Source of the DNA: a phage | Sequence record: PX441839.1 | Strand: one strand, 5' to 3' | Length of the DNA: 64,000 nt | Part shown: one piece after another, positions 1-64,000 of the stretch | Layout: each line of letters starts with the position of its first letter | How positions within the stretch are numbered: the first letter of the stretch is position 1 | Notes under the pieces: model-generated | What the model saw: only the letters and a program-made list of their open reading frames with translations | What the model was told of the DNA's origin: nothing | Databases searched by the model: none | Position numbers and translations under genes: made by a program

Positions 1-1
1 T

Positions 2-178
2 GTAAACCTGGCGGCAACTGCTACCCTTCCGGCTTATCGTACCCGTGAAGAAGCTCGCGCCGTTGCCAGTAAACTCCGCGCCGCTGGAGTTACCCCAACA
101 ACGCCAGCTAAAACAGTAGAAGGGTGGCGAGTAATGGCTAAACATTCCGGCGGTACGCTCTCAATCAATCGCCATTAA
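2..178 (+). CDS. 3' end of a hypothetical protein truncated by the window start
   Basis: Open frame runs from the window edge to TAA at 176-178. Confidence 0.3.
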   Translation, partial: VNLAATATLPAYRTREEARAVASKLRAAGVTPTTPAKTVEGWRVMAKHSGGTLSINRH

Positions 179-202
179 TACACCTTAGGCCCCAGGCGGG
201 GC

Positions 203-316
203 CTGTTATGTTATCCTGTCCGGCGATCCTTACTTGCTATCCGGTTCAAGTCCGGTTGATTTTCCAGGCGGGGCGGTATGTGAGCGGGTTCAATCCCCGC
301 CAGGATAACATAACAG
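203..316 (+). ncRNA. tRNA-like structured element closed by a perfect 16-bp inverted repeat
   Basis: Arms ctgttatgttatcctg (203-218) and caggataacataacag (301-316) are exact reverse complements. Core has a canonical T-arm (gcggg-ttcaatc-cccgc, 284-300) and an anticodon-like hairpin (ccgg-ttcaagt-ccgg, 241-255). At 97 nt with no clean D-arm it is not a standard tRNA. Confidence 0.35.
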
Positions 317-337
317 AAAACAATCGAGGGTTTACCC

Positions 338-682
338 ATGACCAAACAGATCCACAGTGTACAGATCACGCCGCTTTTCCGTTGCCATATCTTTTATGAC
401 TGCAATGATCTTGCGGGACAATGGATCGGAGATACCGATGATCAATACGATTTTCCCGAATGGGACGAATTAAACAGGCGAGTAAGCAACGCCGCACATA
501 ATGCCGATCCTGATAACCTGGCAGACGTTTCACACTTTCCAGGCGGGGCCGCTTGCTTTCCCTATATCGAAATAACCGCGCCAACGTGGGCGCTATGTAA
601 ATCGATGGGGGACGCCGTGATCCGTTGCATCCTGGATAATGGCGGGATTGTTGAGCCAAAAGATAACGGAATAAATATTTAA
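338..682 (+). CDS. hypothetical early protein (114 aa)
   Basis: Six-frame ORF with a GAGGG RBS before the ATG; no recognisable motif. Confidence 0.4.
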   Translation: MTKQIHSVQITPLFRCHIFYDCNDLAGQWIGDTDDQYDFPEWDELNRRVSNAAHNADPDNLADVSHFPGGAACFPYIEITAPTWALCKSMGDAVIRCILDNGGIVEPKDNGINI

Positions 683-701
683 ATTATTTTCGTTTTAGGT
701 G

Positions 702-730
702 TTGACACCGAGACCGAATAAAAGCATAAT
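702..730 (+). promoter_or_regulatory. sigma70-type early promoter (class I, followed by leader hairpin)
   Basis: TTGACA, 17-bp spacer, CATAAT; the conserved leader cacatagggcgacacaacgtcgccc begins about 5 nt downstream. Confidence 0.6.
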
Positions 731-740
731 GCATCACATA

Positions 741-759
741 GGGCGACACAACGTCGCCC
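741..759 (+). promoter_or_regulatory. conserved 5' leader hairpin (GGGCGAC-acaac-GTCGCCC)
   Basis: 7-bp stem with 5-nt loop right after the -10; near-identical copies at 1118-1136 and 5267-5285, variants at 3515-3537, 7684-7710 and 8830-8860. Confidence 0.55.
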
Positions 760-782
760 ACTAACAAAGAGTGAGACAGTAA

Positions 783-1067
783 ATGATTACATTAAACCGC
801 GATGTTAACGAACAAGTTAAAAACTTTATCCGTCGCCCCCAGGAGTCAGGATACCCGCTAATCCTTGTAATGAAAGATGGTGGTGTGTTGTGTCATGAAT
901 GTGCCAAAAAAGAATTTAAAATGATCATTGCCGATACGCGAGAAGGTTGGAATACAGAATGGACAGCACTTGGAACAGAATTATTTTTAGAGGGTCCTGT
1001 TATTGAGTGTTCTCATTGCTACAAGGATATAGAGAGCGCATACGGCGATCCGAATTCAGAAGAATAA
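783..1067 (+). CDS. small early protein, Cys4 zinc-ribbon-like (94 aa)
   Basis: ORF with promoter, leader hairpin and RBS upstream; Cys pairs C-H-E-C and C-S-H-C. Confidence 0.55.
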   Translation: MITLNRDVNEQVKNFIRRPQESGYPLILVMKDGGVLCHECAKKEFKMIIADTREGWNTEWTALGTELFLEGPVIECSHCYKDIESAYGDPNSEE

Positions 1068-1079
1068 TAAAATAAAGTA

Positions 1080-1108
1080 TTGACAACATAAACAACTTGA
1101 ACGATAAT
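1080..1108 (+). promoter_or_regulatory. sigma70-type early promoter (class I)
   Basis: TTGACA, 17 bp, GATAAT, followed by the conserved leader hairpin at 1118-1136. Confidence 0.55.
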
Positions 1109-1162
1109 GTAACACATAGGGCGACACAACGTCGCCCACTAACAAACTAGTAAGGGTATACA

Positions 1163-1396
1163 ATGAATCTTAATGTTATTGGCGCAAATCAAACGGTTGT
1201 TACTTTTTCAGACAATACTCAATTATTCTATTCTTATAATACCCCAGTGGCTGCTTTTATCCCTGGCGAAGGATACATAGTGACCGCAACAAAGTATAGT
1301 CGTACCACGACACGACACATTAACAACTTTACAGGGGGTTTAGTTGATCGTGTTGAGTCCCAAACATTTTTTGATAATTTAGTAAAAACCGCTTGA
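1163..1396 (+). CDS. hypothetical early protein (77 aa)
   Basis: ORF with own promoter and AGGG RBS. Confidence 0.5.
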   Translation: MNLNVIGANQTVVTFSDNTQLFYSYNTPVAAFIPGEGYIVTATKYSRTTTRHINNFTGGLVDRVESQTFFDNLVKTA

Positions 1397-1430
1397 CGTT
1401 GGTTTATGCCTGGTACATAATACTAGGCAT
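1393..1430 (+). promoter_or_regulatory. sigma70-type early promoter (class II, -10 inside a covarying palindrome)
   Basis: TTGACG, 17 bp, CATAAT; inverted repeat atgcctggta / tactaggcat flanks the -10. Confidence 0.6.
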
Positions 1431-1468
1431 AGGCAAACGAAAGCAGACAACCAAACGAGGGTTACAAA

Positions 1469-1828
1469 ATGACTAACATGATCGCACTGACTGAAAAACG
1501 TAATGCACTGGAAAACATCCTGGCAAAAATCAAAGAGAAGCAAGCAGAAATCGACTCTTTTGAGTACGAGTCCAGCACGTCAGAATATGATGATTATTTG
1601 GACAGTGAAGGGGAAATCACCGTTGCGGGAATGACATTCTGGCCGTCAGATATCCTTAAGAATTGTGATCCTACTGCATACCGTTGCGGGAAAGTGGACT
1701 ATGATTCAAGTAAGGACCTGGATGACGTGGAAGAATACCAGGCGTTACAGGAAGAACTGGAAGAACTGGAAAACGAACGTGACGATCTGGAAAGTGAGAT
1801 CGAAGAACTGGAAGAAGGCGAAGAATAA
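1469..1828 (+). CDS. highly acidic small early protein (119 aa)
   Basis: ORF with class II promoter; C-terminal third is almost entirely Glu/Asp/Leu (EELEELENERDDLESEIEELEEGEE). Confidence 0.55.
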   Translation: MTNMIALTEKRNALENILAKIKEKQAEIDSFEYESSTSEYDDYLDSEGEITVAGMTFWPSDILKNCDPTAYRCGKVDYDSSKDLDDVEEYQALQEELEELENERDDLESEIEELEEGEE

Positions 1829-1833
1829 AAGTA

Positions 1834-1862
1834 TTGACAGGGGCGGTAAAACGCCCCATAAT
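1834..1862 (+). promoter_or_regulatory. sigma70-type early promoter (class III, GGGGCGG/CCGCCCC hairpin in spacer)
   Basis: TTGACA, spacer ggggcggtaaaacgccc, CATAAT; identical copy at 4097-4125. Confidence 0.6.
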
Positions 1863-1892
1863 GACAGGACCAAAACAAAGAGAGTAAAGAAG

Positions 1893-2102
1893 ATGATTAA
1901 CGAAAAACAAATCAATGATATCCGTGACGAAGCCTATCAAGTTGCGATCCGTGACGGTTCCCGCGCCGCCTTTATCTTTGTTACGGATCTTTATCCAGAA
2001 CAGGCAGAAAATATATTGATGCAAGTTTCTGTTTTACTGGAAGCAACAAAGCGCACAAAGTTAAGCAACGGGATCGATAAGTTGGCAAAAACTTTAAAAT
2101 AA
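1893..2102 (+). CDS. hypothetical early protein (69 aa)
   Basis: First ATG downstream of the class III promoter, in frame with listed ORF 1665..2102. Confidence 0.45.
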   Translation: MINEKQINDIRDEAYQVAIRDGSRAAFIFVTDLYPEQAENILMQVSVLLEATKRTKLSNGIDKLAKTLK

Positions 2103-2104
2103 TT

Positions 2105-2143
2105 GTTGACTTTGATTTATGCCGCTGTATAATGGGCGGCATA
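2105..2143 (+). promoter_or_regulatory. sigma70-type early promoter (class II)
   Basis: TTGACT, 17 bp, TATAAT; palindrome atgccgc / gcggcat flanks the -10. Confidence 0.55.
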
Positions 2144-2185
2144 GGTAAGAGAAACAAACACAAACCAAGTAAACAAGGGTGTATC

Positions 2186-2674
2186 ATGAAAATTGAAAAA
2201 TTCAAATCACTGTCTAACTATTCTTCCGACTTGATTGACGGCGTGATCCAAGCTTTTGGGAGTGAAGAATATTTCCTGGAGAGTTTTAGAGATGTTGCTC
2301 GATACGGCGGCGACAAAGGGATCGGTTTCATTTACTACACGGAAACGGACCAATTCTGGAAAGATTTAGGCCCACAAATTAAAGAGATGGTAGAAATAGA
2401 CGCCGAATCTTTCACCGGATCAAATGACTATTACACCGTGTGCGAAATGCTGGCAGGGTTCAAAATCTCAAAACAAAATGATCTTTGTGTTGACAAGTGG
2501 TTAGAGTTCCTATATGGTATCAGCCAGGACGAAGAAAATAGTTTAGATGCCCTTTGTGATGAGTGGGATCAAAATATGGCCCGTTGGGTGCTGGGGGTGT
2601 ATGCCGTTGAACGTGTATCCCAAGATCTGGAAAGTTTAATTGATAACGGGGATATTGACGAGGAAGATGTTTAA
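2186..2674 (+). CDS. hypothetical early protein (162 aa)
   Basis: ATG at 2186 downstream of promoter; the listed start at 2132 lies inside the -10 element. Confidence 0.5.
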   Translation: MKIEKFKSLSNYSSDLIDGVIQAFGSEEYFLESFRDVARYGGDKGIGFIYYTETDQFWKDLGPQIKEMVEIDAESFTGSNDYYTVCEMLAGFKISKQNDLCVDKWLEFLYGISQDEENSLDALCDEWDQNMARWVLGVYAVERVSQDLESLIDNGDIDEEDV

Positions 2675-2985
2675 TGCTAACGTGGATCGTGTTGGCTTTA
2701 TGCGGGGTGGCGGCGATCTTTTGTGTCGCCACACATAAAAAGTACCTTTACAAAAAGGCTGAAAAAGTGTTCGGATACTTTGAGTATGAATATGATGGGG
2801 AGGTTTCCACATCGCGGGACTATGGACCTATGCTTGAAATTGATATGGTGGGCGCTATGCGACACCGCCAGGAGTGTGGCGCACACATAACGTTTAGTCA
2901 TTTTGGAACAGAAGATGAGATTTTCGACATCATAGACAAACGAGAATATTTGCGCCAACAACAAAAAACACGCCGTAAGTTTTAA
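2674..2985 (+). CDS. hypothetical membrane-anchored early protein (103 aa)
   Basis: Start overlaps the upstream stop (TAATG); hydrophobic N-terminal segment. Confidence 0.45.
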   Translation: MLTWIVLALCGVAAIFCVATHKKYLYKKAEKVFGYFEYEYDGEVSTSRDYGPMLEIDMVGAMRHRQECGAHITFSHFGTEDEIFDIIDKREYLRQQQKTRRKF

Positions 2986-3007
2986 TTGAGTAGAGAGAGG
3001 GTTTAAG

Positions 3008-3148
3008 ATGATTGCAACTAATACTAACCGTGACAAAATCAGCCATAAGAACAAATTAAGCTATGGTGAAGCAAAGGAGCGGATCACAGTATCAAAGGCC
3101 AATAAGCAACAACGCCGCAAAACGCGCTATAGCTGGGACAGCTTATAA
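3008..3148 (+). CDS. small basic protein (46 aa), not in the ORF track
   Basis: ATG at 3008 after GAGAGGG RBS; Arg/Lys-rich C-terminus; terminator hairpin follows at 3188-3214. Confidence 0.3.
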   Translation: MIATNTNRDKISHKNKLSYGEAKERITVSKANKQQRRKTRYSWDSL

Positions 3149-3187
3149 AGAGGGGAGGATTGTACCCACACTGATTTAAAACCTTAC

Positions 3188-3214
3188 AGGGGCCTTTATA
3201 GGCCCCTTATTTTT
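3188..3214 (+). terminator. rho-independent terminator
   Basis: aggggcc-tttata-ggcccct followed by a T-run. Confidence 0.5.
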
Positions 3215-3230
3215 GATAAGAGGTATCAAC

Positions 3231-3458
3231 ATGCAGAACATTTTAGGTTTAACTGATTTTATCCGCGCCCTTAAGGGCCGATCGTTGGGTTTTTCTGCCG
3301 TCTATATGGTGCCGGAGGGTAAGACATACAGCCAAGCCGTTAATGGCCTTATAGCAACGGCGGCAAGGGAAAACGTGAAGATCTCCACAGGCCAGATCCT
3401 AGCAGTTGATCCCGCCACATTTGCCACCATAGCGGCGATCAAAGTTACCGTAAAATAA
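3231..3458 (+). CDS. hypothetical early protein (75 aa)
   Basis: ATG at 3231 after AAGAGG RBS. Confidence 0.45.
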   Translation: MQNILGLTDFIRALKGRSLGFSAVYMVPEGKTYSQAVNGLIATAARENVKISTGQILAVDPATFATIAAIKVTVK

Positions 3459-3481
3459 TTTAAAATATTTTGTTTTTGGGT

Positions 3482-3510
3482 GTTGACAGGGGAAAGGGAT
3501 TGCCCCATAA
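3482..3510 (+). promoter_or_regulatory. sigma70-type early promoter (class III + leader hairpin)
   Basis: TTGACA, 17 bp with gggg..cccc, CATAAT; degenerate leader hairpin at 3515-3537. Confidence 0.55.
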
Positions 3511-3574
3511 TACACCACATAGAGCGACACAACGTCGCAAATTAAAACCAACTAACTAAGAGTGAGACAGTAAA

Positions 3575-4093
3575 ATGGGAAGCCCAAACTTTAAAACTTC
3601 AAACGTAAGATTAAACCTTGCATCTTTCCCGTTCAATGATTACAATGATGATGAGGAGATTCAAGAGCAAAACTATGAAGACCACAGTTATTGGGTAGAA
3701 CAGCAATATGAAGCAATGAAAGCGGTTATCGATGAGATTCCTACCCCTGATTTTTGGGATATCCACATCGAAAGCGGCTATCATGAAGGATTCCAGGTAT
3801 ACATTGAAAGTAATTGCGGCGATGATTATCAGGATCAAGTGTTCCAAGATCTTTACCGTTACAATGAGGCTTGCTTGCCGTCAGGTTATCCTTTAAATAT
3901 GCAAGACTTACCTTACGCAAGAAAGGGATCTGTAAACATTACCCCTTTTAATTTGAAATATGCTATTGAAAACGAGTACAAGGCGATCCATAATAAGATT
4001 TTAGCAGCAGCAAAGGAGGCTGGGATCGGTGAAGTGTTCGGATCTTCCTGGTGCTCAAATGTAGGACCTATTGAAAGTAAACTGATTAAATAA
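3575..4093 (+). CDS. hypothetical early protein (172 aa)
   Basis: ORF with promoter and leader upstream; acidic N-terminal region. Confidence 0.55.
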   Translation: MGSPNFKTSNVRLNLASFPFNDYNDDEEIQEQNYEDHSYWVEQQYEAMKAVIDEIPTPDFWDIHIESGYHEGFQVYIESNCGDDYQDQVFQDLYRYNEACLPSGYPLNMQDLPYARKGSVNITPFNLKYAIENEYKAIHNKILAAAKEAGIGEVFGSSWCSNVGPIESKLIK

Positions 4094-4096
4094 ATG

Positions 4097-4125
4097 TTGA
4101 CAGGGGCGGTAAAACGCCCCATAAT
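4097..4125 (+). promoter_or_regulatory. sigma70-type early promoter (class III)
   Basis: Identical to the promoter at 1834-1862. Confidence 0.6.
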
Positions 4126-4156
4126 GACAAGACCAAAACAAAAAGAGAAAGAAACA

Positions 4157-4309
4157 ATGAAACACTATCTAGTTAATATACCTGGTGTTGCGGGACCGCT
4201 CAAAGTTTACGGGTACGACGAAAAGGACGCAAGAAAGCGCCTACGTGATCGGGAAGGGTACAGAAAACGCCTACCCAATGGCACAAAACTTTATTTAAAA
4301 ACAGCTTGA
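4157..4309 (+). CDS. small basic protein (50 aa)
   Basis: First ATG after the promoter; listed ORF 4094..4309 begins inside the promoter. Confidence 0.4.
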   Translation: MKHYLVNIPGVAGPLKVYGYDEKDARKRLRDREGYRKRLPNGTKLYLKTA

Positions 4310-4345
4310 CGTTAGGTTATGCCGCCCCTATAATGGACGGCATAG
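4306..4345 (+). promoter_or_regulatory. sigma70-type early promoter (class II)
   Basis: TTGACG, 17 bp, TATAAT; palindrome atgccgcc / ggacggcat around the -10. Confidence 0.55.
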
Positions 4346-4375
4346 GCAAACGAAAGAAAACTAAGGTGATTCATT

Positions 4376-4648
4376 ATGAAAAGTAAACTGTCAAGAGAAG
4401 AAATTAGTCAAGTGTTATCTTTCAACATGCAAGACTGGAAAGAAAACGCCGACATTTGCGAAGCTCAAGATCTTAACGAAGAATTAACAATTGACGAAAT
4501 AAGCATTGTGTGCTCACCTGATTTTTATGATGAGTTGCACGAAAAAGATGATCTTTTTAACGTCCTGGAGAATAATTTCATGGATACCGATTTATGTGTG
4601 TACAGTATCGATACTTTTATTCTTATCCATAACATATACAACAACTAA
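4376..4648 (+). CDS. hypothetical acidic early protein (90 aa)
   Basis: ORF with promoter and RBS. Confidence 0.5.
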   Translation: MKSKLSREEISQVLSFNMQDWKENADICEAQDLNEELTIDEISIVCSPDFYDELHEKDDLFNVLENNFMDTDLCVYSIDTFILIHNIYNN

Positions 4649-4664
4649 AGGAAAGGGCCGCATT

Positions 4665-4955
4665 ATGTTTGAAGTATTCGCCGGAATGTGTTTTTATGGT
4701 GCTATGGCATTGCGTCAATGTGAAGATTACACCGTTGAAGTGTATCATGATCCCTTATCTTGCGAGATCGTGGCGCAAGATTACCGACAGGATAAACGCT
4801 GGCTTAATCCTCAGTGTATCCCATCGCCGGAGGTTGAACCAATGCCAGAAGGTGAAGCCCTGGAAGGTGAGGAGATCCGCGCCGTTGTTAGCTATATGCT
4901 AGATAACTTAAACGCCGATCAGCTTGTTTCTATGTATGCAGAAACAGAAAAATAA
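4665..4955 (+). CDS. hypothetical early protein (96 aa)
   Basis: ATG at 4665 after AAAGGAAAGGG RBS, in frame with listed ORF 4506..4955. Confidence 0.45.
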   Translation: MFEVFAGMCFYGAMALRQCEDYTVEVYHDPLSCEIVAQDYRQDKRWLNPQCIPSPEVEPMPEGEALEGEEIRAVVSYMLDNLNADQLVSMYAETEK

Positions 4956-4958
4956 TTG

Positions 4959-4999
4959 TTGACGTTGGTTTATGCCGTCGCATATAATAGACGGCATAG
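4959..4999 (+). promoter_or_regulatory. sigma70-type early promoter (class II)
   Basis: TTGACG, 18 bp, TATAAT; palindrome atgccgtcg / cgacggcat around the -10. Confidence 0.55.
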
Positions 5000-5031
5000 G
5001 CAAACGAAACAAACCATAAAAGGGTTACAAA

Positions 5032-5223
5032 ATGAAATCATCTTTACTTTTTTGCACTGTAAACATCATCATTGGTAACGGTTGCGGATCTCATGAATTT
5101 ATTAAGGGCAAGCCTTACAGCCTTTCATCGCTGCAAGCTGATTTTCGTTTATTGCCAGGACAGATCCGCAAATACTTTCGCGCCCCGTATCCAAAAGGAT
5201 ATAAAACAAATTTAGCAAAATAA
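5032..5223 (+). CDS. hypothetical early protein (63 aa)
   Basis: ORF with promoter and RBS. Confidence 0.4.
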   Translation: MKSSLLFCTVNIIIGNGCGSHEFIKGKPYSLSSLQADFRLLPGQIRKYFRAPYPKGYKTNLAK

Positions 5224-5227
5224 AGTA

Positions 5228-5256
5228 TTGACAAGGGGCACAGATTACCCCATAAT
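5228..5256 (+). promoter_or_regulatory. sigma70-type early promoter (class III + leader hairpin)
   Basis: TTGACA, 17 bp with gggg..cccc, CATAAT; leader hairpin at 5267-5285. Confidence 0.55.
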
Positions 5257-5307
5257 GTAACACATAGGGCGACACAACGTCGCCCACTAACAAAAGAGAT
5301 AAACAAA

Positions 5308-5592
5308 ATGATCAAGGCAAACAACTTTTTCTTCCTGGCTAACGTAGCGGATCACATCGTGGCAGAATTTAGAAACGTGGATGCAACAGCATTTATAAAA
5401 ATGCGTCATGAAAAAGACGTTTCAACGGATCGCGTAGAAATGGAAGTTACCCGCCACGGCAAAGAGTTTAAAATCAAATATCTGATTATCGTAAATAATG
5501 CAACATTTAGCGAGGGAACCAGCGAACCGATCCCGGACAATATGATCCAGCAAGTGATCGCCGCCGTTGCTAACGGATCAATTTTACCTTAA
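5308..5592 (+). CDS. hypothetical early protein (94 aa)
   Basis: ORF with promoter and leader. Confidence 0.5.
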   Translation: MIKANNFFFLANVADHIVAEFRNVDATAFIKMRHEKDVSTDRVEMEVTRHGKEFKIKYLIIVNNATFSEGTSEPIPDNMIQQVIAAVANGSILP

Positions 5593-5599
5593 AAAGTTG

Positions 5600-5640
5600 T
5601 TGACGTTGGTTTATGTGGGGCGTATAATTCCCCACATAGA
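5600..5640 (+). promoter_or_regulatory. sigma70-type early promoter (class II)
   Basis: TTGACG, 17 bp, TATAAT; palindrome atgtggggcg / ccccacat around the -10. Confidence 0.55.
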
Positions 5641-5661
5641 CAAACGAAACGAGAGATTAAA

Positions 5662-5868
5662 ATGTACACCATGATCGCACTTGCAGTATACTTCCTTTCA
5701 TCTTGCATTTACATTATGTTGGCGCTTGCCTTCCCTGGTGAGTTGGTTTATAGTTTTATGGGCGTAGATCTTGTTTTATGGGCGGTCGCCACGCCACTGA
5801 TGATCGTTCCCGCCGTGATCATTTATTGGATTGAAGAAAAGATTACTGATTTGCTAAAAGGCTATTGA
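5662..5868 (+). CDS. small integral membrane protein (68 aa)
   Basis: ORF with two predicted hydrophobic helices. Confidence 0.45.
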   Translation: MYTMIALAVYFLSSCIYIMLALAFPGELVYSFMGVDLVLWAVATPLMIVPAVIIYWIEEKITDLLKGY

Positions 5869-5926
5869 CAAGGCAACCACAAACAAAGATAATAGCCTCA
5901 TTGAAAACAACTAGTAAGGATTTACG

Positions 5927-6079
5927 ATGTATAAGCTGTTAACCTGGGAACATGAGACAAGCCAACCGATTAGCCGTGACTTTTTCGATTTGTGCGCCGC
6001 TTACCGACTGGCAAAAGGCGGTTACTATAAAGCCCAAATCATTGATGAAAATAATGTTGTACTTTATGAGTTTAAATGA
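5927..6079 (+). CDS. small protein (50 aa), not in the ORF track
   Basis: ATG at 5927 after AAGGA RBS; followed by hairpin gcgccccgaaaggggcg at 6087-6103. Confidence 0.3.
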   Translation: MYKLLTWEHETSQPISRDFFDLCAAYRLAKGGYYKAQIIDENNVVLYEFK

Positions 6080-6133
6080 TTAACAAGCGCCCCGAAAGGG
6101 GCGATAATTACCACACAAAACAGGAGACAGTAA

Positions 6134-6376
6134 ATGAAAGTTCAAAATGTATTGATTTGTGAAGATTGCGCCTTGTACCTTAATACAGGTGAGCTTCCCG
6201 CTGATACCACACCAGAAGATGATCAGGACATCATCCACGGGGCGGAATATCTAGATATAACTTACAAATTTGGGAGTGTAGGCACTAGTTTAGGCTTTTC
6301 AATAAAACCGTGTGAATGTTGCGGATCTCGCCTGGCCGGAGATCGCTATGAATATGATAATCTTGGCTTAAAATAG
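6134..6376 (+). CDS. small zinc-ribbon protein (80 aa)
   Basis: CEDC ... CECCG Cys pairs; GGAGA RBS. Confidence 0.5.
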   Translation: MKVQNVLICEDCALYLNTGELPADTTPEDDQDIIHGAEYLDITYKFGSVGTSLGFSIKPCECCGSRLAGDRYEYDNLGLK

Positions 6377-6536
6377 TAGTTGACTACAACGAAAGAAAAG
6401 AATACTATGTATCACATGAAAGGCAAACAGCCTAAACCAACAAAGAGAGAAACAAAATGAGCGTAGTATTCTTAATTTCAGTTTTCGTAGCTATCGCCGC
6501 TTCAACCGCAATTTGTGTAAAATTAGGATGGTAAGA

Positions 6537-6932
6537 ATGGAAAGTGTAAAAGATACCCTGTTAAATGCTTTTTTGTCCGGCGCTACTGAGGCGTTATTGT
6601 TCGCAGAATCCGCAGAAGATGCAAACGGGGAGACAATCGAACATTTGAACGGTTACGAATTAAGCAATGCAAGCAAAGCACTGTTAAAACTGGAATCTGT
6701 TAAATTCTTAGATTTAGGAAACAACTTAATAGAAAAAGCTATTGACAGTAGCGGCGATTTATACGATTATACTCAAGCGGGGCGGGATTTTTGGTTTACT
6801 CGTCAAGGTCACGGCGTAGGATTCTGGGATCGGGGTCTTGGGGAAGTTGGGGACCAGCTAACAGAACTTTCAAAATGTTTCGGTGAGCGCTGGATCTCTT
6901 TGAATGAAAATAATTTTGTAGAGGTTGAATGA
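6537..6932 (+). CDS. hypothetical protein (about 131 aa; start uncertain)
   Basis: In frame with listed ORF 6513..6932; ATG at 6537 has an AGGA RBS. Confidence 0.45.
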   Translation: MESVKDTLLNAFLSGATEALLFAESAEDANGETIEHLNGYELSNASKALLKLESVKFLDLGNNLIEKAIDSSGDLYDYTQAGRDFWFTRQGHGVGFWDRGLGEVGDQLTELSKCFGERWISLNENNFVEVE

Positions 6933-7276
6933 TGGCTGAAAAATTCTCAATAACTCAAAAGACAATTTACACCATTAAAAGCAAACACGGCGTTATTGAG
7001 TGTGAAGGGATAGCAGGACTAGAAAAGCACGTAGAGGAAACATTAGGCGCTTTTGTTGACAACATGCACGGCAACCATACAGGACTAAGATCAAAAGATC
7101 GGATCAATGATTATGATTACCTGTTAGAGAATCGCCAGGACTTAGAAACAATTTTCGCCCTTATGGATGCCGTTAAGGATCTGAAAAATCCACCATCGCC
7201 GGATCACGATTGTGATGATTATTATTGTAACCGTTGCGGATCTGGATCGGCCATTGAATACGTAGGAAATAATTAA
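6929..7276 (+). CDS. hypothetical protein with C-terminal Cys cluster (115 aa)
   Basis: Start overlaps the upstream stop; CDDYYCNRCG motif. Confidence 0.5.
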   Translation: MMAEKFSITQKTIYTIKSKHGVIECEGIAGLEKHVEETLGAFVDNMHGNHTGLRSKDRINDYDYLLENRQDLETIFALMDAVKDLKNPPSPDHDCDDYYCNRCGSGSAIEYVGNN

Positions 7277-7278
7277 CA

Positions 7279-7500
7279 ATGCAAACTAAAAACCTGTTAG
7301 GAAAATCTGATTTTTTAAGAGCGCTCGCGCCTGGCGAATCGGCGGTATGGAACGTGCAAGGGAAAGATGTAGAAAAGGAAATGCGCCTGTTTACTGCTAC
7401 CGCTTGCCGCCTGGCAGTGACTATCACACAAAGGGCCGCTTTAATTGTTTTGGCTGATAACTTGCCCTTACATTGTGTAATCGTGACTAAGGTTAAGTGA
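7279..7500 (+). CDS. hypothetical protein (73 aa)
   Basis: Abuts the upstream gene. Confidence 0.45.
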   Translation: MQTKNLLGKSDFLRALAPGESAVWNVQGKDVEKEMRLFTATACRLAVTITQRAALIVLADNLPLHCVIVTKVK

Positions 7501-7511
7501 ATGACAATAAC

Positions 7512-7555
7512 AGGCCCAAATAGTGAACGTATGGCGCTATAAGGGCCTTTTTGGT
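7512..7555 (+). terminator. rho-independent terminator
   Basis: aggccc ... gggcct stem followed by ttttt. Confidence 0.45.
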
Positions 7556-7646
7556 AAGAGGTAAGGCAATCAGGCACTAAAGCCTAAAAATTCAATACAG
7601 ACCCTTACAGGGCCTCACATCAAAAATAAAAATCATCTTAAAAGTG

Positions 7647-7675
7647 TTGACTCTTAAATTACTTTTCGGTATCTT
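7647..7675 (+). promoter_or_regulatory. putative sigma70-type promoter with variant leader hairpin
   Basis: TTGACT, 17 bp, TATCTT; leader variant gggcggcaatggtgccaaggccc at 7684-7710. Confidence 0.4.
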
Positions 7676-7728
7676 TTACCACGTAGGGCGGCAATGGTGC
7701 CAAGGCCCACAACTTAGGAGCCAGTAAG

Positions 7729-7983
7729 ATGACAACTTTCAAACACGTAATTTCTGTAAATACTGCTATCCTTGGCGGCGTGGAACGTGATAAAGCTTTT
7801 TATTCAAAGTATATCGGTGATTCATGTTTTAACTACTGGGGCATGAAGATGTCAGAAGTTCGCCGGATACTGGGATTCGGTAATACTGGCCGTAAAGTTA
7901 TTTCGGGCGATATCGCCAGAACTTTAAACGTAGGCTATGACATCGCCAAGAAAATTCTTTCCGATGTAGAAAAATCACTCTAA
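7729..7983 (+). CDS. hypothetical protein (84 aa)
   Basis: ORF with RBS; hairpin ggccccgaaaggggcc follows at 7991-8006. Confidence 0.5.
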   Translation: MTTFKHVISVNTAILGGVERDKAFYSKYIGDSCFNYWGMKMSEVRRILGFGNTGRKVISGDIARTLNVGYDIAKKILSDVEKSL

Positions 7984-8184
7984 TCATTAAGGCCCCGAAA
8001 GGGGCCAACATGCAAAGGGAATAGTAGTGATTTACTTTAAAAATGTTGAAACGGGCCGATTCTACCGCTTTAAAAATAGCCGTGTTTTGTTCCACATTGC
8101 TGGATTGTGGCGCATCAGCGACACATACAGACCCGCCGATCTTACGGGTTATCCTTTCATAGCTGTAAATATGGGACCATCATT

Positions 8185-8376
8185 ATGACCACAGAAAGCG
8201 ACATCAGACAAGCCCTGGCCGCTATGCGTTATCACCATAGATTAAAGAGCAGTGATCCAGGTTACGCCGGATCAACCTTTGAGAGGGATACCATAGAGGG
8301 GATCGCCACACTTAAGAACCTTATGGACCGTATGAGGGACAGCAACAGATCCGACTTTTTAGGGGAGGAGATTTAA
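8185..8376 (+). CDS. hypothetical protein (about 63 aa; start uncertain)
   Basis: Internal ATG of listed ORF 8107..8376. Confidence 0.35.
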   Translation: MTTESDIRQALAAMRYHHRLKSSDPGYAGSTFERDTIEGIATLKNLMDRMRDSNRSDFLGEEI

Positions 8377-8404
8377 TTTATCGGACCATAACCACTGGAT
8401 GTAA

Positions 8405-8440
8405 AAACAGGTTGATTTGGTCGGCCTGTTTTGTTATCTT
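8405..8440 (+). terminator. rho-independent terminator
   Basis: aacagg ... cctgtt stem followed by ttttgtt. Confidence 0.45.
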
Positions 8441-8795
8441 ATTTAGACGGCGGGCACCTGGGGACAGGGGGAGACAAACACCGGACCTGCCTGTTATTCA
8501 GGTTGACTTACCGGACCTGGGCCACGTTCTGCAAATGAAAATGGTTATCATTCCCAATAAAATCAAATACATACTTTCAAACCGTTGTCAAATTTATTTC
8601 ATACTACTGTATAAATATACATGGCCCTAAAACGCCCTGAATCGCGTTTTAAGCCGTTTTACCCTGAATCCTTACCCTACATCATTAAAAAATAGATCTC
8701 GCGAAATCGGACTTTCGCACTTTTTGCCCTTGCAAACATGAAAATTTTATGCTAGATGAGTTGGTTGGAATTGACAAAACTTTACAATCCCCCTA

Positions 8796-8824
8796 TTGAC
8801 GGCAAGCCCAGAAAAGCCTATTAT
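8796..8824 (+). promoter_or_regulatory. sigma70-type promoter with variant leader hairpin
   Basis: TTGACG, 17 bp, TATTAT, then cacatagggcggcaatggtgcgacggccc. Confidence 0.45.
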
Positions 8825-8876
8825 TTATCACATAGGGCGGCAATGGTGCGACGGCCCACAAAGAGGAGACCGTAAA

Positions 8877-9020
8877 ATGAACCTGACTAACTTTAACCGC
8901 TACTACATCCGCGACGAACAAGCTAACGCTTTCGGTTATGACCGCACCGCTGAAGCCGCTGAAAAGCAACATAAAATTTTCATCCGTTGGATTGCAGACT
9001 ATAAAAAGGCCCGCGCTTAA
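8877..9020 (+). CDS. small protein (47 aa)
   Basis: ATG at 8877 after AAGAGGAG RBS; the listed start at 8796 lies inside the promoter. Confidence 0.4.
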   Translation: MNLTNFNRYYIRDEQANAFGYDRTAEAAEKQHKIFIRWIADYKKARA

Positions 9021-9265
9021 TGTATCGCCTTTTTAAAATCAACCTTCCATTGTGGGCCGCTTTAGCGGTCCCCATTGCCTTTTCTGGTGATGCCTTAAAC
9101 AATTGGATTCTTTCCGCTGTACTTGGACCGGATCAAATAGTCGCAACATGCTTAAATGTTTTAAGTGCTACACTGGCAACTTCCCGCCTTGCCTACCGTG
9201 GCAAATCAATAAACCGTTATGATCTGGCGCTATCATTACCCGCTCTAATAACCTGCCTTAACTAA
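9020..9265 (+). CDS. hypothetical hydrophobic protein (81 aa)
   Basis: Start overlaps the upstream stop; last gene of the plus-strand early block. Confidence 0.4.
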   Translation: MYRLFKINLPLWAALAVPIAFSGDALNNWILSAVLGPDQIVATCLNVLSATLATSRLAYRGKSINRYDLALSLPALITCLN

Positions 9266-9272
9266 AAGACAC

Positions 9273-9299
9273 CCGCCCCACCCGGCGGGCTTTTCTTTT
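9273..9299 (+). terminator. rho-independent terminator ending the plus-strand early block
   Basis: cccgcc-ccaccc-ggcggg stem followed by cttttctttt. Confidence 0.55.
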
Positions 9300-9597
9300 G
9301 TCCCAAACGTGGCAAGCCAGAACATCCCGATCCGGTATCGGTCCTACTCCCCCAGCACATCCCCTTATCACCTCACCTGTTAAAATCAACTCATAATTTT
9401 ATTCACTTTAAGATGCATAATTGAATAAACGGCCCCAGGGTATAACGGCAAGGGTAAACAATTGCGACCAGTGTGGAGCGTTACAGCGAGTTTTAGACCC
9501 TATTGACTTCTATTTGCAAACGTGTATCAAGCCATAACTAACTAAAATCACCTTTTATTTACATAACTTGACACTACCTATTCACTTATCTGCATAT

Positions 9598-9616
9598 GAG
9601 AATGATTATCATTAAC
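9598..9616. repeat. near-palindromic AT-rich box gagAATGATTATCATTaac (copy 1 of 3-5)
   Basis: Further copies at 10005-10018 and 10201-10214, degenerate copies at 8540-8552 and 9927-9939; resembles the Fur-box consensus GATAATGATAATCATTATC. Confidence 0.45.
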
Positions 9617-9675
9617 TAAATCATACACTTACCACATACAAGTAAACAAATCAATAATAAATAAAAATTGCCTTT

Positions 9676-9860
9676 CACGTTCCCACGGATCAAGGGAGGG
9701 CGCGCCGGAGGCGCGACCTATAGAAAACAGGTAACGAATCAACCCCCGTTGCTAACTCGCAACGGTTTTTGCTTACGTTCCCACGGTCAAGGGATGACCG
9801 CTTATTAGCTACGCTAACCGCTAACATCCTTTAACCGCTTTAACCTGTTTTCTATAGGTC
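9676..9860 (+). repeat. composite structured element: direct repeats, 16-bp inverted repeat and internal terminator
   Basis: Direct repeats (c/t)acgttcccacgg(a)tcaaggga at 9676-9697 and 9774-9794; inverted repeat cctatagaaaacaggt (9717-9732) / acctgttttctatagg (9843-9858); internal hairpin ccgttgc-taactc-gcaacgg + ttttt at 9745-9770. Confidence 0.45.
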
Positions 9861-10512
9861 TTTTTTATGTGTAAATTCCATAAAGTCAAGGGCTTTTATC
9901 AAGTAATTTTCATAATTTTACTGAATGAGAATGCTTATCTTTTGCATATGTAGGCGTAAATTAGCGTAAACAGGCGGACCTGTAAGGACCTGTTAGGGCC
10001 TATAGGATGATTATCATTGCGTATAAAGTAATCAATTAGGGGGTAGTAATGCCTACTTTTGCCTTATTTTGCCTGACCAGAAACGGTCTTCTCTGTCAAC
10101 CAAAAGATAAATTTTTAGCACAAAATGTAAGTGGCCCAAATGAGAACTATTCTCAAAGTAGAGTAATTCCCAAATGTTAATGAGTCTCACCTCAATTGTG
10201 GAATGATTATCATTAAGTCCAGTGTTGGCGGGACCTGGAGCAGGACGGGTAAGCCAGTGCGTATAAGGTATTTTATGTTAAATGGTCAAAAAGTGGGCGT
10301 AGGCACAGTCTCACCGATGAGTCAAGTAATAAACTGTAAATGTGGGACAAAAGCCCGTAATTGTTGGGGAAAGAATCAAACATTTTCGAAGGTAGGGGCG
10401 GCTACCGCCAGCGACAACGGGCAAGCGGGGAAAGGGTAAGTTATTGTTTTTACTGGATATTTGGGAAAGATCGGCCCCATATGTGAGGGGTAACTCAGGG
10501 GTGCCTGGCACC

Positions 10513-11030
10513 TATATCCAAACTCTGGTGAAATATATCCAAACTCTGACCAAAAATACAAGGCTCTCTTAGCCGAAGACAAAGGAAAGATAAATGGGTA
10601 TCTCCAGCTAAACAGGGGAGACTCTTTAGGCACTAACCTTGTGGGATATTTTGGGGAGAAATGCTCTGGAGACCCTACCGTACTTGACGATCTAAAATTT
10701 TGGGGGGAGGGCACTACAGGATATTTTCTGGTCTGACTCCATAAGACCCCCTACCCACTTTTGGACATCTAAAAATTTGGCAGGGAGGTATTTCTGATAT
10801 TTATGACTGAGTGATATTTGAACAGAGGGGACTCTTTAGACACCCACTTGTTTTGGGGAGAAGGTATAATATTATTTGGGAGGGGGTATAACAGAATTGA
10901 TAACAGATTTGGAAACAGGAAGGGACAGGGTTGACTCTTTAGGTATAGAAGGCAAAACTGATGGGTTGACAGATTGACCAACTGACGGGACTCTTTAGGC
11001 AAGAAAGCAGGAGAGCCTCTTTAGGCCCTC
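10513..11030. repeat. iteron-like cluster of degenerate short repeats
   Basis: tatatccaaactctg twice (10513-10527, 10534-10548); gactctttagg five times (10620, 10830, 10933, 10989, 11015 variant); ttttggggaga-type G-runs at least five times. Confidence 0.45.
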
Positions 11031-11052
11031 CTTTTTTGGGATCACTGGAACA

Positions 11053-11334
11053 TTAGAGGTAATCCTCTAATAGCTCCAGCCAGAAGCCACTTTGGTCCTT
11101 TCTGGTGTGACTCTGTGGCCCATTATCGTGGATGAGATAGATGTTTCCATCAACCCCTTCGAAGATTCTCATTTTGGCATCCACGTACAAATACCTCAGT
11201 TCTTTCTGGCTGTACCCATATGTGGGATAATTCTGGGATGTCATGCGACCTCCCACAAAAGGGTGAGGGATATGGTTATGGCTATGACAGCAAGCAGCAC
11301 AAGCCATTTGGTTATGTACTCCTTGTGGGTCCAC
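11053..11334 (-). CDS. hypothetical protein (93 aa), last gene of the minus-strand block
   Basis: Six-frame ORF; Cys/His-rich N-terminus. Confidence 0.45.
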   Translation of the reverse strand: MDPQGVHNQMACAACCHSHNHIPHPFVGGRMTSQNYPTYGYSQKELRYLYVDAKMRIFEGVDGNIYLIHDNGPQSHTRKDQSGFWLELLEDYL

Positions 11335-11434
11335 AGCAGGTATTCAAAGTCATCTTCGTGATTGTGGAACATAACTACACCCCCTGTTTATAGAAGTAAT
11401 TGTTTTCATTATCCCTACCTTCCCAACTATGGCC

Positions 11435-11650
11435 TTACAGTCCACTACCTGCCTCATTAAAGGCATCCTCAATTGCCTGTTCCAGAGAAAGTCCGTAGCC
11501 AAACACCCCGTGGGTACGGGAGTGTACCTGAACAAGGTCTTTGTCACCACAATCTAAGCGATCAAAGATAAACTCTTGATTATTAACAGTTACTTTGTAG
11601 GTTGATAGTACCTTAAACATTCTTTTCCTCCGTCTCAGACAGTATTTCAA
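11435..11650 (-). CDS. hypothetical protein (71 aa)
   Basis: Six-frame ORF. Confidence 0.4.
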   Translation of the reverse strand: MKYCLRRRKRMFKVLSTYKVTVNNQEFIFDRLDCGDKDLVQVHSRTHGVFGYGLSLEQAIEDAFNEAGSGL

Positions 11651-11837
11651 ACTTAGCTACACCCAGGACAACAACATGACCCAGTGACAATACGCCTGTC
11701 CAGTCTGTCCCGTTGCGTTTCTTACGGGTTCCTTCCAGATCGCAGAACCCGTTCTTAAATTCCGTTGCTTCAAAAATCTCCCCCTTAGGGAATACAGACT
11801 TGAAGTCGGAGATTACATTGACACATTTCAGTTTCAT
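11613..11837 (-). CDS. hypothetical protein (74 aa)
   Basis: Six-frame ORF. Confidence 0.4.
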   Translation of the reverse strand: MKLKCVNVISDFKSVFPKGEIFEATEFKNGFCDLEGTRKKRNGTDWTGVLSLGHVVVLGVAKFEILSETEEKNV

Positions 11838-11845
11838 AGGGTGCC

Positions 11846-12166
11846 TTATCGGAATGCGTTGTCTGTAAGGGTATGGAATATCTCAGGATGCCGCATACGT
11901 GGGTGATATTTAACGTTCTTCCTGCTAAATCCACCAACAACCATACTTATCCAGGACTTCTTTACCCGCTCATCTAGGCCAAGGGCCTCCCTTATTTCTT
12001 CGTATGTCCATCCAGCTTTGACGTAGAGGGCCTTGACGAGGAATACCTCCAGATCTGTTACCTTTTTCCGAGTATCGGTCCCGATCTCGTTAGAGTACCA
12101 CTCAGAAAAAGCCATTCTTCGAAGAATTCCAGTTCGTAGTGCGGGGAATTTATGTTCCGTTATCAT
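11846..12166 (-). CDS. hypothetical protein (106 aa)
   Basis: Six-frame ORF in a compact gene array. Confidence 0.5.
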   Translation of the reverse strand: MITEHKFPALRTGILRRMAFSEWYSNEIGTDTRKKVTDLEVFLVKALYVKAGWTYEEIREALGLDERVKKSWISMVVGGFSRKNVKYHPRMRHPEIFHTLTDNAFR

Positions 12167-12180
12167 AATAACTCCTTGAA

Positions 12181-12432
12181 TTATAGGAATACATTTCCAA
12201 AACTGATCATCTTGTGACCGTGGAAATCAACCCTTACTTCCACAGATGCTTCAAGTGATGTTCCATATTCACGGTAAGCGTGGACAACAATCTCGGTAGG
12301 GTTGTCCGTGTCTGCGTTTAAGAAAACTCCCCAATGGGTGCTCTTAATTCTGTTGGTAATCAGTTCAGAAATTCCGCCAACATCTGCCAGAGGCTTACGC
12401 CAAGCGGTCTTTGGTGTATCAGAATCTATCAT
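12181..12432 (-). CDS. hypothetical protein (83 aa)
   Basis: Six-frame ORF. Confidence 0.5.
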   Translation of the reverse strand: MIDSDTPKTAWRKPLADVGGISELITNRIKSTHWGVFLNADTDNPTEIVVHAYREYGTSLEASVEVRVDFHGHKMISFGNVFL

Positions 12433-12745
12433 CTGGATAGTCCTTCTTTTCTTTTTCTAGGGCGTTAAGGGCAATAGATGCCTTTTCAAGGAGCATTGTC
12501 ACCTTCTTGCTAACATAGGGGTCAATGCACAGATCTCCAGTTGCGTTTCCCTCGCTGTCAAAAGATTGTACCTGAACACGAATTCTCTCAGACAGGCTCC
12601 GAATCAATTCAAGCAGTGCCTTGCTATCCTTAGCCTTCTTTGCCAAGTCAATGTACTTATTACGTACATCAAACCATTCCCTGTTCGACTCCCCGACACC
12701 ACTTTGCTTTACACCGCAGGACATGCAACGTTTCATTTCTGCCAT
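12419..12745 (-). CDS. hypothetical protein (108 aa)
   Basis: Six-frame ORF. Confidence 0.5.
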   Translation of the reverse strand: MAEMKRCMSCGVKQSGVGESNREWFDVRNKYIDLAKKAKDSKALLELIRSLSERIRVQVQSFDSEGNATGDLCIDPYVSKKVTMLLEKASIALNALEKEKKDYPDDRF

Positions 12746-12751
12746 AGGATA

Positions 12752-13084
12752 TCACCCCTGTACCTTAACAACACCCTGGATCTTACGAATCTCTTTCGCA
12801 ATTTCTTTGGCGTTTTCTTTCTTTACAGTCACGACAATACCAACTTCCGTTTGTGTTTTCAACCACTTACGGTAAAACTTAACCAGATCGACACTTTCTC
12901 TTTTTGAATAGGCATCTTCAAAAACAGACCCGCACTCAATGGTTATGATTGAGGATTCTTTGACAGTGTCGTACTCTTCAATCTCAACACCGTCCTGTAG
13001 AATCAGTGTGTCATCGTGGTAGTAACCTGCCCAGTAACCCTCGTCATTGTAAAACTTGTTCCACATCTCGCCCGTAACTTTCAT
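12752..13084 (-). CDS. hypothetical protein (110 aa)
   Basis: Six-frame ORF. Confidence 0.5.
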   Translation of the reverse strand: MKVTGEMWNKFYNDEGYWAGYYHDDTLILQDGVEIEEYDTVKESSIITIECGSVFEDAYSKRESVDLVKFYRKWLKTQTEVGIVVTVKKENAKEIAKEIRKIQGVVKVQG

Positions 13085-13317
13085 TTCTTTCTCCTCTTTT
13101 TAAGATCTTCCTCAGAAGCCATTAGCCAACACGGGTCAAAACTACCGTATGCCCAGTAGTCTAGCACCTCTCCGCACTTCTTACAATACGTTTCGGATTC
13201 GCAGACTGTCCATTCAATGGAGGATATTACCCTCGTTCCCAAGTCGGGAGATATGCACACATAGCACCTTTTCGCCGCCCCGTCTCGGTCGAAGAACTTG
13301 TCGTGAAATTTCGCCAT
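13081..13317 (-). CDS. small zinc-ribbon protein (78 aa)
   Basis: CYVC ... CKKCG; AAGAGGA RBS. Confidence 0.5.
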   Translation of the reverse strand: MAKFHDKFFDRDGAAKRCYVCISPDLGTRVISSIEWTVCESETYCKKCGEVLDYWAYGSFDPCWLMASEEDLKKRRKK

Positions 13318-13558
13318 TTGTTAAATCCTCTTTGTAAACAACCTTTTGGATACGTTTTACTATATGAACGTCACCACGTTTGGAGACAGACACTGATTTG
13401 TCCCACTTGGGGAACTTACTCAACAGATCTCCACGGGCTTCTCTTGTTAAACCGTAGTAGGAGGTTCTTCGATAGCTTAAGAACATTGTGGTCAAAACCT
13501 TACGTGTTCGTGAGGTATGTACCCTTGTCCAGTATGTTCTTCGTGTTTTCATTGACAA
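13214..13558 (-). CDS. possible basic Arg-rich protein (114 aa), overlaps neighbour by about 100 nt
   Basis: Only long ORF covering the 13.3-13.6 kb interval; the overlap lowers confidence. Confidence 0.25.
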   Translation of the reverse strand: MSMKTRRTYWTRVHTSRTRKVLTTMFLSYRRTSYYGLTREARGDLLSKFPKWDKSVSVSKRGDVHIVKRIQKVVYKEDLTNGEISRQVLRPRRGGEKVLCVHISRLGNEGNILH

Positions 13559-13780
13559 ACTCCCGACATTTACTCGACGAAAAGGACCACAAGGTCCTTT
13601 TTCTTGAACACTACATGATCTTGATGCTGCTTGCCAAGATGAACACGGACGCGAAGTTTATGATTCCCGTGATAACTTGAAACACCTTGTCAAACTTTCG
13701 AGGTAAGTTCTTCACATTGTTGAAGCTCCATGCTGTAAAGAACATAGCTCCAATTAAAAGGACAACTTTAATGATATCAA

Positions 13781-13969
13781 TCACTTCTCAAGCTCCTTAA
13801 CATAGTCCAGAAACATTTCCCAATTACCCTGGCAGAACTGGTACTTGTACCTGTTCACCGGAGTACCCATAATCTCCTCAACATACGCTACAGAGGAATC
13901 TGGGTTGTGGGCCATATATACCTTCTCAAATATTTCCCGAAGTTTAGCCTTATCTTTCATGGTCGTCAA
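13781..13969 (-). CDS. hypothetical protein (62 aa)
   Basis: Six-frame ORF. Confidence 0.4.
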   Translation of the reverse strand: MTTMKDKAKLREIFEKVYMAHNPDSSVAYVEEIMGTPVNRYKYQFCQGNWEMFLDYVKELEK

Positions 13970-13972
13970 CCC

Positions 13973-14137
13973 TTAATCATCAAAAACAATGTCAACAACT
14001 ATTCCACTACCATCCGCAGCTTCGTTAACTGTGTATCCTTCAACATCGTGCCAGTATAAGCCTTTGTGGGAGTTCTCGTAGATGTATGTCTGAATCAGTT
14101 CTTCAAGTGTAACGCGATGGACGTAATCTTTACTCAT
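13973..14137 (-). CDS. hypothetical protein (about 54 aa)
   Basis: Internal ATG at 14137 with GGAG RBS, chosen to remove a 149-nt overlap with the upstream gene. Confidence 0.35.
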   Translation of the reverse strand: MSKDYVHRVTLEELIQTYIYENSHKGLYWHDVEGYTVNEAADGSGIVVDIVFDD

Positions 14138-14432
14138 CCTCGTAAGCTCCTTCAATGTGTGAAACGTAGCCGTAAGCATCTCGCCCCGTTTGGAGGATAG
14201 TTCCAAATCCGCATAGATCGGCGTCAAACCCAGAACAGGCCATTTCCCAGTCGTAATACTCTTCCAGCGTAGATCCATTACTCAGAGACTTCATGAACTC
14301 CTTGTAACTGTACTCAAGCTCTGCCATTTGGGACCTTGCATACTCCATCCCTTTCTCTGTAACCTTAGGTCCAGGATCTTTTACCCATTTGGCATCTAAA
14401 TCTGCGTAGAAATCAATGTTTTCTTCCCTCAT
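14130..14432 (-). CDS. hypothetical acidic protein (100 aa)
   Basis: Six-frame ORF. Confidence 0.45.
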   Translation of the reverse strand: MREENIDFYADLDAKWVKDPGPKVTEKGMEYARSQMAELEYSYKEFMKSLSNGSTLEEYYDWEMACSGFDADLCGFGTILQTGRDAYGYVSHIEGAYEDE

Positions 14433-14556
14433 GACAAACCCCTTTAAGTTTAAGCCTGTAATTGGCCCTCAGGCTTCCTGAGCGGCCCCCTGCGGCCTTT
14501 TGTTGATTAAGATGATAAATCACCTTGCCTTTGTATAAAACTCCTCTACGGGCCTC

Positions 14557-14871
14557 TTAGGAGGTTTTACAGGCAAGATACTCTTTGTACTCTTTTTCCA
14601 AGCCTTCGTAAGTGGAGTTCGCAAGGAGCGGTTCCCCTTCCACGGGGTCAATGACGAACAGTGTTCCAGTTACATTATCAACATCTTTCATCATCTTGAC
14701 CACGAGCGGGTCCTCGAAAGTGGAAAACGGTAGACCTGGGTATGTCAGTCTCAAGAGACTTCTACAATTCTCTGCCCACCCTGTGTGCCAAGCATCACCG
14801 TTATGATCAACAATCAGTAACTGAACAGTAGCAAATTTTGCATTACACATCCCAACGCTCCATAATTTCAA
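14557..14871 (-). CDS. hypothetical protein (104 aa)
   Basis: Six-frame ORF. Confidence 0.5.
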   Translation of the reverse strand: MKLWSVGMCNAKFATVQLLIVDHNGDAWHTGWAENCRSLLRLTYPGLPFSTFEDPLVVKMMKDVDNVTGTLFVIDPVEGEPLLANSTYEGLEKEYKEYLACKTS

Positions 14872-15121
14872 GGACTTGAGGGCGAGTTAGGTGGAAGTCT
14901 GCCACAAGTCGTGTTTTCAATTTTCCGCAATCCACACACTGGAGAAGAACAGAGGTGTATTTCCTAGGCAATGCTATCGATCTTGAAGTGTCGTACTCAT
15001 GACTGGTCGTTACCAGCTTCCACTTGTGGCTGCATTTAGGTGTTACTTCTTTTTTCTTTCCAGTCAGGAAATTAATGAATTTTTTCAACACGTTCAAGTT
15101 CTCCACTTTCAACAACTTCAA
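14843..15121 (-). CDS. hypothetical protein with Cys pairs (92 aa)
   Basis: Six-frame ORF; CSH ... CVDCG. Confidence 0.45.
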   Translation of the reverse strand: MKLLKVENLNVLKKFINFLTGKKKEVTPKCSHKWKLVTTSHEYDTSRSIALPRKYTSVLLQCVDCGKLKTRLVADFHLTRPQVLEIMERWDV

Positions 15122-15344
15122 GGGTCATTGGGTCCAAAATGTGATACCAACCACCATATACATTAACTCCTTTCAGGATGTCGTGTGCCATCTCGATACT
15201 CAAGGCAACCCCCTTAAAGTCCCCAAACCCTCCGCAGGGGTAGTGGTGTGGACCTGCAAATACCCAAAACATCTTTGAATCTTTATTAGGTACTACCTGG
15301 AATGTTGCCTTAACATCTTGAATATTTTCGTGATTAATGTTCAT
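15072..15344 (-). CDS. hypothetical protein (90 aa)
   Basis: Six-frame ORF. Confidence 0.45.
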   Translation of the reverse strand: MNINHENIQDVKATFQVVPNKDSKMFWVFAGPHHYPCGGFGDFKGVALSIEMAHDILKGVNVYGGWYHILDPMTLEVVESGELERVEKIH

Positions 15345-15573
15345 ACTTGATATTCCCCTCCTCTATTTGAATGTTTGCAATGTAGCACTTTTCAAAGATG
15401 AAGTCAATAAGATCCCCGACAGTGAATGATTTTGAGCTTGTGCATGAGCAACTTGGATAAAGGTCGTCATAAACAACACCATCGATCTCCACCAAGTACC
15501 CCTCTGCACTGTTCCAACAGCCCAGGTCACAATCACCACTATCCACTTCGATAAATTCATATTTTACTTTCAT
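15334..15573 (-). CDS. hypothetical protein (79 aa)
   Basis: Six-frame ORF. Confidence 0.45.
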   Translation of the reverse strand: MKVKYEFIEVDSGDCDLGCWNSAEGYLVEIDGVVYDDLYPSCSCTSSKSFTVGDLIDFIFEKCYIANIQIEEGNIKYEH

Positions 15574-15582
15574 TTCAACCCC

Positions 15583-15861
15583 TTACCATTTAATTTTTGA
15601 ACCTCTTTTGAGGACACGTAGCTGATTCTTTCTCTGCTCAGGTGCCTCGTCAATCTTCCTGTCCCACTCCAAATCAACGTAGATATCTTCCTTGATCTTC
15701 TTGTCGATGTAATTGACGATTGGAATTACCACGTCTGGGTGGATCATAAATAGCGTAAATACACCGTCCCTTTCGTAACCATCAGGGAAGAACTCTTCCC
15801 TATACTCCCTTACAAGTCTGGTATATATCAACTCCCCATAGACTGAAATTTTTTCTTCCAT
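15583..15861 (-). CDS. hypothetical protein (92 aa)
   Basis: Six-frame ORF. Confidence 0.5.
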   Translation of the reverse strand: MEEKISVYGELIYTRLVREYREEFFPDGYERDGVFTLFMIHPDVVIPIVNYIDKKIKEDIYVDLEWDRKIDEAPEQRKNQLRVLKRGSKIKW

Positions 15862-16022
15862 TTGTTCACCAATTTCGGATATGTATATATTGAGATCATC
15901 GAGGGGACTACTGCCAACAACCCAACCAATACTGCACCGTAGTAATTATCATGGTCCAGTAAGTTATGGCTACATACCCCTGCAATTGTGGCAAAGAACA
16001 AGATTATCACTGCACGATACAT
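15828..16022 (-). CDS. small membrane protein (about 64 aa)
   Basis: Two hydrophobic helices; internal ATG chosen to abut the upstream stop. Confidence 0.4.
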   Translation of the reverse strand: MYRAVIILFFATIAGVCSHNLLDHDNYYGAVLVGLLAVVPSMISIYTYPKLVNKWKKKFQSMGS

Positions 16023-16023
16023 T

Positions 16024-16302
16024 TTATTCTCCTCTCCATGAAACTTCCACCCACGATTCGTCATCGTCTTCGATCACCTTGATCTTGTACCCCATATCCA
16101 TCAACGCTTCTTTTACCGAAGGGTAGTGAACATATCCAACCCACCATTGTTGACTTTCCCCAATCGCGTCCTCAATATTCCGCATCATCTCAAGGAGTTC
16201 CATCTTCTCGTGGTGATACATCGCACATTGCACATCATCTTCCATTTGCAACCTACGTGCTTCATCTGCCGTAATTAGGCGTAACTTACCGTGAACACTC
16301 AT
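16024..16302 (-). CDS. hypothetical protein (92 aa)
   Basis: ATG at 16302 preceded by AAGGAGG RBS and a promoter. Confidence 0.5.
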   Translation of the reverse strand: MSVHGKLRLITADEARRLQMEDDVQCAMYHHEKMELLEMMRNIEDAIGESQQWWVGYVHYPSVKEALMDMGYKIKVIEDDDESWVEVSWRGE

Positions 16303-16332
16303 AAATACCTCCTTTGTGTTTTTGATGTTGTG

Positions 16333-16361
16333 AGTATAGGCTCTTGCCACACCTCTGTCAA
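16333..16361 (-). promoter_or_regulatory. sigma70-type promoter on the minus strand
   Basis: Reverse complement reads TTGACA, 17 bp, TATACT, immediately downstream of a terminator. Confidence 0.5.
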
Positions 16362-16370
16362 CAACATTAA

Positions 16371-16406
16371 TAAAATAAAAAAGGCCAACTGATTTCCCAG
16401 TTGGCC
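16371..16406 (-). terminator. rho-independent terminator (minus strand)
   Basis: ggccaactgggaaatcagttggcc followed by a T-run on the minus strand. Confidence 0.55.
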
Positions 16407-16414
16407 TGTAAGAG

Positions 16415-16867
16415 TTAACCATAAAACAACACCAGTGCGGTAGCTGTCCCATAGGCAAGTGCTGCAATTATCAAATACCTGTTTAGGTGGTCATTCCACA
16501 ACCGAATCACCTTGCAGAGTAAGGATTTTCTTCTTCTGAATGCATCCGACATGTACCTTATCGTCCTGACAAAGTTATTCACCTCTGCTTGTATGTGGTC
16601 TTCCGTGAAGGGAATATGAAGAACCTCTCGGTTTGGTATAAAAATATCCACATAGTTCTGAGATTTCCCGTACTGTATGTGAAGCCCTCTTTTTGTAGCT
16701 CGGTACACAACGTCCCGACCGGAGTCAAAGATGACAAATGACCTGTTACCAAAGTCATCTGCCTTTCCCTTGTAGATCCTACCTCCCTTACACTCAAAGG
16801 ATTCTCGGTTTGACCTAAAGAGTTCGTCATTTACCATTGGAAGCTGATTAACGTATGCATAGAACAT
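16415..16867 (-). CDS. hypothetical protein with C-terminal hydrophobic segment (150 aa)
   Basis: Six-frame ORF. Confidence 0.5.
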   Translation of the reverse strand: MFYAYVNQLPMVNDELFRSNRESFECKGGRIYKGKADDFGNRSFVIFDSGRDVVYRATKRGLHIQYGKSQNYVDIFIPNREVLHIPFTEDHIQAEVNNFVRTIRYMSDAFRRRKSLLCKVIRLWNDHLNRYLIIAALAYGTATALVLFYG

Positions 16868-17068
16868 CGTCTTCTCCCTTTTTAGTGTCGTGACTATTTT
16901 ATCATATTATGGTCCGATATAACACAAAGGGATTGACAAAAAGGTAATGTTATGAAAACTCCTAACAGATTTTTACAAAAACTGTTTAAAAGGTTAAAAT
17001 GCAGTTTATTACATAGAAAATGCCTATTAACAGGATCTGGTCAATAGGCATAACCGTTGAGTGAAATT

Positions 17069-17659
17069 TTATGCAAGTTCGAAATAGCGATCACGAGCCA
17101 TTGAGTATCTCGGTTCTGCGATCCCAGTTCCGTAGACGTACCACCTTCCAGTGGTGGAGATTCTCCCACCATACGAACCGAGTTCAAGGTCTCCATACAT
17201 CAAGTCAAAACCGATGTCAGTGTCAATAACCTTTAATCGACCATCATTCAGTCCCAGTTGGTTGTAAAACAAATCTTTAGCCATGAAAGCCCACTCACAG
17301 GCTTCCATCTCTGCACTATCCTTGTCGTTTGTTCTTGCATAGGCAAATAGCTCCAACTTCAAGAAAATACTGTAATGAGTGTTGTCGCTCTCGCTTCGGA
17401 AGCAAGGCGTCAAAGCCATCAGCATCTCACCTGGGAATACCTCTCCGTCAATGTCCATCTGTAAGAAAGATTGTTCCGCAGATGCGACAAAGTAAGTTTC
17501 GTCGTGGTGTTTGTACCTAAAGTCAACACCTTCGACGGGTGCGGTATGTGACATCGCCTTATCACTCACACACATTGGGACTCGACAAGGGTCAAATCCC
17601 TTTTTCTTCCAATACTCTGTTGCCCATAAGATTGAATTCATACTTATTGAATGTTTCAT
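17069..17659 (-). CDS. hypothetical enzyme with class-II aaRS-like motifs (196 aa)
   Basis: CFRSE...F resembles class II motif 2 (fRxE) and YGTGIAEPR resembles motif 3 (GxGxGxxR); first gene of a translationally coupled three-gene unit. Confidence 0.5.
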   Translation of the reverse strand: MKHSISMNSILWATEYWKKKGFDPCRVPMCVSDKAMSHTAPVEGVDFRYKHHDETYFVASAEQSFLQMDIDGEVFPGEMLMALTPCFRSESDNTHYSIFLKLELFAYARTNDKDSAEMEACEWAFMAKDLFYNQLGLNDGRLKVIDTDIGFDLMYGDLELGSYGGRISTTGRWYVYGTGIAEPRYSMARDRYFELA

Positions 17660-18201
17660 TATTTCCTAGCTCCGCTCTCAAATGCCCTTTTTGTTACCTT
17701 TGCCATAGCTTCGAGGTCTTCCATTGTCACTGTTGGGTGATTTTTCTCAAGGTATCCCTTTATTGCCCCAATAATGTCACTAAGTTCTTGCAGGGCCATC
17801 AGTTTGACACCTTGTTTCTCAGCATCCATGAATTCCTGCACCTCTTCCATCACTTTCCCTGAGGTCCCGTATGCATGTTTTTCTATATCTACAAGGTGGT
17901 AGCCTGGTGACTTTTTACTTGGACTTACCTTATCTCTTACTTTTACCCAAAACACCCCATTTCGAGTGTCGGTGCTAACAACTGTTCGGATGTAGATCCA
18001 TTCCCCAAGCTCCTCCTTCACTTTGAATCTGTGCCCTGGTTCAATGGTATCCATATCGATAATCTCATCGTGACTAATTTCATCAATGACCGACACAAGT
18101 ACGTTGGGAAGCAGTTTGCATTCATTTTCCATCAGCGATGCTGAAAGCATCACCTCCAGGGCACTCATTTCCATACCTATCTCCTCTTTTAATTTTTCCA
18201 A
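17659..18201 (-). CDS. MazG-like all-alpha NTP pyrophosphohydrolase domain protein (180 aa)
   Basis: C-terminal EEVQEFMDAEKQG ... LQELSDIIGAI matches the MazG acidic helical pattern; start overlaps the downstream gene. Confidence 0.45.
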   Translation of the reverse strand: MEKLKEEIGMEMSALEVMLSASLMENECKLLPNVLVSVIDEISHDEIIDMDTIEPGHRFKVKEELGEWIYIRTVVSTDTRNGVFWVKVRDKVSPSKKSPGYHLVDIEKHAYGTSGKVMEEVQEFMDAEKQGVKLMALQELSDIIGAIKGYLEKNHPTVTMEDLEAMAKVTKRAFESGARK

Positions 18202-19304
18202 GCCATATCTTGAACCTTAAGAATAACTTCTTCTGCTAACTTCTTGTCTGAATTATACGGCAACGAAGTAGACTTGTAAAGGACATTTCGAACGTACTCG
18301 TCCTTTCCCTCTGCCCACTCAAGAATCTCATCGAGAGTCTTCGATCCATTTCGGATTGCCAATAATTCATCAGCATCTTCACGGAACACATTGACTTCCC
18401 CTGTTGTGAGGATCTCTTCCGCCATTCGCATCAGGCGAACAAGGTGCATAGCGTGTTTTGTGTCGTAACCGAATTTAACCTCCAATTCATGGCGTGTGGC
18501 ATTACGGTTTTTCTTCCAATTCCAATAGTTCTTGTGCTTTTCTTTTGCCTGTTTGTGTTCTTCCCGCATGTACTTAACAAAGAACAGCGGAGGCTGGCGC
18601 TTAATACTGTCTGGGATCTCTTCATACACAACCTTCCTGATAGAACCATCTGGATTGAACATAGGTGGAACATTGTCCCGATGGTCAGGAACAACAGCAA
18701 AATGATCTGCACCAAGTGGAATCATTGAACAAACCCCAACCATGTTATTCAGTTTCCTCATGAAGTCCTCGTGCTTGAGCACAGGAACAGACAAATAACT
18801 TTGCACAAGTCTGAAAAACTCCAACTGACTTGGTGCTTTTTCTGGTTGCGGGTTGTTAATCCACTTATCGTGACCTCGGATACGCTTAAGTTGGCTCATT
18901 GCATACCCGCTAAATCTGTGCGCCACGTTGGAATTCAAAAAGGTATGAGCATTGTCCCGAAGAATATCAAATTCCGGCGTTCTGTACAGGATCTCTTGGT
19001 CCCTAGTGAATAGGGTCTCAATGATGTTTGGGTTCATATCCAGAAACAAACTCATGAACGTATTCAATTCATAAACTTTACCATCCTCTGCTCCAGGGAT
19101 GTTTAGTTCAGTTACCTTCTTGAAGGGTGTCCGCACAACACCCGGTTTTGCAACAAAGATACCTCGGATATCTGTATCACTCGTCGGAAGAGATGTACCG
19201 TAAGCCTTCGATCCTGACAAGTTTAGCATGACCACTTTTGAAACGTCTGGATGCTTTTCCAGACTTGCTACCATACTTAATACCTCTCCATTCGGAACAC
19301 ACAT
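18189..19304 (-). CDS. Pol-beta-superfamily nucleotidyltransferase (about 371 aa)
   Basis: hG[GS] ... [DE]h[DE]h signature LSGSKAYGTSLPTSDTDIRGIF; ATG at 19304 preceded by GGAGGAGG RBS. Confidence 0.6.
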   Translation of the reverse strand: MCVPNGEVLSMVASLEKHPDVSKVVMLNLSGSKAYGTSLPTSDTDIRGIFVAKPGVVRTPFKKVTELNIPGAEDGKVYELNTFMSLFLDMNPNIIETLFTRDQEILYRTPEFDILRDNAHTFLNSNVAHRFSGYAMSQLKRIRGHDKWINNPQPEKAPSQLEFFRLVQSYLSVPVLKHEDFMRKLNNMVGVCSMIPLGADHFAVVPDHRDNVPPMFNPDGSIRKVVYEEIPDSIKRQPPLFFVKYMREEHKQAKEKHKNYWNWKKNRNATRHELEVKFGYDTKHAMHLVRLMRMAEEILTTGEVNVFREDADELLAIRNGSKTLDEILEWAEGKDEYVRNVLYKSTSLPYNSDKKLAEEVILKVQDMAWKN

Positions 19305-19400
19305 GTTTACCTCCTCCAATTCGACCATCGTATAAATCACAGAGGCCACACCCTCTGCTTTTTAATTTTTTATAGTTAGAACAGTTCTCGCAACTACGTG

Positions 19401-19766
19401 TCACCATAGGAAGTTGACACCATAAGAAATCAAGAGGATCAACATTGTAAAGCTGTATGCCAGGCTGTACAGAACTGTACCTACAGTTGAGTCTGGACTA
19501 CGTTGAGTAGCCATCACCTTAATCCAATGGTACACTGCACTTGACCAGTGGAGTACAACGATTGATGTCCCCAGTACAAAAGGTGCGGCACTATACAAAC
19601 TGTAGCTTAACCACATACCAAAAGCGCAGAACAGCGTCAGGATGAAAATTGCACCCGGTTTCATGTGTTTCCCAAACCCAGGTCCTGACTTACCTCCTAA
19701 CAGACAGGTTATGACACCAAGAAAAGACAGAGAGTTTAGAACCAAGAGTACATAAAATTGCCACAT
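19401..19766 (-). CDS. integral membrane protein (121 aa)
   Basis: Three to four hydrophobic helices. Confidence 0.5.
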   Translation of the reverse strand: MWQFYVLLVLNSLSFLGVITCLLGGKSGPGFGKHMKPGAIFILTLFCAFGMWLSYSLYSAAPFVLGTSIVVLHWSSAVYHWIKVMATQRSPDSTVGTVLYSLAYSFTMLILLISYGVNFLW

Positions 19767-20164
19767 TATAATTTCTCCTCATAAATATCAGTGATGAGGT
19801 CAGAGACCTCGAAAGACTCTAACTCTTCGACGTTGATCAGGCGCTTCAAGCGCTCAATAACGAAGTCCTTCTTCACAAACACATCGGACAAGTGAGCTAT
19901 GTCCTGCTTTCCACGAAGTCCACTCACCAACTGCTTGTACCGAATGTGTTCACTATACTCTTCCCTGTTCATGGTTGTCAACCGTTTATTGTCGGAAACT
20001 TTCAAAAATACCTTTCCACTGTCCCAGTCGAACCCATTGCTAATTCCGTCAACGCCTATGGTTGGTAATGCCCCGATTGTAATGTGTCCAACCTCAACAG
20101 GGATCACCACGTCGGCATCTGGATCACATTGCCACAGTAAATCTATAAGTTCACTTACCTTCAT
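19766..20164 (-). CDS. hypothetical protein (132 aa)
   Basis: Six-frame ORF abutting neighbours. Confidence 0.5.
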   Translation of the reverse strand: MKVSELIDLLWQCDPDADVVIPVEVGHITIGALPTIGVDGISNGFDWDSGKVFLKVSDNKRLTTMNREEYSEHIRYKQLVSGLRGKQDIAHLSDVFVKKDFVIERLKRLINVEELESFEVSDLITDIYEEKL

Positions 20165-20468
20165 TCAATTTCTCCAAAACAAAACCAACCAGTAGGTCAA
20201 TGATGGCGATAAATGCTGCTACAGTTCCCACTGCAATCAGGAACGGCAGTAGTGTAAGTATGGGTCCTGACATGAACCCTGCAAATGCCCCGATAAAAGA
20301 TCCAACTATCGCCATTTCGTATTTTCGAGACTTAGCTATCCCTTTTGTTACTCGGTGCAGAACAAATATCCAAATAACGATACCCATTGTTAACCACACA
20401 GGTGGGTACATTGCGTAGCTCTCTGCCCAAACACTGGCGACTTTTAAAAATTCCATCATATCACTCAC
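20151..20468 (-). CDS. integral membrane protein (105 aa)
   Basis: Multiple hydrophobic helices. Confidence 0.5.
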   Translation of the reverse strand: MSDMMEFLKVASVWAESYAMYPPVWLTMGIVIWIFVLHRVTKGIAKSRKYEMAIVGSFIGAFAGFMSGPILTLLPFLIAVGTVAAFIAIIDLLVGFVLEKLNEGK

Positions 20469-20937
20469 CCTTTAAGCGAAGCTTTTTAATATTCACCAAA
20501 AGCTCTCGCTCACCCTCTGTAAAGTAACGGGTATCCCCATCTTCCGTGAGGTATGTAAATGGGGCATTACCCTCCTCGTCAAGTTTAGAGGAATACATAT
20601 ACTCTGGCAGTACAATACAGGCCGCAGTTAATGCACCATTCAAAGCATCCTCTGTTTCCTGGAAAAAGGAAGATGGCAGGTGCTTGTTCTTGTCGAAGAT
20701 GTCGATAAGGTCGAATATCTTCTGCTGATAACCACCATTAAGTACGATGATTGTCTTATCTGTGGATGCCCACTGTTTTGCCATCCTCACAGCAGCATGG
20801 CCTTGGTTTACCGCAGAGTTGTACTTATGCATAAGTTCAACAATGGCGTGAGCAGACTGAATACCTGCATGGATACCTGCGATATACTGATTAACAACAC
20901 AATACATACGGGTTGACATATTTCTCTCCTTAATCAT
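20461..20937 (-). CDS. putative peptidyl-tRNA hydrolase, PTH2-like (158 aa)
   Basis: MYCVVNQYIAGIHAGIQSAHAIVEL and QW...KTIIVL follow the PTH2 pattern (M.LVVR...G.AAQ.SHA / W...K.VV); sits directly before the CCA enzyme. Confidence 0.45.
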   Translation of the reverse strand: MIKERNMSTRMYCVVNQYIAGIHAGIQSAHAIVELMHKYNSAVNQGHAAVRMAKQWASTDKTIIVLNGGYQQKIFDLIDIFDKNKHLPSSFFQETEDALNGALTAACIVLPEYMYSSKLDEEGNAPFTYLTEDGDTRYFTEGERELLVNIKKLRLKGE

Positions 20938-22243
20938 TTAACCATTTTGGTGTATATGCGTATTGCAAATTACGAATATTCTTTTCTGTAATATCTGACT
21001 TAGCTTTTAGGATACCTCTTGCAACATAGCCTACTTTCAGACTCTTTACCTTTTGCTGGATAACCTCTGGTCGTCCTTTGAACTCCTCTGCGATCTCTCT
21101 GCTCTTTTTAGATATCTCTGACCTGTTTCTTACCAACTCCGCAACAGCACCGAGCAAGATATAAGGTTGATCATAGGCATCGTGAATTTTTGTAGGCCCT
21201 CGTCCACGAGCATCGCAAATACACGCCTCTACAAATTTCATTATAAACTCTTGGTCTTTCTCACCTCTCAACCGAGAAATTAAATCATATACCTTTTTCG
21301 GCCTCATGTCCAACACCCTGTGAAGTCGGGTATGATCGTCACATACCCTCCAAGCAAGGTCCATCCATTTGTTTGGAACTCCGAACCTGTCTCCCAACGA
21401 TTTTACGTAACCAAGTCCCTCAAACTCATGACCTCGTAGATGACCATGATCCCAGTACATAACCTTTCCAAGATCGTGGCACAATACTGCCCATTTCACC
21501 TCCGGTGCTGACTTAAGCCCTTGTGCGTAGTCCAAGCAAAGAAGGGTGTGTACATAGGCATCTCCTTCTGGGTGGTGAGCCTCAGGTTGCTTAACCCCTT
21601 TAAGATTATTTACCTCTGGCATTTCTCCAAGTTCGCACAAGGTGTCTATCATTATTGACGGTTTGTTCAAAGAAGATTGGTCTTCAAAACACTTACGGAT
21701 CTCCGCCATTTTTCTTTCTTTTGGGAGAGCCGCAAGGTTTTCCTTTGCTCGGTGTGCCAAAAGAACAGTGCTTGCTGCAACTTGGAAAGTTCCACCGTAC
21801 CTGGCGAACAATCTTGCCAGTCGGTAAATTCGCAAAGGGTCATCTCGTAATGTGTCACGGGAGACATGTCTAAGGACTTTCCTTTCTATGTCCTTTGCCC
21901 CATTAAAAGGATCAACATATTCTCCGGTTTCCAAATCTTTTGCAATCGCATTTATAGTAAGATCTCGTCTCTTTAAGTCTTCTTCGATTGTTACATCTGG
22001 GCTGAAAACTACCTCAAAATCATGGTATCCTGCTCCAGTTGATCGTTCGGTACGTGCCAAGGCGTACTCTTCCTTGGTTTCTGGGTGAAGATAAACAGGG
22101 AATGCAGCACCAACTTGCTCAAACCCCATTTCAATCATGTCCTCGTGGGTATATCCAACACAAACATAATCCTTATCTTTTGGCTCCAGACCCATCAGTT
22201 CGTCACGGACGGCACCTCCAACCAAGTAGATCTTCTTATTCAC
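20930..22243 (-). CDS. cca: tRNA nucleotidyltransferase (CCA-adding enzyme) with HD domain
   Basis: N-terminal LVGGAVRDELMG ... DKDYV head-domain motifs and a C-terminal HD-type region; 437 aa. Confidence 0.8.
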   Translation of the reverse strand: MNKKIYLVGGAVRDELMGLEPKDKDYVCVGYTHEDMIEMGFEQVGAAFPVYLHPETKEEYALARTERSTGAGYHDFEVVFSPDVTIEEDLKRRDLTINAIAKDLETGEYVDPFNGAKDIERKVLRHVSRDTLRDDPLRIYRLARLFARYGGTFQVAASTVLLAHRAKENLAALPKERKMAEIRKCFEDQSSLNKPSIMIDTLCELGEMPEVNNLKGVKQPEAHHPEGDAYVHTLLCLDYAQGLKSAPEVKWAVLCHDLGKVMYWDHGHLRGHEFEGLGYVKSLGDRFGVPNKWMDLAWRVCDDHTRLHRVLDMRPKKVYDLISRLRGEKDQEFIMKFVEACICDARGRGPTKIHDAYDQPYILLGAVAELVRNRSEISKKSREIAEEFKGRPEVIQQKVKSLKVGYVARGILKAKSDITEKNIRNLQYAYTPKWLND

Positions 22244-22451
22244 TTTTGCCCCCTAACTCTATCTTGATAATTTCATTTCCGAAACGATTCTGAATCTCCC
22301 TGTCAGACCTAAACTCAAGGTGGTCTGGTTTGAACCTGACCTTTTTTGGACTGAACCCAACAATAGTGGCTTTCTTAAACTCTTTGTATCCTGCTTGCAT
22401 GTAGACTATCCGATCACCAACCTCTAATTCCTTCCCAAGGAAATCTTTCAT
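22236..22451 (-). CDS. hypothetical protein (71 aa)
   Basis: Six-frame ORF. Confidence 0.45.
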   Translation of the reverse strand: MKDFLGKELEVGDRIVYMQAGYKEFKKATIVGFSPKKVRFKPDHLEFRSDREIQNRFGNEIIKIELGGKSE

Positions 22452-22452
22452 A

Positions 22453-22674
22453 CTACTTCACCTCTCTCCAATTGGTCCATTCACCAAGGGACCAGTCCAA
22501 TGTCTCGCTGCTGTCAGCAGATACCCGAACAGCGATAGATTCTCCGTAATCTGCTTGGTCTGTCCCTTGGAATCGCATATTTCTCGCATCCCATGATGGA
22601 CTGTAAACTGCATTCATGAATTTCTGTGGGATCTGGCATCCTTCAAATAAGTAATCTCTAACCACATGACTCAT
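22453..22674 (-). CDS. hypothetical protein (73 aa)
   Basis: Six-frame ORF. Confidence 0.45.
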   Translation of the reverse strand: MSHVVRDYLFEGCQIPQKFMNAVYSPSWDARNMRFQGTDQADYGESIAVRVSADSSETLDWSLGEWTNWREVK

Positions 22675-23009
22675 ACTCTTTCTCCTCGTAAATTTACTGA
22701 CCAGCGGTCAATATCCTTTTCCCACTCCATTGTCAGCAGCGGCATCACCTTTTTCTTGTTACGGATGTAGTTTAGTATGTCTACCGGATGCTTGTCAACA
22801 AAAGAAACTTCATCTTCTTTGTCATAAGTGTAGGAAAGCATATTGGAGATCCTTGCATGTTCTTCACTACCTTTGTCACTGTCTATGGTAAGTATTTCAA
22901 AGCCGTCCCACTTACCTGGTAACACATGTGTCCTGACAGCCATCTCGTAACCCTGTAACTCTTTTGATCTTTTGCTAAAGACAGCCTTATAAATGATATA
23001 GTATTTCAT
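22671..23009 (-). CDS. hypothetical protein (112 aa)
   Basis: ATG at 23009 preceded by AGGAGG RBS and an extended -10 promoter. Confidence 0.5.
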   Translation of the reverse strand: MKYYIIYKAVFSKRSKELQGYEMAVRTHVLPGKWDGFEILTIDSDKGSEEHARISNMLSYTYDKEDEVSFVDKHPVDILNYIRNKKKVMPLLTMEWEKDIDRWSVNLRGERV

Positions 23010-23031
23010 GGAACCTCCTAGATGTGTTTCC

Positions 23032-23059
23032 ATTATACACAGTATCATTTTGTTTGCAA
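23032..23059 (-). promoter_or_regulatory. sigma70-type promoter with extended -10 (minus strand)
   Basis: Reverse complement reads TTGCAA, 16 bp, TG-TATAAT. Confidence 0.5.
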
Positions 23060-23065
23060 CAACAA

Positions 23066-23088
23066 AAAGGCCACCCGAAGGTGGCCTA
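23066..23088 (-). terminator. rho-independent terminator after the methyltransferase gene
   Basis: ggccaccttcgggtggcc followed by a T-run on the minus strand. Confidence 0.55.
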
Positions 23089-23091
23089 ATG

Positions 23092-23607
23092 TTAACTTTT
23101 TGGTTTTGCCCAGTAAAACGGCGATTCAAGCTCCAGTCTTCCTTTTGGGTCCCAGATAAAGTAGCAATACTCAGCACCATCTGTTTTTCCATCATCTGTA
23201 AAAGATGGACGCTTAGAGAGGGTGATTAAGTGGTCAACTGGGTATTCTCCCCAGAAGTCGAACCGCTTCATGCTTCCAAGAAACCCTGCTCGAAGGAGCA
23301 TTATAACAACATCTGCATCTTTGTGGGCCTTCTCTACAAACTCCTGAGCCAAAGAATACGGAGGGTTTGTTATGATACAATCCACACGATTATACTCTGT
23401 GGTGAGATAATCCACACCTTCCCTGATCTCTCCCCACGCAGATCCTATCGGCATGTGGTTATAAAAACGCCCAGAGGCACGACACGGTTCCATGTATGTC
23501 CAATCTTTTCTGATAGGTACGATACTCAAGAGTGCATCAACTGCCCACTCAGGGGTCTCATACAAATCAAAAGCTTTTCGTTCCCCTTTTGGCTTCAATG
23601 CGGCCAT
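23092..23607 (-). CDS. DNA methyltransferase, probably N6-adenine (NPPY motif)
   Basis: DCIITNPPYS motif IV; 171 aa. Confidence 0.7.
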   Translation of the reverse strand: MAALKPKGERKAFDLYETPEWAVDALLSIVPIRKDWTYMEPCRASGRFYNHMPIGSAWGEIREGVDYLTTEYNRVDCIITNPPYSLAQEFVEKAHKDADVVIMLLRAGFLGSMKRFDFWGEYPVDHLITLSKRPSFTDDGKTDGAEYCYFIWDPKGRLELESPFYWAKPKS

Positions 23608-24467
23608 TACACCTTCTCCTTCAAACGCCGCACAATTTCTTGACGGATATACTCAGGACTATCATGGATAGACAGATAATTTATATCAAAAGCTTTTGCA
23701 ATCTCAATAAGCTCACTGGGCGTATACTCATCAAAATCTTTTGTGCTTAGTTTACCAAGAGAAAAGGTCTTCTTCTTTCCGTTATCCAAAGTTATGTCGA
23801 ACTCATCTCCTTTGTCAATCTCTTGAGTTGGGAATGGGAAAATTATGCTATCCGAAGCTTTAACTTCCTTTTTGCCATCCCCTAGTCGCGATCTGGCATC
23901 CTCTGCATTGAGATATACCTCACCCGCATGATCAAACAGTCGGCTCAACTCCTCGTCTGTCAGAATTTCAGAGTACAAATCATGAAATTGATTCTTGAAC
24001 TCCCGTGCATAAAAATCAACACGGGTTTTGATATTCGCAGAATCACCGCCCAGAGATAGTTGTGCATTGTGGAACATCAGATAGCAACCATCCTCAATCA
24101 CCCGCTCATGACCACTAAGGAAAATATTCACCGCTGCACTGGCAACCTCACCCACAGCAACAGTTTTCACCTTGGCCTTGCTTGCCTTGATCGCAGAGGT
24201 GTACATACTTGCGATAGAAAGGTATCCACCAGGGGAGGTGATATAAATTGTAATTGTGTCATGCTCACCTGCGTTACGGATCAGGTCCACAGGTTCAATA
24301 TGATTGGCTGGGTGGTCCCCAAGCTCTGTTAAGTGAATGCGCCAATCGTGGCGCTCCTTGGAACGAGACCAAATCATCTTTACATTTTCCGGCAGTAACT
24401 GATCACCCATTATCAAACCCCCTTCTCTAAGTCTTCCCGAATCCGCTGTGCGTTTTGAAGAATCCAC
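23607..24467 (-). CDS. ClpP-like serine protease (S14 family) with N- and C-terminal extensions
   Basis: ITSPGG ... GEVASAA ... MFHNAQ resembles the ClpP INSPGG / GxAAS / MIHQP core; 286 aa. Confidence 0.5.
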   Translation of the reverse strand: MDSSKRTADSGRLREGGLIMGDQLLPENVKMIWSRSKERHDWRIHLTELGDHPANHIEPVDLIRNAGEHDTITIYITSPGGYLSIASMYTSAIKASKAKVKTVAVGEVASAAVNIFLSGHERVIEDGCYLMFHNAQLSLGGDSANIKTRVDFYAREFKNQFHDLYSEILTDEELSRLFDHAGEVYLNAEDARSRLGDGKKEVKASDSIIFPFPTQEIDKGDEFDITLDNGKKKTFSLGKLSTKDFDEYTPSELIEIAKAFDINYLSIHDSPEYIRQEIVRRLKEKV

Positions 24468-24997
24468 TCAATAACCATTGAACGATCAGAATCCACAATC
24501 ACTTCATGATGTCTTTTAAACATATCTAATACTCGACGGGCCTCAGCAGCGTAACGTGCGGCGCGGTCGAAGAACAAGAATTCCTCTTTGTCCGTATCTG
24601 TAATAGGGCAAAGGTCACTGGGTACATCAATAGCCACCAAGTGATCAACAAGTTCTTGCCGAGTAGTAAACATAAGATCAACCTCTTGGTCAATCGGCAG
24701 AGAAAGATCCATCAATTTGAAAAACCAACCCTTGTCTTCCTTTTGTTGTCTGCGGATACTTTTAATTTCAGACTTAATATGGCAGAACTTTATGTTTGCA
24801 AGGAGTTCAAGCTGGTCAGAATCAACTACCCCAGAGTTCTTCAATTCCATTAGCTTACGATGCTCAACTGTTGCATAAATACCTTGATCCACAAACTCCC
24901 CCTTAGAATCCGACAACGTAGTGAAACTTTCCATCAATCTCTTTGCTTTCATAGATAACGTAGTACCACCCATCTTTTCCCCCTGATACCCGATCAC
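24413..24997 (-). CDS. hypothetical protein (194 aa; start uncertain)
   Basis: Six-frame ORF. Confidence 0.45.
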   Translation of the reverse strand: MIGYQGEKMGGTTLSMKAKRLMESFTTLSDSKGEFVDQGIYATVEHRKLMELKNSGVVDSDQLELLANIKFCHIKSEIKSIRRQQKEDKGWFFKLMDLSLPIDQEVDLMFTTRQELVDHLVAIDVPSDLCPITDTDKEEFLFFDRAARYAAEARRVLDMFKRHHEVIVDSDRSMVIEWILQNAQRIREDLEKGV

Positions 24998-25202
24998 CCT
25001 GTTTCAATTCAACATCCGAAACATACTCAGTGGCTTCTCTGAAATATCGCCACTTAGTCATATCTTTGAACGATGCCAGTCTTTTGTTTGACCCATCCAC
25101 CGCAAATAGGCTCTGATTGGCCCACATGCCTACTTGAAACTTCCCATCCTTCCCTTTTGCCAAGGCATACACCGAGTTTAGTTGTTTACTGTCTACTGAC
25201 AT
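24903..25202 (-). CDS. hypothetical protein (99 aa)
   Basis: Six-frame ORF. Confidence 0.45.
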   Translation of the reverse strand: MSVDSKQLNSVYALAKGKDGKFQVGMWANQSLFAVDGSNKRLASFKDMTKWRYFREATEYVSDVELKQGDRVSGGKDGWYYVIYESKEIDGKFHYVVGF

Positions 25203-25809
25203 TTCTTCTTTCCTCCATACTTACCAAAAACTTTTCCAAGATAACCCTATTCTCTTTATGAAGGAGATTCAAAGTCCTAATTCCCTGCTTCTTTGCCAGA
25301 TTAACAGCAGTTGCAGTTCCACCTTTCGGATTTCCACCTTTTGTTTCTGGGGTGCAATATAACACAAATTTGCTCTGATTCAAGTAGGCGTTTCCCAAAT
25401 CCTTTCCGAACAGTTGGTGTACATTCCTCTCATGTAGTTTCCTAGCGCCTTGAGATAATCGCTCCCAACCACCATGCACCTCTTTCACCCAGTCCCATCT
25501 CATATCTGCATGACCTGGGTAAGCTCTGTCTAAGGTTTCTAAGGTTATGTCATAGATGTCTCGAAGTCCTTCCCCACCTTTGAACCCTTTCCAAGGGATG
25601 TATATTTCCGCCATAGTGCAACTCTGTTGCTTAAGGTGGCACTCTACATGATATTTCTGCATACCCCTTTGGAATGCCGCATCTGCACCTGCTGCTTTTC
25701 CTGATCGTAGAATAAAACCCATTCTTGCCAATCGATAACCAGCGTCCTCCATGACGCTGATAACCTCTGGCGGCGTTTCTCGACTTCCTATCCCGGTATA
25801 CGCAACCAT
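25186..25809 (-). CDS. DprA/Smf-like Rossmann-fold (SLOG-type) protein
   Basis: YTGIGSRETP ... RLARMGFILRSGKAAGADAAFQRG ... GGTATAV resembles the DprA/LOG-family pattern; 207 aa. Confidence 0.4.
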   Translation of the reverse strand: MVAYTGIGSRETPPEVISVMEDAGYRLARMGFILRSGKAAGADAAFQRGMQKYHVECHLKQQSCTMAEIYIPWKGFKGGEGLRDIYDITLETLDRAYPGHADMRWDWVKEVHGGWERLSQGARKLHERNVHQLFGKDLGNAYLNQSKFVLYCTPETKGGNPKGGTATAVNLAKKQGIRTLNLLHKENRVILEKFLVSMEERRNVSRQ

Positions 25810-25819
25810 TTAAACCCCC

Positions 25820-26230
25820 TTAAGGATATTCTTTTCTTCGAAGCTCGAAGTGGGGACCGTCATAGAACCGTTCATCTTTCCAGTCCCCGTTTTCATTCCA
25901 GTCTCCACCCCACCGAATCGCCACACCAAGCTCATCTGCACACTTGAACATTGTCTCAGATAATTCGTTGAACTTTCCCTTATCATCCCAAGGAATTTTT
26001 CCACCAATCAGAGGTGCAATGTCCACAGCATGACCTGTCAGGTGGCGACTGTTCATGGTCTTGCTTACACCCTTCCGAACGTTCTCTGCCTGTTTCTCTC
26101 GTGAACGGACACCTTCAATGACCGTGAAGTCAAACTTGGTTTTGGTAATAGCAAGTTTTACCACCTTCACAAGATCAGGGTGTACGCCATTCAAACGGTC
26201 AAGACTTCGTTTTCCTAATACAAATGCCAT
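25820..26230 (-). CDS. endolysin, L-alanyl-D-glutamate peptidase (peptidase M15 family)
   Basis: 136 aa; SRHLTGHAVDIAP ... WGGDWNENGDW matches the T5-type endolysin fold. Confidence 0.7.
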   Translation of the reverse strand: MAFVLGKRSLDRLNGVHPDLVKVVKLAITKTKFDFTVIEGVRSREKQAENVRKGVSKTMNSRHLTGHAVDIAPLIGGKIPWDDKGKFNELSETMFKCADELGVAIRWGGDWNENGDWKDERFYDGPHFELRRKEYP

Positions 26231-26232
26231 TT

Positions 26233-26691
26233 TTACTCCTTTGGTCCAAAGAAAGACTCATTTAATTGAGTCAGTGCCGGAGACAAGGTCAAAGATGCTT
26301 CTGCAATCCGAGCCTCGTACTCCAAATCTTTTAAATAACGATCAAGATCGTCAGCACTTAACTTACCGTAGTGTTCCTTAAAGGTGTTCTTGATCGCATC
26401 CTTGAACTCTTCCCCCGCCAGGACTTGAAGACCATCTTCCAGTTTTTCCAAGTCCTTCTTGTTCTGTTTTGTAGGTCGATGAATTCCCTTCAAGAAGTCA
26501 ATTGTTTCAATTGCCGCCCGAATCTGTGCATCGATATTAATTTTAGCCAGCAGATCCCCAATACGGTCAAGAGTTTCTTCTTTCAGGTTGGTAGTATTAC
26601 AGTTCGAAGTCATCAATCTCAATCTCCTCTGGTTTATTAAAAGTATCACAAAGCTCAGTATACCCGCCAATATATTCCCTGTCACCATCAA
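26233..26691 (-). CDS. possible holin-like membrane protein (152 aa)
   Basis: N-terminal transmembrane segment then charged coiled region; adjacent to endolysin. Start overlaps the upstream gene, so uncertain. Confidence 0.35.
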   Translation of the reverse strand: MMVTGNILAGILSFVILLINQRRLRLMTSNCNTTNLKEETLDRIGDLLAKINIDAQIRAAIETIDFLKGIHRPTKQNKKDLEKLEDGLQVLAGEEFKDAIKNTFKEHYGKLSADDLDRYLKDLEYEARIAEASLTLSPALTQLNESFFGPKE

Positions 26692-26875
26692 ATTTGAAGA
26701 TTTGAGGAACTGTACGAGGGAATTTGCCAGTGTCGTTCTCTACCCAGTTGTTCATTTCATTGAAATCATCACCGCTTGATACATCACGATACTGATACCC
26801 TAAGCCCTTTGATTCGAGAAGGTCTTTAGCACGTACACAATACGGACAATTCTCTTTTCCAAAAATAACGTACAT
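26597..26875 (-). CDS. glutaredoxin (Grx1/NrdC-like)
   Basis: CPYC active site and TVPQIF ... GGY motif. Confidence 0.8.
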   Translation of the reverse strand: MYVIFGKENCPYCVRAKDLLESKGLGYQYRDVSSGDDFNEMNNWVENDTGKFPRTVPQIFKFDGDREYIGGYTELCDTFNKPEEIEIDDFEL

Positions 26876-26887
26876 AGTAACCTCCCG

Positions 26888-27274
26888 TCAATACACATCT
26901 GTACAAAGGATAATCTTTGTCTTGATTCCGAAATTTTCCATCATCTTGTCGTAGGCTTCCTCTGATCGCCCTTTTAACTCTTCGATGTCGATATCTGTCC
27001 CATAATCACCCTTGAAGAGGATCTTACCGAAGATCTTATACTCAACATCACAATCGTAATCTGGGGATGAACTGTCCAAACCCATACCATAAAGAAGATC
27101 CTGTAACTCCCCGTCATCATCAAGGTCCACATCAGAATATTCCTCACCGACCTCCTTGAGGGCTTTCCGCCAGGTGTCGATATCTTCACCCTGCATGAGG
27201 TGGCTGTAAATACTAATCCCCATTTTTATACTCCACAAAGGTTGCATACACCAGCGAATCTTCATCACTGGCAC
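26888..27274 (-). CDS. hypothetical acidic protein (128 aa)
   Basis: Six-frame ORF. Confidence 0.5.
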   Translation of the reverse strand: MPVMKIRWCMQPLWSIKMGISIYSHLMQGEDIDTWRKALKEVGEEYSDVDLDDDGELQDLLYGMGLDSSSPDYDCDVEYKIFGKILFKGDYGTDIDIEELKGRSEEAYDKMMENFGIKTKIILCTDVY

Positions 27275-27419
27275 TCTCTTTTACGACGCCTTCTTTTGAA
27301 ATTAACCAATAGGCACCATTCCAATCTACAACATGCGAATCAAAGTCTCCGTTGTAGACCCGTCCTTCGGAGAACGGATTAAAAGGCGTCTTCGAAGAAT
27401 AAACACACAGAAGACGCAT
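27213..27419 (-). CDS. hypothetical protein (68 aa)
   Basis: Six-frame ORF immediately after nrdB. Confidence 0.4.
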   Translation of the reverse strand: MRLLCVYSSKTPFNPFSEGRVYNGDFDSHVVDWNGAYWLISKEGVVKESASDEDSLVYATFVEYKNGD

Positions 27420-27429
27420 ATTACCTCAC

Positions 27430-28527
27430 TTACAGATCAAAATCCAGAGAATCATTATCAATGCTGGAATCAATCTGCCCAGACAGGTATTGGGTGTTCT
27501 CAACTTCTTGAGGTGTGGCTTGAACACCCGCCGTATTTAGGTGAGAACTGATCCAAGGGATCGGGTTTTTTGTCGGTGAGGGCAGGATGCTCCCCAGGCC
27601 AACTGCTCGCATACGCTGGTCAGTAATGTGATCGATATACTCACAAACAATGTTTTTGTTCAGTCCAATCATTGCACCGTCTTTAAACAAGTAATCAGCC
27701 CACTCTTTTTCCTGTGCTGCTGCATCAGCAAACAGTTGGAAAGCCTCTTCTTGGCAATCCTCAGCAACTCGTGCCATCAGATCACCTTCCCCTCCATTCT
27801 GCATCTCTTTCAGGATGTACTGTGTTCCAGAAAGGTGCAGTGCCTCATCTCGTGCAATAAGCTCAATAATGGAAGTATTGCCAATCATTAACCCACGCTC
27901 ACCAAAAGCAAAGGAACATGCGAAACTTACATAGAACCGAATAGCTTCCAGAGCATTGATGCTGTGCATACACAGGTACAGTAAACGACTGTGTTCATAA
28001 GGGTCCACTTTTAGGCCCATGTCTCGACGAATGTTCATCTGATACAGTTCATCATAGAGCTTAGTGACAGACTCCGCTCGCTTCATGATCTCTGGTGTCG
28101 TCATAATCTGGTCCAGGATCTCAGAGGGATTTGCAAACACGTTCCGCATAATATGGGTATACGAGCGTGAGTGAATGGTCTCACTAAACGCCCAAGTTTC
28201 AATCCAAGTCTCCAGTGCAGGATCAGAGCAAATTGGAAGTAAAACTGCGTTTGGACTACGTCCTTGAACAGAGTCCAGCAATGTTTGGTATTTCAGGTTA
28301 CTGATGAAAATATGTTTTTCGTGCTCAGGTAACTCTCGGAAATCTCGTGCATCACGAGTAACATCAATTTCCTCTGGACGCCAGAAGAATGCCAACTGTT
28401 TTTCAATCAGCTTTTCAAACTTTGGGTGTTTTTGTTGGTCGTATCGTGAAACGTTAACAGATTCTCCGAAAAACATCGGCTGTTCCATGAAATTGAACTG
28501 GTTCTTGTTGAAAGTTGTAAATGCCAT
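27430..28527 (-). CDS. nrdB: ribonucleotide reductase class Ia small subunit
   Basis: PMFFG ... RYDQQK ... [16 protein letters not shown] ... [24 protein letters not shown], closely resembling enterobacterial NrdB. Confidence 0.9.
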
Positions 28528-28617
28528 TACTTTACTTCTCCTCTTCTCTCGTCAACTGGAATTAATTGTACTCAAAGGTCTGATTACTGTCAACACAATA
28601 TTCATACATTTGAGAAT

Positions 28618-28641
28618 TAAAAACCGCCCCGAAGGGCGGCT
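28618..28641 (-). terminator. hairpin / terminator between nrdA and nrdB
   Basis: accgcccttcggggcggt followed by a T-run on the minus strand. Confidence 0.5.
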
Positions 28642-28648
28642 TGTTACA

Positions 28649-30913
28649 TTAGAGCTTACAAGCCCCACTTTCACAAGATGCGTCACCAGACTCATCTTGG
28701 TTGTTACCATCATAAGTCTCTTGGTAGTACAGAGTCTTAACCCCACGCTTGTATGCGTACATGATGTCTTTCAGAACCTGGGCCAGCGGTAACTTTCCGC
28801 CAGGAAAATCCCAAGGTTTGTAGAACGTGTTTGCCGAGATAGATTGGTCAATGAACTTCTGGATAATTGCAACCAGATCCATATAACCCTTCATTCCCTC
28901 AATGTCCCACTTATACTCATACTTAACATCTGGGTTTCCAACCTCAGGGACCAGCACGGGCAGAAGCCCAACAGGTGCCTTTTTGTAAGACAGTGCCTTA
29001 CGTGGAGGTTCAATACCGTTTGTAGAGTTGGTAATCTGACTGGAGGTCTCACAAGGCATCATTGTGGAAAGCGTAGAGTTACGCAGACCATGCTTGCGAA
29101 TTTCCTCCCGCAGACCTTCCCAATCTTGCAGTAAGGTGGCGGTGTGAAGCTCATCAACTTCTTTCTTGTATCGGTCAATCGGCAGAATACCTTTAGAATA
29201 GGTCGTCTGATCGAAATACTCACAAGAACCACGCTCTTTTGCCAACTCAACAGATGCTTTCAGCAAATAATACTGGAATGCCTCTGCTAAACGGTGGACT
29301 TCGTTGTTTGCAGACCCATCGGAATACTTTAACCCACGCTTCGCAAGGTAGTACGCCAAGTTGGTCCAACCAACACCCAATGTACGTCGCTTAAGTGTTT
29401 TCAATGCCGCCAGAACAGGGTAATTCTGGTAATCAAGCAAGTTGTCCAGTGTACGGACAGCGCTTCGGCAAGGAATCTCCAAATCTTCCAGCTTTTCAAT
29501 CTTGCCCAAGTTAACAGCGGAAAGTGTACACAATGCAACCTCTCCGTCATCATTCGGATCAAGATCGTCATTGATCGGCGCTGTAGGTAATGCAATCTCC
29601 ATGCACAGGTTTGACTGCTTAACTGGAGCAACCTCCGAAATAAACGGACTGTTGGTGTTGCAATGATCAACGTTCTGGATGTAAATTCGTCCAGTTTGAC
29701 TACGCTCGCTACCAAGCAGTGTAAACACAGCATTTGCGGTCATCGTCTTCTTCTCTACAGAAGGATCATTCTCCAGTTGCTCATACAGCTTCTCAAATGC
29801 ATTGATGTCCTTGAAGAACAGTTCATACAGTTTACCACCTGCAACGTTGGGATGGAAGAATGTAATATTACCTTTCTTCTGTAAACGTGCATAAAACATC
29901 TTAGACAATTGAACACCGTAGTCAACATGACGGGCACGAGTGCTCTCAGTACCACGATTGTTCTTCATGACGATCAGTTGTTCAAAGTCCCAGTGCCAGA
30001 TCGGGTAGAAGTAGTTGGCAGATGCCTTACGTACACCACCTTGTGATGTCCACCCCAGAGATTCTTGATACATACGGACAATAGGTACAGTGCCAGCATG
30101 TTTAACCTCCCCACCTCGAATCTCTGACCCTTGTCCACGAATCATTCCAAAGTTCAGTCCGATACCTGCACGTTGAGCCGCATACTTACCTTGTGCAGTG
30201 TTGGCATTAAAGATTTGGTTAATCTCATCGCCAGCTTCAATCAGAACACAAGAACTGAACTGACGTGTCGGGGTTCGAACACCTGCCATAATCGGGGTAG
30301 GCAGAGAAAGAACCATTGTTGACACACTCTCATACAGTTCAACAATCTTTTCCAGTCGGACTTCACGATCCTCTTTGGCATTCAGGCACATTGCAATAAG
30401 CATCAGTGCCATTTGAGGGGATTCGTAAATCTCTCCTGTTTTTCTGTTCTGGACCAAATATTTGTCTTCGTATTGAACCATCGCTGCATAGGTGTAATCA
30501 AAGTCACGATCATGTTTAATTCGTGCATTGAGGTAGTCCATTTCATCTGCATTGAAATCTTCAATGAGGTGCTTGTCATACTTACCCATCTCAACCAACT
30601 TCTGAACATGCACCGCCAAGTGAGGTGGTGTAAATGTTCCGTAAGCCATCTTCCGCAGTTTAAAAAGTAGCAGTCGAGACGCAGCATACTGATAATCAGG
30701 GTTTTCAACAGAGATCAGGTCTGCGGCAGACTTGACCAGAGTATCGTGGATATCTGATGTTGAAATACCATCAAACACCTGCAACTGTGCCTTCATAAGG
30801 ATCTCCGAAGGACTCACATCAAGACCTTCGCTCGCCCAAACTGCAACACGGTTTGCCTTCTCTGCGTCAAATGCTTCACGAGTACCATTTGCTTTAACTA
30901 CTGAAATGCTCAA
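28649..30913 (-). CDS. nrdA: ribonucleotide reductase class Ia large subunit
   Basis: 754 aa; N-terminal ATP-cone, PTPIMAGVRTPTRQFSSCVLIE, NLCMEIALPT, C-terminal CESGACKL. Confidence 0.9.
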   Translation of the reverse strand: MSISVVKANGTREAFDAEKANRVAVWASEGLDVSPSEILMKAQLQVFDGISTSDIHDTLVKSAADLISVENPDYQYAASRLLLFKLRKMAYGTFTPPHLAVHVQKLVEMGKYDKHLIEDFNADEMDYLNARIKHDRDFDYTYAAMVQYEDKYLVQNRKTGEIYESPQMALMLIAMCLNAKEDREVRLEKIVELYESVSTMVLSLPTPIMAGVRTPTRQFSSCVLIEAGDEINQIFNANTAQGKYAAQRAGIGLNFGMIRGQGSEIRGGEVKHAGTVPIVRMYQESLGWTSQGGVRKASANYFYPIWHWDFEQLIVMKNNRGTESTRARHVDYGVQLSKMFYARLQKKGNITFFHPNVAGGKLYELFFKDINAFEKLYEQLENDPSVEKKTMTANAVFTLLGSERSQTGRIYIQNVDHCNTNSPFISEVAPVKQSNLCMEIALPTAPINDDLDPNDDGEVALCTLSAVNLGKIEKLEDLEIPCRSAVRTLDNLLDYQNYPVLAALKTLKRRTLGVGWTNLAYYLAKRGLKYSDGSANNEVHRLAEAFQYYLLKASVELAKERGSCEYFDQTTYSKGILPIDRYKKEVDELHTATLLQDWEGLREEIRKHGLRNSTLSTMMPCETSSQITNSTNGIEPPRKALSYKKAPVGLLPVLVPEVGNPDVKYEYKWDIEGMKGYMDLVAIIQKFIDQSISANTFYKPWDFPGGKLPLAQVLKDIMYAYKRGVKTLYYQETYDGNNQDESGDASCESGACKL

Positions 30914-30939
30914 ATTGATCTCCTTAACTGAACTATTAA

Positions 30940-31161
30940 TTACTTATCTTTAACTTCTGTGTACTTTTCGACATTTTCCTGCTCGGAAGCTCCAATGCGA
31001 ATTGTACGGCCTGAATACGGATCGTGATATGTATCATCATAACCCACAGACTCATCAACTAGATCGTTAAACTGTAACCATCCAATATACTCGTTCTTGC
31101 TTGCAAAGCCTCGTTGGAACCATTTGGTGTGCTCAACAGGTACAGTTGCTGATTTTGCCAT
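30940..31161 (-). CDS. hypothetical protein (73 aa)
   Basis: Six-frame ORF. Confidence 0.5.
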   Translation of the reverse strand: MAKSATVPVEHTKWFQRGFASKNEYIGWLQFNDLVDESVGYDDTYHDPYSGRTIRIGASEQENVEKYTEVKDK

Positions 31162-31175
31162 TTATAAAACTCCTC

Positions 31176-31667
31176 TTATTTCAGGTTAGGGTTAAGGAAA
31201 TGTTCCAGGCTCTCTACCTGAGGTAGATCCATTACCAGCACTTCGTTTCGGTCTTCTTTTTTGGTGTATTTGCGAGTATTAACCTTGTCGTTTGTTGGCT
31301 GTTCGAATGCCAGGGAGTTAACAAAGTCTGTTGCCGCTGCTCCAGATACATCCAAAATATCCACCTTGTCATAAATACCCACGTAGGGGAATTCACGTTT
31401 GTTTCGTAGACGACCAGAAAACACAGTTGTTTGTCGGAACATATATGGTTTGTCAATACAACGCACATTGACATTATTCATCTGGTCAATACGGCAAGGG
31501 ATATATTTCTGTTCTTCCTCATTCCACGTAGAAACCTCAAAGCCAATAAGGTGCAAAACTTGGCGCAGTGTTTCTTTTTTCTTGGGGTCCTTGTTGAGGA
31601 TTTTGGCACATTCAAGGATGAAATCCAAGGTTACAGAGCCGTACTTAACTTCTTCTTTAAACGCCAT
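31176..31667 (-). CDS. hypothetical protein (163 aa)
   Basis: Six-frame ORF. Confidence 0.5.
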   Translation of the reverse strand: MAFKEEVKYGSVTLDFILECAKILNKDPKKKETLRQVLHLIGFEVSTWNEEEQKYIPCRIDQMNNVNVRCIDKPYMFRQTTVFSGRLRNKREFPYVGIYDKVDILDVSGAAATDFVNSLAFEQPTNDKVNTRKYTKKEDRNEVLVMDLPQVESLEHFLNPNLK

Positions 31668-31751
31668 TAAAATTCTCCTTCGTACCTTAATTAACTGGGG
31701 CTTTTGCCCCAGATGTGTATAGTATCAAACCTTGAGTTTGTTTGTCAAACT

Positions 31752-32768
31752 TTATTTTGCAACATGACCAGGAATAAGTTGTCGGTGCTGAATCCAACCT
31801 TTAAAGTTACCACTCCAGAAGTTTCCTTCACGGTCAACGTGCGTGATTCCCTCCTCCCAAGTATCTGCCGCCCAGAATACGTTCTGGAACAGCAAACCGT
31901 CCTCAACATCTTCGATTGTTTCTTCAATCTCTTTTGCCTGATGCTCGAAAGGAGATGCATGTACCTTTTTACCAGCAACCAATCGAGTATAGATGTCCAG
32001 CGCTTTGTCCTTTGTGCTGTTCAAACGTCGATAGCTCACCTGACCGCAACAAGAGGCAGAGATCCGCAGAGCTTCTTCCTCCGTCAGCATCACAGGGGTG
32101 TCATTCTCATCAAGTACACAGTACCCTTCAAAGATGTGTTCATCCTCTCCCTCTCCGTCACCAAATCCGTAAACGTGGTCAACGTAAGGTGTGTGCCAAG
32201 TACCCGTTTGTAGTAATTCAGGTTCGGAATTTTCCAGAGCCTCTTTCATGAGGCTAGCTAGGACCTCAATAGTTGGATCTGCATCTGCATCCACACGCAG
32301 CCACAGGAAGTTATCCATTTCTGTTGTGGTCATCACAGTCTTCATCATCTGGAATGGCTCAATCAGTCGATTAGCGATCTGCTTGTGATACCCAGCATCA
32401 TCAAAAGCTTGAGCAAAGTCACATGCTCGATATGCCGCCGCCGCCCATGCCTCTCGACCAGTTACCTTATTGCATCGATCGATTGTTACAAGAGAGTCGT
32501 GCTCAACACCCTTGTCCTGCATACCTGGCTGGTTAGAACCAAAACGGACAGGCATTGCCATATTTTCTTTGATTAGCTTAATCATCGTTTTGATCGGCAC
32601 AGCGCGGGATGACATAGCGTTACGACTGAATAAACGGTGCGTCATAAACTCACTGTGGATAATTCGAGGGTACGTTAACTCAAAAGTTGTAATTCGACCA
32701 CCACGCTCTCCAATTGAATCAGCAATGATCTGAACTTTAATGTTTTCACGACTAAATACCTGACCCAT
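31752..32768 (-). CDS. thyX: flavin-dependent thymidylate synthase (ThyX-like)
   Basis: HRLFSRNAMSSR fits the ThyX signature RHR-x2-S-x4-S-x-R; 338 aa, longer than typical ThyX. Confidence 0.55.
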   Translation of the reverse strand: MGQVFSRENIKVQIIADSIGERGGRITTFELTYPRIIHSEFMTHRLFSRNAMSSRAVPIKTMIKLIKENMAMPVRFGSNQPGMQDKGVEHDSLVTIDRCNKVTGREAWAAAAYRACDFAQAFDDAGYHKQIANRLIEPFQMMKTVMTTTEMDNFLWLRVDADADPTIEVLASLMKEALENSEPELLQTGTWHTPYVDHVYGFGDGEGEDEHIFEGYCVLDENDTPVMLTEEEALRISASCCGQVSYRRLNSTKDKALDIYTRLVAGKKVHASPFEHQAKEIEETIEDVEDGLLFQNVFWAADTWEEGITHVDREGNFWSGNFKGWIQHRQLIPGHVAK

Positions 32769-33004
32769 TATAACCCCTCTTCATTATATTTTAACATTTC
32801 TGCCACAGTCGTTGGCAAACCACCGAGTTCAACTAACCAGTTTCCTCGTTCACCTACGCTTTTAACACTTTCAATACCTGTGTTACCTTGATCCTTAATT
32901 TCCATAAGGACAGATAACACATCGAGTGAGTCACCTTCCATCCGTAACCAGCCATCGATGTATAAACCTTCCCACTCATCACCTTGGAAATATACGATCT
33001 TCAT
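32768..33004 (-). CDS. hypothetical protein (78 aa)
   Basis: Six-frame ORF. Confidence 0.45.
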   Translation of the reverse strand: MKIVYFQGDEWEGLYIDGWLRMEGDSLDVLSVLMEIKDQGNTGIESVKSVGERGNWLVELGGLPTTVAEMLKYNEEGL

Positions 33005-33186
33005 CTCATCTTCCTCATTCTGTAAGGAACCGCAACATTATGCCTTACTGCTAGGTATGTGTCAAACATTTCCTTACACATATCCCTTGTTACCTTAAAA
33101 GAGGCGAGGAGATCGCCACTCTCCTCACTATAAACCTCTACGTGTTCACCATACCTTACAACCCACCTTCCCTTTCCACACCTCAC
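33001..33186 (-). CDS. hypothetical protein (61 aa)
   Basis: Six-frame ORF. Confidence 0.4.
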   Translation of the reverse strand: MRCGKGRWVVRYGEHVEVYSEESGDLLASFKVTRDMCKEMFDTYLAVRHNVAVPYRMRKMR

Positions 33187-33791
33187 AGTGTTTCCTCAAG
33201 GAATTTTCCAATGTCTTCCCACTTGTAGCTTTCAAAATCGTACTTTACACGAGGGGCCACTTCCTGACTATACGGGGTCAAGAATTTAACTTTAATAACA
33301 TCATCACTAAACTGATTGAGGAAGTTATTACGGTCATCAATAATTACCCCTCCAGCAACACCAGCCTTAACCTTTGTGGCATAAAAACCAGACCCATCTG
33401 ATCCTTTGTCCAAGTCAAGGAACGGGAAGTGATATTTCAAGAATCTCACTTTACTGCTGAAATGGCCCTTTTTGCAGTAAGATACAAAACGGATCGGGTG
33501 CCCAGCGTCATGAAGGCGTTTTATTACCTCAACACAATTAGTGTACGGCTTTAACTTATCGTACAGGTACGGGTCTTCCCAAAACTCGTATGGCCCAATC
33601 TGCTTTTTACATGCCGATGGGAAGTATCGGGAAAGATTATAATCAAAGAACCCTTTTGTATCTCGGTCCTCTATCATCAATCCATAATCCGCCGGAGTCT
33701 TATACACATCTTCCATCCAATCCAGCCATGCATTACCAGAGTCAACTACCGTCAGATCCACGTCAACAAGAATGGCTACTTTATTTTGCAT
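33183..33791 (-). CDS. HAD-superfamily hydrolase, probable 5'(3')-deoxyribonucleotidase
   Basis: N-terminal ILVDVDLTVVDS (DxDxT motif I). Confidence 0.5.
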   Translation of the reverse strand: MQNKVAILVDVDLTVVDSGNAWLDWMEDVYKTPADYGLMIEDRDTKGFFDYNLSRYFPSACKKQIGPYEFWEDPYLYDKLKPYTNCVEVIKRLHDAGHPIRFVSYCKKGHFSSKVRFLKYHFPFLDLDKGSDGSGFYATKVKAGVAGGVIIDDRNNFLNQFSDDVIKVKFLTPYSQEVAPRVKYDFESYKWEDIGKFLEETL

Positions 33792-34428
33792 TTAGGGTGT
33801 CCTCCATGAAATTGATAATTTCTTGTGCCGTCTCTGACACTTGGCCTTCACAGTTAGTAATGTCTGTTTCGTAAGGCTGACATTTCCGAGGAAACTCGCT
33901 GGAATAGATATATCTCCGAGAGTCTCCAGAAAAATCATACTCAGTCCCATCCTCTTTGAAACGGTGGATTCGTACCAGGAGATAGTTATCGGCACCTACC
34001 TGATTTACAACTGGAACAGATTCTTCCACGAACCCACCATCAGATACTACAACTACAATCTTCCTCGTTTCTCCGTATAACTCTTTTGCTAAGTTTTCAA
34101 GTTTTTTGGCAAAAGCTTTACCAAAAACATCGTTTCCGAACATAGGCTTCATTACGTTCTCTGAACAGTGGATCATCCATTGCCGTGGGGAAACATTCTT
34201 TCCATTTATCTGCAAGAATGGAACAGGCGTCTCTTTGTATTCTCTCTCATATAAAGCATCCCACAGTTTTCGGGTGATACCAGAAATTCTAACAGCCGCC
34301 TCAAACAGAAGCTCTTTAAACTCCATGTGTACAACATGGTACTCATTTGGATCAAGAAGTTTTTCAATTTCCTGACAAATGGTGTCTTTACCTGCCTTAG
34401 GTGGTGCATTCAGGTTTACGATAATCAT
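33781..34428 (-). CDS. deoxynucleoside monophosphate kinase
   Basis: P-loop NAPPKAGKDT resembles T4 gp1 (SGVKRSGKDT). Confidence 0.6.
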   Translation of the reverse strand: MIIVNLNAPPKAGKDTICQEIEKLLDPNEYHVVHMEFKELLFEAAVRISGITRKLWDALYEREYKETPVPFLQINGKNVSPRQWMIHCSENVMKPMFGNDVFGKAFAKKLENLAKELYGETRKIVVVVSDGGFVEESVPVVNQVGADNYLLVRIHRFKEDGTEYDFSGDSRRYIYSSEFPRKCQPYETDITNCEGQVSETAQEIINFMEDTLNAK

Positions 34429-34487
34429 CTCTTTCTCCTCTCCAGAATGTGTTGACTATTATACGCAACTGTTGACATATGTCAATA

Positions 34488-34511
34488 AAAAACCGCCCCG
34501 AAGGGCGGTTA
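34488..34511 (-). terminator. rho-independent terminator
   Basis: accgcccttcggggcggt followed by a T-run on the minus strand. Confidence 0.55.
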
Positions 34512-34514
34512 AAA

Positions 34515-35561
34515 TTAGAGAATGTTCGCCAGCGTCTTTTTCATCGCTGCCTTCTCGCGAACGTTCTTACGATCACGGGCACAAGAACCGCAACCTTGAC
34601 AACGGTAAACCTTAAACTTAGACAGATAGGTCGTTGCAAATTTACCCTTCTCCTCAACCATCTGATCCGACCCACAACGAACACACCGCATTACTGACTG
34701 GTCAGGATGGAACAGAGAGATGTTCGGGTGCTTTTTCATCCAAGGACGAACAGTTAAATACAGTTCTTCCAGCGTTGGGATGTCACCAATGTTATATGTT
34801 TCCATCTCTTCAAATGCAGAAGGATCTCCCTCTACGCAACGTCGCCACAGGTTGAAACCCTCATGGGACAGTTTACGGCTATCCAGTTCAAAATAGTTAC
34901 AGGCGGCTTCCAGCGCATTAGAGGGTAATGAAAATGCCTCTTTAAGTGCTTTCAAAGTGTCAATAACAACATAAGGACTCGGTGGCTTCATGCCGTAAAA
35001 TGCGAAACGTTGGTTTGCCCAGCCTTGGTCAAATCGTGCATTATGGGCAATAAAGATATCACATTCGTCGAGAATCTTCCACAGGTCTTCAACAAGCTTA
35101 CGATCTGATCGATGATCTCGGCTAAACTCTTCTGGGTAATCTGTCAGCTTCCGGCTGAAAATTGAAGGGTTGTGCAACCATTTCCCCGCAAAGGTGAGCA
35201 TGTACGGTTCCATAATTACCTGCTTCGGCGCAATAAATTGCTTAAATCGTCCAAACGAGTAAGCGATAGATGGTGATGTTTCAACATCTCCCAAGAACAC
35301 TTTTGCACCTGCTGCCTTCTGCTTTACACTCTCGATAAACTCAAGATCCTCCGGCGCAAAAGAACTCTCCGCCGATCCCTCACTTACCTTTAAGAGATCT
35401 ACTACGTTGTCAACTTCATAACGGGCCATTTCCCGACGAAGCATGTTACGAACAGTTGATTCTTGGGATTCTTTACCCAAGGTACGGGCAACCTCACGCT
35501 GGGACAGGCCAGCCTTCATAAGTTCCAGGACCTGCTCAATAGTGAATGTTACATTTGCCAT
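34515..35561 (-). CDS. DEDDh 3'-5' exonuclease with N-terminal HTH and C-terminal zinc ribbon
   Basis: FLGDVETSP (Exo I) and IAHNARFDQGW (Exo II-like); CVRCG ... CQGCG at the C-terminus. Confidence 0.55.
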   Translation of the reverse strand: MANVTFTIEQVLELMKAGLSQREVARTLGKESQESTVRNMLRREMARYEVDNVVDLLKVSEGSAESSFAPEDLEFIESVKQKAAGAKVFLGDVETSPSIAYSFGRFKQFIAPKQVIMEPYMLTFAGKWLHNPSIFSRKLTDYPEEFSRDHRSDRKLVEDLWKILDECDIFIAHNARFDQGWANQRFAFYGMKPPSPYVVIDTLKALKEAFSLPSNALEAACNYFELDSRKLSHEGFNLWRRCVEGDPSAFEEMETYNIGDIPTLEELYLTVRPWMKKHPNISLFHPDQSVMRCVRCGSDQMVEEKGKFATTYLSKFKVYRCQGCGSCARDRKNVREKAAMKKTLANIL

Positions 35562-35580
35562 GCTTTAAATCTCCTCGGTG

Positions 35581-35850
35581 TTATACAAACTCAATAATGT
35601 CCTTTACAGCATAATCACGCAGGTCTTGCTTATCTACGTCAAAAGCTTTTATGAACCACTGACTGCCTTTATGATACGGACTCTCTCCGTACCAAAACAT
35701 AGGAACTCCCTCAATTGTGCGGTATCCGCACTCCCCTTTCCAATTCCGATAAAAGAACCGAATGTTTGGGCTGTCCATACCTGAGTACAAACTTCGATCA
35801 ATGTTGCTCATATAGATAGTTGTCCTCCAATTGTCTGATGAACTCAGCAA
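35581..35850 (-). CDS. hypothetical protein (89 aa)
   Basis: Six-frame ORF. Confidence 0.45.
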   Translation of the reverse strand: MLSSSDNWRTTIYMSNIDRSLYSGMDSPNIRFFYRNWKGECGYRTIEGVPMFWYGESPYHKGSQWFIKAFDVDKQDLRDYAVKDIIEFV

Positions 35851-36370
35851 GGTATTGCTGGATCATTTCCACCTTTTCAAGATCTTCACTTATGCTAATC
35901 CCGAGATTATTCATGGCGTTTCTGGATATTGTTTCCTTGGTTCTTGACCGAAGGGCCTTTTTCAAATCCTTGAGTATATCGTCATGGAAAGGTTTGTCGG
36001 AATTGTCCTGCTCAAGATAGTCTGCCAGTCTACGAAGGGCTTCACTCATCGTGATTTCCGTTTTCCCCTCTAGATGTTTAGACCACAGCTTTTGAACACT
36101 TCCTTCAAACATGTTTAATTCGGAACCAATAACTCCTCTACACTTGCCATCGAAGTGGTCATGGTCCAAACAAGGCTTATCCATTGGCTCTTTTAGTATA
36201 GCACAAACACCGCCTTGTTCGTCAAGAAGTTTTTTACGGTATGCCGTAAGTTTTGCACCAGCAACCCAATTACTTCTGTCGTAATCAACCTTGATCGGCT
36301 TAGTTACCTTTTCCTTCGATGTAAACCTTCGCGTCGTTGATCGCCCTGATTTCCTCATTCGTCTTGCCAC
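35798..36370 (-). CDS. recombination endonuclease VII-like (HNH-type junction resolvase)
   Basis: CAIL ... PCLDHDHFDGKCRGVIGSELNMFEG matches the T4 EndoVII zinc/His motif. Confidence 0.6.
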   Translation of the reverse strand: MARRMRKSGRSTTRRFTSKEKVTKPIKVDYDRSNWVAGAKLTAYRKKLLDEQGGVCAILKEPMDKPCLDHDHFDGKCRGVIGSELNMFEGSVQKLWSKHLEGKTEITMSEALRRLADYLEQDNSDKPFHDDILKDLKKALRSRTKETISRNAMNNLGISISEDLEKVEMIQQYLAEFIRQLEDNYLYEQH

Positions 36371-36953
36371 CGATACCCTCCATCATGACAGCAAAAAGAA
36401 ATTCTTCCCTTGTTGGATTAAAGGGATCTTCAAAATACTCAACCATCCCCCTTCTGAAAAGGCTTATGGGGAAATTGAAAGAGTCTGTCAATGATCTGCT
36501 GTCGGGACTCACTTCCTCCAGAAAACGTGACCTGCCTCGTAGTGTAAAACTCAGGAGGTTCTTCTCAAAAACATCACAACCTTCTGCCCTGATCCTTCCA
36601 CGAAGTATATCTATCTCCTCGGTATCATTAAGATCCTTTAAAGATCTTGTTGTTGCCAACACCTCCGAGATTTCCAATCCTCTTAAACGAGAATACCAAC
36701 AATGAGATATTGTGCTTATTGTTTGTATTTCATACGCCTTGTTGAACAGTGTATCATGTACCCTAACAGAGTAGCTCGGTCCATTCATCCTGAACTTTAT
36801 TCCAATCTCCTTGTCAAATACACTGCTCAACTCCCAGAGAATACTTTTCCTCTCTGTTGAGTCACGACAGACGATGTACTTTAGGGATGCTTGATCTTTA
36901 ATGCTTTCCCAATTCAGTTCTGAATCCCATTCGCTCAATGAAACACCTCCCAA
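36300..36953 (-). CDS. hypothetical protein (217 aa)
   Basis: Six-frame ORF. Confidence 0.45.
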   Translation of the reverse strand: MGGVSLSEWDSELNWESIKDQASLKYIVCRDSTERKSILWELSSVFDKEIGIKFRMNGPSYSVRVHDTLFNKAYEIQTISTISHCWYSRLRGLEISEVLATTRSLKDLNDTEEIDILRGRIRAEGCDVFEKNLLSFTLRGRSRFLEEVSPDSRSLTDSFNFPISLFRRGMVEYFEDPFNPTREEFLFAVMMEGIGGKTNEEIRAINDAKVYIEGKGN

Positions 36954-37494
36954 TCAAATAGGCATCTGCCAGATCTGTTGAACCACCGTTTTTACCGCTC
37001 TTGGTGTATCCGTCCAAAAAGCCAGGATTCAACATCTCGCAAACCTTCATCATCTCATCCTTACCCATTTTAATCTTTACCATCTTACCTTTTTCATTGA
37101 GGTATTCTTGGTCTTGACCGGGCAATTGGTTACGTGCCCAAGACTTAACAGATGTCGGGGCAACCGTGTGGATCTTGTCCATAGTAAAGCCACTGTTCAG
37201 CAATGTCAACTGAATAATGAAAAACAAACCTGCCAGATCGCGGGTAGCATTACCTGCTGAACCAAAGCTGAGAGATTCAAGGACGACATACTCAGCATTG
37301 AATGATTTAGCCACTCCTGCAATTTTATCTGCGATATACTGCATTTGTTGAACTGGGTGGTCAAACTTAATCTGCCACGGCTTCGGTGTTCCTGAACCTG
37401 TTGTGTGGAGAACCTCCTTGAAGATTGGGACACCGTCTTCAAGAATTGTATATGCACAGGATGCCATACTCTGATCTATTGATAATACTCTCAT
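36898..37494 (-). CDS. RuvC-like Holliday junction resolvase
   Basis: MRVLSIDQS ... SCAYTIL and TDLADAYLIGRC follow the RuvC pattern; ATG at 37494 with AGGAGA RBS. Confidence 0.5.
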   Translation of the reverse strand: MRVLSIDQSMASCAYTILEDGVPIFKEVLHTTGSGTPKPWQIKFDHPVQQMQYIADKIAGVAKSFNAEYVVLESLSFGSAGNATRDLAGLFFIIQLTLLNSGFTMDKIHTVAPTSVKSWARNQLPGQDQEYLNEKGKMVKIKMGKDEMMKVCEMLNPGFLDGYTKSGKNGGSTDLADAYLIGRCFIERMGFRTELGKH

Positions 37495-37495
37495 T

Positions 37496-37795
37496 TTATT
37501 CTCCTGTGGAGTGATATTTTTCCAAAATAAACACGTACTGTACGTACCGTTTATCGATCTCGTCATAAATACCAAACATAGCATACTTATCCCCCTTTAC
37601 AGGGGGTTCCATCAAGTATATGGCGCACTCATTACCTTGTTCATTATTCCACACAACAACCCAAGGATCTTCTTTCATTGTCCAAGGCTTATCAATAATG
37701 TAGATCATCTTACGTTCCCCTGGAACAAGACTTGCTCGTACATCATCTGCACGAAGCATACTCTCAACTTGCTCGTCAAAACTCGGTAAGGCCAT
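37496..37795 (-). CDS. hypothetical protein (99 aa)
   Basis: Six-frame ORF. Confidence 0.45.
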   Translation of the reverse strand: MALPSFDEQVESMLRADDVRASLVPGERKMIYIIDKPWTMKEDPWVVVWNNEQGNECAIYLMEPPVKGDKYAMFGIYDEIDKRYVQYVFILEKYHSTGE

Positions 37796-38904
37796 TATAT
37801 TGCTCCCACTCTCTTAAGTACACTTGAAAGGGTTGTTGGGTCATTATATTCCCTCTTCATGTATACCGATTGAAAAATAACAGATGCCCACTGACCTGCT
37901 GTAAACTTCCGATCAATACCCATGTGGTCTGTGAAATGAACACCATCAGGGAACCACATCTTATACTGATTGATTATTGTTGTCCACATTTCTTTTTCCG
38001 TTTTACACCCAGCAAGGAGCTTAAATGCGGACACTTCCCCAAATTTAATATCGAAGTTCTGATACGGCTTGACGTTATCTGCACTATCCCCAAACAACAT
38101 CTGATAGCCAAAGAACAGTTGGCCCCATCCTTTAACCTTGTTGTTGTCCATCCAAATCTCACCCATAGATTCATCGATCAACCAACACTCAGGGTGTTTC
38201 CAGGTTCTCTCGTTTGAGTCTCGCATGGAGTTGAACAGAAGAGACGGAACTTGAACTTGGTCTTTATCGAAGGATGCTACAATGTGACTGAACTTTCCAG
38301 TCTTTTTGTAATTCATATACCCCTTGTACCCAAGTATGGACAGGTAATCGTCTGCCTCGATACCGTCAATAACTACCGCCCCGTACTTACGAACAACATA
38401 ATCCCGAGTCTCTTGCAGTAGGAGTGGTCGAATAGAATCTTCTCGGTTCCCCTTATAGATCTCAGGTGTAGGCAATGCCAATCTGAAATTACCACTTCCG
38501 CCCAAAACCCCGTGACCATTTGGACATTCAAGATGTTCAAGAATTGCGTTAATCTTTATCTTCAAAAGGTGTAGGCAGTTTTCAACTGGTTCTGGTGTTT
38601 GCTTATCAAGGATTTCGAAATCATCCCTTGTCCAAGGTACAAATTTACGACCGGAAGCTAAACACTGAGCCTCTCGGTTAATATTCTGATCCTTTAACCA
38701 CCCACCAACAACATTCTTCTGACGACCCCAGAACTCGGTTTTATTTTTAAATTCCTTCTCAGCACCAGACTTCTTGTGTCGGGCAATGATAGTTCTTTTT
38801 TCTGCACCTGCCGCCGCAACATAACATGTTTGGTCAAGATCAAGTGCAACAACCACATCGTCTGTTACAATACTTTTAAGATCCTTCACTACGGGATAAC
38901 CCAT
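37795..38904 (-). CDS. 5'-3' exonuclease / flap endonuclease (T4 RNase H / T5 D15 family)
   Basis: VIDGIEADDYLS and FGDSADNVKPY match the FEN EADD and GDxSDN motifs. Confidence 0.6.
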   Translation of the reverse strand: MGYPVVKDLKSIVTDDVVVALDLDQTCYVAAAGAEKRTIIARHKKSGAEKEFKNKTEFWGRQKNVVGGWLKDQNINREAQCLASGRKFVPWTRDDFEILDKQTPEPVENCLHLLKIKINAILEHLECPNGHGVLGGSGNFRLALPTPEIYKGNREDSIRPLLLQETRDYVVRKYGAVVIDGIEADDYLSILGYKGYMNYKKTGKFSHIVASFDKDQVQVPSLLFNSMRDSNERTWKHPECWLIDESMGEIWMDNNKVKGWGQLFFGYQMLFGDSADNVKPYQNFDIKFGEVSAFKLLAGCKTEKEMWTTIINQYKMWFPDGVHFTDHMGIDRKFTAGQWASVIFQSVYMKREYNDPTTLSSVLKRVGAI

Positions 38905-39074
38905 TACTGACTCCCCCTCTGTTTCTTGATAAAATGTTCCAGCACAGAAATAACCTTGTTGGCGTCCTCTATGCTTTTTATGTATACAACGTCAACCTGA
39001 TCCTCATCTCTCTCCACAATCGAAACGTAATCCTTTCCTACCCCATTCTTCCGTATTTCTGCCTTAATGATCAC
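38904..39074 (-). CDS. small protein (about 56 aa, GTG start), not in the ORF track
   Basis: GTG at 39074 preceded by AGGGGG RBS; stop overlaps the FEN start (TAATG). Confidence 0.3.
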   Translation of the reverse strand: MIIKAEIRKNGVGKDYVSIVERDEDQVDVVYIKSIEDANKVISVLEHFIKKQRGSQ

Positions 39075-39255
39075 TTCTCAACCCCCTTGCAACCTCTATA
39101 AACTCACTCGCTTTTCGGATGATCTCCTCAGCTTCCACAATGCAACTTATAAACACCGTGTCAGGGTTATCACCATAGTCTTGGGATATGCAAAGATAAA
39201 CATCATCCTTTCCGCAAACCTTTGTCTTAACCAACTCTACCTCTGTATAACTCAA
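39064..39255 (-). CDS. hypothetical protein (63 aa)
   Basis: Six-frame ORF. Confidence 0.4.
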   Translation of the reverse strand: MSYTEVELVKTKVCGKDDVYLCISQDYGDNPDTVFISCIVEAEEIIRKASEFIEVARGLRSDH

Positions 39256-39755
39256 AATGCATCCCCCATCTCATCTTCTGGTGCGGTAGGACGCTTGAAC
39301 TTAAAGTCAGGCCCCATGTACTCTGATAGATAGTCGATGTTCAGTGACCACTCCTGCTGGCTACGCCTACGCCACAATTCAAACTCACCTTTCATGTAGG
39401 AGATGGCCTGATCTCTAGTGATCCCGTTAACCTTCATGAACTGGCGCAGCATACGTTCAACTTTCCCGTTTCTTTCTGCCAAACCTGGGTGGTGAAATTC
39501 ATGACATGGTGGACAAAGACTCATTATCCCAACAAGTCTTACTTCACCATTTGCAAACTCCCAATCCTCGTGTGCTTCCACTGGGTGTTTTCTGCCGTTA
39601 CCGCCTTGTCCACCACAAATCTGACATTTGTAATTATTTTCTTGATAGCACTTTCTTCTGACCTTGTCCCACTGGGATGACGTAAGATAAGACCTAAGGT
39701 TGTTTCCCCACGCAGTCCGTGGGATAAGGCAAATTTTATGCTTTATGTTCACCAC
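39252..39755 (-). CDS. putative HNH endonuclease / zinc-binding protein
   Basis: CQICGG ... HPVEAHEDWEF ... LCPPCHEFHH is HNH-like. Confidence 0.45.
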   Translation of the reverse strand: MVNIKHKICLIPRTAWGNNLRSYLTSSQWDKVRRKCYQENNYKCQICGGQGGNGRKHPVEAHEDWEFANGEVRLVGIMSLCPPCHEFHHPGLAERNGKVERMLRQFMKVNGITRDQAISYMKGEFELWRRRSQQEWSLNIDYLSEYMGPDFKFKRPTAPEDEMGDAF

Positions 39756-40023
39756 TTCCCCCTTTTACTTTATCAACTTCATCCAACAATTCAAGCATTC
39801 TCTTTTTCAAGGCTGCTTGTCCGTGCTTGTAGCAATTGGCGTCTATCTGGATCAGCTTGTTTTCTTTCTCCAAATGATCTATGTAATCTGCGGCAATAGC
39901 CAAACACTGCCTGTACACCAGATTTGCCCCTATCCCAGATGACAAGTCCCTAAGTACATCCTGTAATTTGTGAAACCCTTCTTTCATGGGGTGTCTGCAT
40001 ACGCAATTTGAACGAATATCCAT
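39736..40023 (-). CDS. hypothetical protein (95 aa)
   Basis: Six-frame ORF. Confidence 0.45.
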   Translation of the reverse strand: MDIRSNCVCRHPMKEGFHKLQDVLRDLSSGIGANLVYRQCLAIAADYIDHLEKENKLIQIDANCYKHGQAALKKRMLELLDEVDKVKGGSGEHKA

Positions 40024-40424
40024 CAGATCTTCCTAATAAGGTGGAAAGGAATATTAACTCGGCAATCTTTTGCCACCTTAAAGTCCAGAAAATGATCCAC
40101 CAAATAAATCAAGGACAGCCCGCTAAATTTATCGTCAAACACGGTAACATAATCGAACTCCGGCCCGAGAATATCTACCTTTTCGAAAATCTTATCCAGT
40201 GTGTCAATATTGTTGACTAATTCGCAAGACTCTGTTGGTAGATTTAGAGTCCATCGATTATTGATCGGCCCCTTCTCAAACTGAAAGAAGCCAGTTGCTT
40301 TTGCCATATCCACTGCACGAACCTCAAGAACATTTTTCATTAGTTTCTCCAATAGATGTTTTGTCGTTTTATTTTTCTCTTCACCTCTTCGAGAGGCATT
40401 GCATAGAGTGTCCAAGATAACCAT
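40023..40424 (-). CDS. hypothetical protein (133 aa)
   Basis: Six-frame ORF. Confidence 0.45.
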   Translation of the reverse strand: MVILDTLCNASRRGEEKNKTTKHLLEKLMKNVLEVRAVDMAKATGFFQFEKGPINNRWTLNLPTESCELVNNIDTLDKIFEKVDILGPEFDYVTVFDDKFSGLSLIYLVDHFLDFKVAKDCRVNIPFHLIRKI

Positions 40425-40552
40425 CTGTACTCTCCGCAGTTTACGTATGCGATAGTACCATCCTTACGCGGTTGAGAGTAGTATATGTTACCCTTTCTTA
40501 TCTCTTGTTGCAACCACTTATCATCTGCATTTCTAAGTTTGTAATATGCCAC
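40340..40552 (-). CDS. hypothetical protein (70 aa)
   Basis: Six-frame ORF; overlaps neighbour. Confidence 0.35.
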   Translation of the reverse strand: MAYYKLRNADDKWLQQEIRKGNIYYSQPRKDGTIAYVNCGEYRWLSWTLYAMPLEEVKRKIKRQNIYWRN

Positions 40553-40926
40553 TAGTAGAGATCCTCACTATAAAGCTCATCCTTTGGACCACCCTTCTTA
40601 CGCCAGTGGTTCAACTGCCCAGAGTGCTCGGCGATGATAACAGCCTCTTCCCGAGTAAAGTAATTCCCCCATTGGTCGATGAAACCTTGGTCTTCTCCGT
40701 GAACATGATCCTTCACCAACTTGTCTCTGACTTGGTCAATAACCGCAGCCATATCCCTAGAGTAGTGACGAGCACCTGGGATGACTAGAGTACCACCCTC
40801 TTTAAGTTCAAACCTGTTTGCTGCACAAACGATCCGGCGCTGGAGTTTACGTCCGTCCCACCAGTGGGCTACCTGATAACAAATCTCTGGTAAGTCATCT
40901 CTAAGTTTTTCTTCGATAAAACTCAT
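40552..40926 (-). CDS. hypothetical protein (124 aa)
   Basis: Six-frame ORF. Confidence 0.5.
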
Positions 40927-40935
40927 ATCCTCACC

Positions 40936-41154
40936 TCACTCAAAGTATTTTTTAGATGGGCAAGAACCACCATATGATTTTTCAACAAATTCGGTATGGC
41001 GTCCGTTACTGTACACACAGACTTTGTGGTTTCCATCACGGTATTCGTCTTCCAGTGGAAGAGTGTTACCAGCATGAGCATCAGAAGATACAAACAGGAT
41101 GCACATAACGACGATTCCCGTAGCAACACCAAACAAGTAATTACGAATTTTCAT
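40936..41154 (-). CDS. small secreted protein with signal peptide (72 aa)
   Basis: N-terminal hydrophobic signal ending in AHA. Confidence 0.45.
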   Translation of the reverse strand: MKIRNYLFGVATGIVVMCILFVSSDAHAGNTLPLEDEYRDGNHKVCVYSNGRHTEFVEKSYGGSCPSKKYFE

Positions 41155-41227
41155 TTTTTATTTCCCCTTTGTTATCTTGTTGTAGATATTATACATATTT
41201 GTTGGAAGGAGTCAACTATTTTCACAA

Positions 41228-41255
41228 AAAGAAAACCGCCCCGAAGGGCGGTATA
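41228..41255 (-). terminator. rho-independent terminator
   Basis: accgcccttcggggcggt followed by ttttcttttt on the minus strand. Confidence 0.55.
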
Positions 41256-41259
41256 AGAT

Positions 41260-41556
41260 TTAATATTTCTCAGAGTATGCTTTACTTAGAGTTTCAATCA
41301 TCACTTCTTGGCGAGTCCGAGGGATAATCTCAACACCTTCTGGAACAGTGTTCATAGTAAATGACACGTTTACCATCTGGCCTGTGTATTCATCCATCAG
41401 TTGTGCAACATATGCCGCAACAGATTTGCCTTCACTGGTAGCGAGGAATTTCAGTTTTTCGTAAGTAACTTCATTGAAATTAATGTTCATATTATCTCCA
41501 TTTATTAGGCAAATTATTTTTCCAGATAGCCGCCCTTCTGGGCGGCAAAACAACAT
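41260..41556 (-). CDS. hypothetical protein (98 aa)
   Basis: Six-frame ORF. Confidence 0.5.
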   Translation of the reverse strand: MLFCRPEGRLSGKIICLINGDNMNINFNEVTYEKLKFLATSEGKSVAAYVAQLMDEYTGQMVNVSFTMNTVPEGVEIIPRTRQEVMIETLSKAYSEKY

Positions 41557-41574
41557 TACTCAGCAGATAAGGGA

Positions 41575-41928
41575 TTACCAATCCACGTTACGGCCCATCA
41601 GGATATCCAGTTCGTTCAGTTGCTCAATCTGGTCTTCCAGAGCGGCGCGTTTCTTTTCTGCGGCATCTTGCTTATCGTATTCACCATTGATCAGTGTACG
41701 CAGGAATTTAGGGTCAATGTTAAGGTCTTCTTTGGTGATTGCCAAGATATCTTTCAGATCCCGTGCTGCATCTTTCTGGCGACGAATCGCATCAACACCC
41801 TCCTGAACAATGTTAGCCAGGCGCTTGCGAGTTTCGATGTCGGAAGGCAGGGTGTTGAGTAATTCCACTTTTAATTTAGCCATTGTAGTATCTCCTTTCT
41901 CAGTTAATGTGCGAGTATTATTACTCAA
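41575..41928 (-). CDS. hypothetical coiled-coil protein (117 aa)
   Basis: Six-frame ORF. Confidence 0.5.
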   Translation of the reverse strand: MSNNTRTLTEKGDTTMAKLKVELLNTLPSDIETRKRLANIVQEGVDAIRRQKDAARDLKDILAITKEDLNIDPKFLRTLINGEYDKQDAAEKKRAALEDQIEQLNELDILMGRNVDW

Positions 41929-41959
41929 TATGGAACTTCTGTCAACTACTTTTTAAAAC

Positions 41960-42136
41960 TTATCGGACAAACATTCTACCTTGCTCATAGTATCCGTTAC
42001 GAATACCCCTCGGAGCAGAAATAGACTTTACAGCAGTAGCACCGCAATTGCAAGGTGCATTTTCTCTCTCAGAGATCTTTCGGTTCTTATCAAACTCTGC
42101 CCCACATTTTGGACATTTGTAAGAGTATGTTGGCAC
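41960..42136 (-). CDS. FmdB-family zinc-ribbon protein (58 aa, GTG start), not in the ORF track
   Basis: Translation (V/M)PTYSYKCPKCGAEFDKNRKISERENAPCNCGAT matches the FmdB pattern MPxYEYxCxxCG...E...CxxCG. Confidence 0.45.
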   Translation of the reverse strand: MPTYSYKCPKCGAEFDKNRKISERENAPCNCGATAVKSISAPRGIRNGYYEQGRMFVR

Positions 42137-42952
42137 TTAATATTTCTCCAGATTCGGTTCAAAGAAGGTGCAAGGCTTCATGATCTTACCTTTATCATCC
42201 TTAAACACAACACGGTTTCCGAACACCTCTCCACGGATACCTTTGTATCTACCTGCATGGTGCTTATTAAGAGATTCTGCCTCGATACTGATCATGTCAT
42301 CAACAGAAAGACCTCCCTTAACAACCCCATATCGAGAAGAAATGAATCCCTCTTTGAATTGTTCAATAGTTGGAATCTTTGACTCATTGGATGACAGAAC
42401 TTCCTCCAATACCGCCTCAATATCCAAATCCATATTGTGGAGAATTGTGCATATCGCACGGAAAGCGAAATGACTCTCCCCGAAACTAATGATCGATGAG
42501 GACAAAATACGAACAAGATCAACCAGAGAGTCGTGTGCCCACGTACCTGGGTCAAGGGCGATCTCTGAGTAATCAACGGCAGCATCAATTGCATCTTCAA
42601 TATTATCAAGAATCTCTGCGTCAACCTTAAGCTTCTTAAGGAAATCCCAGTAAGATACCACAACAAAAAGATCTGCGAGCGCGTCGATGGTTTCTTTCCG
42701 ATCTTTATTCAAAAGAGCATCTTTAAGCTCGTTAAGTTCCTCAACACAGAACGATTTTTGACGATCGATCATCTCTTCACTGTAGTCGTGGTTTTTTCGA
42801 GCGGTTAAGTTAAACTCGCGGACTCGTGAAAAAGCACTTTTTAAAATGTCTCGTTTTTCTTTTTTGGCAAAAGATTCAATAAAAGAATATTCTTGTGTCA
42901 CTTGATTCTCCTCTTCTTTGAAAGTAGGGCCATTATACATGACCAATTCCAT
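42137..42952 (-). CDS. hypothetical protein, possible MazG-like helical domain (271 aa)
   Basis: ELNELKDAL ... ETIDALADLFVVV resembles the MazG EExxE / ELGD pattern, weakly. Confidence 0.4.
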   Translation of the reverse strand: MELVMYNGPTFKEEENQVTQEYSFIESFAKKEKRDILKSAFSRVREFNLTARKNHDYSEEMIDRQKSFCVEELNELKDALLNKDRKETIDALADLFVVVSYWDFLKKLKVDAEILDNIEDAIDAAVDYSEIALDPGTWAHDSLVDLVRILSSSIISFGESHFAFRAICTILHNMDLDIEAVLEEVLSSNESKIPTIEQFKEGFISSRYGVVKGGLSVDDMISIEAESLNKHHAGRYKGIRGEVFGNRVVFKDDKGKIMKPCTFFEPNLEKY

Positions 42953-42955
42953 ATG

Positions 42956-43429
42956 TCAACGATCTTCGTAAACTTTCTTAGCTTCATCTCTCCGCAAGCT
43001 GTTACGGGAATCCCTCAATGCCTCCTTTTTCTTCTGCTCATCCTTCATACGGGCACTCACTATACTTCGAACGGTGTAACCGACAAGCTTTTCCTCTGTC
43101 CCATTCATCCAGTCGAGATCACCAACAAATATGAAGCTATCATCCCACCAATGTTGAATCCAAGTGTATTTCCCAGTTACAGGGTCGTACAAGGTGAAGT
43201 CGGTATAGCAACGACTATCTTCTTCAATCTTAACCTGGTCTTCATCACCCTGTTTGCAGTAAAAACCATCATGGATCTCGATACTACCACTCTTCACCAA
43301 TTTCACAATCTTTTTTGTAGGCTCCTTTATCTGTAACCAATCGTGGAACCATGCCATCCCACAAAACAAGCTGAACAATACAAAAACGAAAACCAGAAAC
43401 GGATCAGACATTATCATTCTCCTCTGCAA
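42956..43429 (-). CDS. membrane-anchored protein (157 aa)
   Basis: N-terminal transmembrane helix. Confidence 0.5.
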   Translation of the reverse strand: MQRRMIMSDPFLVFVFVLFSLFCGMAWFHDWLQIKEPTKKIVKLVKSGSIEIHDGFYCKQGDEDQVKIEEDSRCYTDFTLYDPVTGKYTWIQHWWDDSFIFVGDLDWMNGTEEKLVGYTVRSIVSARMKDEQKKKEALRDSRNSLRRDEAKKVYEDR

Positions 43430-44822
43430 TAGTCATTAACAGGTCGAGTAAAGAGTCAGAGGCTGCGATAATCTCAGGAAGAGAGTTTGCCTGGCTCTTG
43501 TCTCTACGGATCTCTACAAACTTATAGTTCAGTCGAGGAAGGAACAGTGATGCAAGCTCCTTGGTCTCAGACTTCGTAATGTCGTTAGCCTTTCCTGTTA
43601 CAATCTGCCCAATAAAATATTCCCGAGGTTTCTTACGCAGCGCGTCTGTCAAACCGGAGCCAATACCAACCTCTAAAAGTCCATCACGGGATCGGCAAAT
43701 AAGAGCACCGACCAAGTTGGGGTTCTTCTTGTGTGGAATAACATCAACAACTTCGACCTCAAAATCAAACTCATTCTTAAGTTTGATCCCTTTCTTTGTC
43801 TTATTGTCTCCCCAAGGCATAGCTGCCTCTTTGATAACAGTACCTTCTTTCTTCTGCTTACGCATCTCCACAAAGTGTTCGATGGCTTCCCGCATATTGC
43901 TAATGCGACGTCCAGTGATCATCCTGAAATTATCAGGATTGCCAACACTGTTCACAACAATATGGGCAACCAGTCGGCGGTCTTCATAACGAGCTTTGCT
44001 CTTTCTGGCGACATACTCGTCCATGTCTACGCAATCCCAAACCACCAGGCGAACAAGTGCAGGATCGATACTCTCAGGATCTTGGTTAAGGTATCCATTT
44101 CCGATCTCCCGTGGTTGTACTCCGTTAGGATATGAATTGTCGATAACCAAGGCTTCTCCATGAAGAACATAAGGTCCATTCTCACGGGCCTTAAACTTAA
44201 GGCCATTCTCCACGTCAGGTACGCACCGGAAATTTAATTCCTTGCCAGATCGTGATCGATAAATCACCTGTTCAGGCCACACCATAATGTCCGCATACAA
44301 CCCATCCATTTTCTCATCTGAAAATGCACCATCGTAGTTAAACTTACGAAGCAGATCTGGTTTGAATAGCGTGTAGCTTTGATAAGGTGGCTCAGTAATA
44401 AGGTCCTTCCAAACCTTGTTTGTAAGCGTTGTCTGGATACCACACTCAAGATCACGGTTAATAACCTTTACCAGGGTCTCAGGTTCTTCGCATAAACCAA
44501 CCAACTGATCCATGTATGCCTTAGCATCATCTCCGGTATACCGACGACACGCAATGTTGTCAATTAAGTCCTTAATCGAGTCGATCAATGGTCGATTACC
44601 ACAAACCCCGTTTGATGAACAGACACTCTTGAAATTCCGAACAAAAAAGTTCAACTCTTTCGAGTAGGCTACACGAAAAACTTCACGAAGTACATCGTTG
44701 TCTTCATTCTCACGAAGAATGGCCTCTTTCTCTTTTGTAGATCGGGTGTTGGACAGCTTGTTTAAAATTTCAGTTACAGTCATTCGTATCTCCTTTTGGT
44801 GGAATATTGCCGCTGTTGTCAA
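43404..44822 (-). CDS. ATP-dependent DNA ligase (an RNA ligase is not excluded)
   Basis: 472 aa; KMDGLY (motif I KxDG), EGTVIK (motif IV) and a lysine-rich motif V region. Confidence 0.55.
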   Translation of the reverse strand: MTTAAIFHQKEIRMTVTEILNKLSNTRSTKEKEAILRENEDNDVLREVFRVAYSKELNFFVRNFKSVCSSNGVCGNRPLIDSIKDLIDNIACRRYTGDDAKAYMDQLVGLCEEPETLVKVINRDLECGIQTTLTNKVWKDLITEPPYQSYTLFKPDLLRKFNYDGAFSDEKMDGLYADIMVWPEQVIYRSRSGKELNFRCVPDVENGLKFKARENGPYVLHGEALVIDNSYPNGVQPREIGNGYLNQDPESIDPALVRLVVWDCVDMDEYVARKSKARYEDRRLVAHIVVNSVGNPDNFRMITGRRISNMREAIEHFVEMRKQKKEGTVIKEAAMPWGDNKTKKGIKLKNEFDFEVEVVDVIPHKKNPNLVGALICRSRDGLLEVGIGSGLTDALRKKPREYFIGQIVTGKANDITKSETKELASLFLPRLNYKFVEIRRDKSQANSLPEIIAASDSLLDLLMTIAEENDNV

Positions 44823-44961
44823 TTGTTACAAAATCTCCCCTTGTTGTCCAGCAAATTTCACAAACCTCCGCACACAAGGTTATACTCCCATACATGCCCA
44901 CACTCTGCTTCGTATAAGTAAAACTCTCTGTATCTTCCTCACAGATATAACAATATGTCAT
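44770..44961 (-). CDS. small Cys-rich protein (63 aa)
   Basis: CYICEE ... CAEVCEIC. Confidence 0.35.
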   Translation of the reverse strand: MTYCYICEEDTESFTYTKQSVGMYGSITLCAEVCEICWTTRGDFVTIDNSGNIPPKGDTNDCN

Positions 44962-45062
44962 TAACCTCTCCTCAGTGCAGTAACTGTAAGTATAGCAACT
45001 ATCGCACCACCTAATGTAAGAAACATTGCCAAAAACTTGACAGCATCAACAACTATTTCCAT
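44961..45062 (-). CDS. small hydrophobic peptide (33 aa), not in the ORF track
   Basis: MEIVVDAVKFLAMFLTLGGAIVAILTVTALRRG; stop overlaps the next start (TAATG). Confidence 0.3.
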   Translation of the reverse strand: MEIVVDAVKFLAMFLTLGGAIVAILTVTALRRG

Positions 45063-45529
45063 TTCTCTTTCAGAACCTCTCTGATCCTTTCAAATTCCTC
45101 AACGATCCAGTCAAACTGAGGAAGTTCTATAACTTTTGCATTGTCAGGTGAGCCATAGTAGTAATAATGGGTAAATGGAAGTTCAGATTTCCACAACTCC
45201 TCCACTATGTCTCTGTTCTGCCGAAGCTTACATCGTATAGCCTCAAGTATGACTTCCTTGTCTGAATCTGTCAACCCCTCTTTGTCGATTCTTTCGTGTT
45301 TAAGGCGATTGCCATACTTCTTGGCCTCAAAACCTTTCATTGTCCTAAGCTCATAGTGCTTACAACCTGTCAGGTAAAAATACCAAAATCCCTCCATACA
45401 CTTAAATGATCCGTACCCAGGGACGGTAAAATCCCTGTCGTACAAGTTTGTCAGCATCCTTCCAAGTTTTGTTGCTCCCTTGGTGTAGATGTTGATGTGG
45501 TTGTTTCCGTCATCTTCTGGCGAGAACAC
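45053..45529 (-). CDS. possible NADAR (DUF1768, YbiA-like) domain protein
   Basis: INIYTKG ... LTNL ... GYGSF.CMEGFWYF and LEAIRCKLRQNRDIVEEL resemble the NADAR pattern (INFY ... FSNF ... EHYFQ ... RKALRAKF); judged from memory. Confidence 0.35.
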   Translation of the reverse strand: MFSPEDDGNNHINIYTKGATKLGRMLTNLYDRDFTVPGYGSFKCMEGFWYFYLTGCKHYELRTMKGFEAKKYGNRLKHERIDKEGLTDSDKEVILEAIRCKLRQNRDIVEELWKSELPFTHYYYYGSPDNAKVIELPQFDWIVEEFERIREVLKEKWK

Positions 45530-45544
45530 TCATTAACCTCCTCT

Positions 45545-45964
45545 TTAAGATTTTTTCTTTTTGGTGGTTGAAGCAGATTTTTGAACTTTGGGTGATTTAA
45601 CCATTGGTCGATGAACTTGTTTCCCACGTCTTACCCCTTTCTTCGGTTTATAAGGCTCCTCCGGCTTTTCATACAACCCGAGGATTGCATTTTCAACGGC
45701 ACTTGTCGGAACAGTCGCCATTCCCCTTCGCTTGGCATCGGGAAGCTGTACCTCCCACACAGACAGCCAATATTTCAAGTCTTCTATACGGTCCTGTGCC
45801 CAAGGATCAGGTTCCTTGATCCCAATGAGTCGTTCAAGCTCATCATATCTCTCATTGAGGCACTTTTCAAGTTTTTCAATTGGCGTTGAAAATACAAACG
45901 CCTCCTTGTCGAAAGGTTGCGTCTTCTTTTGCATACCTACTCCTCCTCTTTGATCCTTACCCAT
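45545..45964 (-). CDS. hypothetical protein with basic C-terminal tail (139 aa)
   Basis: Six-frame ORF. Confidence 0.5.
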   Translation of the reverse strand: MGKDQRGGVGMQKKTQPFDKEAFVFSTPIEKLEKCLNERYDELERLIGIKEPDPWAQDRIEDLKYWLSVWEVQLPDAKRRGMATVPTSAVENAILGLYEKPEEPYKPKKGVRRGKQVHRPMVKSPKVQKSASTTKKKKS

Positions 45965-46173
45965 CCCATCTTAAGCATGTGCTGTTCAGAGGTGGGCCAT
46001 TTATTATCAACCACAGCTTGTAGCCACTCATGGTCTATACCATCGTGAACATATTCACTGTACAAGGTGTCTAATGTTTCCACATGAGCAACAGATGCCG
46101 CCCCTGTCCTTACCAAATACTCCCTCAGTTCAGTGACACGTCTGCTTAGTTTACAGCTATCACAATTGCACAT
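45937..46173 (-). CDS. hypothetical protein (about 78 aa; start uncertain)
   Basis: Internal ATG at 46173 chosen to limit overlap with the upstream gene. Confidence 0.35.
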   Translation of the reverse strand: MCNCDSCKLSRRVTELREYLVRTGAASVAHVETLDTLYSEYVHDGIDHEWLQAVVDNKWPTSEQHMLKMGWVRIKEEE

Positions 46174-46492
46174 TATCCCACTCCAACACAATGAAATGAC
46201 TAAAACGAGAAGTGTGTGACCAACGCATGATGGTAGCATCTGCCCAAGCGATCTTGTCAGGATCTCCGCTGACTTTGATGTGTATGTTGTCACAGTTTTG
46301 TCTTACATCTACAACTTTGAATGTGTAATCCATCCAATTCAGGCGTTTACAGAGATATATTAATTGCTCATTCATCTCGTAAGAGAATTTGTAGAACCTA
46401 GGCTTCTCTTGGGCCTTGTAGATCTCCTCTAGCTTCTCTATCTGCTCATCTGTCATCTCCAGACGGTGCAGATGGTACAAAGTGTCTTCCAT
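46160..46492 (-). CDS. hypothetical protein (110 aa)
   Basis: Six-frame ORF. Confidence 0.45.
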   Translation of the reverse strand: MEDTLYHLHRLEMTDEQIEKLEEIYKAQEKPRFYKFSYEMNEQLIYLCKRLNWMDYTFKVVDVRQNCDNIHIKVSGDPDKIAWADATIMRWSHTSRFSHFIVLEWDNVQL

Positions 46493-46579
46493 ATTACCTC
46501 CAAATCGTTAGCAGAAAGCCCCACAATCGATTTTATGGGGTTCAGGTATGCGATGGTATTCCAAACACCACAGAAGTCC

Positions 46580-46789
46580 TTACAGAGCTTCCTGTGCAGT
46601 CGTCCCTTCCTTACATTCAGGACAATACCATACCCCAAGACCGGGGTGTTCTGGATCTTCCACAAAATTGTCAGGTTTCTCATGTAAGACGATTGATTGT
46701 CCAATCGCCGCACCTGGTATTTTGTAGAAGCAGATATGAGGACCAACACCGTAATGTGGGTACTCCCCATCTTTGCATGTCTCACACAT
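46580..46789 (-). CDS. small zinc-ribbon protein (69 aa)
   Basis: CETC ... CPEC; ATG at 46789 with GGAGATGA RBS. Confidence 0.45.
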   Translation of the reverse strand: MCETCKDGEYPHYGVGPHICFYKIPGAAIGQSIVLHEKPDNFVEDPEHPGLGVWYCPECKEGTTAQEAL

Positions 46790-47070
46790 CAAATCATCTC
46801 CATCGTTATAAGTACGTTATCCAGATCGTCGGTATTTAACTGTAGATCAGGATTAATACTATCCTCCACACGATGATAAATCAACCCCTTTTCCACATAC
46901 TGATAAACCACATCATGATATTTTCCCAACATGGTTAACCAGTCACATTCGTAAACAGTGACCACACATACCTTTAGTCCCATCTTTGCTGATCTCCAAG
47001 CTTCCCTCACAGCCATGAGGTGAGCTAATTCCAGATCATCCATCTTATTTTTATTCTTATTCAATAACAT
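46789..47070 (-). CDS. hypothetical protein (93 aa), first gene of the minus-strand block
   Basis: Six-frame ORF next to the AT-rich divergent region. Confidence 0.45.
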   Translation of the reverse strand: MLLNKNKNKMDDLELAHLMAVREAWRSAKMGLKVCVVTVYECDWLTMLGKYHDVVYQYVEKGLIYHRVEDSINPDLQLNTDDLDNVLITMEMI

Positions 47071-47099
47071 TATATAAACCTCTTATGATATCTTCGTCT

Positions 47100-47380
47100 A
47101 GTGCTGTGCAGTATACACCCTGTAGATCAGATGTCAAGACTACCAATTCAAAAAATTTTCAGATAATCTATGTATAAGATCTAAAGATCTATTATAAAAA
47201 GTTATAAGATCTTATTGTTTTTATAATTATTATGAATATAATGAATAATAATTATGGTTTTTATAATTTATGAGTGAAACGAATAAATTATAAGATCAAA
47301 TGGGGTTCTTATGAGCGTAGCGAATGGGTATAATCTTAATATAAGTATTGTGTGCCTTTTGAGGCAACGACGTAGGTTGT
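47100..47380. other. AT-rich divergent control region with TATAAGATC repeats (candidate origin / promoter hub)
   Basis: tataagatc at 47174, 47203 and 47288; agatct three times; long A/T runs; lies between divergently transcribed blocks. Confidence 0.4.
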
Positions 47381-47392
47381 GTGGAGGTGAGG

Positions 47393-47809
47393 ATGATTTT
47401 TCAGTTTGGTAACAGTTCAGTGGAGATTTCAGAAGATAGCTTCATGCAGATTCCTACCCACTGGGTAATGAACTTAAGCGGAGATGACTTAAAGAGGGCT
47501 TGCCTTCTTCGGTGGAGGTTCACATTCTTTGCTGATACGGGACTTTTCCCAGATGCATCCCTATGCTTCTATGAGTCTCAGCAGTCATTGTGTGACCTGT
47601 TTGGGATGTCAAAGTCTAGCCGGACAAAGGTGAGTGCTTGTCTAAAGAGGTTGGAGGCTGCTGGGGTAATATTTATACGCAGGGGCAAGTCAAGGGAGAG
47701 TGGGGAGTTGAAGCCACGGCATTACATTGTCCCCAATGACTCACTGCTTATTGAGAAGTACGGTATACGACCAGACTTGTGGGATGATAAGGAAATAATT
47801 GAAAAGTAA
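47393..47809 (+). CDS. putative HTH DNA-binding protein (138 aa)
   Basis: ATG at 47393 after GGAGGTGAGG RBS; helix-turn-helix-like segment GMSKSSRTKVSACLKRLEAAGVI. Confidence 0.45.
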   Translation: MIFQFGNSSVEISEDSFMQIPTHWVMNLSGDDLKRACLLRWRFTFFADTGLFPDASLCFYESQQSLCDLFGMSKSSRTKVSACLKRLEAAGVIFIRRGKSRESGELKPRHYIVPNDSLLIEKYGIRPDLWDDKEIIEK

Positions 47810-47867
47810 GTTGACATCCGGTGTGGTGTTTAGTACAGTTTCGACATTGAAAATGAGAGGAGAGAAG

Positions 47868-48158
47868 ATGAATATTCAAGAACAGGTTAAAATAACTTTC
47901 GAAGACCTTGTGGAACTACATAAGAAACGAAAATATCAAAAGGGCCGAGAAAAGAAGGCAATGGAGGATGTGGTATTCTTTTCTAAAGATGGTCATGGAC
48001 TTTCCAAGAAAGAGGCAAACAGGAAGGTTGATGCAGCGTGGGCTACACAACGGGACGCTGTGAACATTGTGTCAGGTATTGATAAGCAGATTGAATATGA
48101 ACTGAATGCCATAGGGCAGATTATCAACTTTGTTGCGGAAAAGGAGAGTGATAAATGA
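47868..48158 (+). CDS. hypothetical protein (96 aa)
   Basis: ATG at 47868 after GAGAGGAGAGAAG RBS. Confidence 0.5.
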   Translation: MNIQEQVKITFEDLVELHKKRKYQKGREKKAMEDVVFFSKDGHGLSKKEANRKVDAAWATQRDAVNIVSGIDKQIEYELNAIGQIINFVAEKESDK

Positions 48159-49069
48159 TTTCTTTACATCTCGATAACTTTAAAAGGGTTAAGCTTGAGT
48201 TTATGACGTTCAGCGGTGGAGAGCGTAACGTCCGTATAGGTGGACTGGATGTCGAAAAAGATGGTGTTCTTGAGTTTGCTGGATATGGGGAGGTTGACCA
48301 TCTCTCTCAACGTAAGTGGGAAAATTATCGTGTAACAGCACATATTCAAAGCTCAGATGATATCATGGATCTGTTACTTCTAAAGGATGCCATTGATCGT
48401 GTGGGCAATGGATGTTTGCGACGTGTATACTCAATCCTGCATCTTCCGTATCTCCCATATGCTCGACAAGACCGTGCAATGGTAAACGGGGAGGCGATCT
48501 CTGTTGTCGTTATGGCAAACCTGATTAACTCTCTTGAGTTTGATGCCGTGTGGATTGATGACCCGCATTCTGATGTTGGTCCGTCGCATATAAAAAACGC
48601 CGTAATTACCCCTCAGCATGAGCTTTTGCTGGACATGTGTAACAAAGATGATGTTCTTTCCGATGGAACAATCATTGTTGCACCTGATGCAGGTGCCATG
48701 AAAAAGGCAAGCAAGTTGGCTGAACTCGCTGATTTACCTCTCGGGACTGGTGGTAAACACAGGGATGTCAAGACAGGTAAGATTACAGGAACAACTTACA
48801 CAGGGCCAGATGTAAACGGTAAACGATGCCTGTTGGTAGACGATATTGCGGATGGCGCTGCCACATTTGTGTGTCTTGCAGAGAAACTAAAATCCCTGGG
48901 TGCAAAACAGGTTGATCTGTATGTAACGCACGGCATTTTCTCAAAAGGGATTGATGACCTTGAGCATATCGATAAGATTTATTCGGCATACCCCTGGAGA
49001 AAGAACGTTAAGTGGAAAAATGGAAAAGGTAAGCTAAATACGGTTGACATCGTAAGCTGGTTCGAGTAA
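48155..49069 (+). CDS. ribose-phosphate pyrophosphokinase (Prs)-like; candidate ADP-ribose pyrophosphate synthetase (NARP1 Adps)
   Basis: LPYLPYARQDR and LLVDDIADGAATF match the Prs motifs; immediately upstream of the NAMPT-like gene. Confidence 0.8.
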   Translation: MISLHLDNFKRVKLEFMTFSGGERNVRIGGLDVEKDGVLEFAGYGEVDHLSQRKWENYRVTAHIQSSDDIMDLLLLKDAIDRVGNGCLRRVYSILHLPYLPYARQDRAMVNGEAISVVVMANLINSLEFDAVWIDDPHSDVGPSHIKNAVITPQHELLLDMCNKDDVLSDGTIIVAPDAGAMKKASKLAELADLPLGTGGKHRDVKTGKITGTTYTGPDVNGKRCLLVDDIADGAATFVCLAEKLKSLGAKQVDLYVTHGIFSKGIDDLEHIDKIYSAYPWRKNVKWKNGKGKLNTVDIVSWFE

Positions 49070-49125
49070 AGTACATTTTATCGGGAGGCGTGTTGCCTCC
49101 CACATACAACGAAGGAGAGTTACAT

Positions 49126-50916
49126 ATGCTGAGTCAAAATAGCCCTATTCTTTTTGCTGATTGGTACAAGCCATCCCACATCTCCATGTATCATGGTAAA
49201 TCAGAGATCGTCCAAGATAACATGACACCACGTAATCACAAACATTACACTCACTTTTCTGACAATGATAAGCGTGTAATGATGGCTGGCCTTCAAGGAT
49301 TCATCAAATGGTTCCTTATCGAAAAGTTCAACAAGGATTTCTTCTCCCTGTCCAAAGAGGAGGCTCTGGCAGAGTTTAAAGAGATCTGTGACTTATCTAT
49401 TGGACCTGGTAAAGTTGAAACATGGGGATTCGAAAAGCTTCACGACCTTGGCTACCTGCCAATTGAAATTCGTGCTTTACCAGAAGGTACTTTGTGCCCG
49501 GTACAGGTTCCACTGTTCACTATTCAGAACACGCACCCTGACTTCTACTGGTTGCCTAACTATTTGGAATCTGTGGTATCTTCTGAAACATGGAAGACTA
49601 TCACCACGGCAACTACGTTCTGGCAGTATCGTAAACTGTCCGAGAAGTTCGCTGCACTGACCTGTGACGACAACAGTCACGTACCGTTCCAAAACCACTG
49701 CTTCGCCTATCGCGGACAGGCTGGTACGCACGATGCAGCGCAATCTGAGTTTGGTCAACTGATCAACTCTATGGGTACAGACACCATTCCGGCAATCCTG
49801 TATGCAAATAATTATTACTGGATGAAGGGTAAGTTTGTTGCAGGGTCAATTCCAGCATCTGAACATTCTGTTGCCACCACCAACATTGGGTTCATCGTTG
49901 GTCGTTTACGCTCAGAAAATCCAGAAATGTCTCTGGACGATCTCCGTTTCCATGCAGAGGTTGAGTTCCTTAAGCGTTACATTACGGAAATTTTCCCAAC
50001 TGGGCTTGTTTCTTATGTTGGTGACAGCTACGATTGGTATCGTCTAATTCGACATGGGGCCGAGGCTCTGAAAGAGGAAATCTTAGCTCGTGATGGAAAA
50101 CTTGTTTGGCGACCTGACTCTGGTGTTCCAGAGGACATTATTTGTGGGACTGTTGACTGGAGCAAGATTCAGGATTTAACTGATGCAGGTTCCCTTGAAT
50201 ATGCGGGTGAGTGGGCACTAGAAACTGCTGTTGAATCCGTTCAAGAAGATACACCTCACGGTGAGCAGGGTGACTGGGACGTATCGAGCCTGTTCTTGTA
50301 CGAAGGTGCTCTGTACCGTATGCGTGGAGAAATTGAATGGAATCGTTATGACAAGCAGTATTACTATGTCGATGGTTCACGAGTAATCTCTGTGGAGCCA
50401 GTGGAACTGGATGATGTGCAGAAAGGTGCCATTGAAGTGCAATGGGAAATTTTCGGTGGAACTGTGAACAGTAAAGGGTACAAGGTTCTTGACCCACACG
50501 TAGGTCTGATTTACGGTGACTCAATTTCTGTTGAACGTGCTAACACTATCTACAAGCGACTTGAGGCCAAAGGATTTGCATCAAGTAACATTGTTCTCGG
50601 TGTTGGTTCCTACACTGCACAGTTCGTTACACGAGACAGTCTCGGAATGGCAGTCAAGGCAACTGGAGCAATTATTGATGGTGAGCAGATCATGGTTGTT
50701 AAGGAGCCAAAGACAGATATTGGTAAGAAGTCAGCCAAAGGGTTCCTGAAAGTTGTTCGTAATAGTGAAGGTGAGTTAGAGCTTGTCGATAACCTTCAAC
50801 TTGACCAGGTGGATGATGCAGACAATGAATTACGAACTGTATTCAAGGATGGTGTCTTGGTTGTTGACGAGACTCTTGAAGAAATTCGTAACCGCGCCGC
50901 TTCAAACCTTAAGTAA
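49126..50916 (+). CDS. nicotinamide phosphoribosyltransferase (NAMPT/NadV)-like; candidate nicotinamide-ADPR transferase (NARP1 Namat)
   Basis: N-terminal SPILFADWYKPSH matches the NAMPT start (N.IL.TDSYK.TH); about 596 aa; ATG at 49126 after GAAGGAGAG RBS. Confidence 0.8.
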   Translation: MLSQNSPILFADWYKPSHISMYHGKSEIVQDNMTPRNHKHYTHFSDNDKRVMMAGLQGFIKWFLIEKFNKDFFSLSKEEALAEFKEICDLSIGPGKVETWGFEKLHDLGYLPIEIRALPEGTLCPVQVPLFTIQNTHPDFYWLPNYLESVVSSETWKTITTATTFWQYRKLSEKFAALTCDDNSHVPFQNHCFAYRGQAGTHDAAQSEFGQLINSMGTDTIPAILYANNYYWMKGKFVAGSIPASEHSVATTNIGFIVGRLRSENPEMSLDDLRFHAEVEFLKRYITEIFPTGLVSYVGDSYDWYRLIRHGAEALKEEILARDGKLVWRPDSGVPEDIICGTVDWSKIQDLTDAGSLEYAGEWALETAVESVQEDTPHGEQGDWDVSSLFLYEGALYRMRGEIEWNRYDKQYYYVDGSRVISVEPVELDDVQKGAIEVQWEIFGGTVNSKGYKVLDPHVGLIYGDSISVERANTIYKRLEAKGFASSNIVLGVGSYTAQFVTRDSLGMAVKATGAIIDGEQIMVVKEPKTDIGKKSAKGFLKVVRNSEGELELVDNLQLDQVDDADNELRTVFKDGVLVVDETLEEIRNRAASNLK

Positions 50917-50924
50917 ATAAACAT

Positions 50925-50947
50925 ACCGCCCTTTTGGGCGGTTTTTC
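50925..50947 (+). terminator. rho-independent terminator after the NAMPT-like gene
   Basis: accgccc-tttt-gggcggt followed by ttttt. Confidence 0.6.
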
Positions 50948-50963
50948 CACAAATGGAGTAAAT

Positions 50964-51155
50964 ATGAGAAACCTTGTCGCAAAACATAATCATAACCGTT
51001 CAGCAATCCACCTAGATCGCTCCAAGGAGCCTCAAAACACAATAGAGGAGGGTTTGCTAGACTACTTTGCAGAAAACGCTCAGGATGTCGCACAGGAGGA
51101 ATACAAGATGGCATCTGGATTACCAACGTTCTCCTTTGAACCTCACTGGCGTTGA
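50964..51155 (+). CDS. hypothetical protein (63 aa)
   Basis: Internal ATG of listed ORF 50934..51155. Confidence 0.4.
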   Translation: MRNLVAKHNHNRSAIHLDRSKEPQNTIEEGLLDYFAENAQDVAQEEYKMASGLPTFSFEPHWR

Positions 51156-51219
51156 CTATCGAAGAGTCCTACAGTAAAATTAAGTCATGGATTAACTAAC
51201 TGACATCAATGTAGGACTT

Positions 51220-51477
51220 ATGAACAATGAAAATTTCAAGCTATCCCTTAGCTTCGTAACCCCAGATATCAATTCACTCGAACACATCGAATATTTCCAC
51301 TCCTTTGAAGATGCCATTGAAGAAGCAAACGACATTGCATTTACTACGGTAGGATACCCTCTCGAAGATTGGAAAGTCCTTGACTTCGGATTTGAAAGTG
51401 TACTATACTCATTTTGTCCCAACGAAGCGGATTGCAGTTCCCGCTATAAACTTACGATAGTTAAGGAGGAGTTATGA
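51220..51477 (+). CDS. hypothetical protein (85 aa)
   Basis: Six-frame ORF. Confidence 0.5.
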   Translation: MNNENFKLSLSFVTPDINSLEHIEYFHSFEDAIEEANDIAFTTVGYPLEDWKVLDFGFESVLYSFCPNEADCSSRYKLTIVKEEL

Positions 51478-51692
51478 GGAAGTTTCAGTATATTTTGACC
51501 ATTGATCTGGATGATGAGGCTTTGAATGCGCTCGAGGAGTGGAAGCTGTTCCGAACGGCACATGGATTATCAGGCGATGGTATTGAAGAGTTTGCCAAGA
51601 AATTTATTCCCAGTGGAATTGAAGAACGTATTAAGGAAGACCTTCTTGGAAATACAACCCACCGAGTAACTTACGCAGGAGAACTGAAATGA
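51474..51692 (+). CDS. hypothetical protein (72 aa)
   Basis: Start overlaps the upstream stop. Confidence 0.5.
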   Translation: MRKFQYILTIDLDDEALNALEEWKLFRTAHGLSGDGIEEFAKKFIPSGIEERIKEDLLGNTTHRVTYAGELK

Positions 51693-51910
51693 TCCGTAAG
51701 CATAAAGTTTTAGTCACATTGAGTGTTGACTATGGGGACCCTACTATTAAGGCACTTGTGGATGAACGCATCTCTCAAGAGGGGATAACTGTTGAAGACA
51801 TTCACAATGATGCCAAGGAAGTCCTTATTGAAGCTGTTGAAGAAATGATTAAGGACGGTGTTGACGAAAACTGCGACGGACTTAAGTTTGAGTACGAGGT
51901 TGTGGAATGA
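51689..51910 (+). CDS. hypothetical protein (73 aa)
   Basis: Start overlaps the upstream stop. Confidence 0.5.
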   Translation: MIRKHKVLVTLSVDYGDPTIKALVDERISQEGITVEDIHNDAKEVLIEAVEEMIKDGVDENCDGLKFEYEVVE

Positions 51911-51937
51911 AAGACGAATTTGATGGTTTTGTAGGTT

Positions 51938-52138
51938 TTGGTGAAGGAATCAGTTATGCGGAGGATGTGGATATTTTTGATGAGCACCCTGATTTCTGAA
52001 AGAGATCATCCAAATGCGGATGAGGATAGAACTTGCTATTTCTGCGGTCATAGTTTCAAAGGTCCTTTCAGAAGCGTTATGTGCTGGAAGTGCCTAAATA
52101 AAAAGAAACCTATTGACAATGGAAACATAAGCGAGTAA
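51938..52138 (+). CDS. small Cys-containing protein (66 aa)
   Basis: CYFCGH ... CWKC. Confidence 0.4.
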   Translation: MVKESVMRRMWIFLMSTLISERDHPNADEDRTCYFCGHSFKGPFRSVMCWKCLNKKKPIDNGNISE

Positions 52139-52173
52139 TCTTAATACATAGCCCGTAAGGAATTGCGGGATTG

Positions 52174-52249
52174 CCGATTTAGCTCAGTTGGTAGAGCGCT
52201 TCACTTGTAATGATGATGTCGCAGGTTCGAGTCCTGCAATCGGCACCAG
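52174..52249 (+). tRNA. tRNA-Thr (anticodon UGU)
   Basis: Manual cloverleaf: acceptor gccgatt/aatcggc, D-arm gctc-agttggta-gagc, T-arm gcagg-ttcgagt-cctgc, CCA encoded; one U-U mismatch in the anticodon stem. Confidence 0.7.
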
Positions 52250-52254
52250 ATAAG

Positions 52255-52328
52255 GCCCAATAGCTCACTGGTGAGAGCCAACCCCTCATAAGGGTTAGGG
52301 CGGGGATCGTAACCCCGGTGGGCCACCA
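52255..52328 (+). tRNA. tRNA-Met (anticodon CAU; initiator, elongator or Ile-lysidine not distinguished)
   Basis: Acceptor ggcccaa/gtgggcc, anticodon arm aaccc-ctcataa-gggtt, CCA encoded. Confidence 0.75.
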
Positions 52329-52347
52329 ACCAAAGAGAGAATTTAGC

Positions 52348-52426
52348 GCGGGTGTATCTCATCCGTCTTCTAAACGGACGTTAACCGAGTAATTGGAGTA
52401 TGGGGGTTCGAATCCCTCCACCCGCG
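52348..52426 (+). tRNA. atypical tRNA-like gene with anticodon-type hairpin UCU (Arg?)
   Basis: Canonical T-arm ggggg-ttcgaat-ccctc and acceptor gcgggtg/cacccgc, but no D-arm, a 23-nt extra segment, no CCA, and the acceptor extends to a perfect 16-bp stem (52339-52354 / 52419-52434). Confidence 0.4.
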
Positions 52427-52450
52427 CTAAATTCTTTTGAGGTGTAAAAA

Positions 52451-52966
52451 TTGCTAAACTTGAAAAATCAAAATATAGATAAAGGCACGGGATATTTATA
52501 CGTGTACGATCCAAGTCACCCAATGGCAAATAAGTCTGGAAAGGTTTATGTTCACAGGTATGTTGCAGAGACGGGGTTTGGTATAAAACTAACACCTGAC
52601 CTGATAGTTCACCACAAGGATGAGAATAAGCTAAACAACGAGCTAACAAATCTCGAAGTTATGACTTATTCTGAACATGCCCGTCACCACCACGGGGCGG
52701 ATTTTGTAGAATGTGTATGCAAGACCTGTGGCAATGTAACTTTGAGGAGGCCCTCGGAAGTTGTATCATTTTGTTCACACAAGTGCTCAACAACATTCAG
52801 AAGGAAATTTGAAATCTCTCCTCAAGAGTTGCAGGATTTGGTTTGTAACTACCCAGTTAGTGTTATTGCAAAGATGTTTGGGGTTAGTGATACAGCAATA
52901 CACAAGAAATGTAAAACCCTAGGGATTAAAAAGATGCCGAAAGGATTCTTTTTAAGACTCCCTTGA
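52451..52966 (+). CDS. HNH homing endonuclease
   Basis: YVHRYVAE ... IVHHKDENKLNNELTNLEVMTYSEHARHH is a classic HNH motif; C-terminal Cys cluster and HTH-like region. Confidence 0.7.
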   Translation: MLNLKNQNIDKGTGYLYVYDPSHPMANKSGKVYVHRYVAETGFGIKLTPDLIVHHKDENKLNNELTNLEVMTYSEHARHHHGADFVECVCKTCGNVTLRRPSEVVSFCSHKCSTTFRRKFEISPQELQDLVCNYPVSVIAKMFGVSDTAIHKKCKTLGIKKMPKGFFLRLP

Positions 52967-52998
52967 CATAGGTAATTGATCCTGATAAGATAATTACA

Positions 52999-53397
52999 TT
53001 GTTTCATTTCGGGATCGACAATATGGCAAAAGCTGAGATCGTAACCCGTAAGCGTGGACGGCCTTCGAAAGAAGAAAGCACAGCCATTGCTACTGAAAAG
53101 GCAATTCTTGAATATCGCCTTAAAGTGGCGATGTTATTACCTACCGCTGTTGATACCCTTAAAGGTCTGTTAACGTCAGGCTCTGAAAAAGTTAAAGAGG
53201 GTACTGCAAAATTCCTGATCAATGAGGCTAAAGAGGTGTTTAACATCTACGTCGCAGAAGATAATCAGGACAGTGAAGCAGGTGGTACAGTATCTGCAAA
53301 CTCACAGACCCACGCTGGATCGTCTGATGAGATTAAAAACATTATGCCTCTTACTACGGAAATCCGTGAGTACAAGATGGCAGAAGGTGAAGATTAA
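52999..53397 (+). CDS. hypothetical protein with AT-hook-like RKRGRPSK (about 125-132 aa)
   Basis: Six-frame ORF; terminator follows. Confidence 0.45.
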   Translation: MFHFGIDNMAKAEIVTRKRGRPSKEESTAIATEKAILEYRLKVAMLLPTAVDTLKGLLTSGSEKVKEGTAKFLINEAKEVFNIYVAEDNQDSEAGGTVSANSQTHAGSSDEIKNIMPLTTEIREYKMAEGED

Positions 53398-53428
53398 GAC
53401 CCTTCGGGGTCTTTGAGTTTTCTTTTGA
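53398..53428 (+). terminator. rho-independent terminator
   Basis: gaccc-ttcg-gggtc followed by tttgagttttctttt. Confidence 0.5.
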
Positions 53429-53457
53429 CGATTATTTTCGTACAAAAGAGAATTTAA

Positions 53458-53544
53458 GCCAGGTTATACCGTAGGGGTAGCGGAGGAGACTGTAAATCTC
53501 TGGTCATTGCGACTCGGGTGGTTCGACGCCATCACCTGGCACCA
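53458..53544 (+). tRNA. tRNA-Tyr (anticodon GUA), type II
   Basis: Acceptor gccaggt/acctggc, anticodon arm ggaga-ctgtaaa-tctct, long variable arm, CCA encoded. Confidence 0.7.
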
Positions 53545-53549
53545 AATAT

Positions 53550-53639
53550 GGAGAGTTGGCAGAGCGGCTGAATGCACCTGACTTGAAATCAGGCGACCGT
53601 TAACTCGGTCCGTGGGTTCAAATCCTACGCTCTCCGCCA
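53550..53639 (+). tRNA. tRNA-Ser (anticodon UGA), type II
   Basis: Tracks E. coli tRNA-Ser: ggagagt-tg-gcagagcggctgaatgc ... cctga-cttgaaa-tcagg ... gtggg-ttcaaat-cctac ... gctctcc-g-cca. Confidence 0.85.
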
Positions 53640-53720
53640 AATATCGCCCCTTATATAAAAGAACACCTGCGCGGCTGGAAAAACCCACTCAACAGTTCTT
53701 GAAAAGGGGCAACAATTTAC

Positions 53721-53798
53721 GGATCATTAGCTACAATTGGTTAGAGCGGCTCACTGTTAATGAGACGGTTCGTGGTTCAAGTCCACGATGATCCGCCA
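53721..53798 (+). tRNA. tRNA-Asn (anticodon GUU)
   Basis: Acceptor ggatcat/atgatcc, anticodon loop ctgttaa, T-arm cgtgg-ttcaagt-ccacg, CCA encoded. Confidence 0.8.
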
Positions 53799-53805
53799 AA
53801 CAATA

Positions 53806-53950
53806 GAAGGGTAACTTAAAGGCGGGTGTCCTGCCACTGGCCTCCAAAACCAGTCGTAAGGGGTTAGATTCCTCACTCTTCTGCCAAGTCGGGGTGTGCG
53901 CCAAATAAGAGCGGGTTAGCAACTGTGTTGTAGATTAGTCTACCACCCCA
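53806..53950 (+). ncRNA. degenerate tRNA-like sequences / possible small stable RNAs within the tRNA cluster
   Basis: Hairpins actgg-cctccaaaa-ccagt and gtaga-ttag-tctac plus tRNA-like termini (agaaggg ... ctcttct-g-cca), but no canonical cloverleaf. Confidence 0.3.
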
Positions 53951-53960
53951 CACAATAAGA

Positions 53961-54036
53961 AGTCCTATAGTTTCAGCGGTTAAAATACTCGCCTGTCACG
54001 CGAGAGTCACGGGTTCGAATCCCGTTAGGACTGCCA
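53961..54036 (+). tRNA. tRNA-Asp (anticodon GUC)
   Basis: Acceptor agtccta/taggact, anticodon arm ctcgc-ctgtcac-gcgag, T-arm acggg-ttcgaat-cccgt, CCA encoded. Confidence 0.8.
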
Positions 54037-54043
54037 TTTCTGA

Positions 54044-54119
54044 TGGAGATTAGCTCAGTAGGTAGAGCAAGCGACCGATAATCGCTGGGTCACTGGTTCA
54101 AGTCCAGTATCTCCAACCA
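54044..54119 (+). tRNA. tRNA-Ile (anticodon GAU), with unusual C at position 33
   Basis: Acceptor tggagat/atctcca, D-arm gctc-agtaggta-gagc, anticodon arm agcga-ccgataa-tcgct, T-arm actgg-ttcaagt-ccagt, CCA encoded. Confidence 0.65.
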
Positions 54120-54124
54120 AATAC

Positions 54125-54201
54125 CTCCGTGTAGCTCAGTCTGGTAGAGCGATTGCTTTGGGAGCAATAGGTCCAACGTTCGAGTCGTTGTACGGAGACC
54201 A
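54125..54201 (+). tRNA. tRNA-Pro (anticodon UGG)
   Basis: Acceptor ctccgtg/tacggag, anticodon arm attgc-tttggga-gcaat, T-arm caacg-ttcgagt-cgttg, CCA encoded. Confidence 0.85.
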
Positions 54202-54204
54202 AAT

Positions 54205-54279
54205 TGGGGATTAGCCAAGCGGTAAGGCACGAGGCTTTGATCCTTGTATGCGGAGGTTCGAATCCTCCATCCCCAGCCA
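54205..54279 (+). tRNA. tRNA-Gln (anticodon UUG)
   Basis: Acceptor tggggat/atcccca, anticodon loop ctttgat, T-arm ggagg-ttcgaat-cctcc, CCA encoded. Confidence 0.8.
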
Positions 54280-54284
54280 AATAA

Positions 54285-54361
54285 GCGTCCTTAGTGTCAG
54301 TGGTCTAACACTCCATCCTTCCAAGTTGGAACCACGGGTTCGAATCCCGTAGGACGCTCCA
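54285..54361 (+). tRNA. tRNA-Gly (anticodon UCC)
   Basis: Acceptor gcgtcct/aggacgc, anticodon loop cttccaa, T-arm acggg-ttcgaat-cccgt, CCA encoded. Confidence 0.8.
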
Positions 54362-54489
54362 AAATTACACCTCCGGTGGTCAGGGAACTGGCAATCAGGA
54401 GGTTTTTCTTTATGTGTCCGTGGTGGTTCGGACTTTATCCCACCAGAATTCTTATAATAATAAAAAATATCTCCTCTCCTTCGCCTTAG

Positions 54490-54516
54490 GCCCTCCATTA
54501 CGGAGGGCTTTTTTAT
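54490..54516 (+). terminator. rho-independent terminator after the tRNA cluster
   Basis: gccctcc-attac-ggagggc followed by ttttttatt. Confidence 0.55.
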
Positions 54517-54560
54517 TGGCAGCTATAGTGGTAAAATATAGAATATTAACAGGAGGTAAT

Positions 54561-55208
54561 ATGCTTGAAATTTTAACATCCTCTGGAACAAGGCCACCAG
54601 AGGACGAGGTTCTTTTCCTTTTTGATGCAGAGATGCAAAATGAAGGAGATACCGTGATGATTGACCAAGTATCCAAGAACACCCTAGCCCAGCGCCTGGC
54701 GACTTACGCTGGACATCCGTCATATCCCAACAGGATAGTAAACCATGCGGATTACGGAATGGTATTCTCACTTGGTGGGAACTTTTACCATTGGACTTCA
54801 AACTGGTTCAAGCCCCCTGAGAATATACCACCAGGAAAGAAACTGGTGTATCAGATTGAGTTTGCCTCCCCTGTCACAGGGTATTGTTTTGGAACAGGTG
54901 GTCACTTAACAGGGAGCACATGGTGGTTAGGCTTAGAAATTAGCAAGTCAACAACATACGGTATGACCCTAATATCCAGCAGAACATCATCTTCTGGAGC
55001 TTCTACAACCATCCCAGGAGATAACCTGATGCAGGATATCCGTGTTGAGTACATAACAAACACAACTATTCTTGCAAGAAGGGAAGGTTTTTCTGGAACG
55101 GGTGGTCCTTACACTCATGATCATAACTTTTTCACGAATATCTATATTTTTGGTGGACCACGGGATGCATCCGGTATGGGACAGCCAGAACTTTATACGG
55201 AAACCTGA
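54561..55208 (+). CDS. hypothetical protein (215 aa)
   Basis: ATG at 54561 after AGGAGG RBS; Gly/Ser/Thr-rich, no recognisable motif. Confidence 0.5.
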   Translation: MLEILTSSGTRPPEDEVLFLFDAEMQNEGDTVMIDQVSKNTLAQRLATYAGHPSYPNRIVNHADYGMVFSLGGNFYHWTSNWFKPPENIPPGKKLVYQIEFASPVTGYCFGTGGHLTGSTWWLGLEISKSTTYGMTLISSRTSSSGASTTIPGDNLMQDIRVEYITNTTILARREGFSGTGGPYTHDHNFFTNIYIFGGPRDASGMGQPELYTET

Positions 55209-55239
55209 AAAGAGTTAAAGTTTCTTTGGAGAAAAGATA

Positions 55240-55608
55240 ATGAATTACCTTTTAAAGTACAAGAAGTATATTTTCGGGGCAACATTGGCTATTTTGATAA
55301 TTCTGTCTGCGAATATGTACATCAGTTCGGTAGATAAGAAGGCCCACGCTAGAGGTTTTGAAGAGGCAAACTCTGCATGGATGGTCAAAGGAAGGCAATA
55401 CGTTGATCTCTTGGACCAGTCGTACAAAGAAAATAGAGAACTGAATTACGAATTGAACAAGGCAACCAGGCAGGATGCTAAGAAGGACCAAGATAGAAGG
55501 TCTAAGACTGCCGCCGCTCAAGTTGACCTTGCAAGAGATCCTTCTGCTAATTCCAAAACCGTCAGTGACAAGTTTGTAGATCTCTATAACGTATCTTTGG
55601 GGGAATAA
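55240..55608 (+). CDS. putative i-spanin (Rz-like inner-membrane spanin)
   Basis: N-terminal transmembrane helix then charged periplasmic domain; immediately upstream of a lipoprotein gene with overlapping start. Confidence 0.5.
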   Translation: MNYLLKYKKYIFGATLAILIILSANMYISSVDKKAHARGFEEANSAWMVKGRQYVDLLDQSYKENRELNYELNKATRQDAKKDQDRRSKTAAAQVDLARDPSANSKTVSDKFVDLYNVSLGE

Positions 55609-55928
55609 TGAAGAAGAGATTCTTAGGGGTTATCCTTGCCTCGGTAATCATAATGGGTTGCTCAAATAATAAAGAGATTCCAGATGTTCAGTTGGCAGAA
55701 ATTACAACCGAGAAATTGATAGACAAGCCCAATCCAGAGTTAATGGAGGATTTACCTCAGAAGACAAAACTGGAAAGAGGTATGAGTGAAGGAGAGGTTG
55801 GGGAAATTATCAGCAACAATAACCTTCGTGCAGGGACCATAGAATGGAAATATGAAGCACTCCAGCAGTATGTCTGCAACATATTTAAAGAACCTGTCGG
55901 AGAGGTTTGTACAAAAGGAGATAATTAA
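55608..55928 (+). CDS. putative o-spanin (Rz1-like outer-membrane lipoprotein)
   Basis: Signal peptide with lipobox IMGC. Confidence 0.5.
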   Translation: MKKRFLGVILASVIIMGCSNNKEIPDVQLAEITTEKLIDKPNPELMEDLPQKTKLERGMSEGEVGEIISNNNLRAGTIEWKYEALQQYVCNIFKEPVGEVCTKGDN

Positions 55929-56452
55929 TGCTTGAGATGATGATTGCAAAAGGGGGTGAAAAATCATCAGGTTCTCCTATGGACTATGCTCAGTTTTTAA
56001 ATTGGTTGCAGAATAACAATATAAGGGCTGTTACAGCAAGAAGATCCTCAGAGGAGAGAGTTCTCCCTATACAGGAAGCCCTTGAATTCACATACTCAGC
56101 AGGTACATTCATAGAGAGCGGAACCATGTGGGGAAGCCCCTACTCCACTAGGGTGACGTATGACTCAATGTGGCAGTATGTGGCGCGACACTGTTTTCCA
56201 AACTTATCTTTATATGAAAGAGAGCGGCAGGTAAACAGGCTGGTTCTTCTTAAGAAAACAGCCACGGTCAATTATCCAGACTATATATCGGTAAACCGGA
56301 ACGGTTTTCAGAGTGCCAGTTATGGCAATTACCTTGGATTTTTCGTTACACATTTTGTTTATTATGATGAATCGTCTAAACTGATGAGGGTAGTAAAACC
56401 ATCTCAAGGTTATATTGGGAGTGGTGCCCTTTTTACAGGCGAGTTCGACTAA
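55928..56452 (+). CDS. hypothetical protein (174 aa)
   Basis: Six-frame ORF; a terminase small subunit by position is possible but unsupported by motifs. Confidence 0.45.
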   Translation: MLEMMIAKGGEKSSGSPMDYAQFLNWLQNNNIRAVTARRSSEERVLPIQEALEFTYSAGTFIESGTMWGSPYSTRVTYDSMWQYVARHCFPNLSLYERERQVNRLVLLKKTATVNYPDYISVNRNGFQSASYGNYLGFFVTHFVYYDESSKLMRVVKPSQGYIGSGALFTGEFD

Positions 56453-56559
56453 CCATGTTCAAAGCCCCTTGCAGAGATGCTTGGGGCTTTATTTTTGTAC
56501 CCGATTGTGGTAATATACCTATTATTAACATCAAGTCAAGTAATTTTTAGGGGAACCCT

Positions 56560-58044
56560 ATGTCAGCTACTTTCGCACCTGCGAGCCGTAAGCAGCAAAT
56601 GGTTCTCGAATCTCAGGCACAGATCATGGTCATTGGTGGCGCAGCAGGTTCAGGTAAATCATACCTGCTCCAGCTTATGCCTCTCTTGATCGTAGACGAC
56701 CCCAGAACAGCATGTATCATGTTCCGTCGAACTGTCCCGCAGATTCGAGGACAAGGTGGTCTATTTGATAAGGCGAAGGATATTTACAATCAACTTCCTC
56801 CGCAAATCAAGCCAAAATTTAAAGAGAATGAGATGACTGCCACATTCCCTAACGGAGCTACCGTTAAGTGGCAATCCATGCAGCACGTTTCCGACAAATT
56901 CAACATTCAGGGTCTTGAATTTACATTTATAGGTGTAGATGAAGGAACCCAATTCGAATGGGAACAGTTGGAATACATGATGTCTCGTTTACGTTCCAAC
57001 TCGAAATACCCTTCTCGTATGGTTATTTCTTGTAACCCCGATCCTGACCACCATCTTCGTCAGATGGTTGATTGGTATCTTGATGAAGATGGCTATCCTA
57101 TTCCAGAACGAGATGGTGTTCTACGGTATTTTGTCCGTGTAGAAGATAACTACATGTGGGGTGATTCGGTCGAAGAACTGAAAGCCAGATTTGGAAGAAG
57201 ATGTAGACCTGTATCATTTACATTTATATCTTCCACGATCAAAGACAACCCACCGATGATGATCAACAACCCTGAGTATTTGGCACAGTTGGAAGGTCTT
57301 AATGACGTTGACCGTGCTAGACTTCTTCACGGCAACTGGGATGCTCGTCCAGAAGGTGCAAACTACTTTAAGAGATCTTATCTGACAGAGGTTGATGTTC
57401 TACCTATAGGATGTACAAAGGTTAGGTCTTACGATAAGGCGGGTACTGAAAGATCTACGGGTAATAAAACACCTGACTTTACAGCAGGTATTGGTGTAGC
57501 TCGTGATCAGGATGGTTTTTACTACCTTTACGGTAACTACCATGATGAGTTTATAGATGATGGTGAGTGGTCAACGATGACTATGGGCCGATTCTGTAAA
57601 AAGGTTGGAAAAAGAGACACTATCATTAAGAAACAGGCTCATATGGATGGAGATGACACGATCATTATCTTCTCCGTTGACCCTGGACAAGCAGGTTTGT
57701 CAGAATTCATGACTTCTTCAAGAGATCTTATCTCTGAGGGATTCATTGTAGAGAAAGACCCTACACCGGGCAACAAGTCAAAATTGACTCGTTTCTCACC
57801 ATTCGCCCAGCTTGCAGAGAACGGATTTGTAAGGATCGTCAAGAAGTCTTTTCCTATTGACACTTACAATGCCCTAATGAAAGAGTTGGAGCAATTTGAC
57901 GGACAGCGTTCATCCGGTACAAAAAAGGATGACTGGGCAGATGCCGTAGCCTCTGGGATAAACTACCTAGAAAAGCACGACATTGTCAGAGCCGTTGCAA
58001 TCCCCCGTCCTAATGCACCAACCATGTATTCGAGACGAAGATAA
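56560..58044 (+). CDS. terminase large subunit
   Basis: 494 aa; Walker A VIGGAAGSGKS near the N-terminus; position ahead of portal and capsid genes. Confidence 0.75.
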   Translation: MSATFAPASRKQQMVLESQAQIMVIGGAAGSGKSYLLQLMPLLIVDDPRTACIMFRRTVPQIRGQGGLFDKAKDIYNQLPPQIKPKFKENEMTATFPNGATVKWQSMQHVSDKFNIQGLEFTFIGVDEGTQFEWEQLEYMMSRLRSNSKYPSRMVISCNPDPDHHLRQMVDWYLDEDGYPIPERDGVLRYFVRVEDNYMWGDSVEELKARFGRRCRPVSFTFISSTIKDNPPMMINNPEYLAQLEGLNDVDRARLLHGNWDARPEGANYFKRSYLTEVDVLPIGCTKVRSYDKAGTERSTGNKTPDFTAGIGVARDQDGFYYLYGNYHDEFIDDGEWSTMTMGRFCKKVGKRDTIIKKQAHMDGDDTIIIFSVDPGQAGLSEFMTSSRDLISEGFIVEKDPTPGNKSKLTRFSPFAQLAENGFVRIVKKSFPIDTYNALMKELEQFDGQRSSGTKKDDWADAVASGINYLEKHDIVRAVAIPRPNAPTMYSRRR

Positions 58045-58059
58045 CACTTAGGAGAGGCT

Positions 58060-59571
58060 GTGTCAAGACGCAACAAAGCAAATGTAGTTAAGGCTACAAG
58101 TGAGCAAATGGCAGTTTCACGCATGAGAATGAGTGAAATGGGTACAATTGCCATGTCAAAAATTCAGATTGACTCTGAACGAATGAAAGCCGAAGAGGTG
58201 CGTTGGCCCCAGCTTATCGGTACTGTAGAATCTATGAAACAAGATGCTACTGTGGCGACGGGTCTTGACGCCCTCTACATGTTCGTAGAAAAAGCTTTTA
58301 AGGAACACAAGGTAATTCCTGGCGAGTCCGAAGAAGCAAAAGAGGCCGCGAAGTTTATTGATTACCTCCTTAAAAACATGGACGGTCAAACACTTCGTCA
58401 GTTTGCAAGGGATGCAGCCACATTCAGCGAATATGGGTTCTCTGTTTTTGAAAAGGTGTATACCCCAGTAAAAACTGGAAAGTATGCAGGAAGATTTAAA
58501 ATCAAGAAACTCGCTTTCCGACCACAAGCTTCTCTTAACAAGAGCAACCCGTTTGTTTATGGGGAGGATGGTCAGGAAGTTATTGGGGTTAAACAATCCC
58601 TAAGTGCATTCCAAAACTATACCAAAGCAGATTTCGGTATTGCCACTGAAATTAGTCGTGCAGGTGACGTAACCATTCCAGCAAACAAGCTAATGATTAT
58701 GACCACCGGAGGTACGGCCTCAGCAGCTATGGGTGTTTCACCACTGGTAGGCTGTTATCGAGCATGGCGAGAGAAGATTCTTATTGAGAACCTTGAAGTT
58801 GTAGGGGCCACTAAGGACATGGGTGGGGTAATAGAGTTAAAGATTCCTTCCCAAATCCTCAACAAGGCAGCTATAGACCCAACATCAGCAGAAGCTGAAA
58901 TGGTTAAGGGTTTGATGGAAGACGCAGCCAATGCCCACTCTGGGGAGCAATCTTTCTTCATGTTACCATCAGACATGAAGGACAACGCCCCTCAGTATAG
59001 CATGACCCTAAAGGGGATTGATGGTGTTGGTAAGCAGTATAGCACCCAAGACCTGATCAATGCACGTAAGAAATCCATACTGGATAGATTGGGTGCAGGG
59101 TTCCTTAACGTAGGTAATGATGAACAAGGTTCTTATAACCTGTCTGAATCAAAGCAGACTATTCATACTCAATATGTTCAACGAGTAAATGACATCATCC
59201 TTGAATGTATCAATGAAAACCTTATCCCTCAGGTACTGGCACTTAACGGAATAAGACTTTCCGAAGAAGATATGCCTAAAGTCAAGGCTGGCCTAATTGT
59301 AGATATCGATATGGAAGGCTTTTCAAAAGCTATCCAACGTATTGGCGCTGTAGGTTATTTGCCTAAGACACCTGAGGTAATTAACAAGGTTCTTGAGGTT
59401 CTGGGGATCGATATGGAAATTGACCAAAACATCTCGCAGGAAGAATTGATGAGTATGTTGGGTCAAGATATTAGCAGATCTGGTGACGGAATGACTCCAG
59501 GTTCTTCTGGTAACGGGACATCAAAAGTTTCGGGAGTGAGAGACAATTCTACAGCTAACTTGGATAATTAA
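58060..59571 (+). CDS. putative portal protein
   Basis: 503 aa ORF directly after the terminase; called by size and position only. Confidence 0.5.
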   Translation: MSRRNKANVVKATSEQMAVSRMRMSEMGTIAMSKIQIDSERMKAEEVRWPQLIGTVESMKQDATVATGLDALYMFVEKAFKEHKVIPGESEEAKEAAKFIDYLLKNMDGQTLRQFARDAATFSEYGFSVFEKVYTPVKTGKYAGRFKIKKLAFRPQASLNKSNPFVYGEDGQEVIGVKQSLSAFQNYTKADFGIATEISRAGDVTIPANKLMIMTTGGTASAAMGVSPLVGCYRAWREKILIENLEVVGATKDMGGVIELKIPSQILNKAAIDPTSAEAEMVKGLMEDAANAHSGEQSFFMLPSDMKDNAPQYSMTLKGIDGVGKQYSTQDLINARKKSILDRLGAGFLNVGNDEQGSYNLSESKQTIHTQYVQRVNDIILECINENLIPQVLALNGIRLSEEDMPKVKAGLIVDIDMEGFSKAIQRIGAVGYLPKTPEVINKVLEVLGIDMEIDQNISQEELMSMLGQDISRSGDGMTPGSSGNGTSKVSGVRDNSTANLDN

Positions 59572-59593
59572 TCCATAAGCTGAAATTGACTAC

Positions 59594-60217
59594 TTGCAAA
59601 ACGAAATGAAGGGTGTTAAAATAAATATCACGGAGCAATTGATGGAAACCATTTATTTTTCTGACCTGCCTAAACAGTCATCTCTGACTCTTATTCAAAA
59701 GAGTCGGGCTGTTAAGAAGGCCAACGAGCTTTTAGCAAAAGGATCTTCTAAAGAGGATGCAATTGCTGGAGCCGTTGGCTCCATCCAAATTCATAAATCT
59801 GCTGAACCAGTAGAGCAAATGATTTCTTACGATATCATTTATGAACCGGATGTAAGGGATGCCCACAATCAGTGGATGTCCAAAGAAACGCTTGTTAAAG
59901 CACAAGCTGATTTTAAAAAGGCACAGGAGATAGGGGCAGTTACCGAAAACCTGTATCACCTTTTTGACACAGATTCTTTCAAGATCGTTGATCACTGGAT
60001 TCAACCAGAGTTCGATGTCACAGTTTCCGAGACAGGCGAAGTAATTAAGGCTGGCTCTTGGGTAGCGAAGGTCCAGTATTCTCCAGAAGTATGGGAATTG
60101 AAGAAAGCCGGAATCGTAGGCGGTCTGTCGTTACAGTGCGGCGGTATGTTGAACGAAGAAACTGGTGAACTTTACGACCTTGATTTCAGCATTTCACTGG
60201 AGGATGAAGAGGAATGA
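59594..60217 (+). CDS. putative head morphogenesis protein (207 aa)
   Basis: Position between portal and scaffold-like genes; acidic C-terminus. Confidence 0.4.
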   Translation: MQNEMKGVKINITEQLMETIYFSDLPKQSSLTLIQKSRAVKKANELLAKGSSKEDAIAGAVGSIQIHKSAEPVEQMISYDIIYEPDVRDAHNQWMSKETLVKAQADFKKAQEIGAVTENLYHLFDTDSFKIVDHWIQPEFDVTVSETGEVIKAGSWVAKVQYSPEVWELKKAGIVGGLSLQCGGMLNEETGELYDLDFSISLEDEEE

Positions 60218-61281
60218 TCGAAGTCCAAAAAGGCCGCACAGTAAAGAGTCGCGGTATTGCACTTACTCATAAAGATCAGGGCTACAGCGCCAACCAGCGA
60301 CCAGTTAGCCTCCTGATGAAGTCAGATATTGATCCTGAAAATCTGACAGTGGATATTATTAAGAACCTAGAGCAGGTTCAGTTGAAGATCAGTATGCAGG
60401 AATTTCTGCGTAAATTCTTCGATATGTGGTCAAGTGACGCAGAGATGCTCACTAAGCTGCTAGGATTCCAGACAGAACTGGAATATGAGGCGGAAACCAA
60501 CCCCACCGACGAGTGGTTGCAGCAATGGAACGAGGAACGTCAGGAGTACCTCGAAAGCAAGCTTACCTCCATGACCATTATCAAGAAAGCTCGGGATGGT
60601 GAAGAATTAACTCTCCAAGAGCAATTTGAACTGATCAAAACTCGCAAAGCATTTGAAGATGGTTGTATTGAGCACGGTATTCAACTGAGTGAAGAAAAAC
60701 CATCCGTACAGAAAGCCGTAGAGAAATCTTCTGAGAAGCCAGCAACTACAGTAGCTACTCCTCCAGTAGAAGTTTCTACACCTGCCGAAAGCTCCGTTGG
60801 AGCACAACCCACACCAAGCGAGGAACCTCCCGTGGAGAAAGAAGTAGACGTAACCAAGTCTGCTGCGTTTATTGAAATGCAGAAGCAACTTGAAGCAATG
60901 AAAGCCGATGTAGCTGCCGCACAAGAGATCATTAAAGCTAAGAAAGCTGCTGATCGTCAGGTTGCTGTAACAAAAGCTGCTGGAATGACCTTCGTTGCTG
61001 ATGAACAACGTGAAGCTGTTGCTGACGTTATCTTGAATCCTGAAATGGCTACCCTGGTTGCTGTTCTGGAAAAAGCTGCCGAAGTAATTAAAGCTAAAGA
61101 TGAAGCTCTGGCTGCTAAAGATGCCGAAGTTGAAGAAATTAAAAAGTCTTTCGCTGATGGCAAAGAAGTTGGTGCTCAGGGCGACCTGACCCCAGAAGCA
61201 AAAGGTGAAGAAGATGCTCAGGCCGCTCTGGACCGCATCATCAAAGCTCGCGCTGCTGCACTCGCAAACCCTACTGCCTAA
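60214..61281 (+). CDS. putative scaffolding protein
   Basis: 355 aa, Ala/Glu/Lys-rich helical C-terminal half; sits before the capsid genes. Confidence 0.45.
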   Translation: MIEVQKGRTVKSRGIALTHKDQGYSANQRPVSLLMKSDIDPENLTVDIIKNLEQVQLKISMQEFLRKFFDMWSSDAEMLTKLLGFQTELEYEAETNPTDEWLQQWNEERQEYLESKLTSMTIIKKARDGEELTLQEQFELIKTRKAFEDGCIEHGIQLSEEKPSVQKAVEKSSEKPATTVATPPVEVSTPAESSVGAQPTPSEEPPVEKEVDVTKSAAFIEMQKQLEAMKADVAAAQEIIKAKKAADRQVAVTKAAGMTFVADEQREAVADVILNPEMATLVAVLEKAAEVIKAKDEALAAKDAEVEEIKKSFADGKEVGAQGDLTPEAKGEEDAQAALDRIIKARAAALANPTA

Positions 61282-61297
61282 TTGAGGACTAAACAAA

Positions 61298-61732
61298 ATG
61301 GCTAAAGCATACGTTGCCACCCTTGAGGGTGATTACTCTGATATCGTTCTGGGCCGTGTTGTTGCCTTTGGTGACACTGGTTGGAACTTCAAAGAAGTTG
61401 AGATGGCTTGGAGCGACACCCTGGTAGCAGGTCTGGTTGTTAAAGCTGATGGTACACCTCTGGCTACTGCCGCTGACGCTGCTGACGCTTACGGCGTTCT
61501 GGTTGACCGTAAAGTTCTGCCTGGTGTTGAGCAGTTCAGCAACGGCGCACTGGCTGATGGTGAGAAAGTTCCTATGGTACTGGCTGTACGTGGCCTGACC
61601 CTGAACTTCCACAAGCTGGTAACAGCAGATGGTGTTGCTATTAATGATGCAGTTGCAGCGCAACTGGAAAAGAATGGCAACCAAGTAACCAAATATGTAG
61701 TCGGCACTGACTTCCTGCCGTCAATTCTGTAA
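61298..61732 (+). CDS. putative head decoration / capsid accessory protein (144 aa)
   Basis: Strong AGGA RBS, host-optimal codon usage, directly upstream of the major capsid gene. Confidence 0.4.
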   Translation: MAKAYVATLEGDYSDIVLGRVVAFGDTGWNFKEVEMAWSDTLVAGLVVKADGTPLATAADAADAYGVLVDRKVLPGVEQFSNGALADGEKVPMVLAVRGLTLNFHKLVTADGVAINDAVAAQLEKNGNQVTKYVVGTDFLPSIL

Positions 61733-61755
61733 TTTTTAGTAGGAGATATTTTAAC

Positions 61756-62748
61756 ATGCGTAACGGCGATTTTCAGATCCTTGACTACTCTGGCCTGATC
61801 ACCACGATTCCTCGTCAGGACCGTCTGATCACTAACATGAACCTGTTTACCGAGAAATTCGGTCGTACCACCATTGCTCAGATTGAGCGTGTTGATGATG
61901 GTGCAGGTCGCATCGAAGCCCGTCAGCGTGGCGGTCAGCGTAACCACCTGGCAAGCGAACGTGCTAAACTGATCAACCTGAACATTCCATTCTTCCCTCT
62001 GGACCGTTCAATTGATCGTGCAGATATCCAGAACTTCCGTGAGTACGGTAGCGAAAATGCACCGAAATCTGTACAGGAAGAAGTTAACCGTCACATGCTG
62101 CGTATCCGCAGATCTCACGCCAACCTGAAAGAGAAGGCGATGTTTGAAGCGGTCAAGGGTCAGTCCTGGGCACCGGGTGATGCAACATCTCAGTATGACT
62201 ACTACGATGTTTGGGGTGTTACCCAGCAGCGAGCAGATATTGACTTTACCGCACTGGCAATCGACCCGATTGAAGTTCTGGAAGCAGAAGCTCGTGCCCA
62301 CATCATCGATTGGGCTGGAGATGACGGTGATAACTACGAGATCGTTGTTCTGGCTTCTCGTCAGTGGTTCTCTGCTCTGACCTCTCACCCGCAGGTAACT
62401 GGTGCATACTCTCAGTATCCATCAACTCAGGAAATGCTGCGTCGTCGTCTGGGTGGTAACTCAAACAACCGTATCTTTGAACACAAAAACATCCTGTTCA
62501 TCGAAGACATTTCTGGTAACATTCCAGCAGGTGAAGCATATATCTTCCCTCGTGGTATTACCCGTATGTTCGAACTGTACTACGCTCCGTCAGATACTCT
62601 GGCAGGTGCTAACCAGGTAGCTCAGGAAATCTACGTGTGGTTCAAAGAATCTGCTTACCTGCGTGAAGCTAAGATTGAATCTGAAACTTCCTTCCTGGCA
62701 GTTAACAACCGTCCAGAACTGGTAGTTAAGTCAGTCGGAACTTTCTAA
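61756..62748 (+). CDS. putative major capsid protein
   Basis: 330 aa, strong AGGAG RBS, highly biased codon usage, followed by a strong terminator. Confidence 0.55.
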   Translation: MRNGDFQILDYSGLITTIPRQDRLITNMNLFTEKFGRTTIAQIERVDDGAGRIEARQRGGQRNHLASERAKLINLNIPFFPLDRSIDRADIQNFREYGSENAPKSVQEEVNRHMLRIRRSHANLKEKAMFEAVKGQSWAPGDATSQYDYYDVWGVTQQRADIDFTALAIDPIEVLEAEARAHIIDWAGDDGDNYEIVVLASRQWFSALTSHPQVTGAYSQYPSTQEMLRRRLGGNSNNRIFEHKNILFIEDISGNIPAGEAYIFPRGITRMFELYYAPSDTLAGANQVAQEIYVWFKESAYLREAKIESETSFLAVNNRPELVVKSVGTF

Positions 62749-62754
62749 TAAACA

Positions 62755-62778
62755 GGCCACCTTCGGGTGGCCTTTTTT
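62755..62778 (+). terminator. strong rho-independent terminator after the capsid gene
   Basis: ggccaccttcgggtggcc followed by tttttt. Confidence 0.65.
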
Positions 62779-62868
62779 ATGCCTTAAATACAATACTGTA
62801 CAATCAAAGCGAAATAGTGTACCATTATAAGATAACCTTTCTAAAAACCCCCGAAGGAGTATTCTATA

Positions 62869-63441
62869 ATGGCTAAACCACACTTGGAAGTATTTGCAAG
62901 TGAATTCCACATGCTACAGTTCTTCGGCAAGTACCTGCCAAAGCTAGATGTTCATACCTCTGGCAGACTGGCACCGTTCTTGTACGTATATGACAACAAA
63001 CAGGTCCTTGCTCGAAACTTCTTTGAATTTTTAACTCATATGGAAGAATTAACTGCTCTGAATATTGACACACGAGCATCAGTACAGAAAAATAGAGCAT
63101 TTATGGTTTTCTTCAATGAACAGTTAAAAGACCCTGCTAAATTTGTAGCTAACGTTTCTGCAAAAGTTCGTGCAGCAGAGGTAACTGGTGAAGAAGTTCA
63201 GAAACATGAACCTATCGTTTCCTCTGAGGTTGTTGAAACTGTAACTGAAACCAAGGAAGAAGTCAAGGAGTCGTCTAAAGATAAAGAGGAAATCTTAGCC
63301 AAGGCTGAATCTTTACGTGATGACTCCAAGAAGGCCGCTGCCAAGGCTGCACTGGAAGCGTTTGCAATGGAGCACGGCGTGTCTCTGAGCAAGGCTAAGA
63401 CTTTCGACGCAATGTTGGAAGATCTGAAAGCTGCACTGTAA
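62869..63441 (+). CDS. hypothetical structural-module protein (190 aa)
   Basis: Six-frame ORF with GGAG RBS; terminator hairpin at 63448-63471. Confidence 0.5.
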   Translation: MAKPHLEVFASEFHMLQFFGKYLPKLDVHTSGRLAPFLYVYDNKQVLARNFFEFLTHMEELTALNIDTRASVQKNRAFMVFFNEQLKDPAKFVANVSAKVRAAEVTGEEVQKHEPIVSSEVVETVTETKEEVKESSKDKEEILAKAESLRDDSKKAAAKAALEAFAMEHGVSLSKAKTFDAMLEDLKAAL

Positions 63442-63481
63442 TCCATTAGCCCCGAAAGGGGCTTATTATTTGGAGATCTAA

Positions 63482-64000
63482 ATGGAATATCAAGATAAGG
63501 TCGTTGAGGTTCTGGTAACGGCTCCTGTAGCTGACGCAGGTCAGACTGCTGGTTCCGGTGGCGGAAACTTCACTGGCATTGAAACCCTCAACACGCCTTC
63601 CACATCCCTTGTTGGTAAAGGCACCCCTTCTTCACCCCTTCAATCAAACGTCAATATCTCTCGTCGTACAGGTAACAGATTAACTGTAGTTAACGATCAG
63701 AATGAGACGGGTCTTTTCGTAGGCTCTGCTGAAACAAAGATTTCAAGCAAAGCTGGAAATACGATCAAGGAAATCACCCGTACAGAAGCAGAAAACGCAG
63801 GGGACCCTTCCTTAGAGGGAATTTACTCTGCCCCGGTTAGTGAGTCTGTATCTTCCCCTAACAAGACTGTCAAGATTGCACAAGTTGCATCTGACAATTC
63901 AAAGTCTACCATTGAAGTTGCTGTTTCTGCAGCAGATAACAATGCCCTCGTTGTTGGTGAAGACGGTCTGAGTGTACCAGTGTCTAAGTCTCTTGACAAC
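63482..64000 (+). CDS. 5' part of a putative structural protein (tail/fibre-like), truncated by the window end
   Basis: ORF begins at ATG 63482 after GGAGA RBS and runs off the window; Ser/Thr/Gly/Val-rich. Confidence 0.4.
   Translation, partial: MEYQDKVVEVLVTAPVADAGQTAGSGGGNFTGIETLNTPSTSLVGKGTPSSPLQSNVNISRRTGNRLTVVNDQNETGLFVGSAETKISSKAGNTIKEITRTEAENAGDPSLEGIYSAPVSESVSSPNKTVKIAQVASDNSKSTIEVAVSAADNNALVVGEDGLSVPVSKSLDN

Follow-up and report, generated by a model that had tools for sequence, protein, structure and literature searches.

Among phages, the species 1 and 2 RNAs of T4 are examples of small, tRNA-like RNAs that do not decode. Inside longer transcripts, tRNA-like structures serve as cleavage signals for RNase P and RNase Z, and a small tRNA-like RNA may be released in the process; tRNA punctuation, the t-elements of plant mitochondria and the mascRNA of MALAT1 (RF01684) all work on this principle. 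Long leader–trailer helices are cut by RNase III, both in rRNA operons and in the early mRNA of phage T7. The substrates of RNase P include phage M3 RNA, the precursor of the C4 RNA of phages P1/P7, tRNA-like viral structures and polycistronic mRNAs (PMC11143913). A further group of relevance is formed by the tRNA-Sec-like allo-tRNAs, some of which are inactive, possibly regulatory, and found in phages (PMC5389517).

The element described herein occupies 114 nt, positions 203–316, between two early genes in a 64,000-nt stretch of DNA (the window) from a Certrevirus-like phage of the Vequintavirinae, of Salmonella/Cronobacter type (PX441839.1). Like a canonical tRNA (RF00005), it stacks a 7-bp acceptor on a 5-bp T stem and has a UUCRAUC loop, in which the purine at position 57 is allowed, and a discriminator base. 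Unlike a canonical tRNA, it lacks a D arm with G18G19 and an encoded CCA, is 97 nt long, is extended by nine leader–trailer pairs, contains a helix foreign to tRNA in its lower half and scores below the threshold of every tRNA model. With M3 RNA and the P1/P7 C4 precursor it would have in common that a non-decoding phage RNA presents tRNA-like features to the tRNA-processing enzymes of the host (PMC11143913). However, it is unrelated in sequence to these RNAs and to those of T4, and its place is between two protein cistrons, not in an immunity region or among clustered tRNA genes. A reading of the sequence alone had likened it to the small stable tRNA-like RNAs found in some phage tRNA regions, or to a processing or regulatory structure; the element itself is an insertion or replacement between two cistrons, outside a tRNA region.

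The comparison with tRNA punctuation, t-elements and mascRNA extends to the working principle only, that is, a tRNA-like structure inside a longer transcript; those systems are organellar or eukaryotic, and none of them has a 16-bp leader–trailer stalk. Such long, perfect pairing of the flanks within a polycistronic transcript is instead reminiscent of the RNase III stalks of rRNA operons and T7 early mRNA, and the closing stem together with the T stem stacked on it forms a helix of about 21 bp. In contrast, the classical RNase III sites of T7 contain internal loops, and no tRNA-like domain is enclosed by them. Allo-tRNAs superficially resemble the element in their long acceptor helix, their 5–6 bp stem at the D position and the long stretch from the anticodon-side hairpin to the T arm (PMC5389517). 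The features that define tRNA-Sec and allo-tRNAs are an acceptor/T branch of 8/5 or 9/4 (13 bp) or of 8/4 or 9/3 (12 bp), a 6-bp D stem with a tetraloop and a paired variable arm, with UCA as the Sec anticodon. The element deviates in its T stem (5 bp, not 3–4), its D-position loop (7 nt, not 4) and its 16-bp stalk, and it has no CCA, no variable-arm helix and no UCA in the anticodon register. It would be akin in working principle to known tRNA-like processing elements and is not a member of any of these groups.

Locus and distribution

The closest relative of the phage is Salmonella phage SSBI34, with 96.9% identity across window positions 1–1200 (BLAST against phages); CR3, CR8, CR9, PBES 02, phiTE, CB7 and others align with the window from position 336 onward only. 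The element sits between the homologue of CR3_130, whose stop codon is found at 176–178, and that of CR3_131, which starts with the ATG at 338. All neighboring genes are encoded on the plus strand, to which the features described below also belong unless stated otherwise. Past the stop codon at 176–178, a terminator scan identified the terminator-like GC hairpin T1 (186–205), which is kept in all relatives, including about 25 without the element, and whose last 3 nt are shared with the 5′ arm of the element. The downstream unit (325–682) consists of a Shine–Dalgarno-like CGAGGG (325–330) and the CR3_131 homologue of 114 aa, which belongs to PHROG 13100. The upstream ORF is assigned to PHROG 13378, and its single Pfam match is a sub-threshold SPOR domain. 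Searches of both flanking proteins against Pfam and PHROGs gave no functional clue, and no reverse-transcriptase domain was found by Pfam in either flanking ORF, which argues against a retron ncRNA.

In relatives that lack the element, represented by ten GenBank genomes as well as Logan, ENA, JGI and IMG/VR contigs with eleven other clusters of downstream-gene homologues, the spacer between genes 130 and 131 measures 46–80 bp and consists of T1 followed by the ribosome-binding site. The CR3-type spacer TTCGTGTGGAGTCAGTACC is the element-free counterpart of window positions 206–337. In the window, T1 is retained, and the segment from T1 to the ATG is taken up by the element together with another spacer and another ribosome-binding site; this spacer (317–337) is common to the window and another carrier and unlike that of the element-free relatives. 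Since gene 131 begins only 19 nt past T1 in the relatives and has no promoter of its own, read-through past T1 must be needed for the expression of this conserved gene. The element is thus presumably transcribed within the bicistronic mRNA of the CR3_130 and CR3_131 homologues. For the expression of gene 131 itself it should be dispensable, given that about 25 relatives do without it.

Three of about 28 related genomes carry the element: the window, SSBI34 (3 differences) and one metagenomic phage contig (L014), which was recovered as IMGVR_UViG_2029527006_000001, AGFS01061535 and a Logan assembly. Copies were sought by BLAST in phages, E. coli genomes and plasmids and by exact-pattern scans with three conserved blocks in IMG/VR, JGI metagenomes and GTDB. 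No further carrier emerged among the E. coli genomes and plasmids, in 185,579 species genomes, in the JGI metagenomes or elsewhere in IMG/VR; four single IMG/VR matches to the arm sequence turned out to be unrelated coding sequence. Likewise, a covariance model of the element detected no paralogue in 221 kb of the window and related loci. The site of the element coincides with a mosaic junction, at which the divergence between the window and CR3 changes from 25% upstream to 8% downstream, while that between L014 and CR3 shows the reverse. These sequence comparisons suggest that the element has probably spread by recombination, yet has been evolving under constraint.

Architecture, covariation and fold

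The element is closed by a stem of 16 bp, formed by CTGTTATGTTATCCTG at 203–218 and its exact reverse complement at 301–316, with 82 nt enclosed, in agreement with the sequence-only reading, which had singled out this perfect inverted repeat. Perfect 16-mer inverted repeats no more than 250 nt apart are present at three loci in the real window and in none of 100 dinucleotide shuffles of it. The same reading had recognized a 7-bp acceptor pairing within the arms, and this is indeed present, TATCCTG (212–218) providing the acceptor-like 5′ strand and CAGGATA (301–307) the 3′ strand, while 203–211 belongs to the leader–trailer pairing. A308 takes the discriminator position and is followed by CAT, not CCA. 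The length of 97 nt, already noted as unusual for a tRNA, is obtained when counting from 212 to this discriminator.

The 3′ arm directly adjoins a canonical T arm, GCGGG-TTCAATC-CCCGC (284–300), so that the earlier description of a textbook T arm at this place was correct. At tRNA position 57 of its loop either A or G is found, both of which are allowed, and the three copies accordingly read UUCAAUC or UUCGAUC. The 17 nt of the T arm occur nowhere else in the window, where 0.02 chance matches would be expected. Throughout the 64 kb, a TTCRANN hairpin with an adjoining 7-nt strand that has a perfect upstream partner is encountered only in real tRNAs, in a sibling element at 52348–52425 and in the element (212–307).

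At the D position, constrained folds give the hairpin GGCGA-TCCTTAC-TTGCT (222–238), with 5 bp including two G-U pairs and no G18G19; its stem is invariant, and both substitutions of 222–238 fall in the loop. A second helix (helix X), which the first reading did not contain and which was revealed by covariation, pairs CTTAC (229–233) with GTATG (276–280). If helix X is regarded as an anticodon stem, as in a relaxed ARAGORN search, TTGCTAT (234–240) becomes a candidate anticodon-loop-like heptamer with U33, GCT and A37. Positions 234–239 of it are invariant, 240 is T or C, and a 35-nt insert (241–275) comes next. The hairpin CCGG-TTCAAGT-CCGG (241–255) has an invariant stem and a T-loop-like heptaloop, in which position 250 is G or T. 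The motif CCAGGCGGGGC at 264–274 is an exact repeat of the loop and 3′ half of T1 (192–202), and in SSBI34 both copies bear an identical C-to-T change. A third copy of CCAGGCGGGGC, at 539–549, is coding and evolves independently, and it was dismissed as a coincidence.

The plus-strand RNA fold of the element has a z-score of −4.5. An RNA from the minus strand is less likely in view of the plus-strand neighbors, the restriction of the T-loop motifs to the plus strand and the G-U pairs in the plus-strand stems. Function as an intrinsic terminator was also considered and rejected: the closing stem is followed by AAAACAAUC, without a U run directly after the stem, and the terminator scan reports only the upstream hairpin at 186–205. 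The ORF at 208–399, suspected from the start to be spurious, probably is so, as 13 codons differ from the diverged copy, 10 of them non-synonymously (hand translation). Its ATG lies inside the stem, and upstream of it there is only the GC hairpin.

Between the window and L014, the element differs at 14 of 114 positions (12%). The flanking genes of L014 show a divergence of 27% overall and of 38–41% at synonymous third positions; set against 48 of 123 synonymous third positions in two flanking genes, the difference is significant (Fisher p = 3e-6). The similarity between window and L014 collapses just past the 3′ arm, and the downstream spacer aligns poorly. Part of the low divergence could result from recent horizontal transfer instead of constraint.

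Eight of the 14 differences make up four compensatory pairs, namely 214–305, 217–302, 231–278 and 233–276. In the closing stem of L014, T214–A305 is replaced by G–C and T217–A302 by C–G, and the 16 bp are still perfect; in helix X, T231–A278 is replaced by C–G and C233–G276 by T–A. The other six changes spare all candidate stems and are located in joining regions or in two loops, that of the 241–255 hairpin and that of the T arm. When the ten interior substitutions are placed at random, about 1% of the placements yield a helix of at least 3 bp with two double changes. In the combined model (model 1 below), all 99 pair cells are standard, with four double changes, a result equaled by 5 of 500 shuffles, whereas controls with slid partners gave 38–53% pairing and no double change. 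This covariation represents one comparison, the three carriers amounting to two lineages. Compensatory changes in related phages had been named beforehand as a test of the element, and the outcome is four compensated pairs and no broken stem. The pattern of substitutions argues that the fold of the element is kept by selection on structure.

Two models of this fold were compared. Model 1 combines the closing stem, the pairing 222–226/234–238, the hairpin 241–255, the T arm and a 3-bp loop-to-3′ pairing (231–233/276–278). In model 2, 229–233/276–280 is nested as a 5-bp helix with one U-U, and it fits the two lineages equally well. Thermodynamics prefer neither: the optimum of the window sequence is not tRNA-like (−47.0 versus −42.0 and −40.1 kcal/mol in constrained folds), and RNAalifold gives yet another structure. 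The RNAalifold and minimum-energy folds were set aside because some of their pairs are broken in one lineage and the T arm is left unused. In the minimum-energy fold of L014, GGCGGGG (267–273) is able to pair with CCCCGCC (295–301) in place of the T arm. None of the predicted folds occludes the ribosome-binding site through the element.

Relation to tRNA and a sibling element

The element at 203–316 is not a canonical tRNA gene. In the whole window, ARAGORN at default settings and Rfam at gathering thresholds (29 bits for RF00005) reported ten and eleven tRNAs, respectively, none of which is at 203–316. When positions 150–360 (211 nt) were searched against Rfam at E ≤ 10, the best match was tRNA-Sec with 15.8 bits (threshold 47, E = 1.1); the other matches were chance miRNA-type long hairpins, with no cis-regulatory family among them. 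The mitochondrial and tmRNA modes of ARAGORN yielded nothing useful on the element. A tRNA-Ser(GCT) is proposed by ARAGORN only once introns are permitted and the threshold is set to 80%; helix X then serves as the anticodon stem, TTGCTAT as the loop and 241–275 as a 35-nt intron. This proposal is sub-threshold, and its acceptor stem is mis-registered. The check with these programs, which the sequence-only reading had recommended, produced no tRNA call for the element at default or gathering thresholds.

Judged by its parts, the element has a 7-bp acceptor (212–218/301–307) contiguous with a 5-bp T stem, whose loop conforms to UUCRANY. A D arm with G18G19 is missing, the loop at the D position being UCCUUAC or UCCUCAU. 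This matches the initial characterization of the element as tRNA-like and abnormal: the acceptor/T-arm “top half” is intact, and the D region is degenerate. The hairpin CCGG-TTCAAGT-CCGG exists as had been described, at 241–255, with a 4-bp stem, but covariation within the element lends no support to it as the anticodon arm. Its “position 37” varies between G in one lineage and U in the other, and the loop is in better agreement with the rules for a T-loop than with those for an anticodon loop. The heptamer UUGCUAY (234–240) does obey the rules for an anticodon loop and is separated by 35 nt from the 3′ strand of its stem. The ten tRNAs of the window all encode NCCA and have zero or one leader–trailer pair; at 203–316 there are nine such pairs, and ACAT stands in place of NCCA. 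With no G18G19 D arm, no encoded CCA and a non-canonical lower half, the element has lost what decoding requires. Its origin from a tRNA gene is very probable, and none of the tRNAs in the window stands out as its ancestor (global-alignment z ≤ 3).

The inverted-repeat scan also revealed a sibling element, E3 (52338–52435), with a perfect closing stem of 17 bp, a 7-bp acceptor and a T arm. E3 has no D arm, an anticodon-type loop CTTCTAA, a variable region of 23 nt and no CCA. Its tRNA-like unit scores 38.4 bits on RF00005, its match to the mascRNA model is weak (18 bits), and at minimum energy it folds into a cloverleaf that lacks the D arm and stands on the 17-bp stalk (z = −5.1). The acceptor and T arm of E3 are identical to those of a normal tRNA-Val on an unrelated viral contig, from which it follows that E3 comes from a real tRNA. 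E3 is identical in SSBI34 and adjoins, on the upstream side, the ribosome-binding site of an HNH endonuclease ORF (52451–52966). The closest relatives of this HNH gene lie in tRNA clusters and have no E3-type element beside them, which speaks against a homing-endonuclease link.

The two elements follow the same design and have no sequence in common: ten leader–trailer pairs and no CCA in E3, nine and no CCA at 203–316. Among 37 T-arm/acceptor units in the loci compared, an extension combined with the lack of CCA is found only in copies of these two elements. Several enzymes acting on RNA ends are encoded in the same genomes. The window contains, on the minus strand, a gene of the class II CCA-adding-enzyme type (20930–22243; PolyA_pol head and HD domains), the phage also encodes an RlaP RNA-repair nucleotidyltransferase, and SSBI34 encodes an RNA ligase. 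The Cca-type enzyme of the phage could put CCA on CCA-less tRNA-like RNAs.

A putative processing signal and its rivals

Our best reading, held with slightly less than even confidence, is that the element is a tRNA-derived structured RNA within a bicistronic mRNA, kept by selection on its fold, which acts as a processing signal and releases a tRNA-like RNA. Here we infer transcription, cleavage and a role for the released RNA. Cleavage is proposed because the conserved parts are the acceptor/T minihelix, which is read by tRNA-processing enzymes, and the long leader–trailer helix. As a candidate substrate of RNase III and RNase P, the element has the structural prerequisites, in the form of this minihelix and the 16-bp helix. 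In the proposed mechanism, T1 would be leaky, and read-through would transcribe the element. Host enzymes would then recognize the 16-bp stalk and the tRNA-like top half, with RNase III acting on the stalk, RNase P at the acceptor 5′ end, and RNase BN/Z or exonucleases trimming the 3′ side. Nine leader–trailer pairs and the lack of RCCA are unfavorable for direct cleavage by RNase P in E. coli-type hosts, so that an earlier cut by another enzyme must be assumed. The mRNA would be cut between the cistrons in a form of “tRNA punctuation”, leaving an upstream piece that would end in a 3′ hairpin and a downstream mRNA that would begin shortly ahead of its ribosome-binding site. A tRNA-like RNA of about 100 nt would be freed, to which the CCA-adding enzyme of the host or the phage could add CCA.

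A related reading would place the weight on the freed RNA, which would act as a tRNA mimic or decoy and titrate or mislead a host factor that recognizes tRNA, the cut in the mRNA being incidental. The target may be the anticodon nuclease of a defense system, a tRNA-modifying or tRNA-processing enzyme, or the CCA-adding enzyme. RNA-based mimicry has a precedent in phiTE, a relative in the same phage group, which mimics the ToxI antitoxin. This reading fits all the data, including the intact top half, the fold under selection, the tRNA-end and RNA-repair enzymes of the phage and the fact that the element and E3, alike in design, are lineage-specific accessories; it differs from the processing-signal reading in which product matters. 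However, neither candidate “anticodon loop” matched a known nuclease target in the tests run, and a single copy within an mRNA may be of low abundance; we regard a decoy as rather unlikely. The RNA could also act in cis as a leader of gene 131, in which alternative folds would tune termination at T1 or downstream translation, and in which the CCAGGCGGGGC motif may pair either with the T1 hairpin or with the CCCCGCC of the T arm. The location between a terminator-like hairpin and a ribosome-binding site, the 11-nt CCAGGCGGGGC repeat common to T1 and the element with its parallel C-to-T change in SSBI34, and the competition of the GGCGGGG/CCCCGCC pairing with the T arm would all be in keeping with such a leader. 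Yet in none of the predicted folds does the element hide the ribosome-binding site, the identity of the motif with T1 is lost in L014 (TGGC versus AGGC), the third copy, part of a coding sequence, has changed in another way, and neither a ligand- or protein-binding signature nor an Rfam cis-regulatory match was found, which makes this explanation improbable. Decoding is the least probable role and would come as a real surprise. It would require removal of the 35-nt insert to give a D-armless tRNA with anticodon GCU, or else a CAA anticodon in a class II-like tRNA. The relaxed-intron tRNA-Ser(GCT) of ARAGORN does use the covarying helix as its anticodon stem, UUGCUAY satisfies U33 and A37 in both lineages, the discriminator is A, and a CCA-adding enzyme is available from the phage and an RNA ligase in SSBI34. 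The call was, however, obtained only at the 80% threshold and with a mis-registered acceptor, the Rfam tRNA models fail (tRNA-Sec at best, 15.8 versus 47 bits), and the CAA version suffers from a U at position 37 in L014 and from the lack of a conserved variable-arm helix. Moreover, enterobacteria and their phages are not known to splice out a 35-nt insert, and no D-armless tRNA is known to function with bacterial translation factors.

The element might equally be thought to have no function at all, as a decaying tRNA pseudogene or recombination scar that looks conserved following a recent spread between phages. Its patchy distribution (3 of about 28 genomes), its place at a mosaic junction and the failure of the tRNA models point in this direction, and prokaryotic annotation often contains non-canonical fragments of tRNA genes (PMC9897764). 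Neutral decay would nevertheless not be expected to produce four compensated pairs and no uncompensated one in 30–33 bp, to retain a perfect 16-bp stem after two changes in each arm or to leave a divergence three-fold under that of synonymous sites, so that we consider this explanation unlikely. The perfect 16-bp arms, the small size and the presence or absence at one site across divergent backgrounds would also suit a miniature inverted-repeat mobile element, with the arms as terminal inverted repeats at the DNA level. Against this stand the lack of a target-site duplication (the flanks are GGGGC and AAAAC), the single copy in the window and in the parts of SSBI34 examined, the absence from the bacterial, plasmid and other viral collections searched, and a replaced segment that extends past the 3′ arm into the spacer. 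In addition, there is no DNA-level rationale for covariation in an internal 5-bp helix, and a mobile element is therefore quite improbable.

There is also a bolder proposal, to which we give a low probability. According to this, the element and E3 would represent a class of CCA-less tRNA mimics with a defective D arm, which would be excised from mRNAs via their leader–trailer stalks of 16–17 bp, finished by the CCA-adding and RNA-repair enzymes of the phage and employed in trans as decoys or inhibitors of the tRNA-targeting immunity of the host or of tRNA-processing enzymes. In its extreme version, the 35-nt insert after UUGCUAY may be removed by a nuclease and a ligase to yield a D-armless tRNA-like adaptor.

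The practical value of the finding would be modest, since few genomes carry the element, relatives can dispense with it and its function is putative. The leader–trailer stalk combined with the lack of CCA provides a simple signature by which more such elements can be found. If the processing-signal reading is true, a degenerate tRNA within an mRNA would serve a virulent enterobacterial phage as a device at the RNA level. The tRNA punctuation and mimicry of organelles, eukaryotic lncRNAs and RNA viruses would then reach into the operon of a dsDNA phage, and tRNA-like sequences that are missed or dismissed as pseudo-tRNAs could be under structural selection.

A second tRNA-like element and RNA-end enzymes

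The window contains a second tRNA-like element, E3 (52338-52435), which is closed by a perfect 17-bp stem and scores 38.4 bits against the tRNA model RF00005. E3 has neither a D arm nor a CCA end, its loop reads CTTCTAA, ARAGORN made no call at this position, and the element is unannotated in the Salmonella phage SSBI34, the closest relative of the window. An HNH homing-endonuclease gene (ORF 52451-52966) lies just 3′ of E3, and both are located within the tRNA cluster. A related HNH gene in locus L045 (contig IMGVR_UViG_3300020577_003668) sits between two T-arm/acceptor units of 101 nt (486-586) and 79 nt (1254-1332), both of which end in ACCA. Neither unit was called by ARAGORN, and both are candidates for additional phage tRNAs of a non-canonical type.

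Among the phage's genes is a toolkit for RNA ends. On the minus strand of the window, 18189-19349 encodes an RNA-repair nucleotidyltransferase of the RlaP family, and 20930-22243 a Cca-type enzyme with PolyA_pol and HD domains. The annotation of SSBI34 further lists a phosphatase and a gene resembling RNA ligase 2 (107925-109833).

The site of the terminator-like hairpin and the first element

The 11-mer CCAGGCGGGGC occurs both in T1, the terminator-like hairpin (192-202), and inside the adjacent tRNA-like element (264-274). SSBI34, which differs from the window at only three positions across the entire element (203-316), has the identical C-to-T change in both copies (L001 3197 and 3269), a parallel that points to gene conversion or shared constraint as possible causes. 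The T1/element site is a mosaic junction: relative to phage CR3, the window (1-682) diverges by 25% upstream and 8% downstream of it, and the metagenomic contig L014 by 13% upstream and 25% downstream.

A repeated 31-mer and a conserved non-coding unit

The hairpin-containing 31-mer CATAGGGCGACACAACGTCGCCCACTAACAA is present in three exact copies (737-767, 1115-1145 and 5263-5293). Near-consensus sigma-70 promoters at 702-730 and 1080-1108 each lie immediately 5′ of a copy. Promoter and leader together seem to form a cassette that is repeated ahead of small early genes.

A non-coding unit (~9660-9875) is conserved in all Certrevirus relatives (26 records) and annotated in none. It comprises internal GC hairpins and ACGTTCCCACGG(A)TCAAGGGA, which is present twice without variation; a perfect inverted repeat of 18 bp (9715-9732/9843-9860) closes it, and a T run comes next. 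From phage to phage, the long-range stem shows covariation (T-A to A-T; CAGGT/ACCTG to GGGT/ACCC), and the sole Rfam match was RsmY at 10 bits. With its several GGA motifs, the unit resembles a phage gene for a small RNA that annotation has missed.

Follow-up and report, generated by a model that had tools for sequence, protein, structure and literature searches.

A recurrent GC-rich hairpin in the leaders of early phage transcripts, a candidate 5′-terminal mRNA stabilizer

Several early promoters of a Vequintavirinae (Certrevirus-like) myophage are followed by the same short hairpin, which raises the question of what this hairpin does and whether it works in the mRNA that it would begin. The window that we analyzed, a stretch of 64,000 nucleotides (PX441839.1), represents the early-gene region of this phage. 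The original prediction of a recurrent hairpin block on at least six early leaders holds: the CACATAGGGCGACACAACGTCGCCCACTAACAA block occurs three times exactly, once as a weakened copy and twice as a long-loop variant, with a further weak seventh instance at 6413. On the + strand, the 21-mer TAGGGCGACACAACGTCGCCC is present exactly at 739–759, 1117–1137 and 5265–5285 and with three mismatches at 3520–3540, against an expectation of 0 from 100 dinucleotide-preserving shuffles; the long-loop variants at 7680–7690 and 8829–8839 were found additionally via its 5′ half, CAYRTAGRGCG. This recurrence is far above chance and keeps one register relative to a near-consensus promoter.

A hairpin block in register with early promoters

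In all six copies, a near-consensus sigma-70 −10 hexamer is followed by four variable nucleotides and then by CAC(A/G)TAG(G/A)GCG. The distance of about 5 nt after the −10 given originally applies to the conserved block but not to the stem, which begins 10 nt past the −10. According to published start-site rules (PMC5730371), transcription starts most often 7 bp after the −10 hexamer, positions 6–9 are used, and a purine following a pyrimidine is preferred. Here, position 7 is a C and position 8 an A preceded by C. This A, which belongs to CATAG and lies 8 nt past the hexamer, is the predicted start, so that the stem would begin at about +4, and over all units three to five bases away from the start. 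Every usable start lies upstream of the stem. Promoter geometry and the start-site rules thus support the proposal that the element lies within the mRNA, at the very 5′ end. The promoters themselves are those that Buttimer et al. (2020) found in this early region of CB7, CR3, CR8 and CR9 and described as the sigma-70-like Certrevirus early promoter AAAA(N3)TGTTGAC(N19)TATAAT (PMC7344957). Their paper describes the promoter alone, with no mention of a leader hairpin or of stem-loops at the −10 or in the spacer, and all three are likewise unmentioned in the rV5 genome paper (PMC3606486). The hairpin would be an ordinary kind of element, of which this phage group had no earlier description.

Folding confirmed the 7-bp stem and 5-nt loop at the three exact copies (−14.3 kcal/mol, z −4.1 to −6.5), which lie, like all units described here, on the + strand and are identical over 33 nt while their promoter spacers differ. 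The first (702–767) has its −35 (TTGACA) at 702–707, its −10 (CATAAT) at 725–730 and its predicted start at A738; within the conserved block 735–767, the arms 741–747 and 753–759 enclose the loop ACAAC (748–752), and a 94-aa ORF starts at 783 (z −4.9; covariance-model match of 57.6 bits). The second (1080–1145; −35 at 1080–1085, −10 GATAAT at 1103–1108, predicted start A1116, start codon 1163) pairs 1119–1125 with 1131–1137; its stem is that of the other two exact copies, its 32-nt leader folds at −14.3 kcal/mol and its entire 50-nt leader at −15.3 kcal/mol (z −4.1), and it is also matched by the covariance model. The third (5228–5293; −35 at 5228–5233, −10 at 5251–5256, predicted start A5264, stem 5267–5273/5279–5285, start codon 5308) has a z of −6.5 and is the top covariance-model match, at 59 bits.

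The remaining three copies had been listed as GGGCGG...GCCC variants with a longer loop. For the one at 3516 this is incorrect: this unit (3483–3545; −35 at 3483–3488, −10 at 3506–3511, predicted start A3519, start codon 3575) carries a decayed 5-bp stem, GCGAC/GTCGC, at 3524–3528/3534–3538, which folds at −7.7 kcal/mol with a z of −1.9 over 59 nt and −5.2 over 32 nt and is matched at 46.7 bits; a further hairpin, GGGG..CCCC, lies in its promoter spacer. The unit at 7647–7710 (−35 TTGACT at 7647–7652, −10 TATCTT at 7670–7675, CACGTAGGGCGG from 7680, start codon 7729), which is identical in SSBI34, does fold with a long loop, pairing GGGC 7686–7689 with GCCC 7705–7708 and, inside this, GGCA 7690–7693 with TGCC 7698–7701, but its −13.5 kcal/mol over 49 nt is barely above shuffles (z −0.7); over 32 nt it reaches −12.5 kcal/mol with a z of about −2.4 to −2.8. 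In the unit at 8796–8860 (−35 TTGACG at 8796–8801, −10 TATTAT at 8819–8824, predicted start A8832, start codon 8877), GGGC 8835–8838 can pair with GCCC 8854–8857 and the fifth pair is a G.G mismatch; when 48 nt are folded, the minimum-energy structure lacks the hairpin (z 0.1), and a 32-nt fold gives it only weakly (−8.5 kcal/mol, z −1.0 to −1.1). The CR3 orthologue of this unit has a perfect 6-bp stem, GGGCCG/CGGCCC. The possible seventh unit (6380–6433), missing from the earlier list, consists of a promoter (−35 TTGACT at 6380–6385, −10 TACTAT at 6403–6408) followed by CACAT (6413–6417) and CACATGAAAGGCAAACAGCCT, with a 4-bp stem, AGGC/GCCT, at 6421–6424/6430–6433 (−5.1 kcal/mol, z −3.7) and a start codon at 6458.

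Structured leaders occur on only 6 or 7 of the 27 strong sigma-70-type promoters in the window, while the leaders of the remaining promoters have energies of about 0 to −2 kcal/mol, except for two minus-strand leaders at −4.1 and −5.7 kcal/mol; leaders in the window are thus either unstructured or carry the hairpin. On the + strand, the stem is followed by ACUAACAA instead of a U-tract, and the hairpin is therefore not a terminator in this direction; real terminators in the window, at 3188–3207 and 9272–9289, do have a U-tract. The hairpin is followed by an unstructured spacer, rich in A and poor in U, and then by a Shine-Dalgarno sequence ahead of the start codon; the leaders as a whole are depleted in U (10.7% versus a background of 24.3%).

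Conservation and covariation in related phages

We surveyed seven related phage loci, which contain 41 strong promoters with a CACATAG start, class B promoters (see below) being counted separately. The distinct CACATAG-start leaders all fold as a hairpin whose first paired base lies at +4 to +6, with energies of −7.6 to −16.7 kcal/mol and mostly z of −3 to −7. The pairing is maintained in 88.6% of the cells of the covariation alignment versus 24–58% in slid controls, and at three of the seven stem pairs both partners have changed (GC to CG at two of them, AU/GU/GC at the third); a 33-hit covariance-model alignment gave the same outcome, all model matches being on the early-transcript strand. 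The hairpin appears to be under selection. Near-identical copies within a genome, recombining cassettes and tolerated decayed copies (3516, and 13971 in CB7) would suit a functionless repeat carried along with duplicated or converted promoter cassettes, but we consider such a passenger quite improbable, given unrelated hairpin sequences with compensatory changes at the same position, conserved leaders beside variable spacers, and persistence in four genera and a second phage family.

RNase III substrates, such as the T7 R sites, need helices of about 20 bp, roughly two helical turns. Since the stem here has just 7 bp at most, and in relatives often only 5 bp plus a mismatch, the proposed recognition by RNase III is unsupported; beyond the presence of a stem nothing speaks for a processing site, which we regard as extremely unlikely.

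More than structure alone seems to be conserved. Certrevirus, Henunavirus, Seunavirus and Hanrivervirus all keep CACATAGGGCG...CGCCCAC and AC..C-type pentaloops while promoter spacers vary, which exceeds what a purely structural role would need. Together with the 33-nt identity of the three window copies, this would be in line with the site of a trans-acting factor: either a protein that binds the RNA, as a regulator or as a boxB/N-type antiterminator, or a dimeric repressor that binds the DNA and for which the palindrome from +4 to +22, just past the start as befits an operator, would shut off an early-gene regulon. However, single genomes such as that of CR3 have at least five (five or six) unrelated stem/loop sequences at the same position, with loops of 4 to 11 nt, and one protein could not read them all. 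Moreover, in the T1-like Hanrivervirus, which belongs to an unrelated phage family (Drexlerviridae), this −10/leader module precedes an unrelated gene and contains a G.U pair, which argues for a host-generic mechanism, and the genes downstream of the hairpin leaders are unrelated ORFans. The nut site of lambda, with boxA and the N-bound boxB, resembles the leaders in having a small promoter-proximal pentaloop hairpin on early transcripts, but boxB has a GNRA-like loop (GAAAA or GAAGA) on a 5-bp stem with boxA before it, whereas the loop here is ACAAC, and varies, and there is no conserved boxA. The hairpin module had no match in Rfam and was not found in 5,426 E. coli genomes. A factor-binding site seems unlikely to us. 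Direct reading of GCCCACUAACAA gave a 9/12 match to the rrn boxA in the window; this is not kept in relatives.

The stem mismatches are not what one would anticipate in an RNA read from the + strand, with A.C or C.A in about seven different types of hairpin and G.U in one. In the most widespread forms, GGGCGAC..GCCGCCC and GCGACGC..GCGCCGC, an A.C is conserved; on the opposite strand it becomes G.U, and both would thus be perfect 7-bp helices there. This would be explained if the functional element belonged to the opposite strand or to the DNA itself, as a cruciform, a template-strand structure or an antisense hairpin such as a weak terminator guarding promoters against convergent transcription. 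Beyond about 10 kb, the adjoining gene cluster is indeed transcribed convergently, and a scan flagged minus-strand 1137–1119 and 5285–5267, with the tail TATGTGTT, as terminator-like. Yet the minus-strand tail UAUGUGnnnn has only 3–5 U in 10, the copy at 741 was not flagged, no strong minus-strand promoter lies within 1–9300, and a bidirectional terminator at 9272–9290 already divides the clusters. U depletion of the leaders may be the cause of the mismatch bias and is the simpler reason, and the Hanrivervirus copy carries its G.U on the + strand. We judge an opposite-strand role to be very unlikely.

Stem-loops around early promoters and a mobile cassette

The leader hairpin is present on only about 40% of early promoters, but nearly every early promoter has a GC-rich stem-loop somewhere within −35 to +25, the remainder carrying a selected one either around the −10, as in class B, or within the spacer, as in class C. 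The leaders of class B promoters also have CATAG, with its register unchanged. In classes B and C, the stems covary despite lying outside their own mRNA; since they cannot be part of it, the promoter-linked hairpins may share a function unrelated to the mRNA 5′ end. On many Certrevirus promoters, however, spacer and leader hairpins occur together, and the two types are therefore not interchangeable.

Mosaic junctions coincide with these cassettes. At 4951–4964, identity to SSBI34 falls from 97% to 85%, another junction lies at about 6385, and homology to CR3, P7_Pc, KaOmega and F1M1E stops at 747, inside the 5′ arm. With stem-loops on nearly all early promoters and breakpoints within the cassettes, the hairpin belongs to a mobile promoter-leader cassette that resembles those known as PeSL (promoter-early stem-loop) in the T4-type phages RB49/phi1, PST and nt-1. 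These too combine a strong sigma-70-like early promoter, an AT-rich upstream region and a GC-rich stem-loop at set positions, occur at high density in a hyperplastic region with small ORFans and have breakpoints in the cassette or stem-loop (PMC2839356, PMC4122927). In RB49/phi1, Arbiol et al. sorted the promoter-linked stem-loops by position into five subclasses; these lie upstream of ORFans in hyperplastic regions, with crossovers within the stem-loop and, in one case, terminator activity (PMC2839356). The cassette context, with its stem-loops from −35 to +25 and mosaic breakpoints, was missing from the earlier reading.

This context raises rival functions for the hairpin. As a PeSL-type intergenic stem-loop it would act mainly in read-through transcripts, as an attenuator, an insulator or a barrier to 3′ exonucleases, or as a homologous joint for module exchange, and its location at a local mRNA 5′ end would be incidental. 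The PeSL phages belong to another lineage than the Vequintavirinae and Drexlerviridae considered here and share no sequence similarity with them; the subclass of PeSL stem-loops that follows the −10 has been described as preceding the start, whereas the hairpin here lies past it, within the mRNA; and PeSL stem-loops have been interpreted as terminators, while the lack of a U-tract means that the hairpins here are no canonical intrinsic ones. The distance of the leader hairpin from the predicted start is strictly fixed, and a recombination joint would be a consequence of repetition and not necessarily a function. In our view, a PeSL-type role is possible but rather unlikely, though less so than the other alternatives.

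A stabilizing 5′-terminal stem-loop as the best reading

The best reading of the hairpin, to which our analysis gives about an even chance, is a 5′-terminal stabilizing stem-loop that works independently of its sequence. The element would form the initial ~30 nt of some of the early mRNAs that the host sigma-70 RNA polymerase synthesizes; these would start with 5′-AUA and continue immediately into the GC-rich stem-loop. Acting generically, most likely through structure and not sequence, the hairpin with its ~3 unpaired 5′ nucleotides would hinder attack by RppH and by 5′-end-dependent RNase E, and this would give early messages a longer half-life and a higher yield. Promoter and hairpin leader would form a compact, portable cassette, swapped between gene modules and even between phage families. 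We infer the start site, the action at the RNA level and the stabilizing effect. The placement of the stem behind ~3 unpaired nucleotides fits the requirement for 5′-terminal stabilizing stem-loops (PMC3997798), and 5′ structure blocks RppH and RNase E, as stated there with citation of Emory et al. (1992). Three unpaired nucleotides do leave some RppH access, and the poor folding of the copies at 3516 and 8829 is a point against the stabilizing reading.

Two known systems resemble the element in this role. The E. coli ompA and papA mRNAs have a hairpin 2–4 nt from the 5′ end, whose structure and not sequence matters and which protects from RppH and 5′-end-dependent RNase E, in the account that PMC3997798 gives from Emory, Bouvet and Belasco. 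These are single host genes with long 5′ UTRs, whereas here a leader of ~45 nt stands on many phage genes in a mobile promoter cassette, and the stabilizing effect is predicted. The phi10 (gene 10) leader of T7, a nearly identical precedent with an 8-bp stem and an ACAAC loop at +1 to +21, stabilizes mRNA and raises expression two- to four-fold, with host promoters too (PMC2254391, PMC6146998). It shares with the leaders here a GC-based GGG...CCC stem at the extreme 5′ end of a highly expressed phage mRNA, the identical 5-nt loop, and an unstructured spacer followed by a strong Shine-Dalgarno sequence, and its start context is similar as well, CAC(T)ATAGGG. The T7 hairpin, however, has 8 bp, starts at +1 and is transcribed by T7 RNA polymerase from a late promoter, whereas the phage here uses sigma-70-type promoters for early genes, with three nucleotides before a stem of at most 7 bp. 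Certrevirus phages encode no phage RNA polymerase (PMC7344957), and CACATA is out of register for a T7 promoter. The likeness to the phi10 leader may reflect convergence.

The leader hairpin and its predicted transcript start

Window 1-9300 is the hyperplastic early region of an rV5-like/Certrevirus-like myophage. Small plus-strand genes run through it, and almost each is preceded by a near-consensus sigma-70 promoter of the form TTGACA, 17 nt, CATAAT/TATAAT. Sixteen such promoters stand in tandem within 9 kb, each followed by a small gene that belongs to no known family, and a stem-loop between -35 and +25 accompanies almost every one of these promoters. The Salmonella phage SSBI34 (Vequintavirinae) shares 96.9% DNA identity across window 600-4964; identity to the Certrevirus phages CR3, CR8, P7_Pc, KaOmega, F1M1E and CB7 is patchy, at ~80%. 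An early promoter had already been reported for Certrevirus (PMC7344957) and rV5 (PMC3606486); hairpins are not mentioned in these two promoter papers, nor did our literature searches turn up leader hairpins in Vequintavirinae.

The 21-mer TAGGGCGACACAACGTCGCCC, for which the chance expectation is no occurrence, has exact copies at 739, 1117 and 5265 and a copy at 3520 that differs from it in three bases; its 5' half also matches at 7680 and 8829. All six copies follow a single register, comprising the -10 hexamer, four variable bases and CAC(A/G)TAG(G/A)GCG, and sequence identity among the exact three extends over 33 nt despite differing promoter spacers. As RNA, the exact copies are predicted to fold at -14.3 kcal/mol (z against shuffled sequences -4.1 to -6.5), with 7 bp of stem around a 5-nt loop. 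The original prediction of a hairpin recurring after the -10 at 741, 1118 and 5267 is thus borne out. For the variants that it placed at 3515, 7684 and 8830, the match of the 5' half in the same register holds, whereas the fold does so less uniformly: the 3516 copy is predicted to form only 5 bp (-7.7 kcal/mol), and the hairpin proposed at 8829 is not predicted within its 48-nt context. The 7680 variant has a predicted two-part stem of -13.5 kcal/mol with a poor z-score, the CR3 orthologue of the 8829 variant forms a perfect 6-bp stem, and a weak seventh hairpin lies 3' of the promoter at 6380. Across the 27 strong promoters of the whole window, each leader is either essentially unstructured or bears the leader hairpin, so the structure is not a by-product of composition. 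The recurrent feature is real and non-random and stands where the original prediction had put it. The proteins encoded 3' of the six hairpins have no common family.

Escherichia coli RNA polymerase most commonly starts 7 bp after the -10, also uses positions 6-9, and strongly prefers a purine that follows a pyrimidine (PMC5730371). At the hairpin promoters, an A occupies position 8 and follows a C at position 7, and the class B promoters, in which a stem-loop surrounds the -10, carry CATAG in the identical register. For these two reasons the start is predicted at the A of CATAG, leaving AUA 5' of the stem. The predicted start bases are window 738, 1116, 3519, 5264 and 8832, and G7683 in the 7680 variant. 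By promoter geometry and the published start-site rules (PMC5730371), the overhang before the stem would be 3 nt for a start at position 8 and 4-5 nt for positions 7 or 6, and every admissible start would fall 5' of the stem. The location at the extreme 5' end of the mRNA that had been proposed therefore agrees with a predicted start 3 nt before the stem.

In the two long-loop leaders, an AUG 12 nt from the predicted 5' end opens a short frame: MVPRPTT* at 7694-7717 and MVRRPTKRRP* at 8843-8875, the latter ending one base 5' of the main AUG. These frames are probably not translated, because neither is preceded by a Shine-Dalgarno sequence.

Diversity and distribution among related phages

Among the strong promoters of the window and seven related loci, we counted 41 with a CACATAG start, class B promoters being tallied apart. 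All their distinct leaders fold into a GC-rich hairpin with the first paired base at +4 to +6 and a folding energy of -7.6 to -16.7 kcal/mol. Written as stem/loop/stem, the forms include GGGCGAC/ACAAC/G(U/C)CGCCC, GCGACGC/ACACC/GCG(C/A)CGC, GCGGGG/AAUGGU/CCCCGC, GGGGA/GUUGU/UCCCC and GGCGACGG/AAUAAC/CCGCCGCC, together with the long-loop form GGGC(C/G)G/CAAUGNNGCGA/CGGCCC. A single genome such as that of CR3 holds five or six of these forms, with at least five unrelated stem/loop sequences at the same position. In a 15-sequence alignment, 88.6% of cells are paired, versus 24-58% when the partner column is slid, and both sides have changed in a compensatory manner in three of the seven stem pairs. 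The covariance model built from this alignment matches only on the early-transcript strand and at a constant promoter-relative position; an alignment of its 33 hits leaves the picture of pairing and covariation unchanged.

In the window and the related loci L121-L139, about seven distinct hairpin types have A.C or C.A as internal stem mismatches on the transcribed-sense strand, and only one has G.U. The predominance of A.C is not a signature of a plus-strand RNA helix, and avoidance of U in the leaders (10.7% U versus a background of 24.3%) may lie behind it. A comparison of fold energies between the two strands is confounded by the A/C-rich composition, and we replaced it by explicit mismatch typing and a composition check. 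The most widespread hairpin forms retain an A.C, which is G.U on the opposite strand; an element acting there as a minus-strand terminator has a low probability, however, as its tail is weak.

Outside the Certrevirus group, CAUCAGGGCGAC-ACA(A/C)C-GCCGCCCAC lies 3' of promoters in Henunavirus (Hena1) and Seunavirus (4MG). A less expected occurrence is that in T1-like Hanrivervirus phages (Drexlerviridae), where G29-2 and IMG/VR contigs contain CATAAT-N4-CACATAGGGCGGCACGGCGTCGCCCAC, including a G.U pair. There the leader module precedes an unrelated 315-aa gene, for which no homologue was found in the window or the related loci. With two tighter IMG/VR patterns, every contig in which the element was recovered was either rV5-like myophage or Hanrivervirus-like; a loose pattern, CATAGGGC N9-17 GCCCAC, gave 120 loci, all of them chance matches without promoter context. 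Matches labelled 'Campylobacter phage' are unverified records classified as Hanrivervirus. An origin as a host or prophage element was rejected, with no match in 5,426 complete E. coli genomes.

Candidate functions of the hairpin

The best reading, to which we give about an even chance, is that of a putative generic 5' stabilising stem-loop within a mobile promoter-leader cassette. In favor of this reading, the hairpin keeps a fixed distance from the start, varies in sequence, recurs in an unrelated phage family and lacks a U-tract. In E. coli, a stable hairpin 2-4 nt from the 5' end shields mRNAs, since a single-stranded 5' end is required by RppH as well as by the RNase E 5' sensor, and it is the structure rather than the sequence that matters (PMC3997798, citing Emory, Bouvet and Belasco). 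The window element resembles such hairpins in stability, at -14.3 kcal/mol for three copies and -7.6 to -16.7 kcal/mol in relatives, with the 3516 copy weaker and the 8829 copy doubtful. Structure likewise appears to be kept over sequence, with unrelated stems at one position and compensatory changes in 3/7 pairs, although A.C mismatches are frequent. The 5' stem-loop would impede attack by RppH and RNase E on the 5' end, stabilising the early messages.

The closest precedent is the leader of T7 gene 10, which makes mRNA more stable and increases expression two- to four-fold, with host promoters as well (PMC2254391, PMC6146998). We confirmed its sequence in T7, where it folds from +1 to +21 as an 8-bp stem with an ACAAC loop, a loop that it has in common with the window element. 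The architecture is also alike: a 5' hairpin, a U-poor, A-rich spacer, a Shine-Dalgarno sequence and an AUG ~45 nt from the start. Should the hairpin stabilise these messages, it would help account for how these lytic phages achieve a burst of early expression with no RNA polymerase but that of the host, and it would supply expression design with a compact and portable unit of promoter and leader.

Our confidence in a generic stabiliser is no higher because of the class B and class C stems described below, the mosaic junctions at cassettes, the A.C mismatches and the conserved CACATAGGGCG and AC..C loops. The conservation of CACATAGGGCG and of these loops leaves some room for a specific factor. 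A further reading, quite unlikely in our view, is that a host or phage factor recognizes the conserved hairpin base (5'-AUAGGGCG...CGCCCAC) as a tag marking a regulon of early messages as phage 'self'. Such a tag might, for example, spare its messages from phage-induced decay of host mRNA or switch them together in time. In that case the A.C mismatches and AC..C loops would serve recognition instead of reflecting decay, and the ~45-nt cassette would spread the tag across the unrelated Vequintavirinae and Drexlerviridae. A dedicated phage RNA-binding protein is an improbable candidate: it is without support and hard to reconcile with the hairpin diversity within one genome. RNase III sites are made up of ~20 bp of double-stranded RNA. 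With stems of at most 7 bp, the RNase III alternative in the original prediction is excluded.

Several further candidates do not fit the sequence or were rejected. An intrinsic terminator on the plus strand lacks its U-tract: the eight nucleotides 3' of the stem contain 0-1 U (ACUAACAA, ACAAACAA), versus 5-6 in real terminators of the window. An operator for a dimeric repressor does not agree with several unrelated palindromes, with loops of 4-11 nt, in one genome. Nut/boxB sites of the lambda type have a GNRA-like pentaloop and a conserved boxA, whereas the loops here are ACAAC, ACACC, ACGGC, AAUGAC and others; no conserved copy of boxA was present, and an Rfam search at E <=5 returned nothing similar or relevant to the leader hairpin. 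By direct reading, GCCCACUAACAA agrees with rrn boxA (GCUCUUUAACAA) at 9/12 positions, but it has no U-rich core and is not kept in relatives. Finally, CACATAGGG is like the T7-type promoter CACTATAGGG but one base out of register, and Certrevirus phages have no phage-encoded RNA polymerase (PMC7344957).

Promoter-linked stem-loops and neighboring elements

In the promoter-early stem-loop (PeSL) cassettes of T4-type phages, the stem-loops have been interpreted as terminators and recombination joints (PMC2839356). The window cassettes resemble them in combining a strong sigma-70-like early promoter with a GC-rich stem-loop before ORFans in a hyperplastic region, and in coinciding with mosaic breakpoints against related phages, which lie at 747, 4951-4964 and ~6385, the first of them within the 5' arm of a leader hairpin. 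This coincidence matches the shuffling of modules by cassettes in T4-type phages. Judged by its sequence, the leader hairpin differs from PeSL stem-loops in that it is not predicted to act as a terminator or attenuator.

Class B stem-loops occur at window promoters with the -35 at 1393, 2106, 4306, 4959 and 5600, and in related loci L121, L123-L125, L134 and L136-L139. Their stem, TATGCCnnn...nnnGGCATA (8-10 bp), has the -10 hexamer in the loop and ends at the predicted start; the distal part covaries among copies and phages (CTGGTA/TACTAG, GTC/GAC, TGGGG/CCCCA, GGGT/ACCC) and includes two G.T pairs on the plus strand. Lying outside its own mRNA, the class B hairpin must act in DNA or in read-through RNA. 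Class C hairpins are located in the -35/-10 spacer, for example GGGGCG gtaaaa CGCCCC. They are found at window 1840-1856, 4103-4119 and 6087-6102, more weakly at 3489-3505 and 5235-5250, and at most Certrevirus promoters in L123 and L136-L139; they show compensatory variation (GGGCC..GGCCC versus GGGTC..GACCC) and often share a promoter with a leader hairpin. Since stems of both classes covary outside their own mRNA, promoter-linked stem-loops are general here, as in PeSL cassettes.

The element is best read as kin to 5' hairpins of the T7 g10/ompA type and to PeSL-like cassettes, and is undescribed for Vequintavirinae or Hanrivervirus in the literature searched. Both 5' stabilising hairpins and promoter/stem-loop cassettes are established, so no new mechanism is involved, and the biological interest of the leader hairpin is modest. 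A ~45-nt module that precedes unrelated genes in two families and contains mosaic breakpoints illustrates that, beyond the T4 group too, regulatory cassettes act as joints in the modular evolution of phages.

Upstream of the first leader hairpin, window 205-316 is bounded by a perfect 16-nt terminal inverted repeat (CTGTTATGTTATCCTG ... CAGGATAACATAACAG) enclosing ~80 nt with two tRNA T-arm-like motifs. The 140-nt stretch 183-322, which includes a terminator-like hairpin just upstream of the repeat, folds at -59 kcal/mol (z -4.2). ARAGORN found no tRNA in the element and Rfam no match. It is also present in SSBI34, and window 163-335 gave no alignment to CR3, P7_Pc, KaOmega, F1M1E or CB7; it may represent a small insertion or a non-coding RNA. 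Window ~8410-8800 is a ~400-nt ORF-free stretch, ~80% conserved in CR3, P7_Pc, KaOmega and F1M1E and bounded on one side by a terminator-like hairpin (8404-8432) and on the other by the promoter at 8796 with its long-loop leader. Far downstream, a cluster of ten tRNA genes (Thr, Met, Tyr, Ser, Asn, Asp, Ile, Pro, Gln and Gly) lies on the plus strand at 52173-54361.

Follow-up and report, generated by a model that had tools for sequence, protein, structure and literature searches.

Why should an early phage promoter carry its −10 hexamer in the loop of an inverted repeat, when the arms of that repeat differ from one copy to the next and still remain complementary? The question is raised by a stretch of 64,000 nucleotides (sequence record PX441839.1, taken as a whole and called here the window), which comes from a Vequintavirinae phage, rV5-like, and shares 97% identity with Salmonella phage SSBI34 in bases 1-4964. 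Its early array is a tandem series of small genes, all in one orientation. Intergenic space is about zero, and some stop codons lie within a −35 box. Canonical terminators with T-runs are rare (186-205 and 3188-3207). With co-oriented genes and so few such terminators, read-through from one gene into the next is to be expected.

Promoters of the early array

Five promoters, family A in what follows, had been listed in a preliminary description. All are present on the + strand, at 1393, 2106 (not 2105), 4306, 4959 and 5600, and the half-sites quoted for them are complementary as claimed, with one G·T in the copy at 1393 and one C·A in that at 4306.

1391..1444, + strand: family A cassette 1; −35 TTGACG at 1393-1398, −10 CATAAT at 1416-1421 in the loop; probable start near A1429; folding −30.3 kcal/mol, z −6.3; stop codon of the upstream gene (TGA, 1394-1396) inside the −35 box, next gene from 1469
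2104..2156, + strand: family A cassette 2; −35 TTGACT at 2106-2111, −10 TATAAT at 2128-2133; folding −25.9 kcal/mol, z −4.6; the T of TTGACT paired with the A of AGAAA, a covarying outer pair
4304..4357, + strand: family A cassette 3; −35 at 4306-4311, −10 TATAAT at 4329-4334; z −2.7; inner stem with one C·A mismatch; upstream stop codon (TGA, 4307-4309) inside the −35 box
4957..5011, + strand: family A cassette 4; −35 at 4959-4964, −10 TATAAT at 4983-4988; folding −28 kcal/mol, z −6.3; collinearity with SSBI34 ends exactly at its −35 box
5598..5651, + strand: family A cassette 5; −35 at 5600-5605, −10 TATAAT at 5623-5628; folding −25.6 kcal/mol, z −5.5; inner arms TGGGG/CCCCA, both sides altered with respect to the other copies

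With up to three mismatches allowed, the 16-mer TTGACGTTGGTTTATG occurs five times against 0.59 expected, a number reached by none of 100 shuffles. A covariance model built from relatives recovers the same five copies, and no further one over the 64 kb. Each is a near-consensus sigma-70 promoter (10-11 of 12 positions matched, spacer of 16-18 nt) with its −10 hexamer in the hairpin loop, and the five intergenic regions give RNA folding z-scores of −2.7 to −6.3.

Relative to the −35 and −10 boxes, stem-loops are placed in three ways, which define families A, B and C. In family B a hairpin of 6-7 bp lies in the spacer; the four copies noted previously are there, one of them displaced by a base (3483, not 3482), and a fifth, at 6080, had gone unlisted. 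The third kind is a hairpin of the 5′UTR.

1834..1862, + strand: family B promoter; hairpin GGGGCG-GTAAAA-CGCCCC fills the 17-bp spacer, its final C being the first base of CATAAT; z −3.8
3483..3511, + strand: family B promoter; weaker GGGG...CCCC spacer hairpin, then a 5′UTR hairpin at 3522-3538
4097..4125, + strand: family B promoter; core identical to the copy at 1834; z −4.1
5228..5256, + strand: family B promoter; GGGG...CCCC spacer hairpin, z −4.5, then a 5′UTR hairpin at 5267-5285
6080..6108, + strand: family B-like promoter; TTAACA, hairpin GCGCCCC-GAAA-GGGGCG, GATAAT; z −3.8
741..759, + strand: 5′UTR hairpin GGGCGAC-ACAAC-GTCGCCC, directly after the start site of promoter 702; identical copies at 1119-1137 and 5267-5285, variant at 3522-3538

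Spacer hairpins recur in relatives: of 155 distinct promoters, 73 contain one that folds at −6 kcal/mol or below, whereas shuffled spacers do so in 15% of cases. The stems comprise many different sequences. Within the window, a hairpin (z −2.9 or lower) accompanies 12 of the 15 promoters of the array, and none of the 10 sigma-70-like promoters located outside it (z between −1.5 and +1.2). The latter lack the hairpin, which is therefore no component of promoter function in general.

Base pairing and the strand that folds

The inverted repeat of family A begins 2 nt before the −35 box and ends near +18, which makes some 55 bases. It makes a stem of about 21 bp in three helices, with 1x1 and 2x1 internal loops between them (−25 to −30 kcal/mol). 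The preliminary description had placed the hairpin in the variable half-sites. It is real, but not confined there: the flanks GTTGGTTTATG and CATAGGCAAACGAAA, then taken as fixed, themselves form the outer stem. TATG pairs with CATA, GTT with GGC or GAC through U·G pairs, the C-N-N-N of the −35 region with the N-N-N-G before AAA, and the TT of TTGAC with AA; outermost, the two bases 5′ of TTGAC pair with the two bases 3′ of CGAAA.

Covariation was analysed in 38 distinct family A copies from relatives – related copies, so that the counts of cells given here are not counts of independent events. In the alignment fitted to the model, 92.5% of cells pair, versus 34-41% when partner columns are slid; a gapless MAFFT alignment, not fitted to structure, gives 92.4% versus 32-39%. 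Half-sites do vary, as had been proposed, with their complementarity kept. Both sides have changed at 12 of the 17 pairs (107 cells in the 38 copies), and the observed covariation score is reached by none of 500 shuffles. Base 6 of the −35 box pairs with the base before GAAA in all 38 copies (GC 31, UA 5, AU 2), while the base before TTGAC makes a standard pair with the fourth base after the G of GAAA in 39 cases out of 39, mainly C-G (19) or G-C (17). At least 15 arm sequences stay complementary, outer part included, for example TGTAGGTCC/GGGCCTACA and AATGTGTGGG/CCTACACATT. The earlier reading of compensatory change is thereby supported: it is base pairing that is under selection in this hairpin, not a fixed protein-binding sequence.

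Which molecule folds can be read from the cells that are not Watson-Crick pairs. On the + (sense) strand they comprise 81 G·U and 6 A·C, or 36 and 5 without two near-invariant columns. Column shuffles give expected counts of 45 for G·U and 26 for A·C. Only A·C falls short of these, by a factor of five, which indicates that it has been removed by selection and G·U tolerated. Folded as RNA, the + strand averages −21.7 kcal/mol versus −16.2 for the − strand (5.5 better), and it is the more stable of the two in 35 of the 38 copies (Wilcoxon p = 2e-7). Folded as DNA, both strands can form hairpins (−9 to −16 kcal/mol, z between −3.9 and −5.5), the + strand being better by just 1-3 kcal/mol. A cruciform predicts no strand bias, because both of its strands must pair. 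The G·U bias and the asymmetry of the strands therefore favour an RNA hairpin in read-through transcripts over a symmetric DNA cruciform, with the proviso that G·T is the least disruptive mismatch in DNA and that a single-stranded DNA hairpin of the + strand would give a similar bias.

A proposed composite of promoter and stem-loop

The closest known system is the PeSL (promoter-early stem-loop) cassette of the T4-type phages RB49 and phi1. On balance, we regard family A as probably a cassette of this type, the RNA hairpin of which bounds or protects the 3′ end of the upstream message. As DNA, it would be a strong sigma-70 early promoter: an A-rich tract on the upstream side, then TTGAC and TATAAT about 17 bp apart, and a start predicted at the A of CATAG. 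When transcribed, these 55 nt would fold into the long imperfect hairpin (about 21 bp), whose loop holds the −10 hexamer. Both arms would be found only in transcripts arriving from the promoter of the upstream gene, and the cassette's own transcript would start within the 3′ arm. The hairpin might in this way mark the upstream message's 3′ boundary and protect it: it could attenuate read-through, stop 3′ exonucleases or do both, each small early gene of the tandem array then being expressed as its own unit. That a boundary hairpin and the next promoter should share bases would follow from the near absence of intergenic space. More broadly, the role of the hairpin in RNA could be attenuation, 3′-end protection or RNase processing. 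A terminator scan finds no T-run after the family A hairpins on the + strand, which sets them outside the sequence rule for intrinsic terminators; ordinary terminators are used elsewhere by the phage.

PeSL cassettes are described in the T4-type phages RB49/phi1, PST/T4 and nt-1/KVP40 (Arbiol et al., 2010, PMC2839356; Comeau et al., 2014, PMC4122927). In those of RB49 and phi1, an AT-rich region with the upstream stop codon is followed by a sigma-70 promoter, the stem-loop lying between −35 and −10 or overlapping the −10. G-T pairs are noted in the stems. The stem-loops are read there as terminators or attenuators, and one of them reduced lacZ expression as strongly as rrnB T1 (PMC2839356). 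Compared directly, the RB49 sequences have the same layout as ours, one copy with its −10 inside the hairpin. The two systems share the AT-rich tract with its stop codon, a near-consensus sigma-70 early promoter, G-T pairs in the stem and, immediately 3′ of the cassette, a Shine-Dalgarno sequence followed by a start codon. Where the stem-loop is nested between the two boxes it corresponds to family B, of the same Gn-loop-Cn form; where it overlaps the −10, to family A; and where it comes just after the start, to the 5′UTR hairpins. In both, cassettes are concentrated among small genes of unknown function and bound gene indels between close relatives, and the short words AAAAAGTTGTTGAC, ACACATA and AAACGAA are common to them.

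There are also differences. The lineage here is Vequintavirinae and Stephanstirmvirinae, not Straboviridae, and there is no BLAST-level homology to RB49. The family A stem of about 21 bp surrounds the whole promoter, from −37 to +18, whereas the RB49 stem has 6-8 bp; it has no T-rich tail, whereas the RB49 copy with its −10 in the hairpin continues with TTTTCTG. Terminator and promoter activities were measured for RB49; here they are predicted from sequence. Quantified covariation or strand bias is absent from the available text of PMC2839356 and PMC4122927. Family A may thus be seen as the “promoter plus stem-loop” design of PeSL in a new phage group, and in a larger form.

The promoters themselves have been met before. 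Buttimer et al. (2020, PMC7344957) describe for Certrevirus a sigma-70-like early promoter, AAAA(N3-4)TGTTGAC(N17-19)TATAAT, of which a genome has 13-21 sites, grouped where short hypothetical genes lie; according to that paper, related phages encode no RNA polymerase. The Certrevirus promoters are those described here, and the phage group is the same one. A term search of PMC7344957 finds no stem-loop, hairpin or palindrom-, and the embedded hairpin appears not to have been noted previously for this phage group in the searchable literature.

Alternative readings and gene indels

A different use of the same RNA hairpin is conceivable: a nuclease specific for double strands, whether the host's RNase III or an enzyme of the phage, might process the RNA there. 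The early region of phage T7 has long imperfect intergenic RNase III hairpins of comparable size between co-transcribed genes, and these sites contain no promoters. Here also long imperfect hairpins lie between early genes that are probably co-transcribed, but family A holds a promoter and cleavage is putative. A cut in the stem would divide a polycistronic early transcript into its cistrons, leaving a protective 3′ stem on the upstream piece and a downstream 5′ end near the cassette's own start. Three helices and about 21 bp, at −25 to −30 kcal/mol, match RNase III substrates in size and far exceed the 6-8 bp of a simple exonuclease block or of RB49-type stem-loops. The lack of a termination T-run and the sense-strand G·U bias agree with this too. 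We nevertheless hold nuclease processing to be rather unlikely: family B hairpins, with their 6-7 bp, are too short for RNase III, so that one mechanism would not cover both families, and the published PeSL assay was interpreted as termination (PMC2839356).

The preliminary description had proposed a hairpin or cruciform that could be switched by supercoiling or by a phage factor at the early-to-middle transition. On that model, negative supercoiling would extrude the repeat in the DNA, as a cruciform or as a hairpin of the non-template strand, exposing or hiding the −10, with activity governed by topology or by such a factor. The −10 hexamer does sit in the loop throughout, both DNA strands fold, and DNA hairpins tolerate G·T. 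Hairpin promoters dependent on supercoiling exist in phage N4, the early promoters of which have stems of 5-7 bp and 3-nt loops, lack −35 and −10 boxes, and are read by the phage (virion) RNA polymerase on supercoiled DNA. Promoter-associated hairpins of variable stem sequence are common to both cases, but the elements studied here are sigma-70 consensus promoters. The strand data lend the switch no support, the excess of G·U over A·C and the 5.5 kcal/mol asymmetry being unexpected for a two-stranded cruciform. Furthermore, the perfect core of the stem is only 8-11 bp, and with loops of 5-10 nt and internal mismatches it is poorly suited to extrusion; sigma-70-like promoters outside the array work without a hairpin signal; and three stem-loop placements fit an RNA element for which any position between genes would do, rather than a device that works on the −10. 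We consider such a switch improbable.

Still less probable, indeed very doubtful, is an antisense terminator, with a hairpin followed within 2-4 nt by a five-T run on the − strand. The upstream A-tracts (aaaaaccgc, aaaataattg, aaaaacagc, aaaaagttg) do give − strand T-runs at the hairpin base, but G·U becomes an A·C mismatch on that strand, chiefly in the part of the lower stem that adjoins the T-run, folding is weaker there in those 35 of 38 copies, the terminator scan has none of the family A hairpins on that strand, and no promoter pointing into the array was identified. The A-tract, found likewise in RB49 PeSLs, is more simply explained as the UP element of the promoter, as in the Certrevirus reading (PMC7344957). 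Finally, an operator at which a dimeric phage or host repressor would shut off the early promoters, suggested by a dyad centred on the −10 and by outer half-sites TATGCC/GGCATA common to many copies, is barely credible, since half-sites are not conserved, the covariation of at least 15 arm sequences that keep complementarity is a strong counter-argument, and tolerating G·U but not A·C would be senseless for a protein reading duplex DNA.

The promoter/stem-loop cassette that we prefer may have a further consequence, its conserved sequence offering short homology for the gain and loss of promoter-plus-gene modules. Between the window and SSBI34, both local promoter-plus-gene indels have their junctions at −35 boxes, where direct repeats of that region (TTGTTGACG, and TTAAAATAnTnGTTGACT) enclose them.

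Early promoters enclosed in hairpins

From window position 1 to about 9000, small genes of unknown function form an array with a single orientation, and those that flank its promoter cassettes all code for small, hypothetical proteins. Over positions 1-4964 the sequence is 96.9% identical to that of Salmonella phage SSBI34 (Vequintavirinae), while the Certrevirus phages CR3, phiTE, P7_Pc and F1M1E are more distant matches. The likely early region of Certrevirus is described as rich in sigma-70-like promoters with the consensus AAAA(N3-4)TGTTGAC(N17-19)TATAAT (PMC7344957), and the array considered here is its counterpart. Elsewhere on the + strand, at 52173-54361, ten tRNA genes are clustered (Thr, Met, Tyr, Ser, Asn, Asp, Ile, Pro, Gln, Gly).

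Promoters, hairpins and stops of the early array (window coordinates, + strand)
1393, 2106, 4306, 4959, 5600: family A, promoter within a hairpin whose loop holds the -10 hexamer; sites of the 16-mer TTGACGTTGGTTTATG with at most three mismatches (0.59 expected by chance)
1834, 3483, 4097, 5228: family B, promoter with a hairpin in the spacer between -35 and -10
6080: one further family B copy
741-759, 1119-1137, 5267-5285: identical 19-nt hairpins, GGGCGAC-ACAAC-GTCGCCC, directly after the conserved CACATAG start region
3522-3538: variant of this 19-nt hairpin
near 8830: related form of the same hairpin
1394-1396, 4307-4309, 5866-5868: TGA stops of upstream genes, inside -35 hexamers (TTGACG or TTGACA)
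186-205, 3188-3207: true terminators picked up by a terminator scan

The preliminary description, made from the sequence alone, had recognized the five family A promoters and the second family, and both are there: all copies match the sigma-70 consensus at 10-11 of 12 positions, with spacers of 16-18 nt. It had also noticed, correctly, that the arms on either side of the -10 hexamer are complementary. The hairpin itself, by contrast, is far larger than it had reported, and folding places in the helix the GTTTATG and CATAGGC stretches that it had taken for constant flanks. Each of the five intergenic stretches with a family A promoter folds into one long imperfect hairpin (-20 to -30 kcal/mol, z -2.7 to -6.3). 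This hairpin extends from two bases before the -35 box to some 18 nt past the transcription start, as placed from spacing and from the conserved CATAG; a literature search returned no transcriptome or start-site map for Vequintavirinae. From the outside inwards, it comprises a helix of NN-TT paired with AA-NN, a small internal loop where the GA of TTGAC lies opposite a single A, a second helix that pairs C-N-N-N with N-N-N-G, a 1x1 mismatch, and an inner helix of about 13 bp, taking in GTTTATG, CATAGGC and the variable half-sites, which is capped by the loop with the -10 hexamer.

Intergenic space is minimal. The 12 nucleotides upstream of the promoters are A-rich, and the upstream gene stops 0-6 nt ahead of the -35 box or within it; with a TGA inside the -35 hexamer, coding sequence and promoter overlap. 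Beyond the end of the cassette the next ATG follows after 13-32 nt, preceded by a purine-rich stretch (e.g. GAGGG, AAGGG). The stem-loop takes three placements relative to the promoter, around the -10 hexamer (family A), within the spacer (family B) or just past the start site (the repeated GGGCGACACAACGTCGCCC); the constant feature is a hairpin between two co-transcribed genes rather than a fixed position on the promoter. A significant hairpin lies between about -40 and +20 at 12 of the 15 early-array promoters (z of -2.9 or lower), whereas none was seen at ten sigma-70-like promoters checked elsewhere in the window (z -1.5 to +1.2; Mann-Whitney p = 0.001, 15 vs 10 promoters). Another kind of arrangement is found on the - strand at 34485, where the TTGACA of a sigma-70-like promoter is followed by the palindrome ATATGTCAA and, after the -10 hexamer, by a third GTCAAC (TTGACATATGTCAACAGTTGCGTATAATAGTCAACACA); there is no significant fold there (z +0.5), and a protein might bind to this repetition of -35-like words.

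Covariation across relatives

Copies of the family A cassette were gathered from IMG/VR and GenBank phage records, among them SSBI34, CR3, phiTE, P7_Pc, F1M1E, several uncultivated contigs, a 4MG-like contig, Serratia phage Kashira, Escherichia phage A7_1 and Citrobacter phage Tr1. Copies are thus present on both sides of a subfamily border, Tr1 being assigned to Stephanstirmvirinae. When IMG/VR was scanned with exact and gapped patterns, nearly all matches were due to chance, and a single new relative (L028) was gained. A search with the flanks only gave 36 distinct copies. A covariance model gave 42 matches, 38 of them distinct and exactly five in the window, at a threshold of 1e-9; at E <= 1, reverse-strand matches to the palindrome were mixed in. 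Rfam 15 covariance models, run against both strands of window 1-10000, found no match at E <= 1.

A MAFFT alignment of all copies set the inner arms out of register, and it was replaced by anchor-based counting and by gapless ten-sequence and model-fitted alignments. The gapless alignment of ten copies of equal length was made without reference to a structure; in it 92.4% of cells pair, against 32-39% when the partners are slid, and none of 500 column shuffles reached the observed covariation. The model-fitted alignment of 38 copies has 92.5% of its cells paired, with changes on both sides in 12 of 17 pairs (107 cells) and up to four Watson-Crick types at one position, counts which, the copies being related, overstate the number of independent events. 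Anchor-based counting, which uses no alignment program, gives the same picture. Covariation extends to the outermost pairs: the last base of the -35 box tracks the base before GAAA (TTGACG...CGAAA, TTGACT...AGAAA, TTGACA...TGAAA) and pairs with it in 38/38 copies, and the base before TTGAC forms a standard pair with the base four positions past the G of GAAA in 39/39. Complementarity is therefore kept as the half-sites vary in this larger set of homologues, just as the preliminary description had claimed for the window copies. Base pairing is under selection, and a fixed protein-binding site is excluded.

Two details of individual copies may be set beside these counts. In SSBI34, the cassettes at 7393-7442 and 11235-11284 are identical over 50 nt though other copies differ widely, which suggests a recent duplication or gene conversion between cassettes. 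In Citrobacter phage Tr1 (5264-5313) and relative L038 (7241-7289), the -10 (TAAGCT) or the -35 (TTGTCT) is weakened and the hairpin intact, a hint that the stem is kept independently of promoter quality.

The folded molecule and its possible role

Most probably the element works as RNA and is not a switch in the DNA. The cassette's own transcript, with its start placed as said, would begin within the 3' arm, so that both arms would be present only in RNA coming from upstream. On balance we favour the view that the hairpin would form, in the sense strand, when RNA reads through from an upstream promoter, that it would mark or shield the boundary of the upstream message, that it would share its bases with the next promoter for lack of space, and that the conserved cassette would serve as a recombination site as well. 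The 19-nt hairpin after the start site would make a stem both in read-through RNA and at the 5' end of the transcripts that start just before it. Spacer hairpins, with many different complementary stems, are present at 73 of the 155 distinct promoters of relatives, and family B hairpins frequently carry GNRA-type tetraloops (GAAA, GCAA), which suit RNA.

How such a hairpin might act is a further matter. For family A, three modes of action fit: it could stop 3' exonucleases, cause pausing or attenuation, or be cut by a double-strand-specific RNase. It is an unlikely intrinsic terminator of the classical kind, to judge from its sequence: a scan for GC-rich hairpins followed by a T/U run listed no hairpin of family A or B on the + strand, where family A has no T-run and nothing but the -10 hexamer (AUAAU) comes after the family B hairpin. 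Cleavage of the family A RNA hairpin by an enzyme of the RNase III type is a possibility to which we give a low probability; the hairpin has about 21 bp and two small internal loops, and substrates of that enzyme are mostly double-stranded RNA of at least about 20 bp, in many cases interrupted by an internal loop. Somewhat more speculative is a dual use, where a double-strand-specific nuclease would cut read-through RNA in the 3' arm, beside the cassette's own start; in a second version, a + strand hairpin on single-stranded non-template DNA would gate the firing of the promoter. Should the nuclease version be true, each early gene would yield the same mature mRNA from its own or from an upstream promoter, and the released upstream message would retain a protective 3' stem. 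In either version, the cassette would regulate in a way that has not been reported of the PeSLs (promoter-early stem-loops) of T4-type phages discussed below.

The preference for RNA comes from the asymmetry between strands. Among non-Watson-Crick cells, read on the + strand, G·U outnumbers A·C by 81 to 6. Leaving aside two nearly invariant U·G columns, the counts are 36 and 5, where composition-preserving column shuffles predict 45 and 26: mutation bias was considered as an origin of the surplus of G·U, and base composition alone does not account for it; A·C being far below prediction, selection appears to remove A·C and to tolerate G·U in both orientations. Predicted RNA folds average -21.7 kcal/mol for the + strand and -16.2 for the - strand, the former being more stable in 35/38 copies; with DNA parameters both strands fold, the + strand better by 1-3 kcal/mol in all five window copies. 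Such a bias is expected of sense-strand RNA or, less probably, of single-stranded + strand DNA. It disfavours the cruciform switched by supercoiling or by a phage factor, which had been proposed in the preliminary description: a two-stranded structure asks for symmetric pairing on both strands and predicts no strand bias, which makes it improbable here. Of the earlier interpretation, then, the structural element survives, through covariation, and the DNA switch keeps little weight. A terminator for antisense transcription is suggested by the A-tracts upstream of -35 (1381-1392, 2094-2105, 4296-4305, 4947-4958, 5590-5599), which amount to a T5 run after the hairpin on the - strand, but the stems of that strand carry A·C mismatches, and we judge it quite unlikely. 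A palindromic operator for a dimeric DNA-binding protein is rejected, as half-sites are not conserved and pairs change on both sides through several Watson-Crick types.

Kinship with PeSL cassettes and gene exchange

Work on phages RB49 and phi1 describes the PeSL as an AT-rich region that holds the stop codon of the preceding gene, then a strong sigma-70 promoter, together with a stem-loop that in many cases has the form Gn-loop-Cn, contains G-T pairs, and lies mostly between -35 and -10 or overlaps -10 (PMC2839356). The same work reports, for RB49 PeSL211/210, terminator or attenuator activity in a lacZ assay (PMC2839356). PeSLs are concentrated among small variable genes and mediate gene shuffling through recombination, according to two accounts (PMC2839356; PMC4122927). 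Every sequence-level PeSL feature looked for was found in the window: a near-consensus sigma-70 early promoter, an A-rich tract with the upstream stop before -35, a stem-loop that encloses or overlaps -10 (A), sits in the spacer (B) or lies downstream (5'UTR hairpins), a purine-rich Shine-Dalgarno stretch and ATG at the 3' end, a location among small genes of unknown function, and gene indels relative to SSBI34 bounded by cassettes. Indeed, on the reverse strand of RB49 (112000-128000) we see cassettes of the same layout, one with -10 inside the hairpin followed by TTTTCTG. They also share words with the window promoters, namely AAAAAGTTGTTGAC (upstream tract and -35), ACACATA (start site) and AAACGAA (leader), which could reflect convergence on a strong promoter design or an old exchange of cassettes.

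The differences are of lineage and of size. PeSLs were described in T4-type myoviruses, whereas the window belongs to Vequintavirinae, with copies in Stephanstirmvirinae too, and RB49 and the window phage are of different families; when one family B cassette and family A were compared with all phages by BLAST, neither RB49 nor any other T4-type phage was among the matches, and sequence therefore gives no ground for calling the PeSLs homologous. In contrast to PeSLs, the stem of family A encloses the whole promoter and lacks a T-run after it. Family A belongs to a published kind of element, in a larger form and in a new phage lineage. The nesting of a promoter in a stem-loop, which until now had been reported from T4-type phages, recurs in rV5-like and phi92-like phages and so may be a general answer to the dense packing of small early genes, in which each gene would carry, in the same 55 bases, the signal for its own start and a boundary for the gene upstream. 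With 12 covarying pairs and a sense-strand signature, family A is a natural data set for asking what the stem-loop does, and a clean test case, since RNA polymerase recognition and RNA pairing act together as constraints on a single DNA sequence. Its covariance model could annotate such elements in related genomes.

Two promoter-plus-gene cassettes differ between SSBI34 and the window, both flanked by direct repeats of the -35 region, and on the strength of these two indel events the cassettes appear to be crossover points for the swapping of early genes. Many of these genes are likely to act in host takeover or anti-defence, so that cassette swapping bears on the evolution of the accessory gene set of these therapy-relevant phages. 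Another segment, at 165-335, is shared only with SSBI34 and absent between conserved genes in CR3, phiTE, F1M1E and P7_Pc. There, the terminator-like hairpin at 186-205 is followed by a perfect 16-bp inverted repeat (205-220 / 301-316); this repeat closes off some 80 nt of inserted sequence, in which there are two hairpins like tRNA T-arms (GGTTCAAGTCC, GGTTCAATCCCC). It has neither a tRNA call nor an Rfam match; its RNA folds at -61.5 kcal/mol (z -2.9), and it may represent a small RNA not yet recognized, or what is left of a mobile insert.
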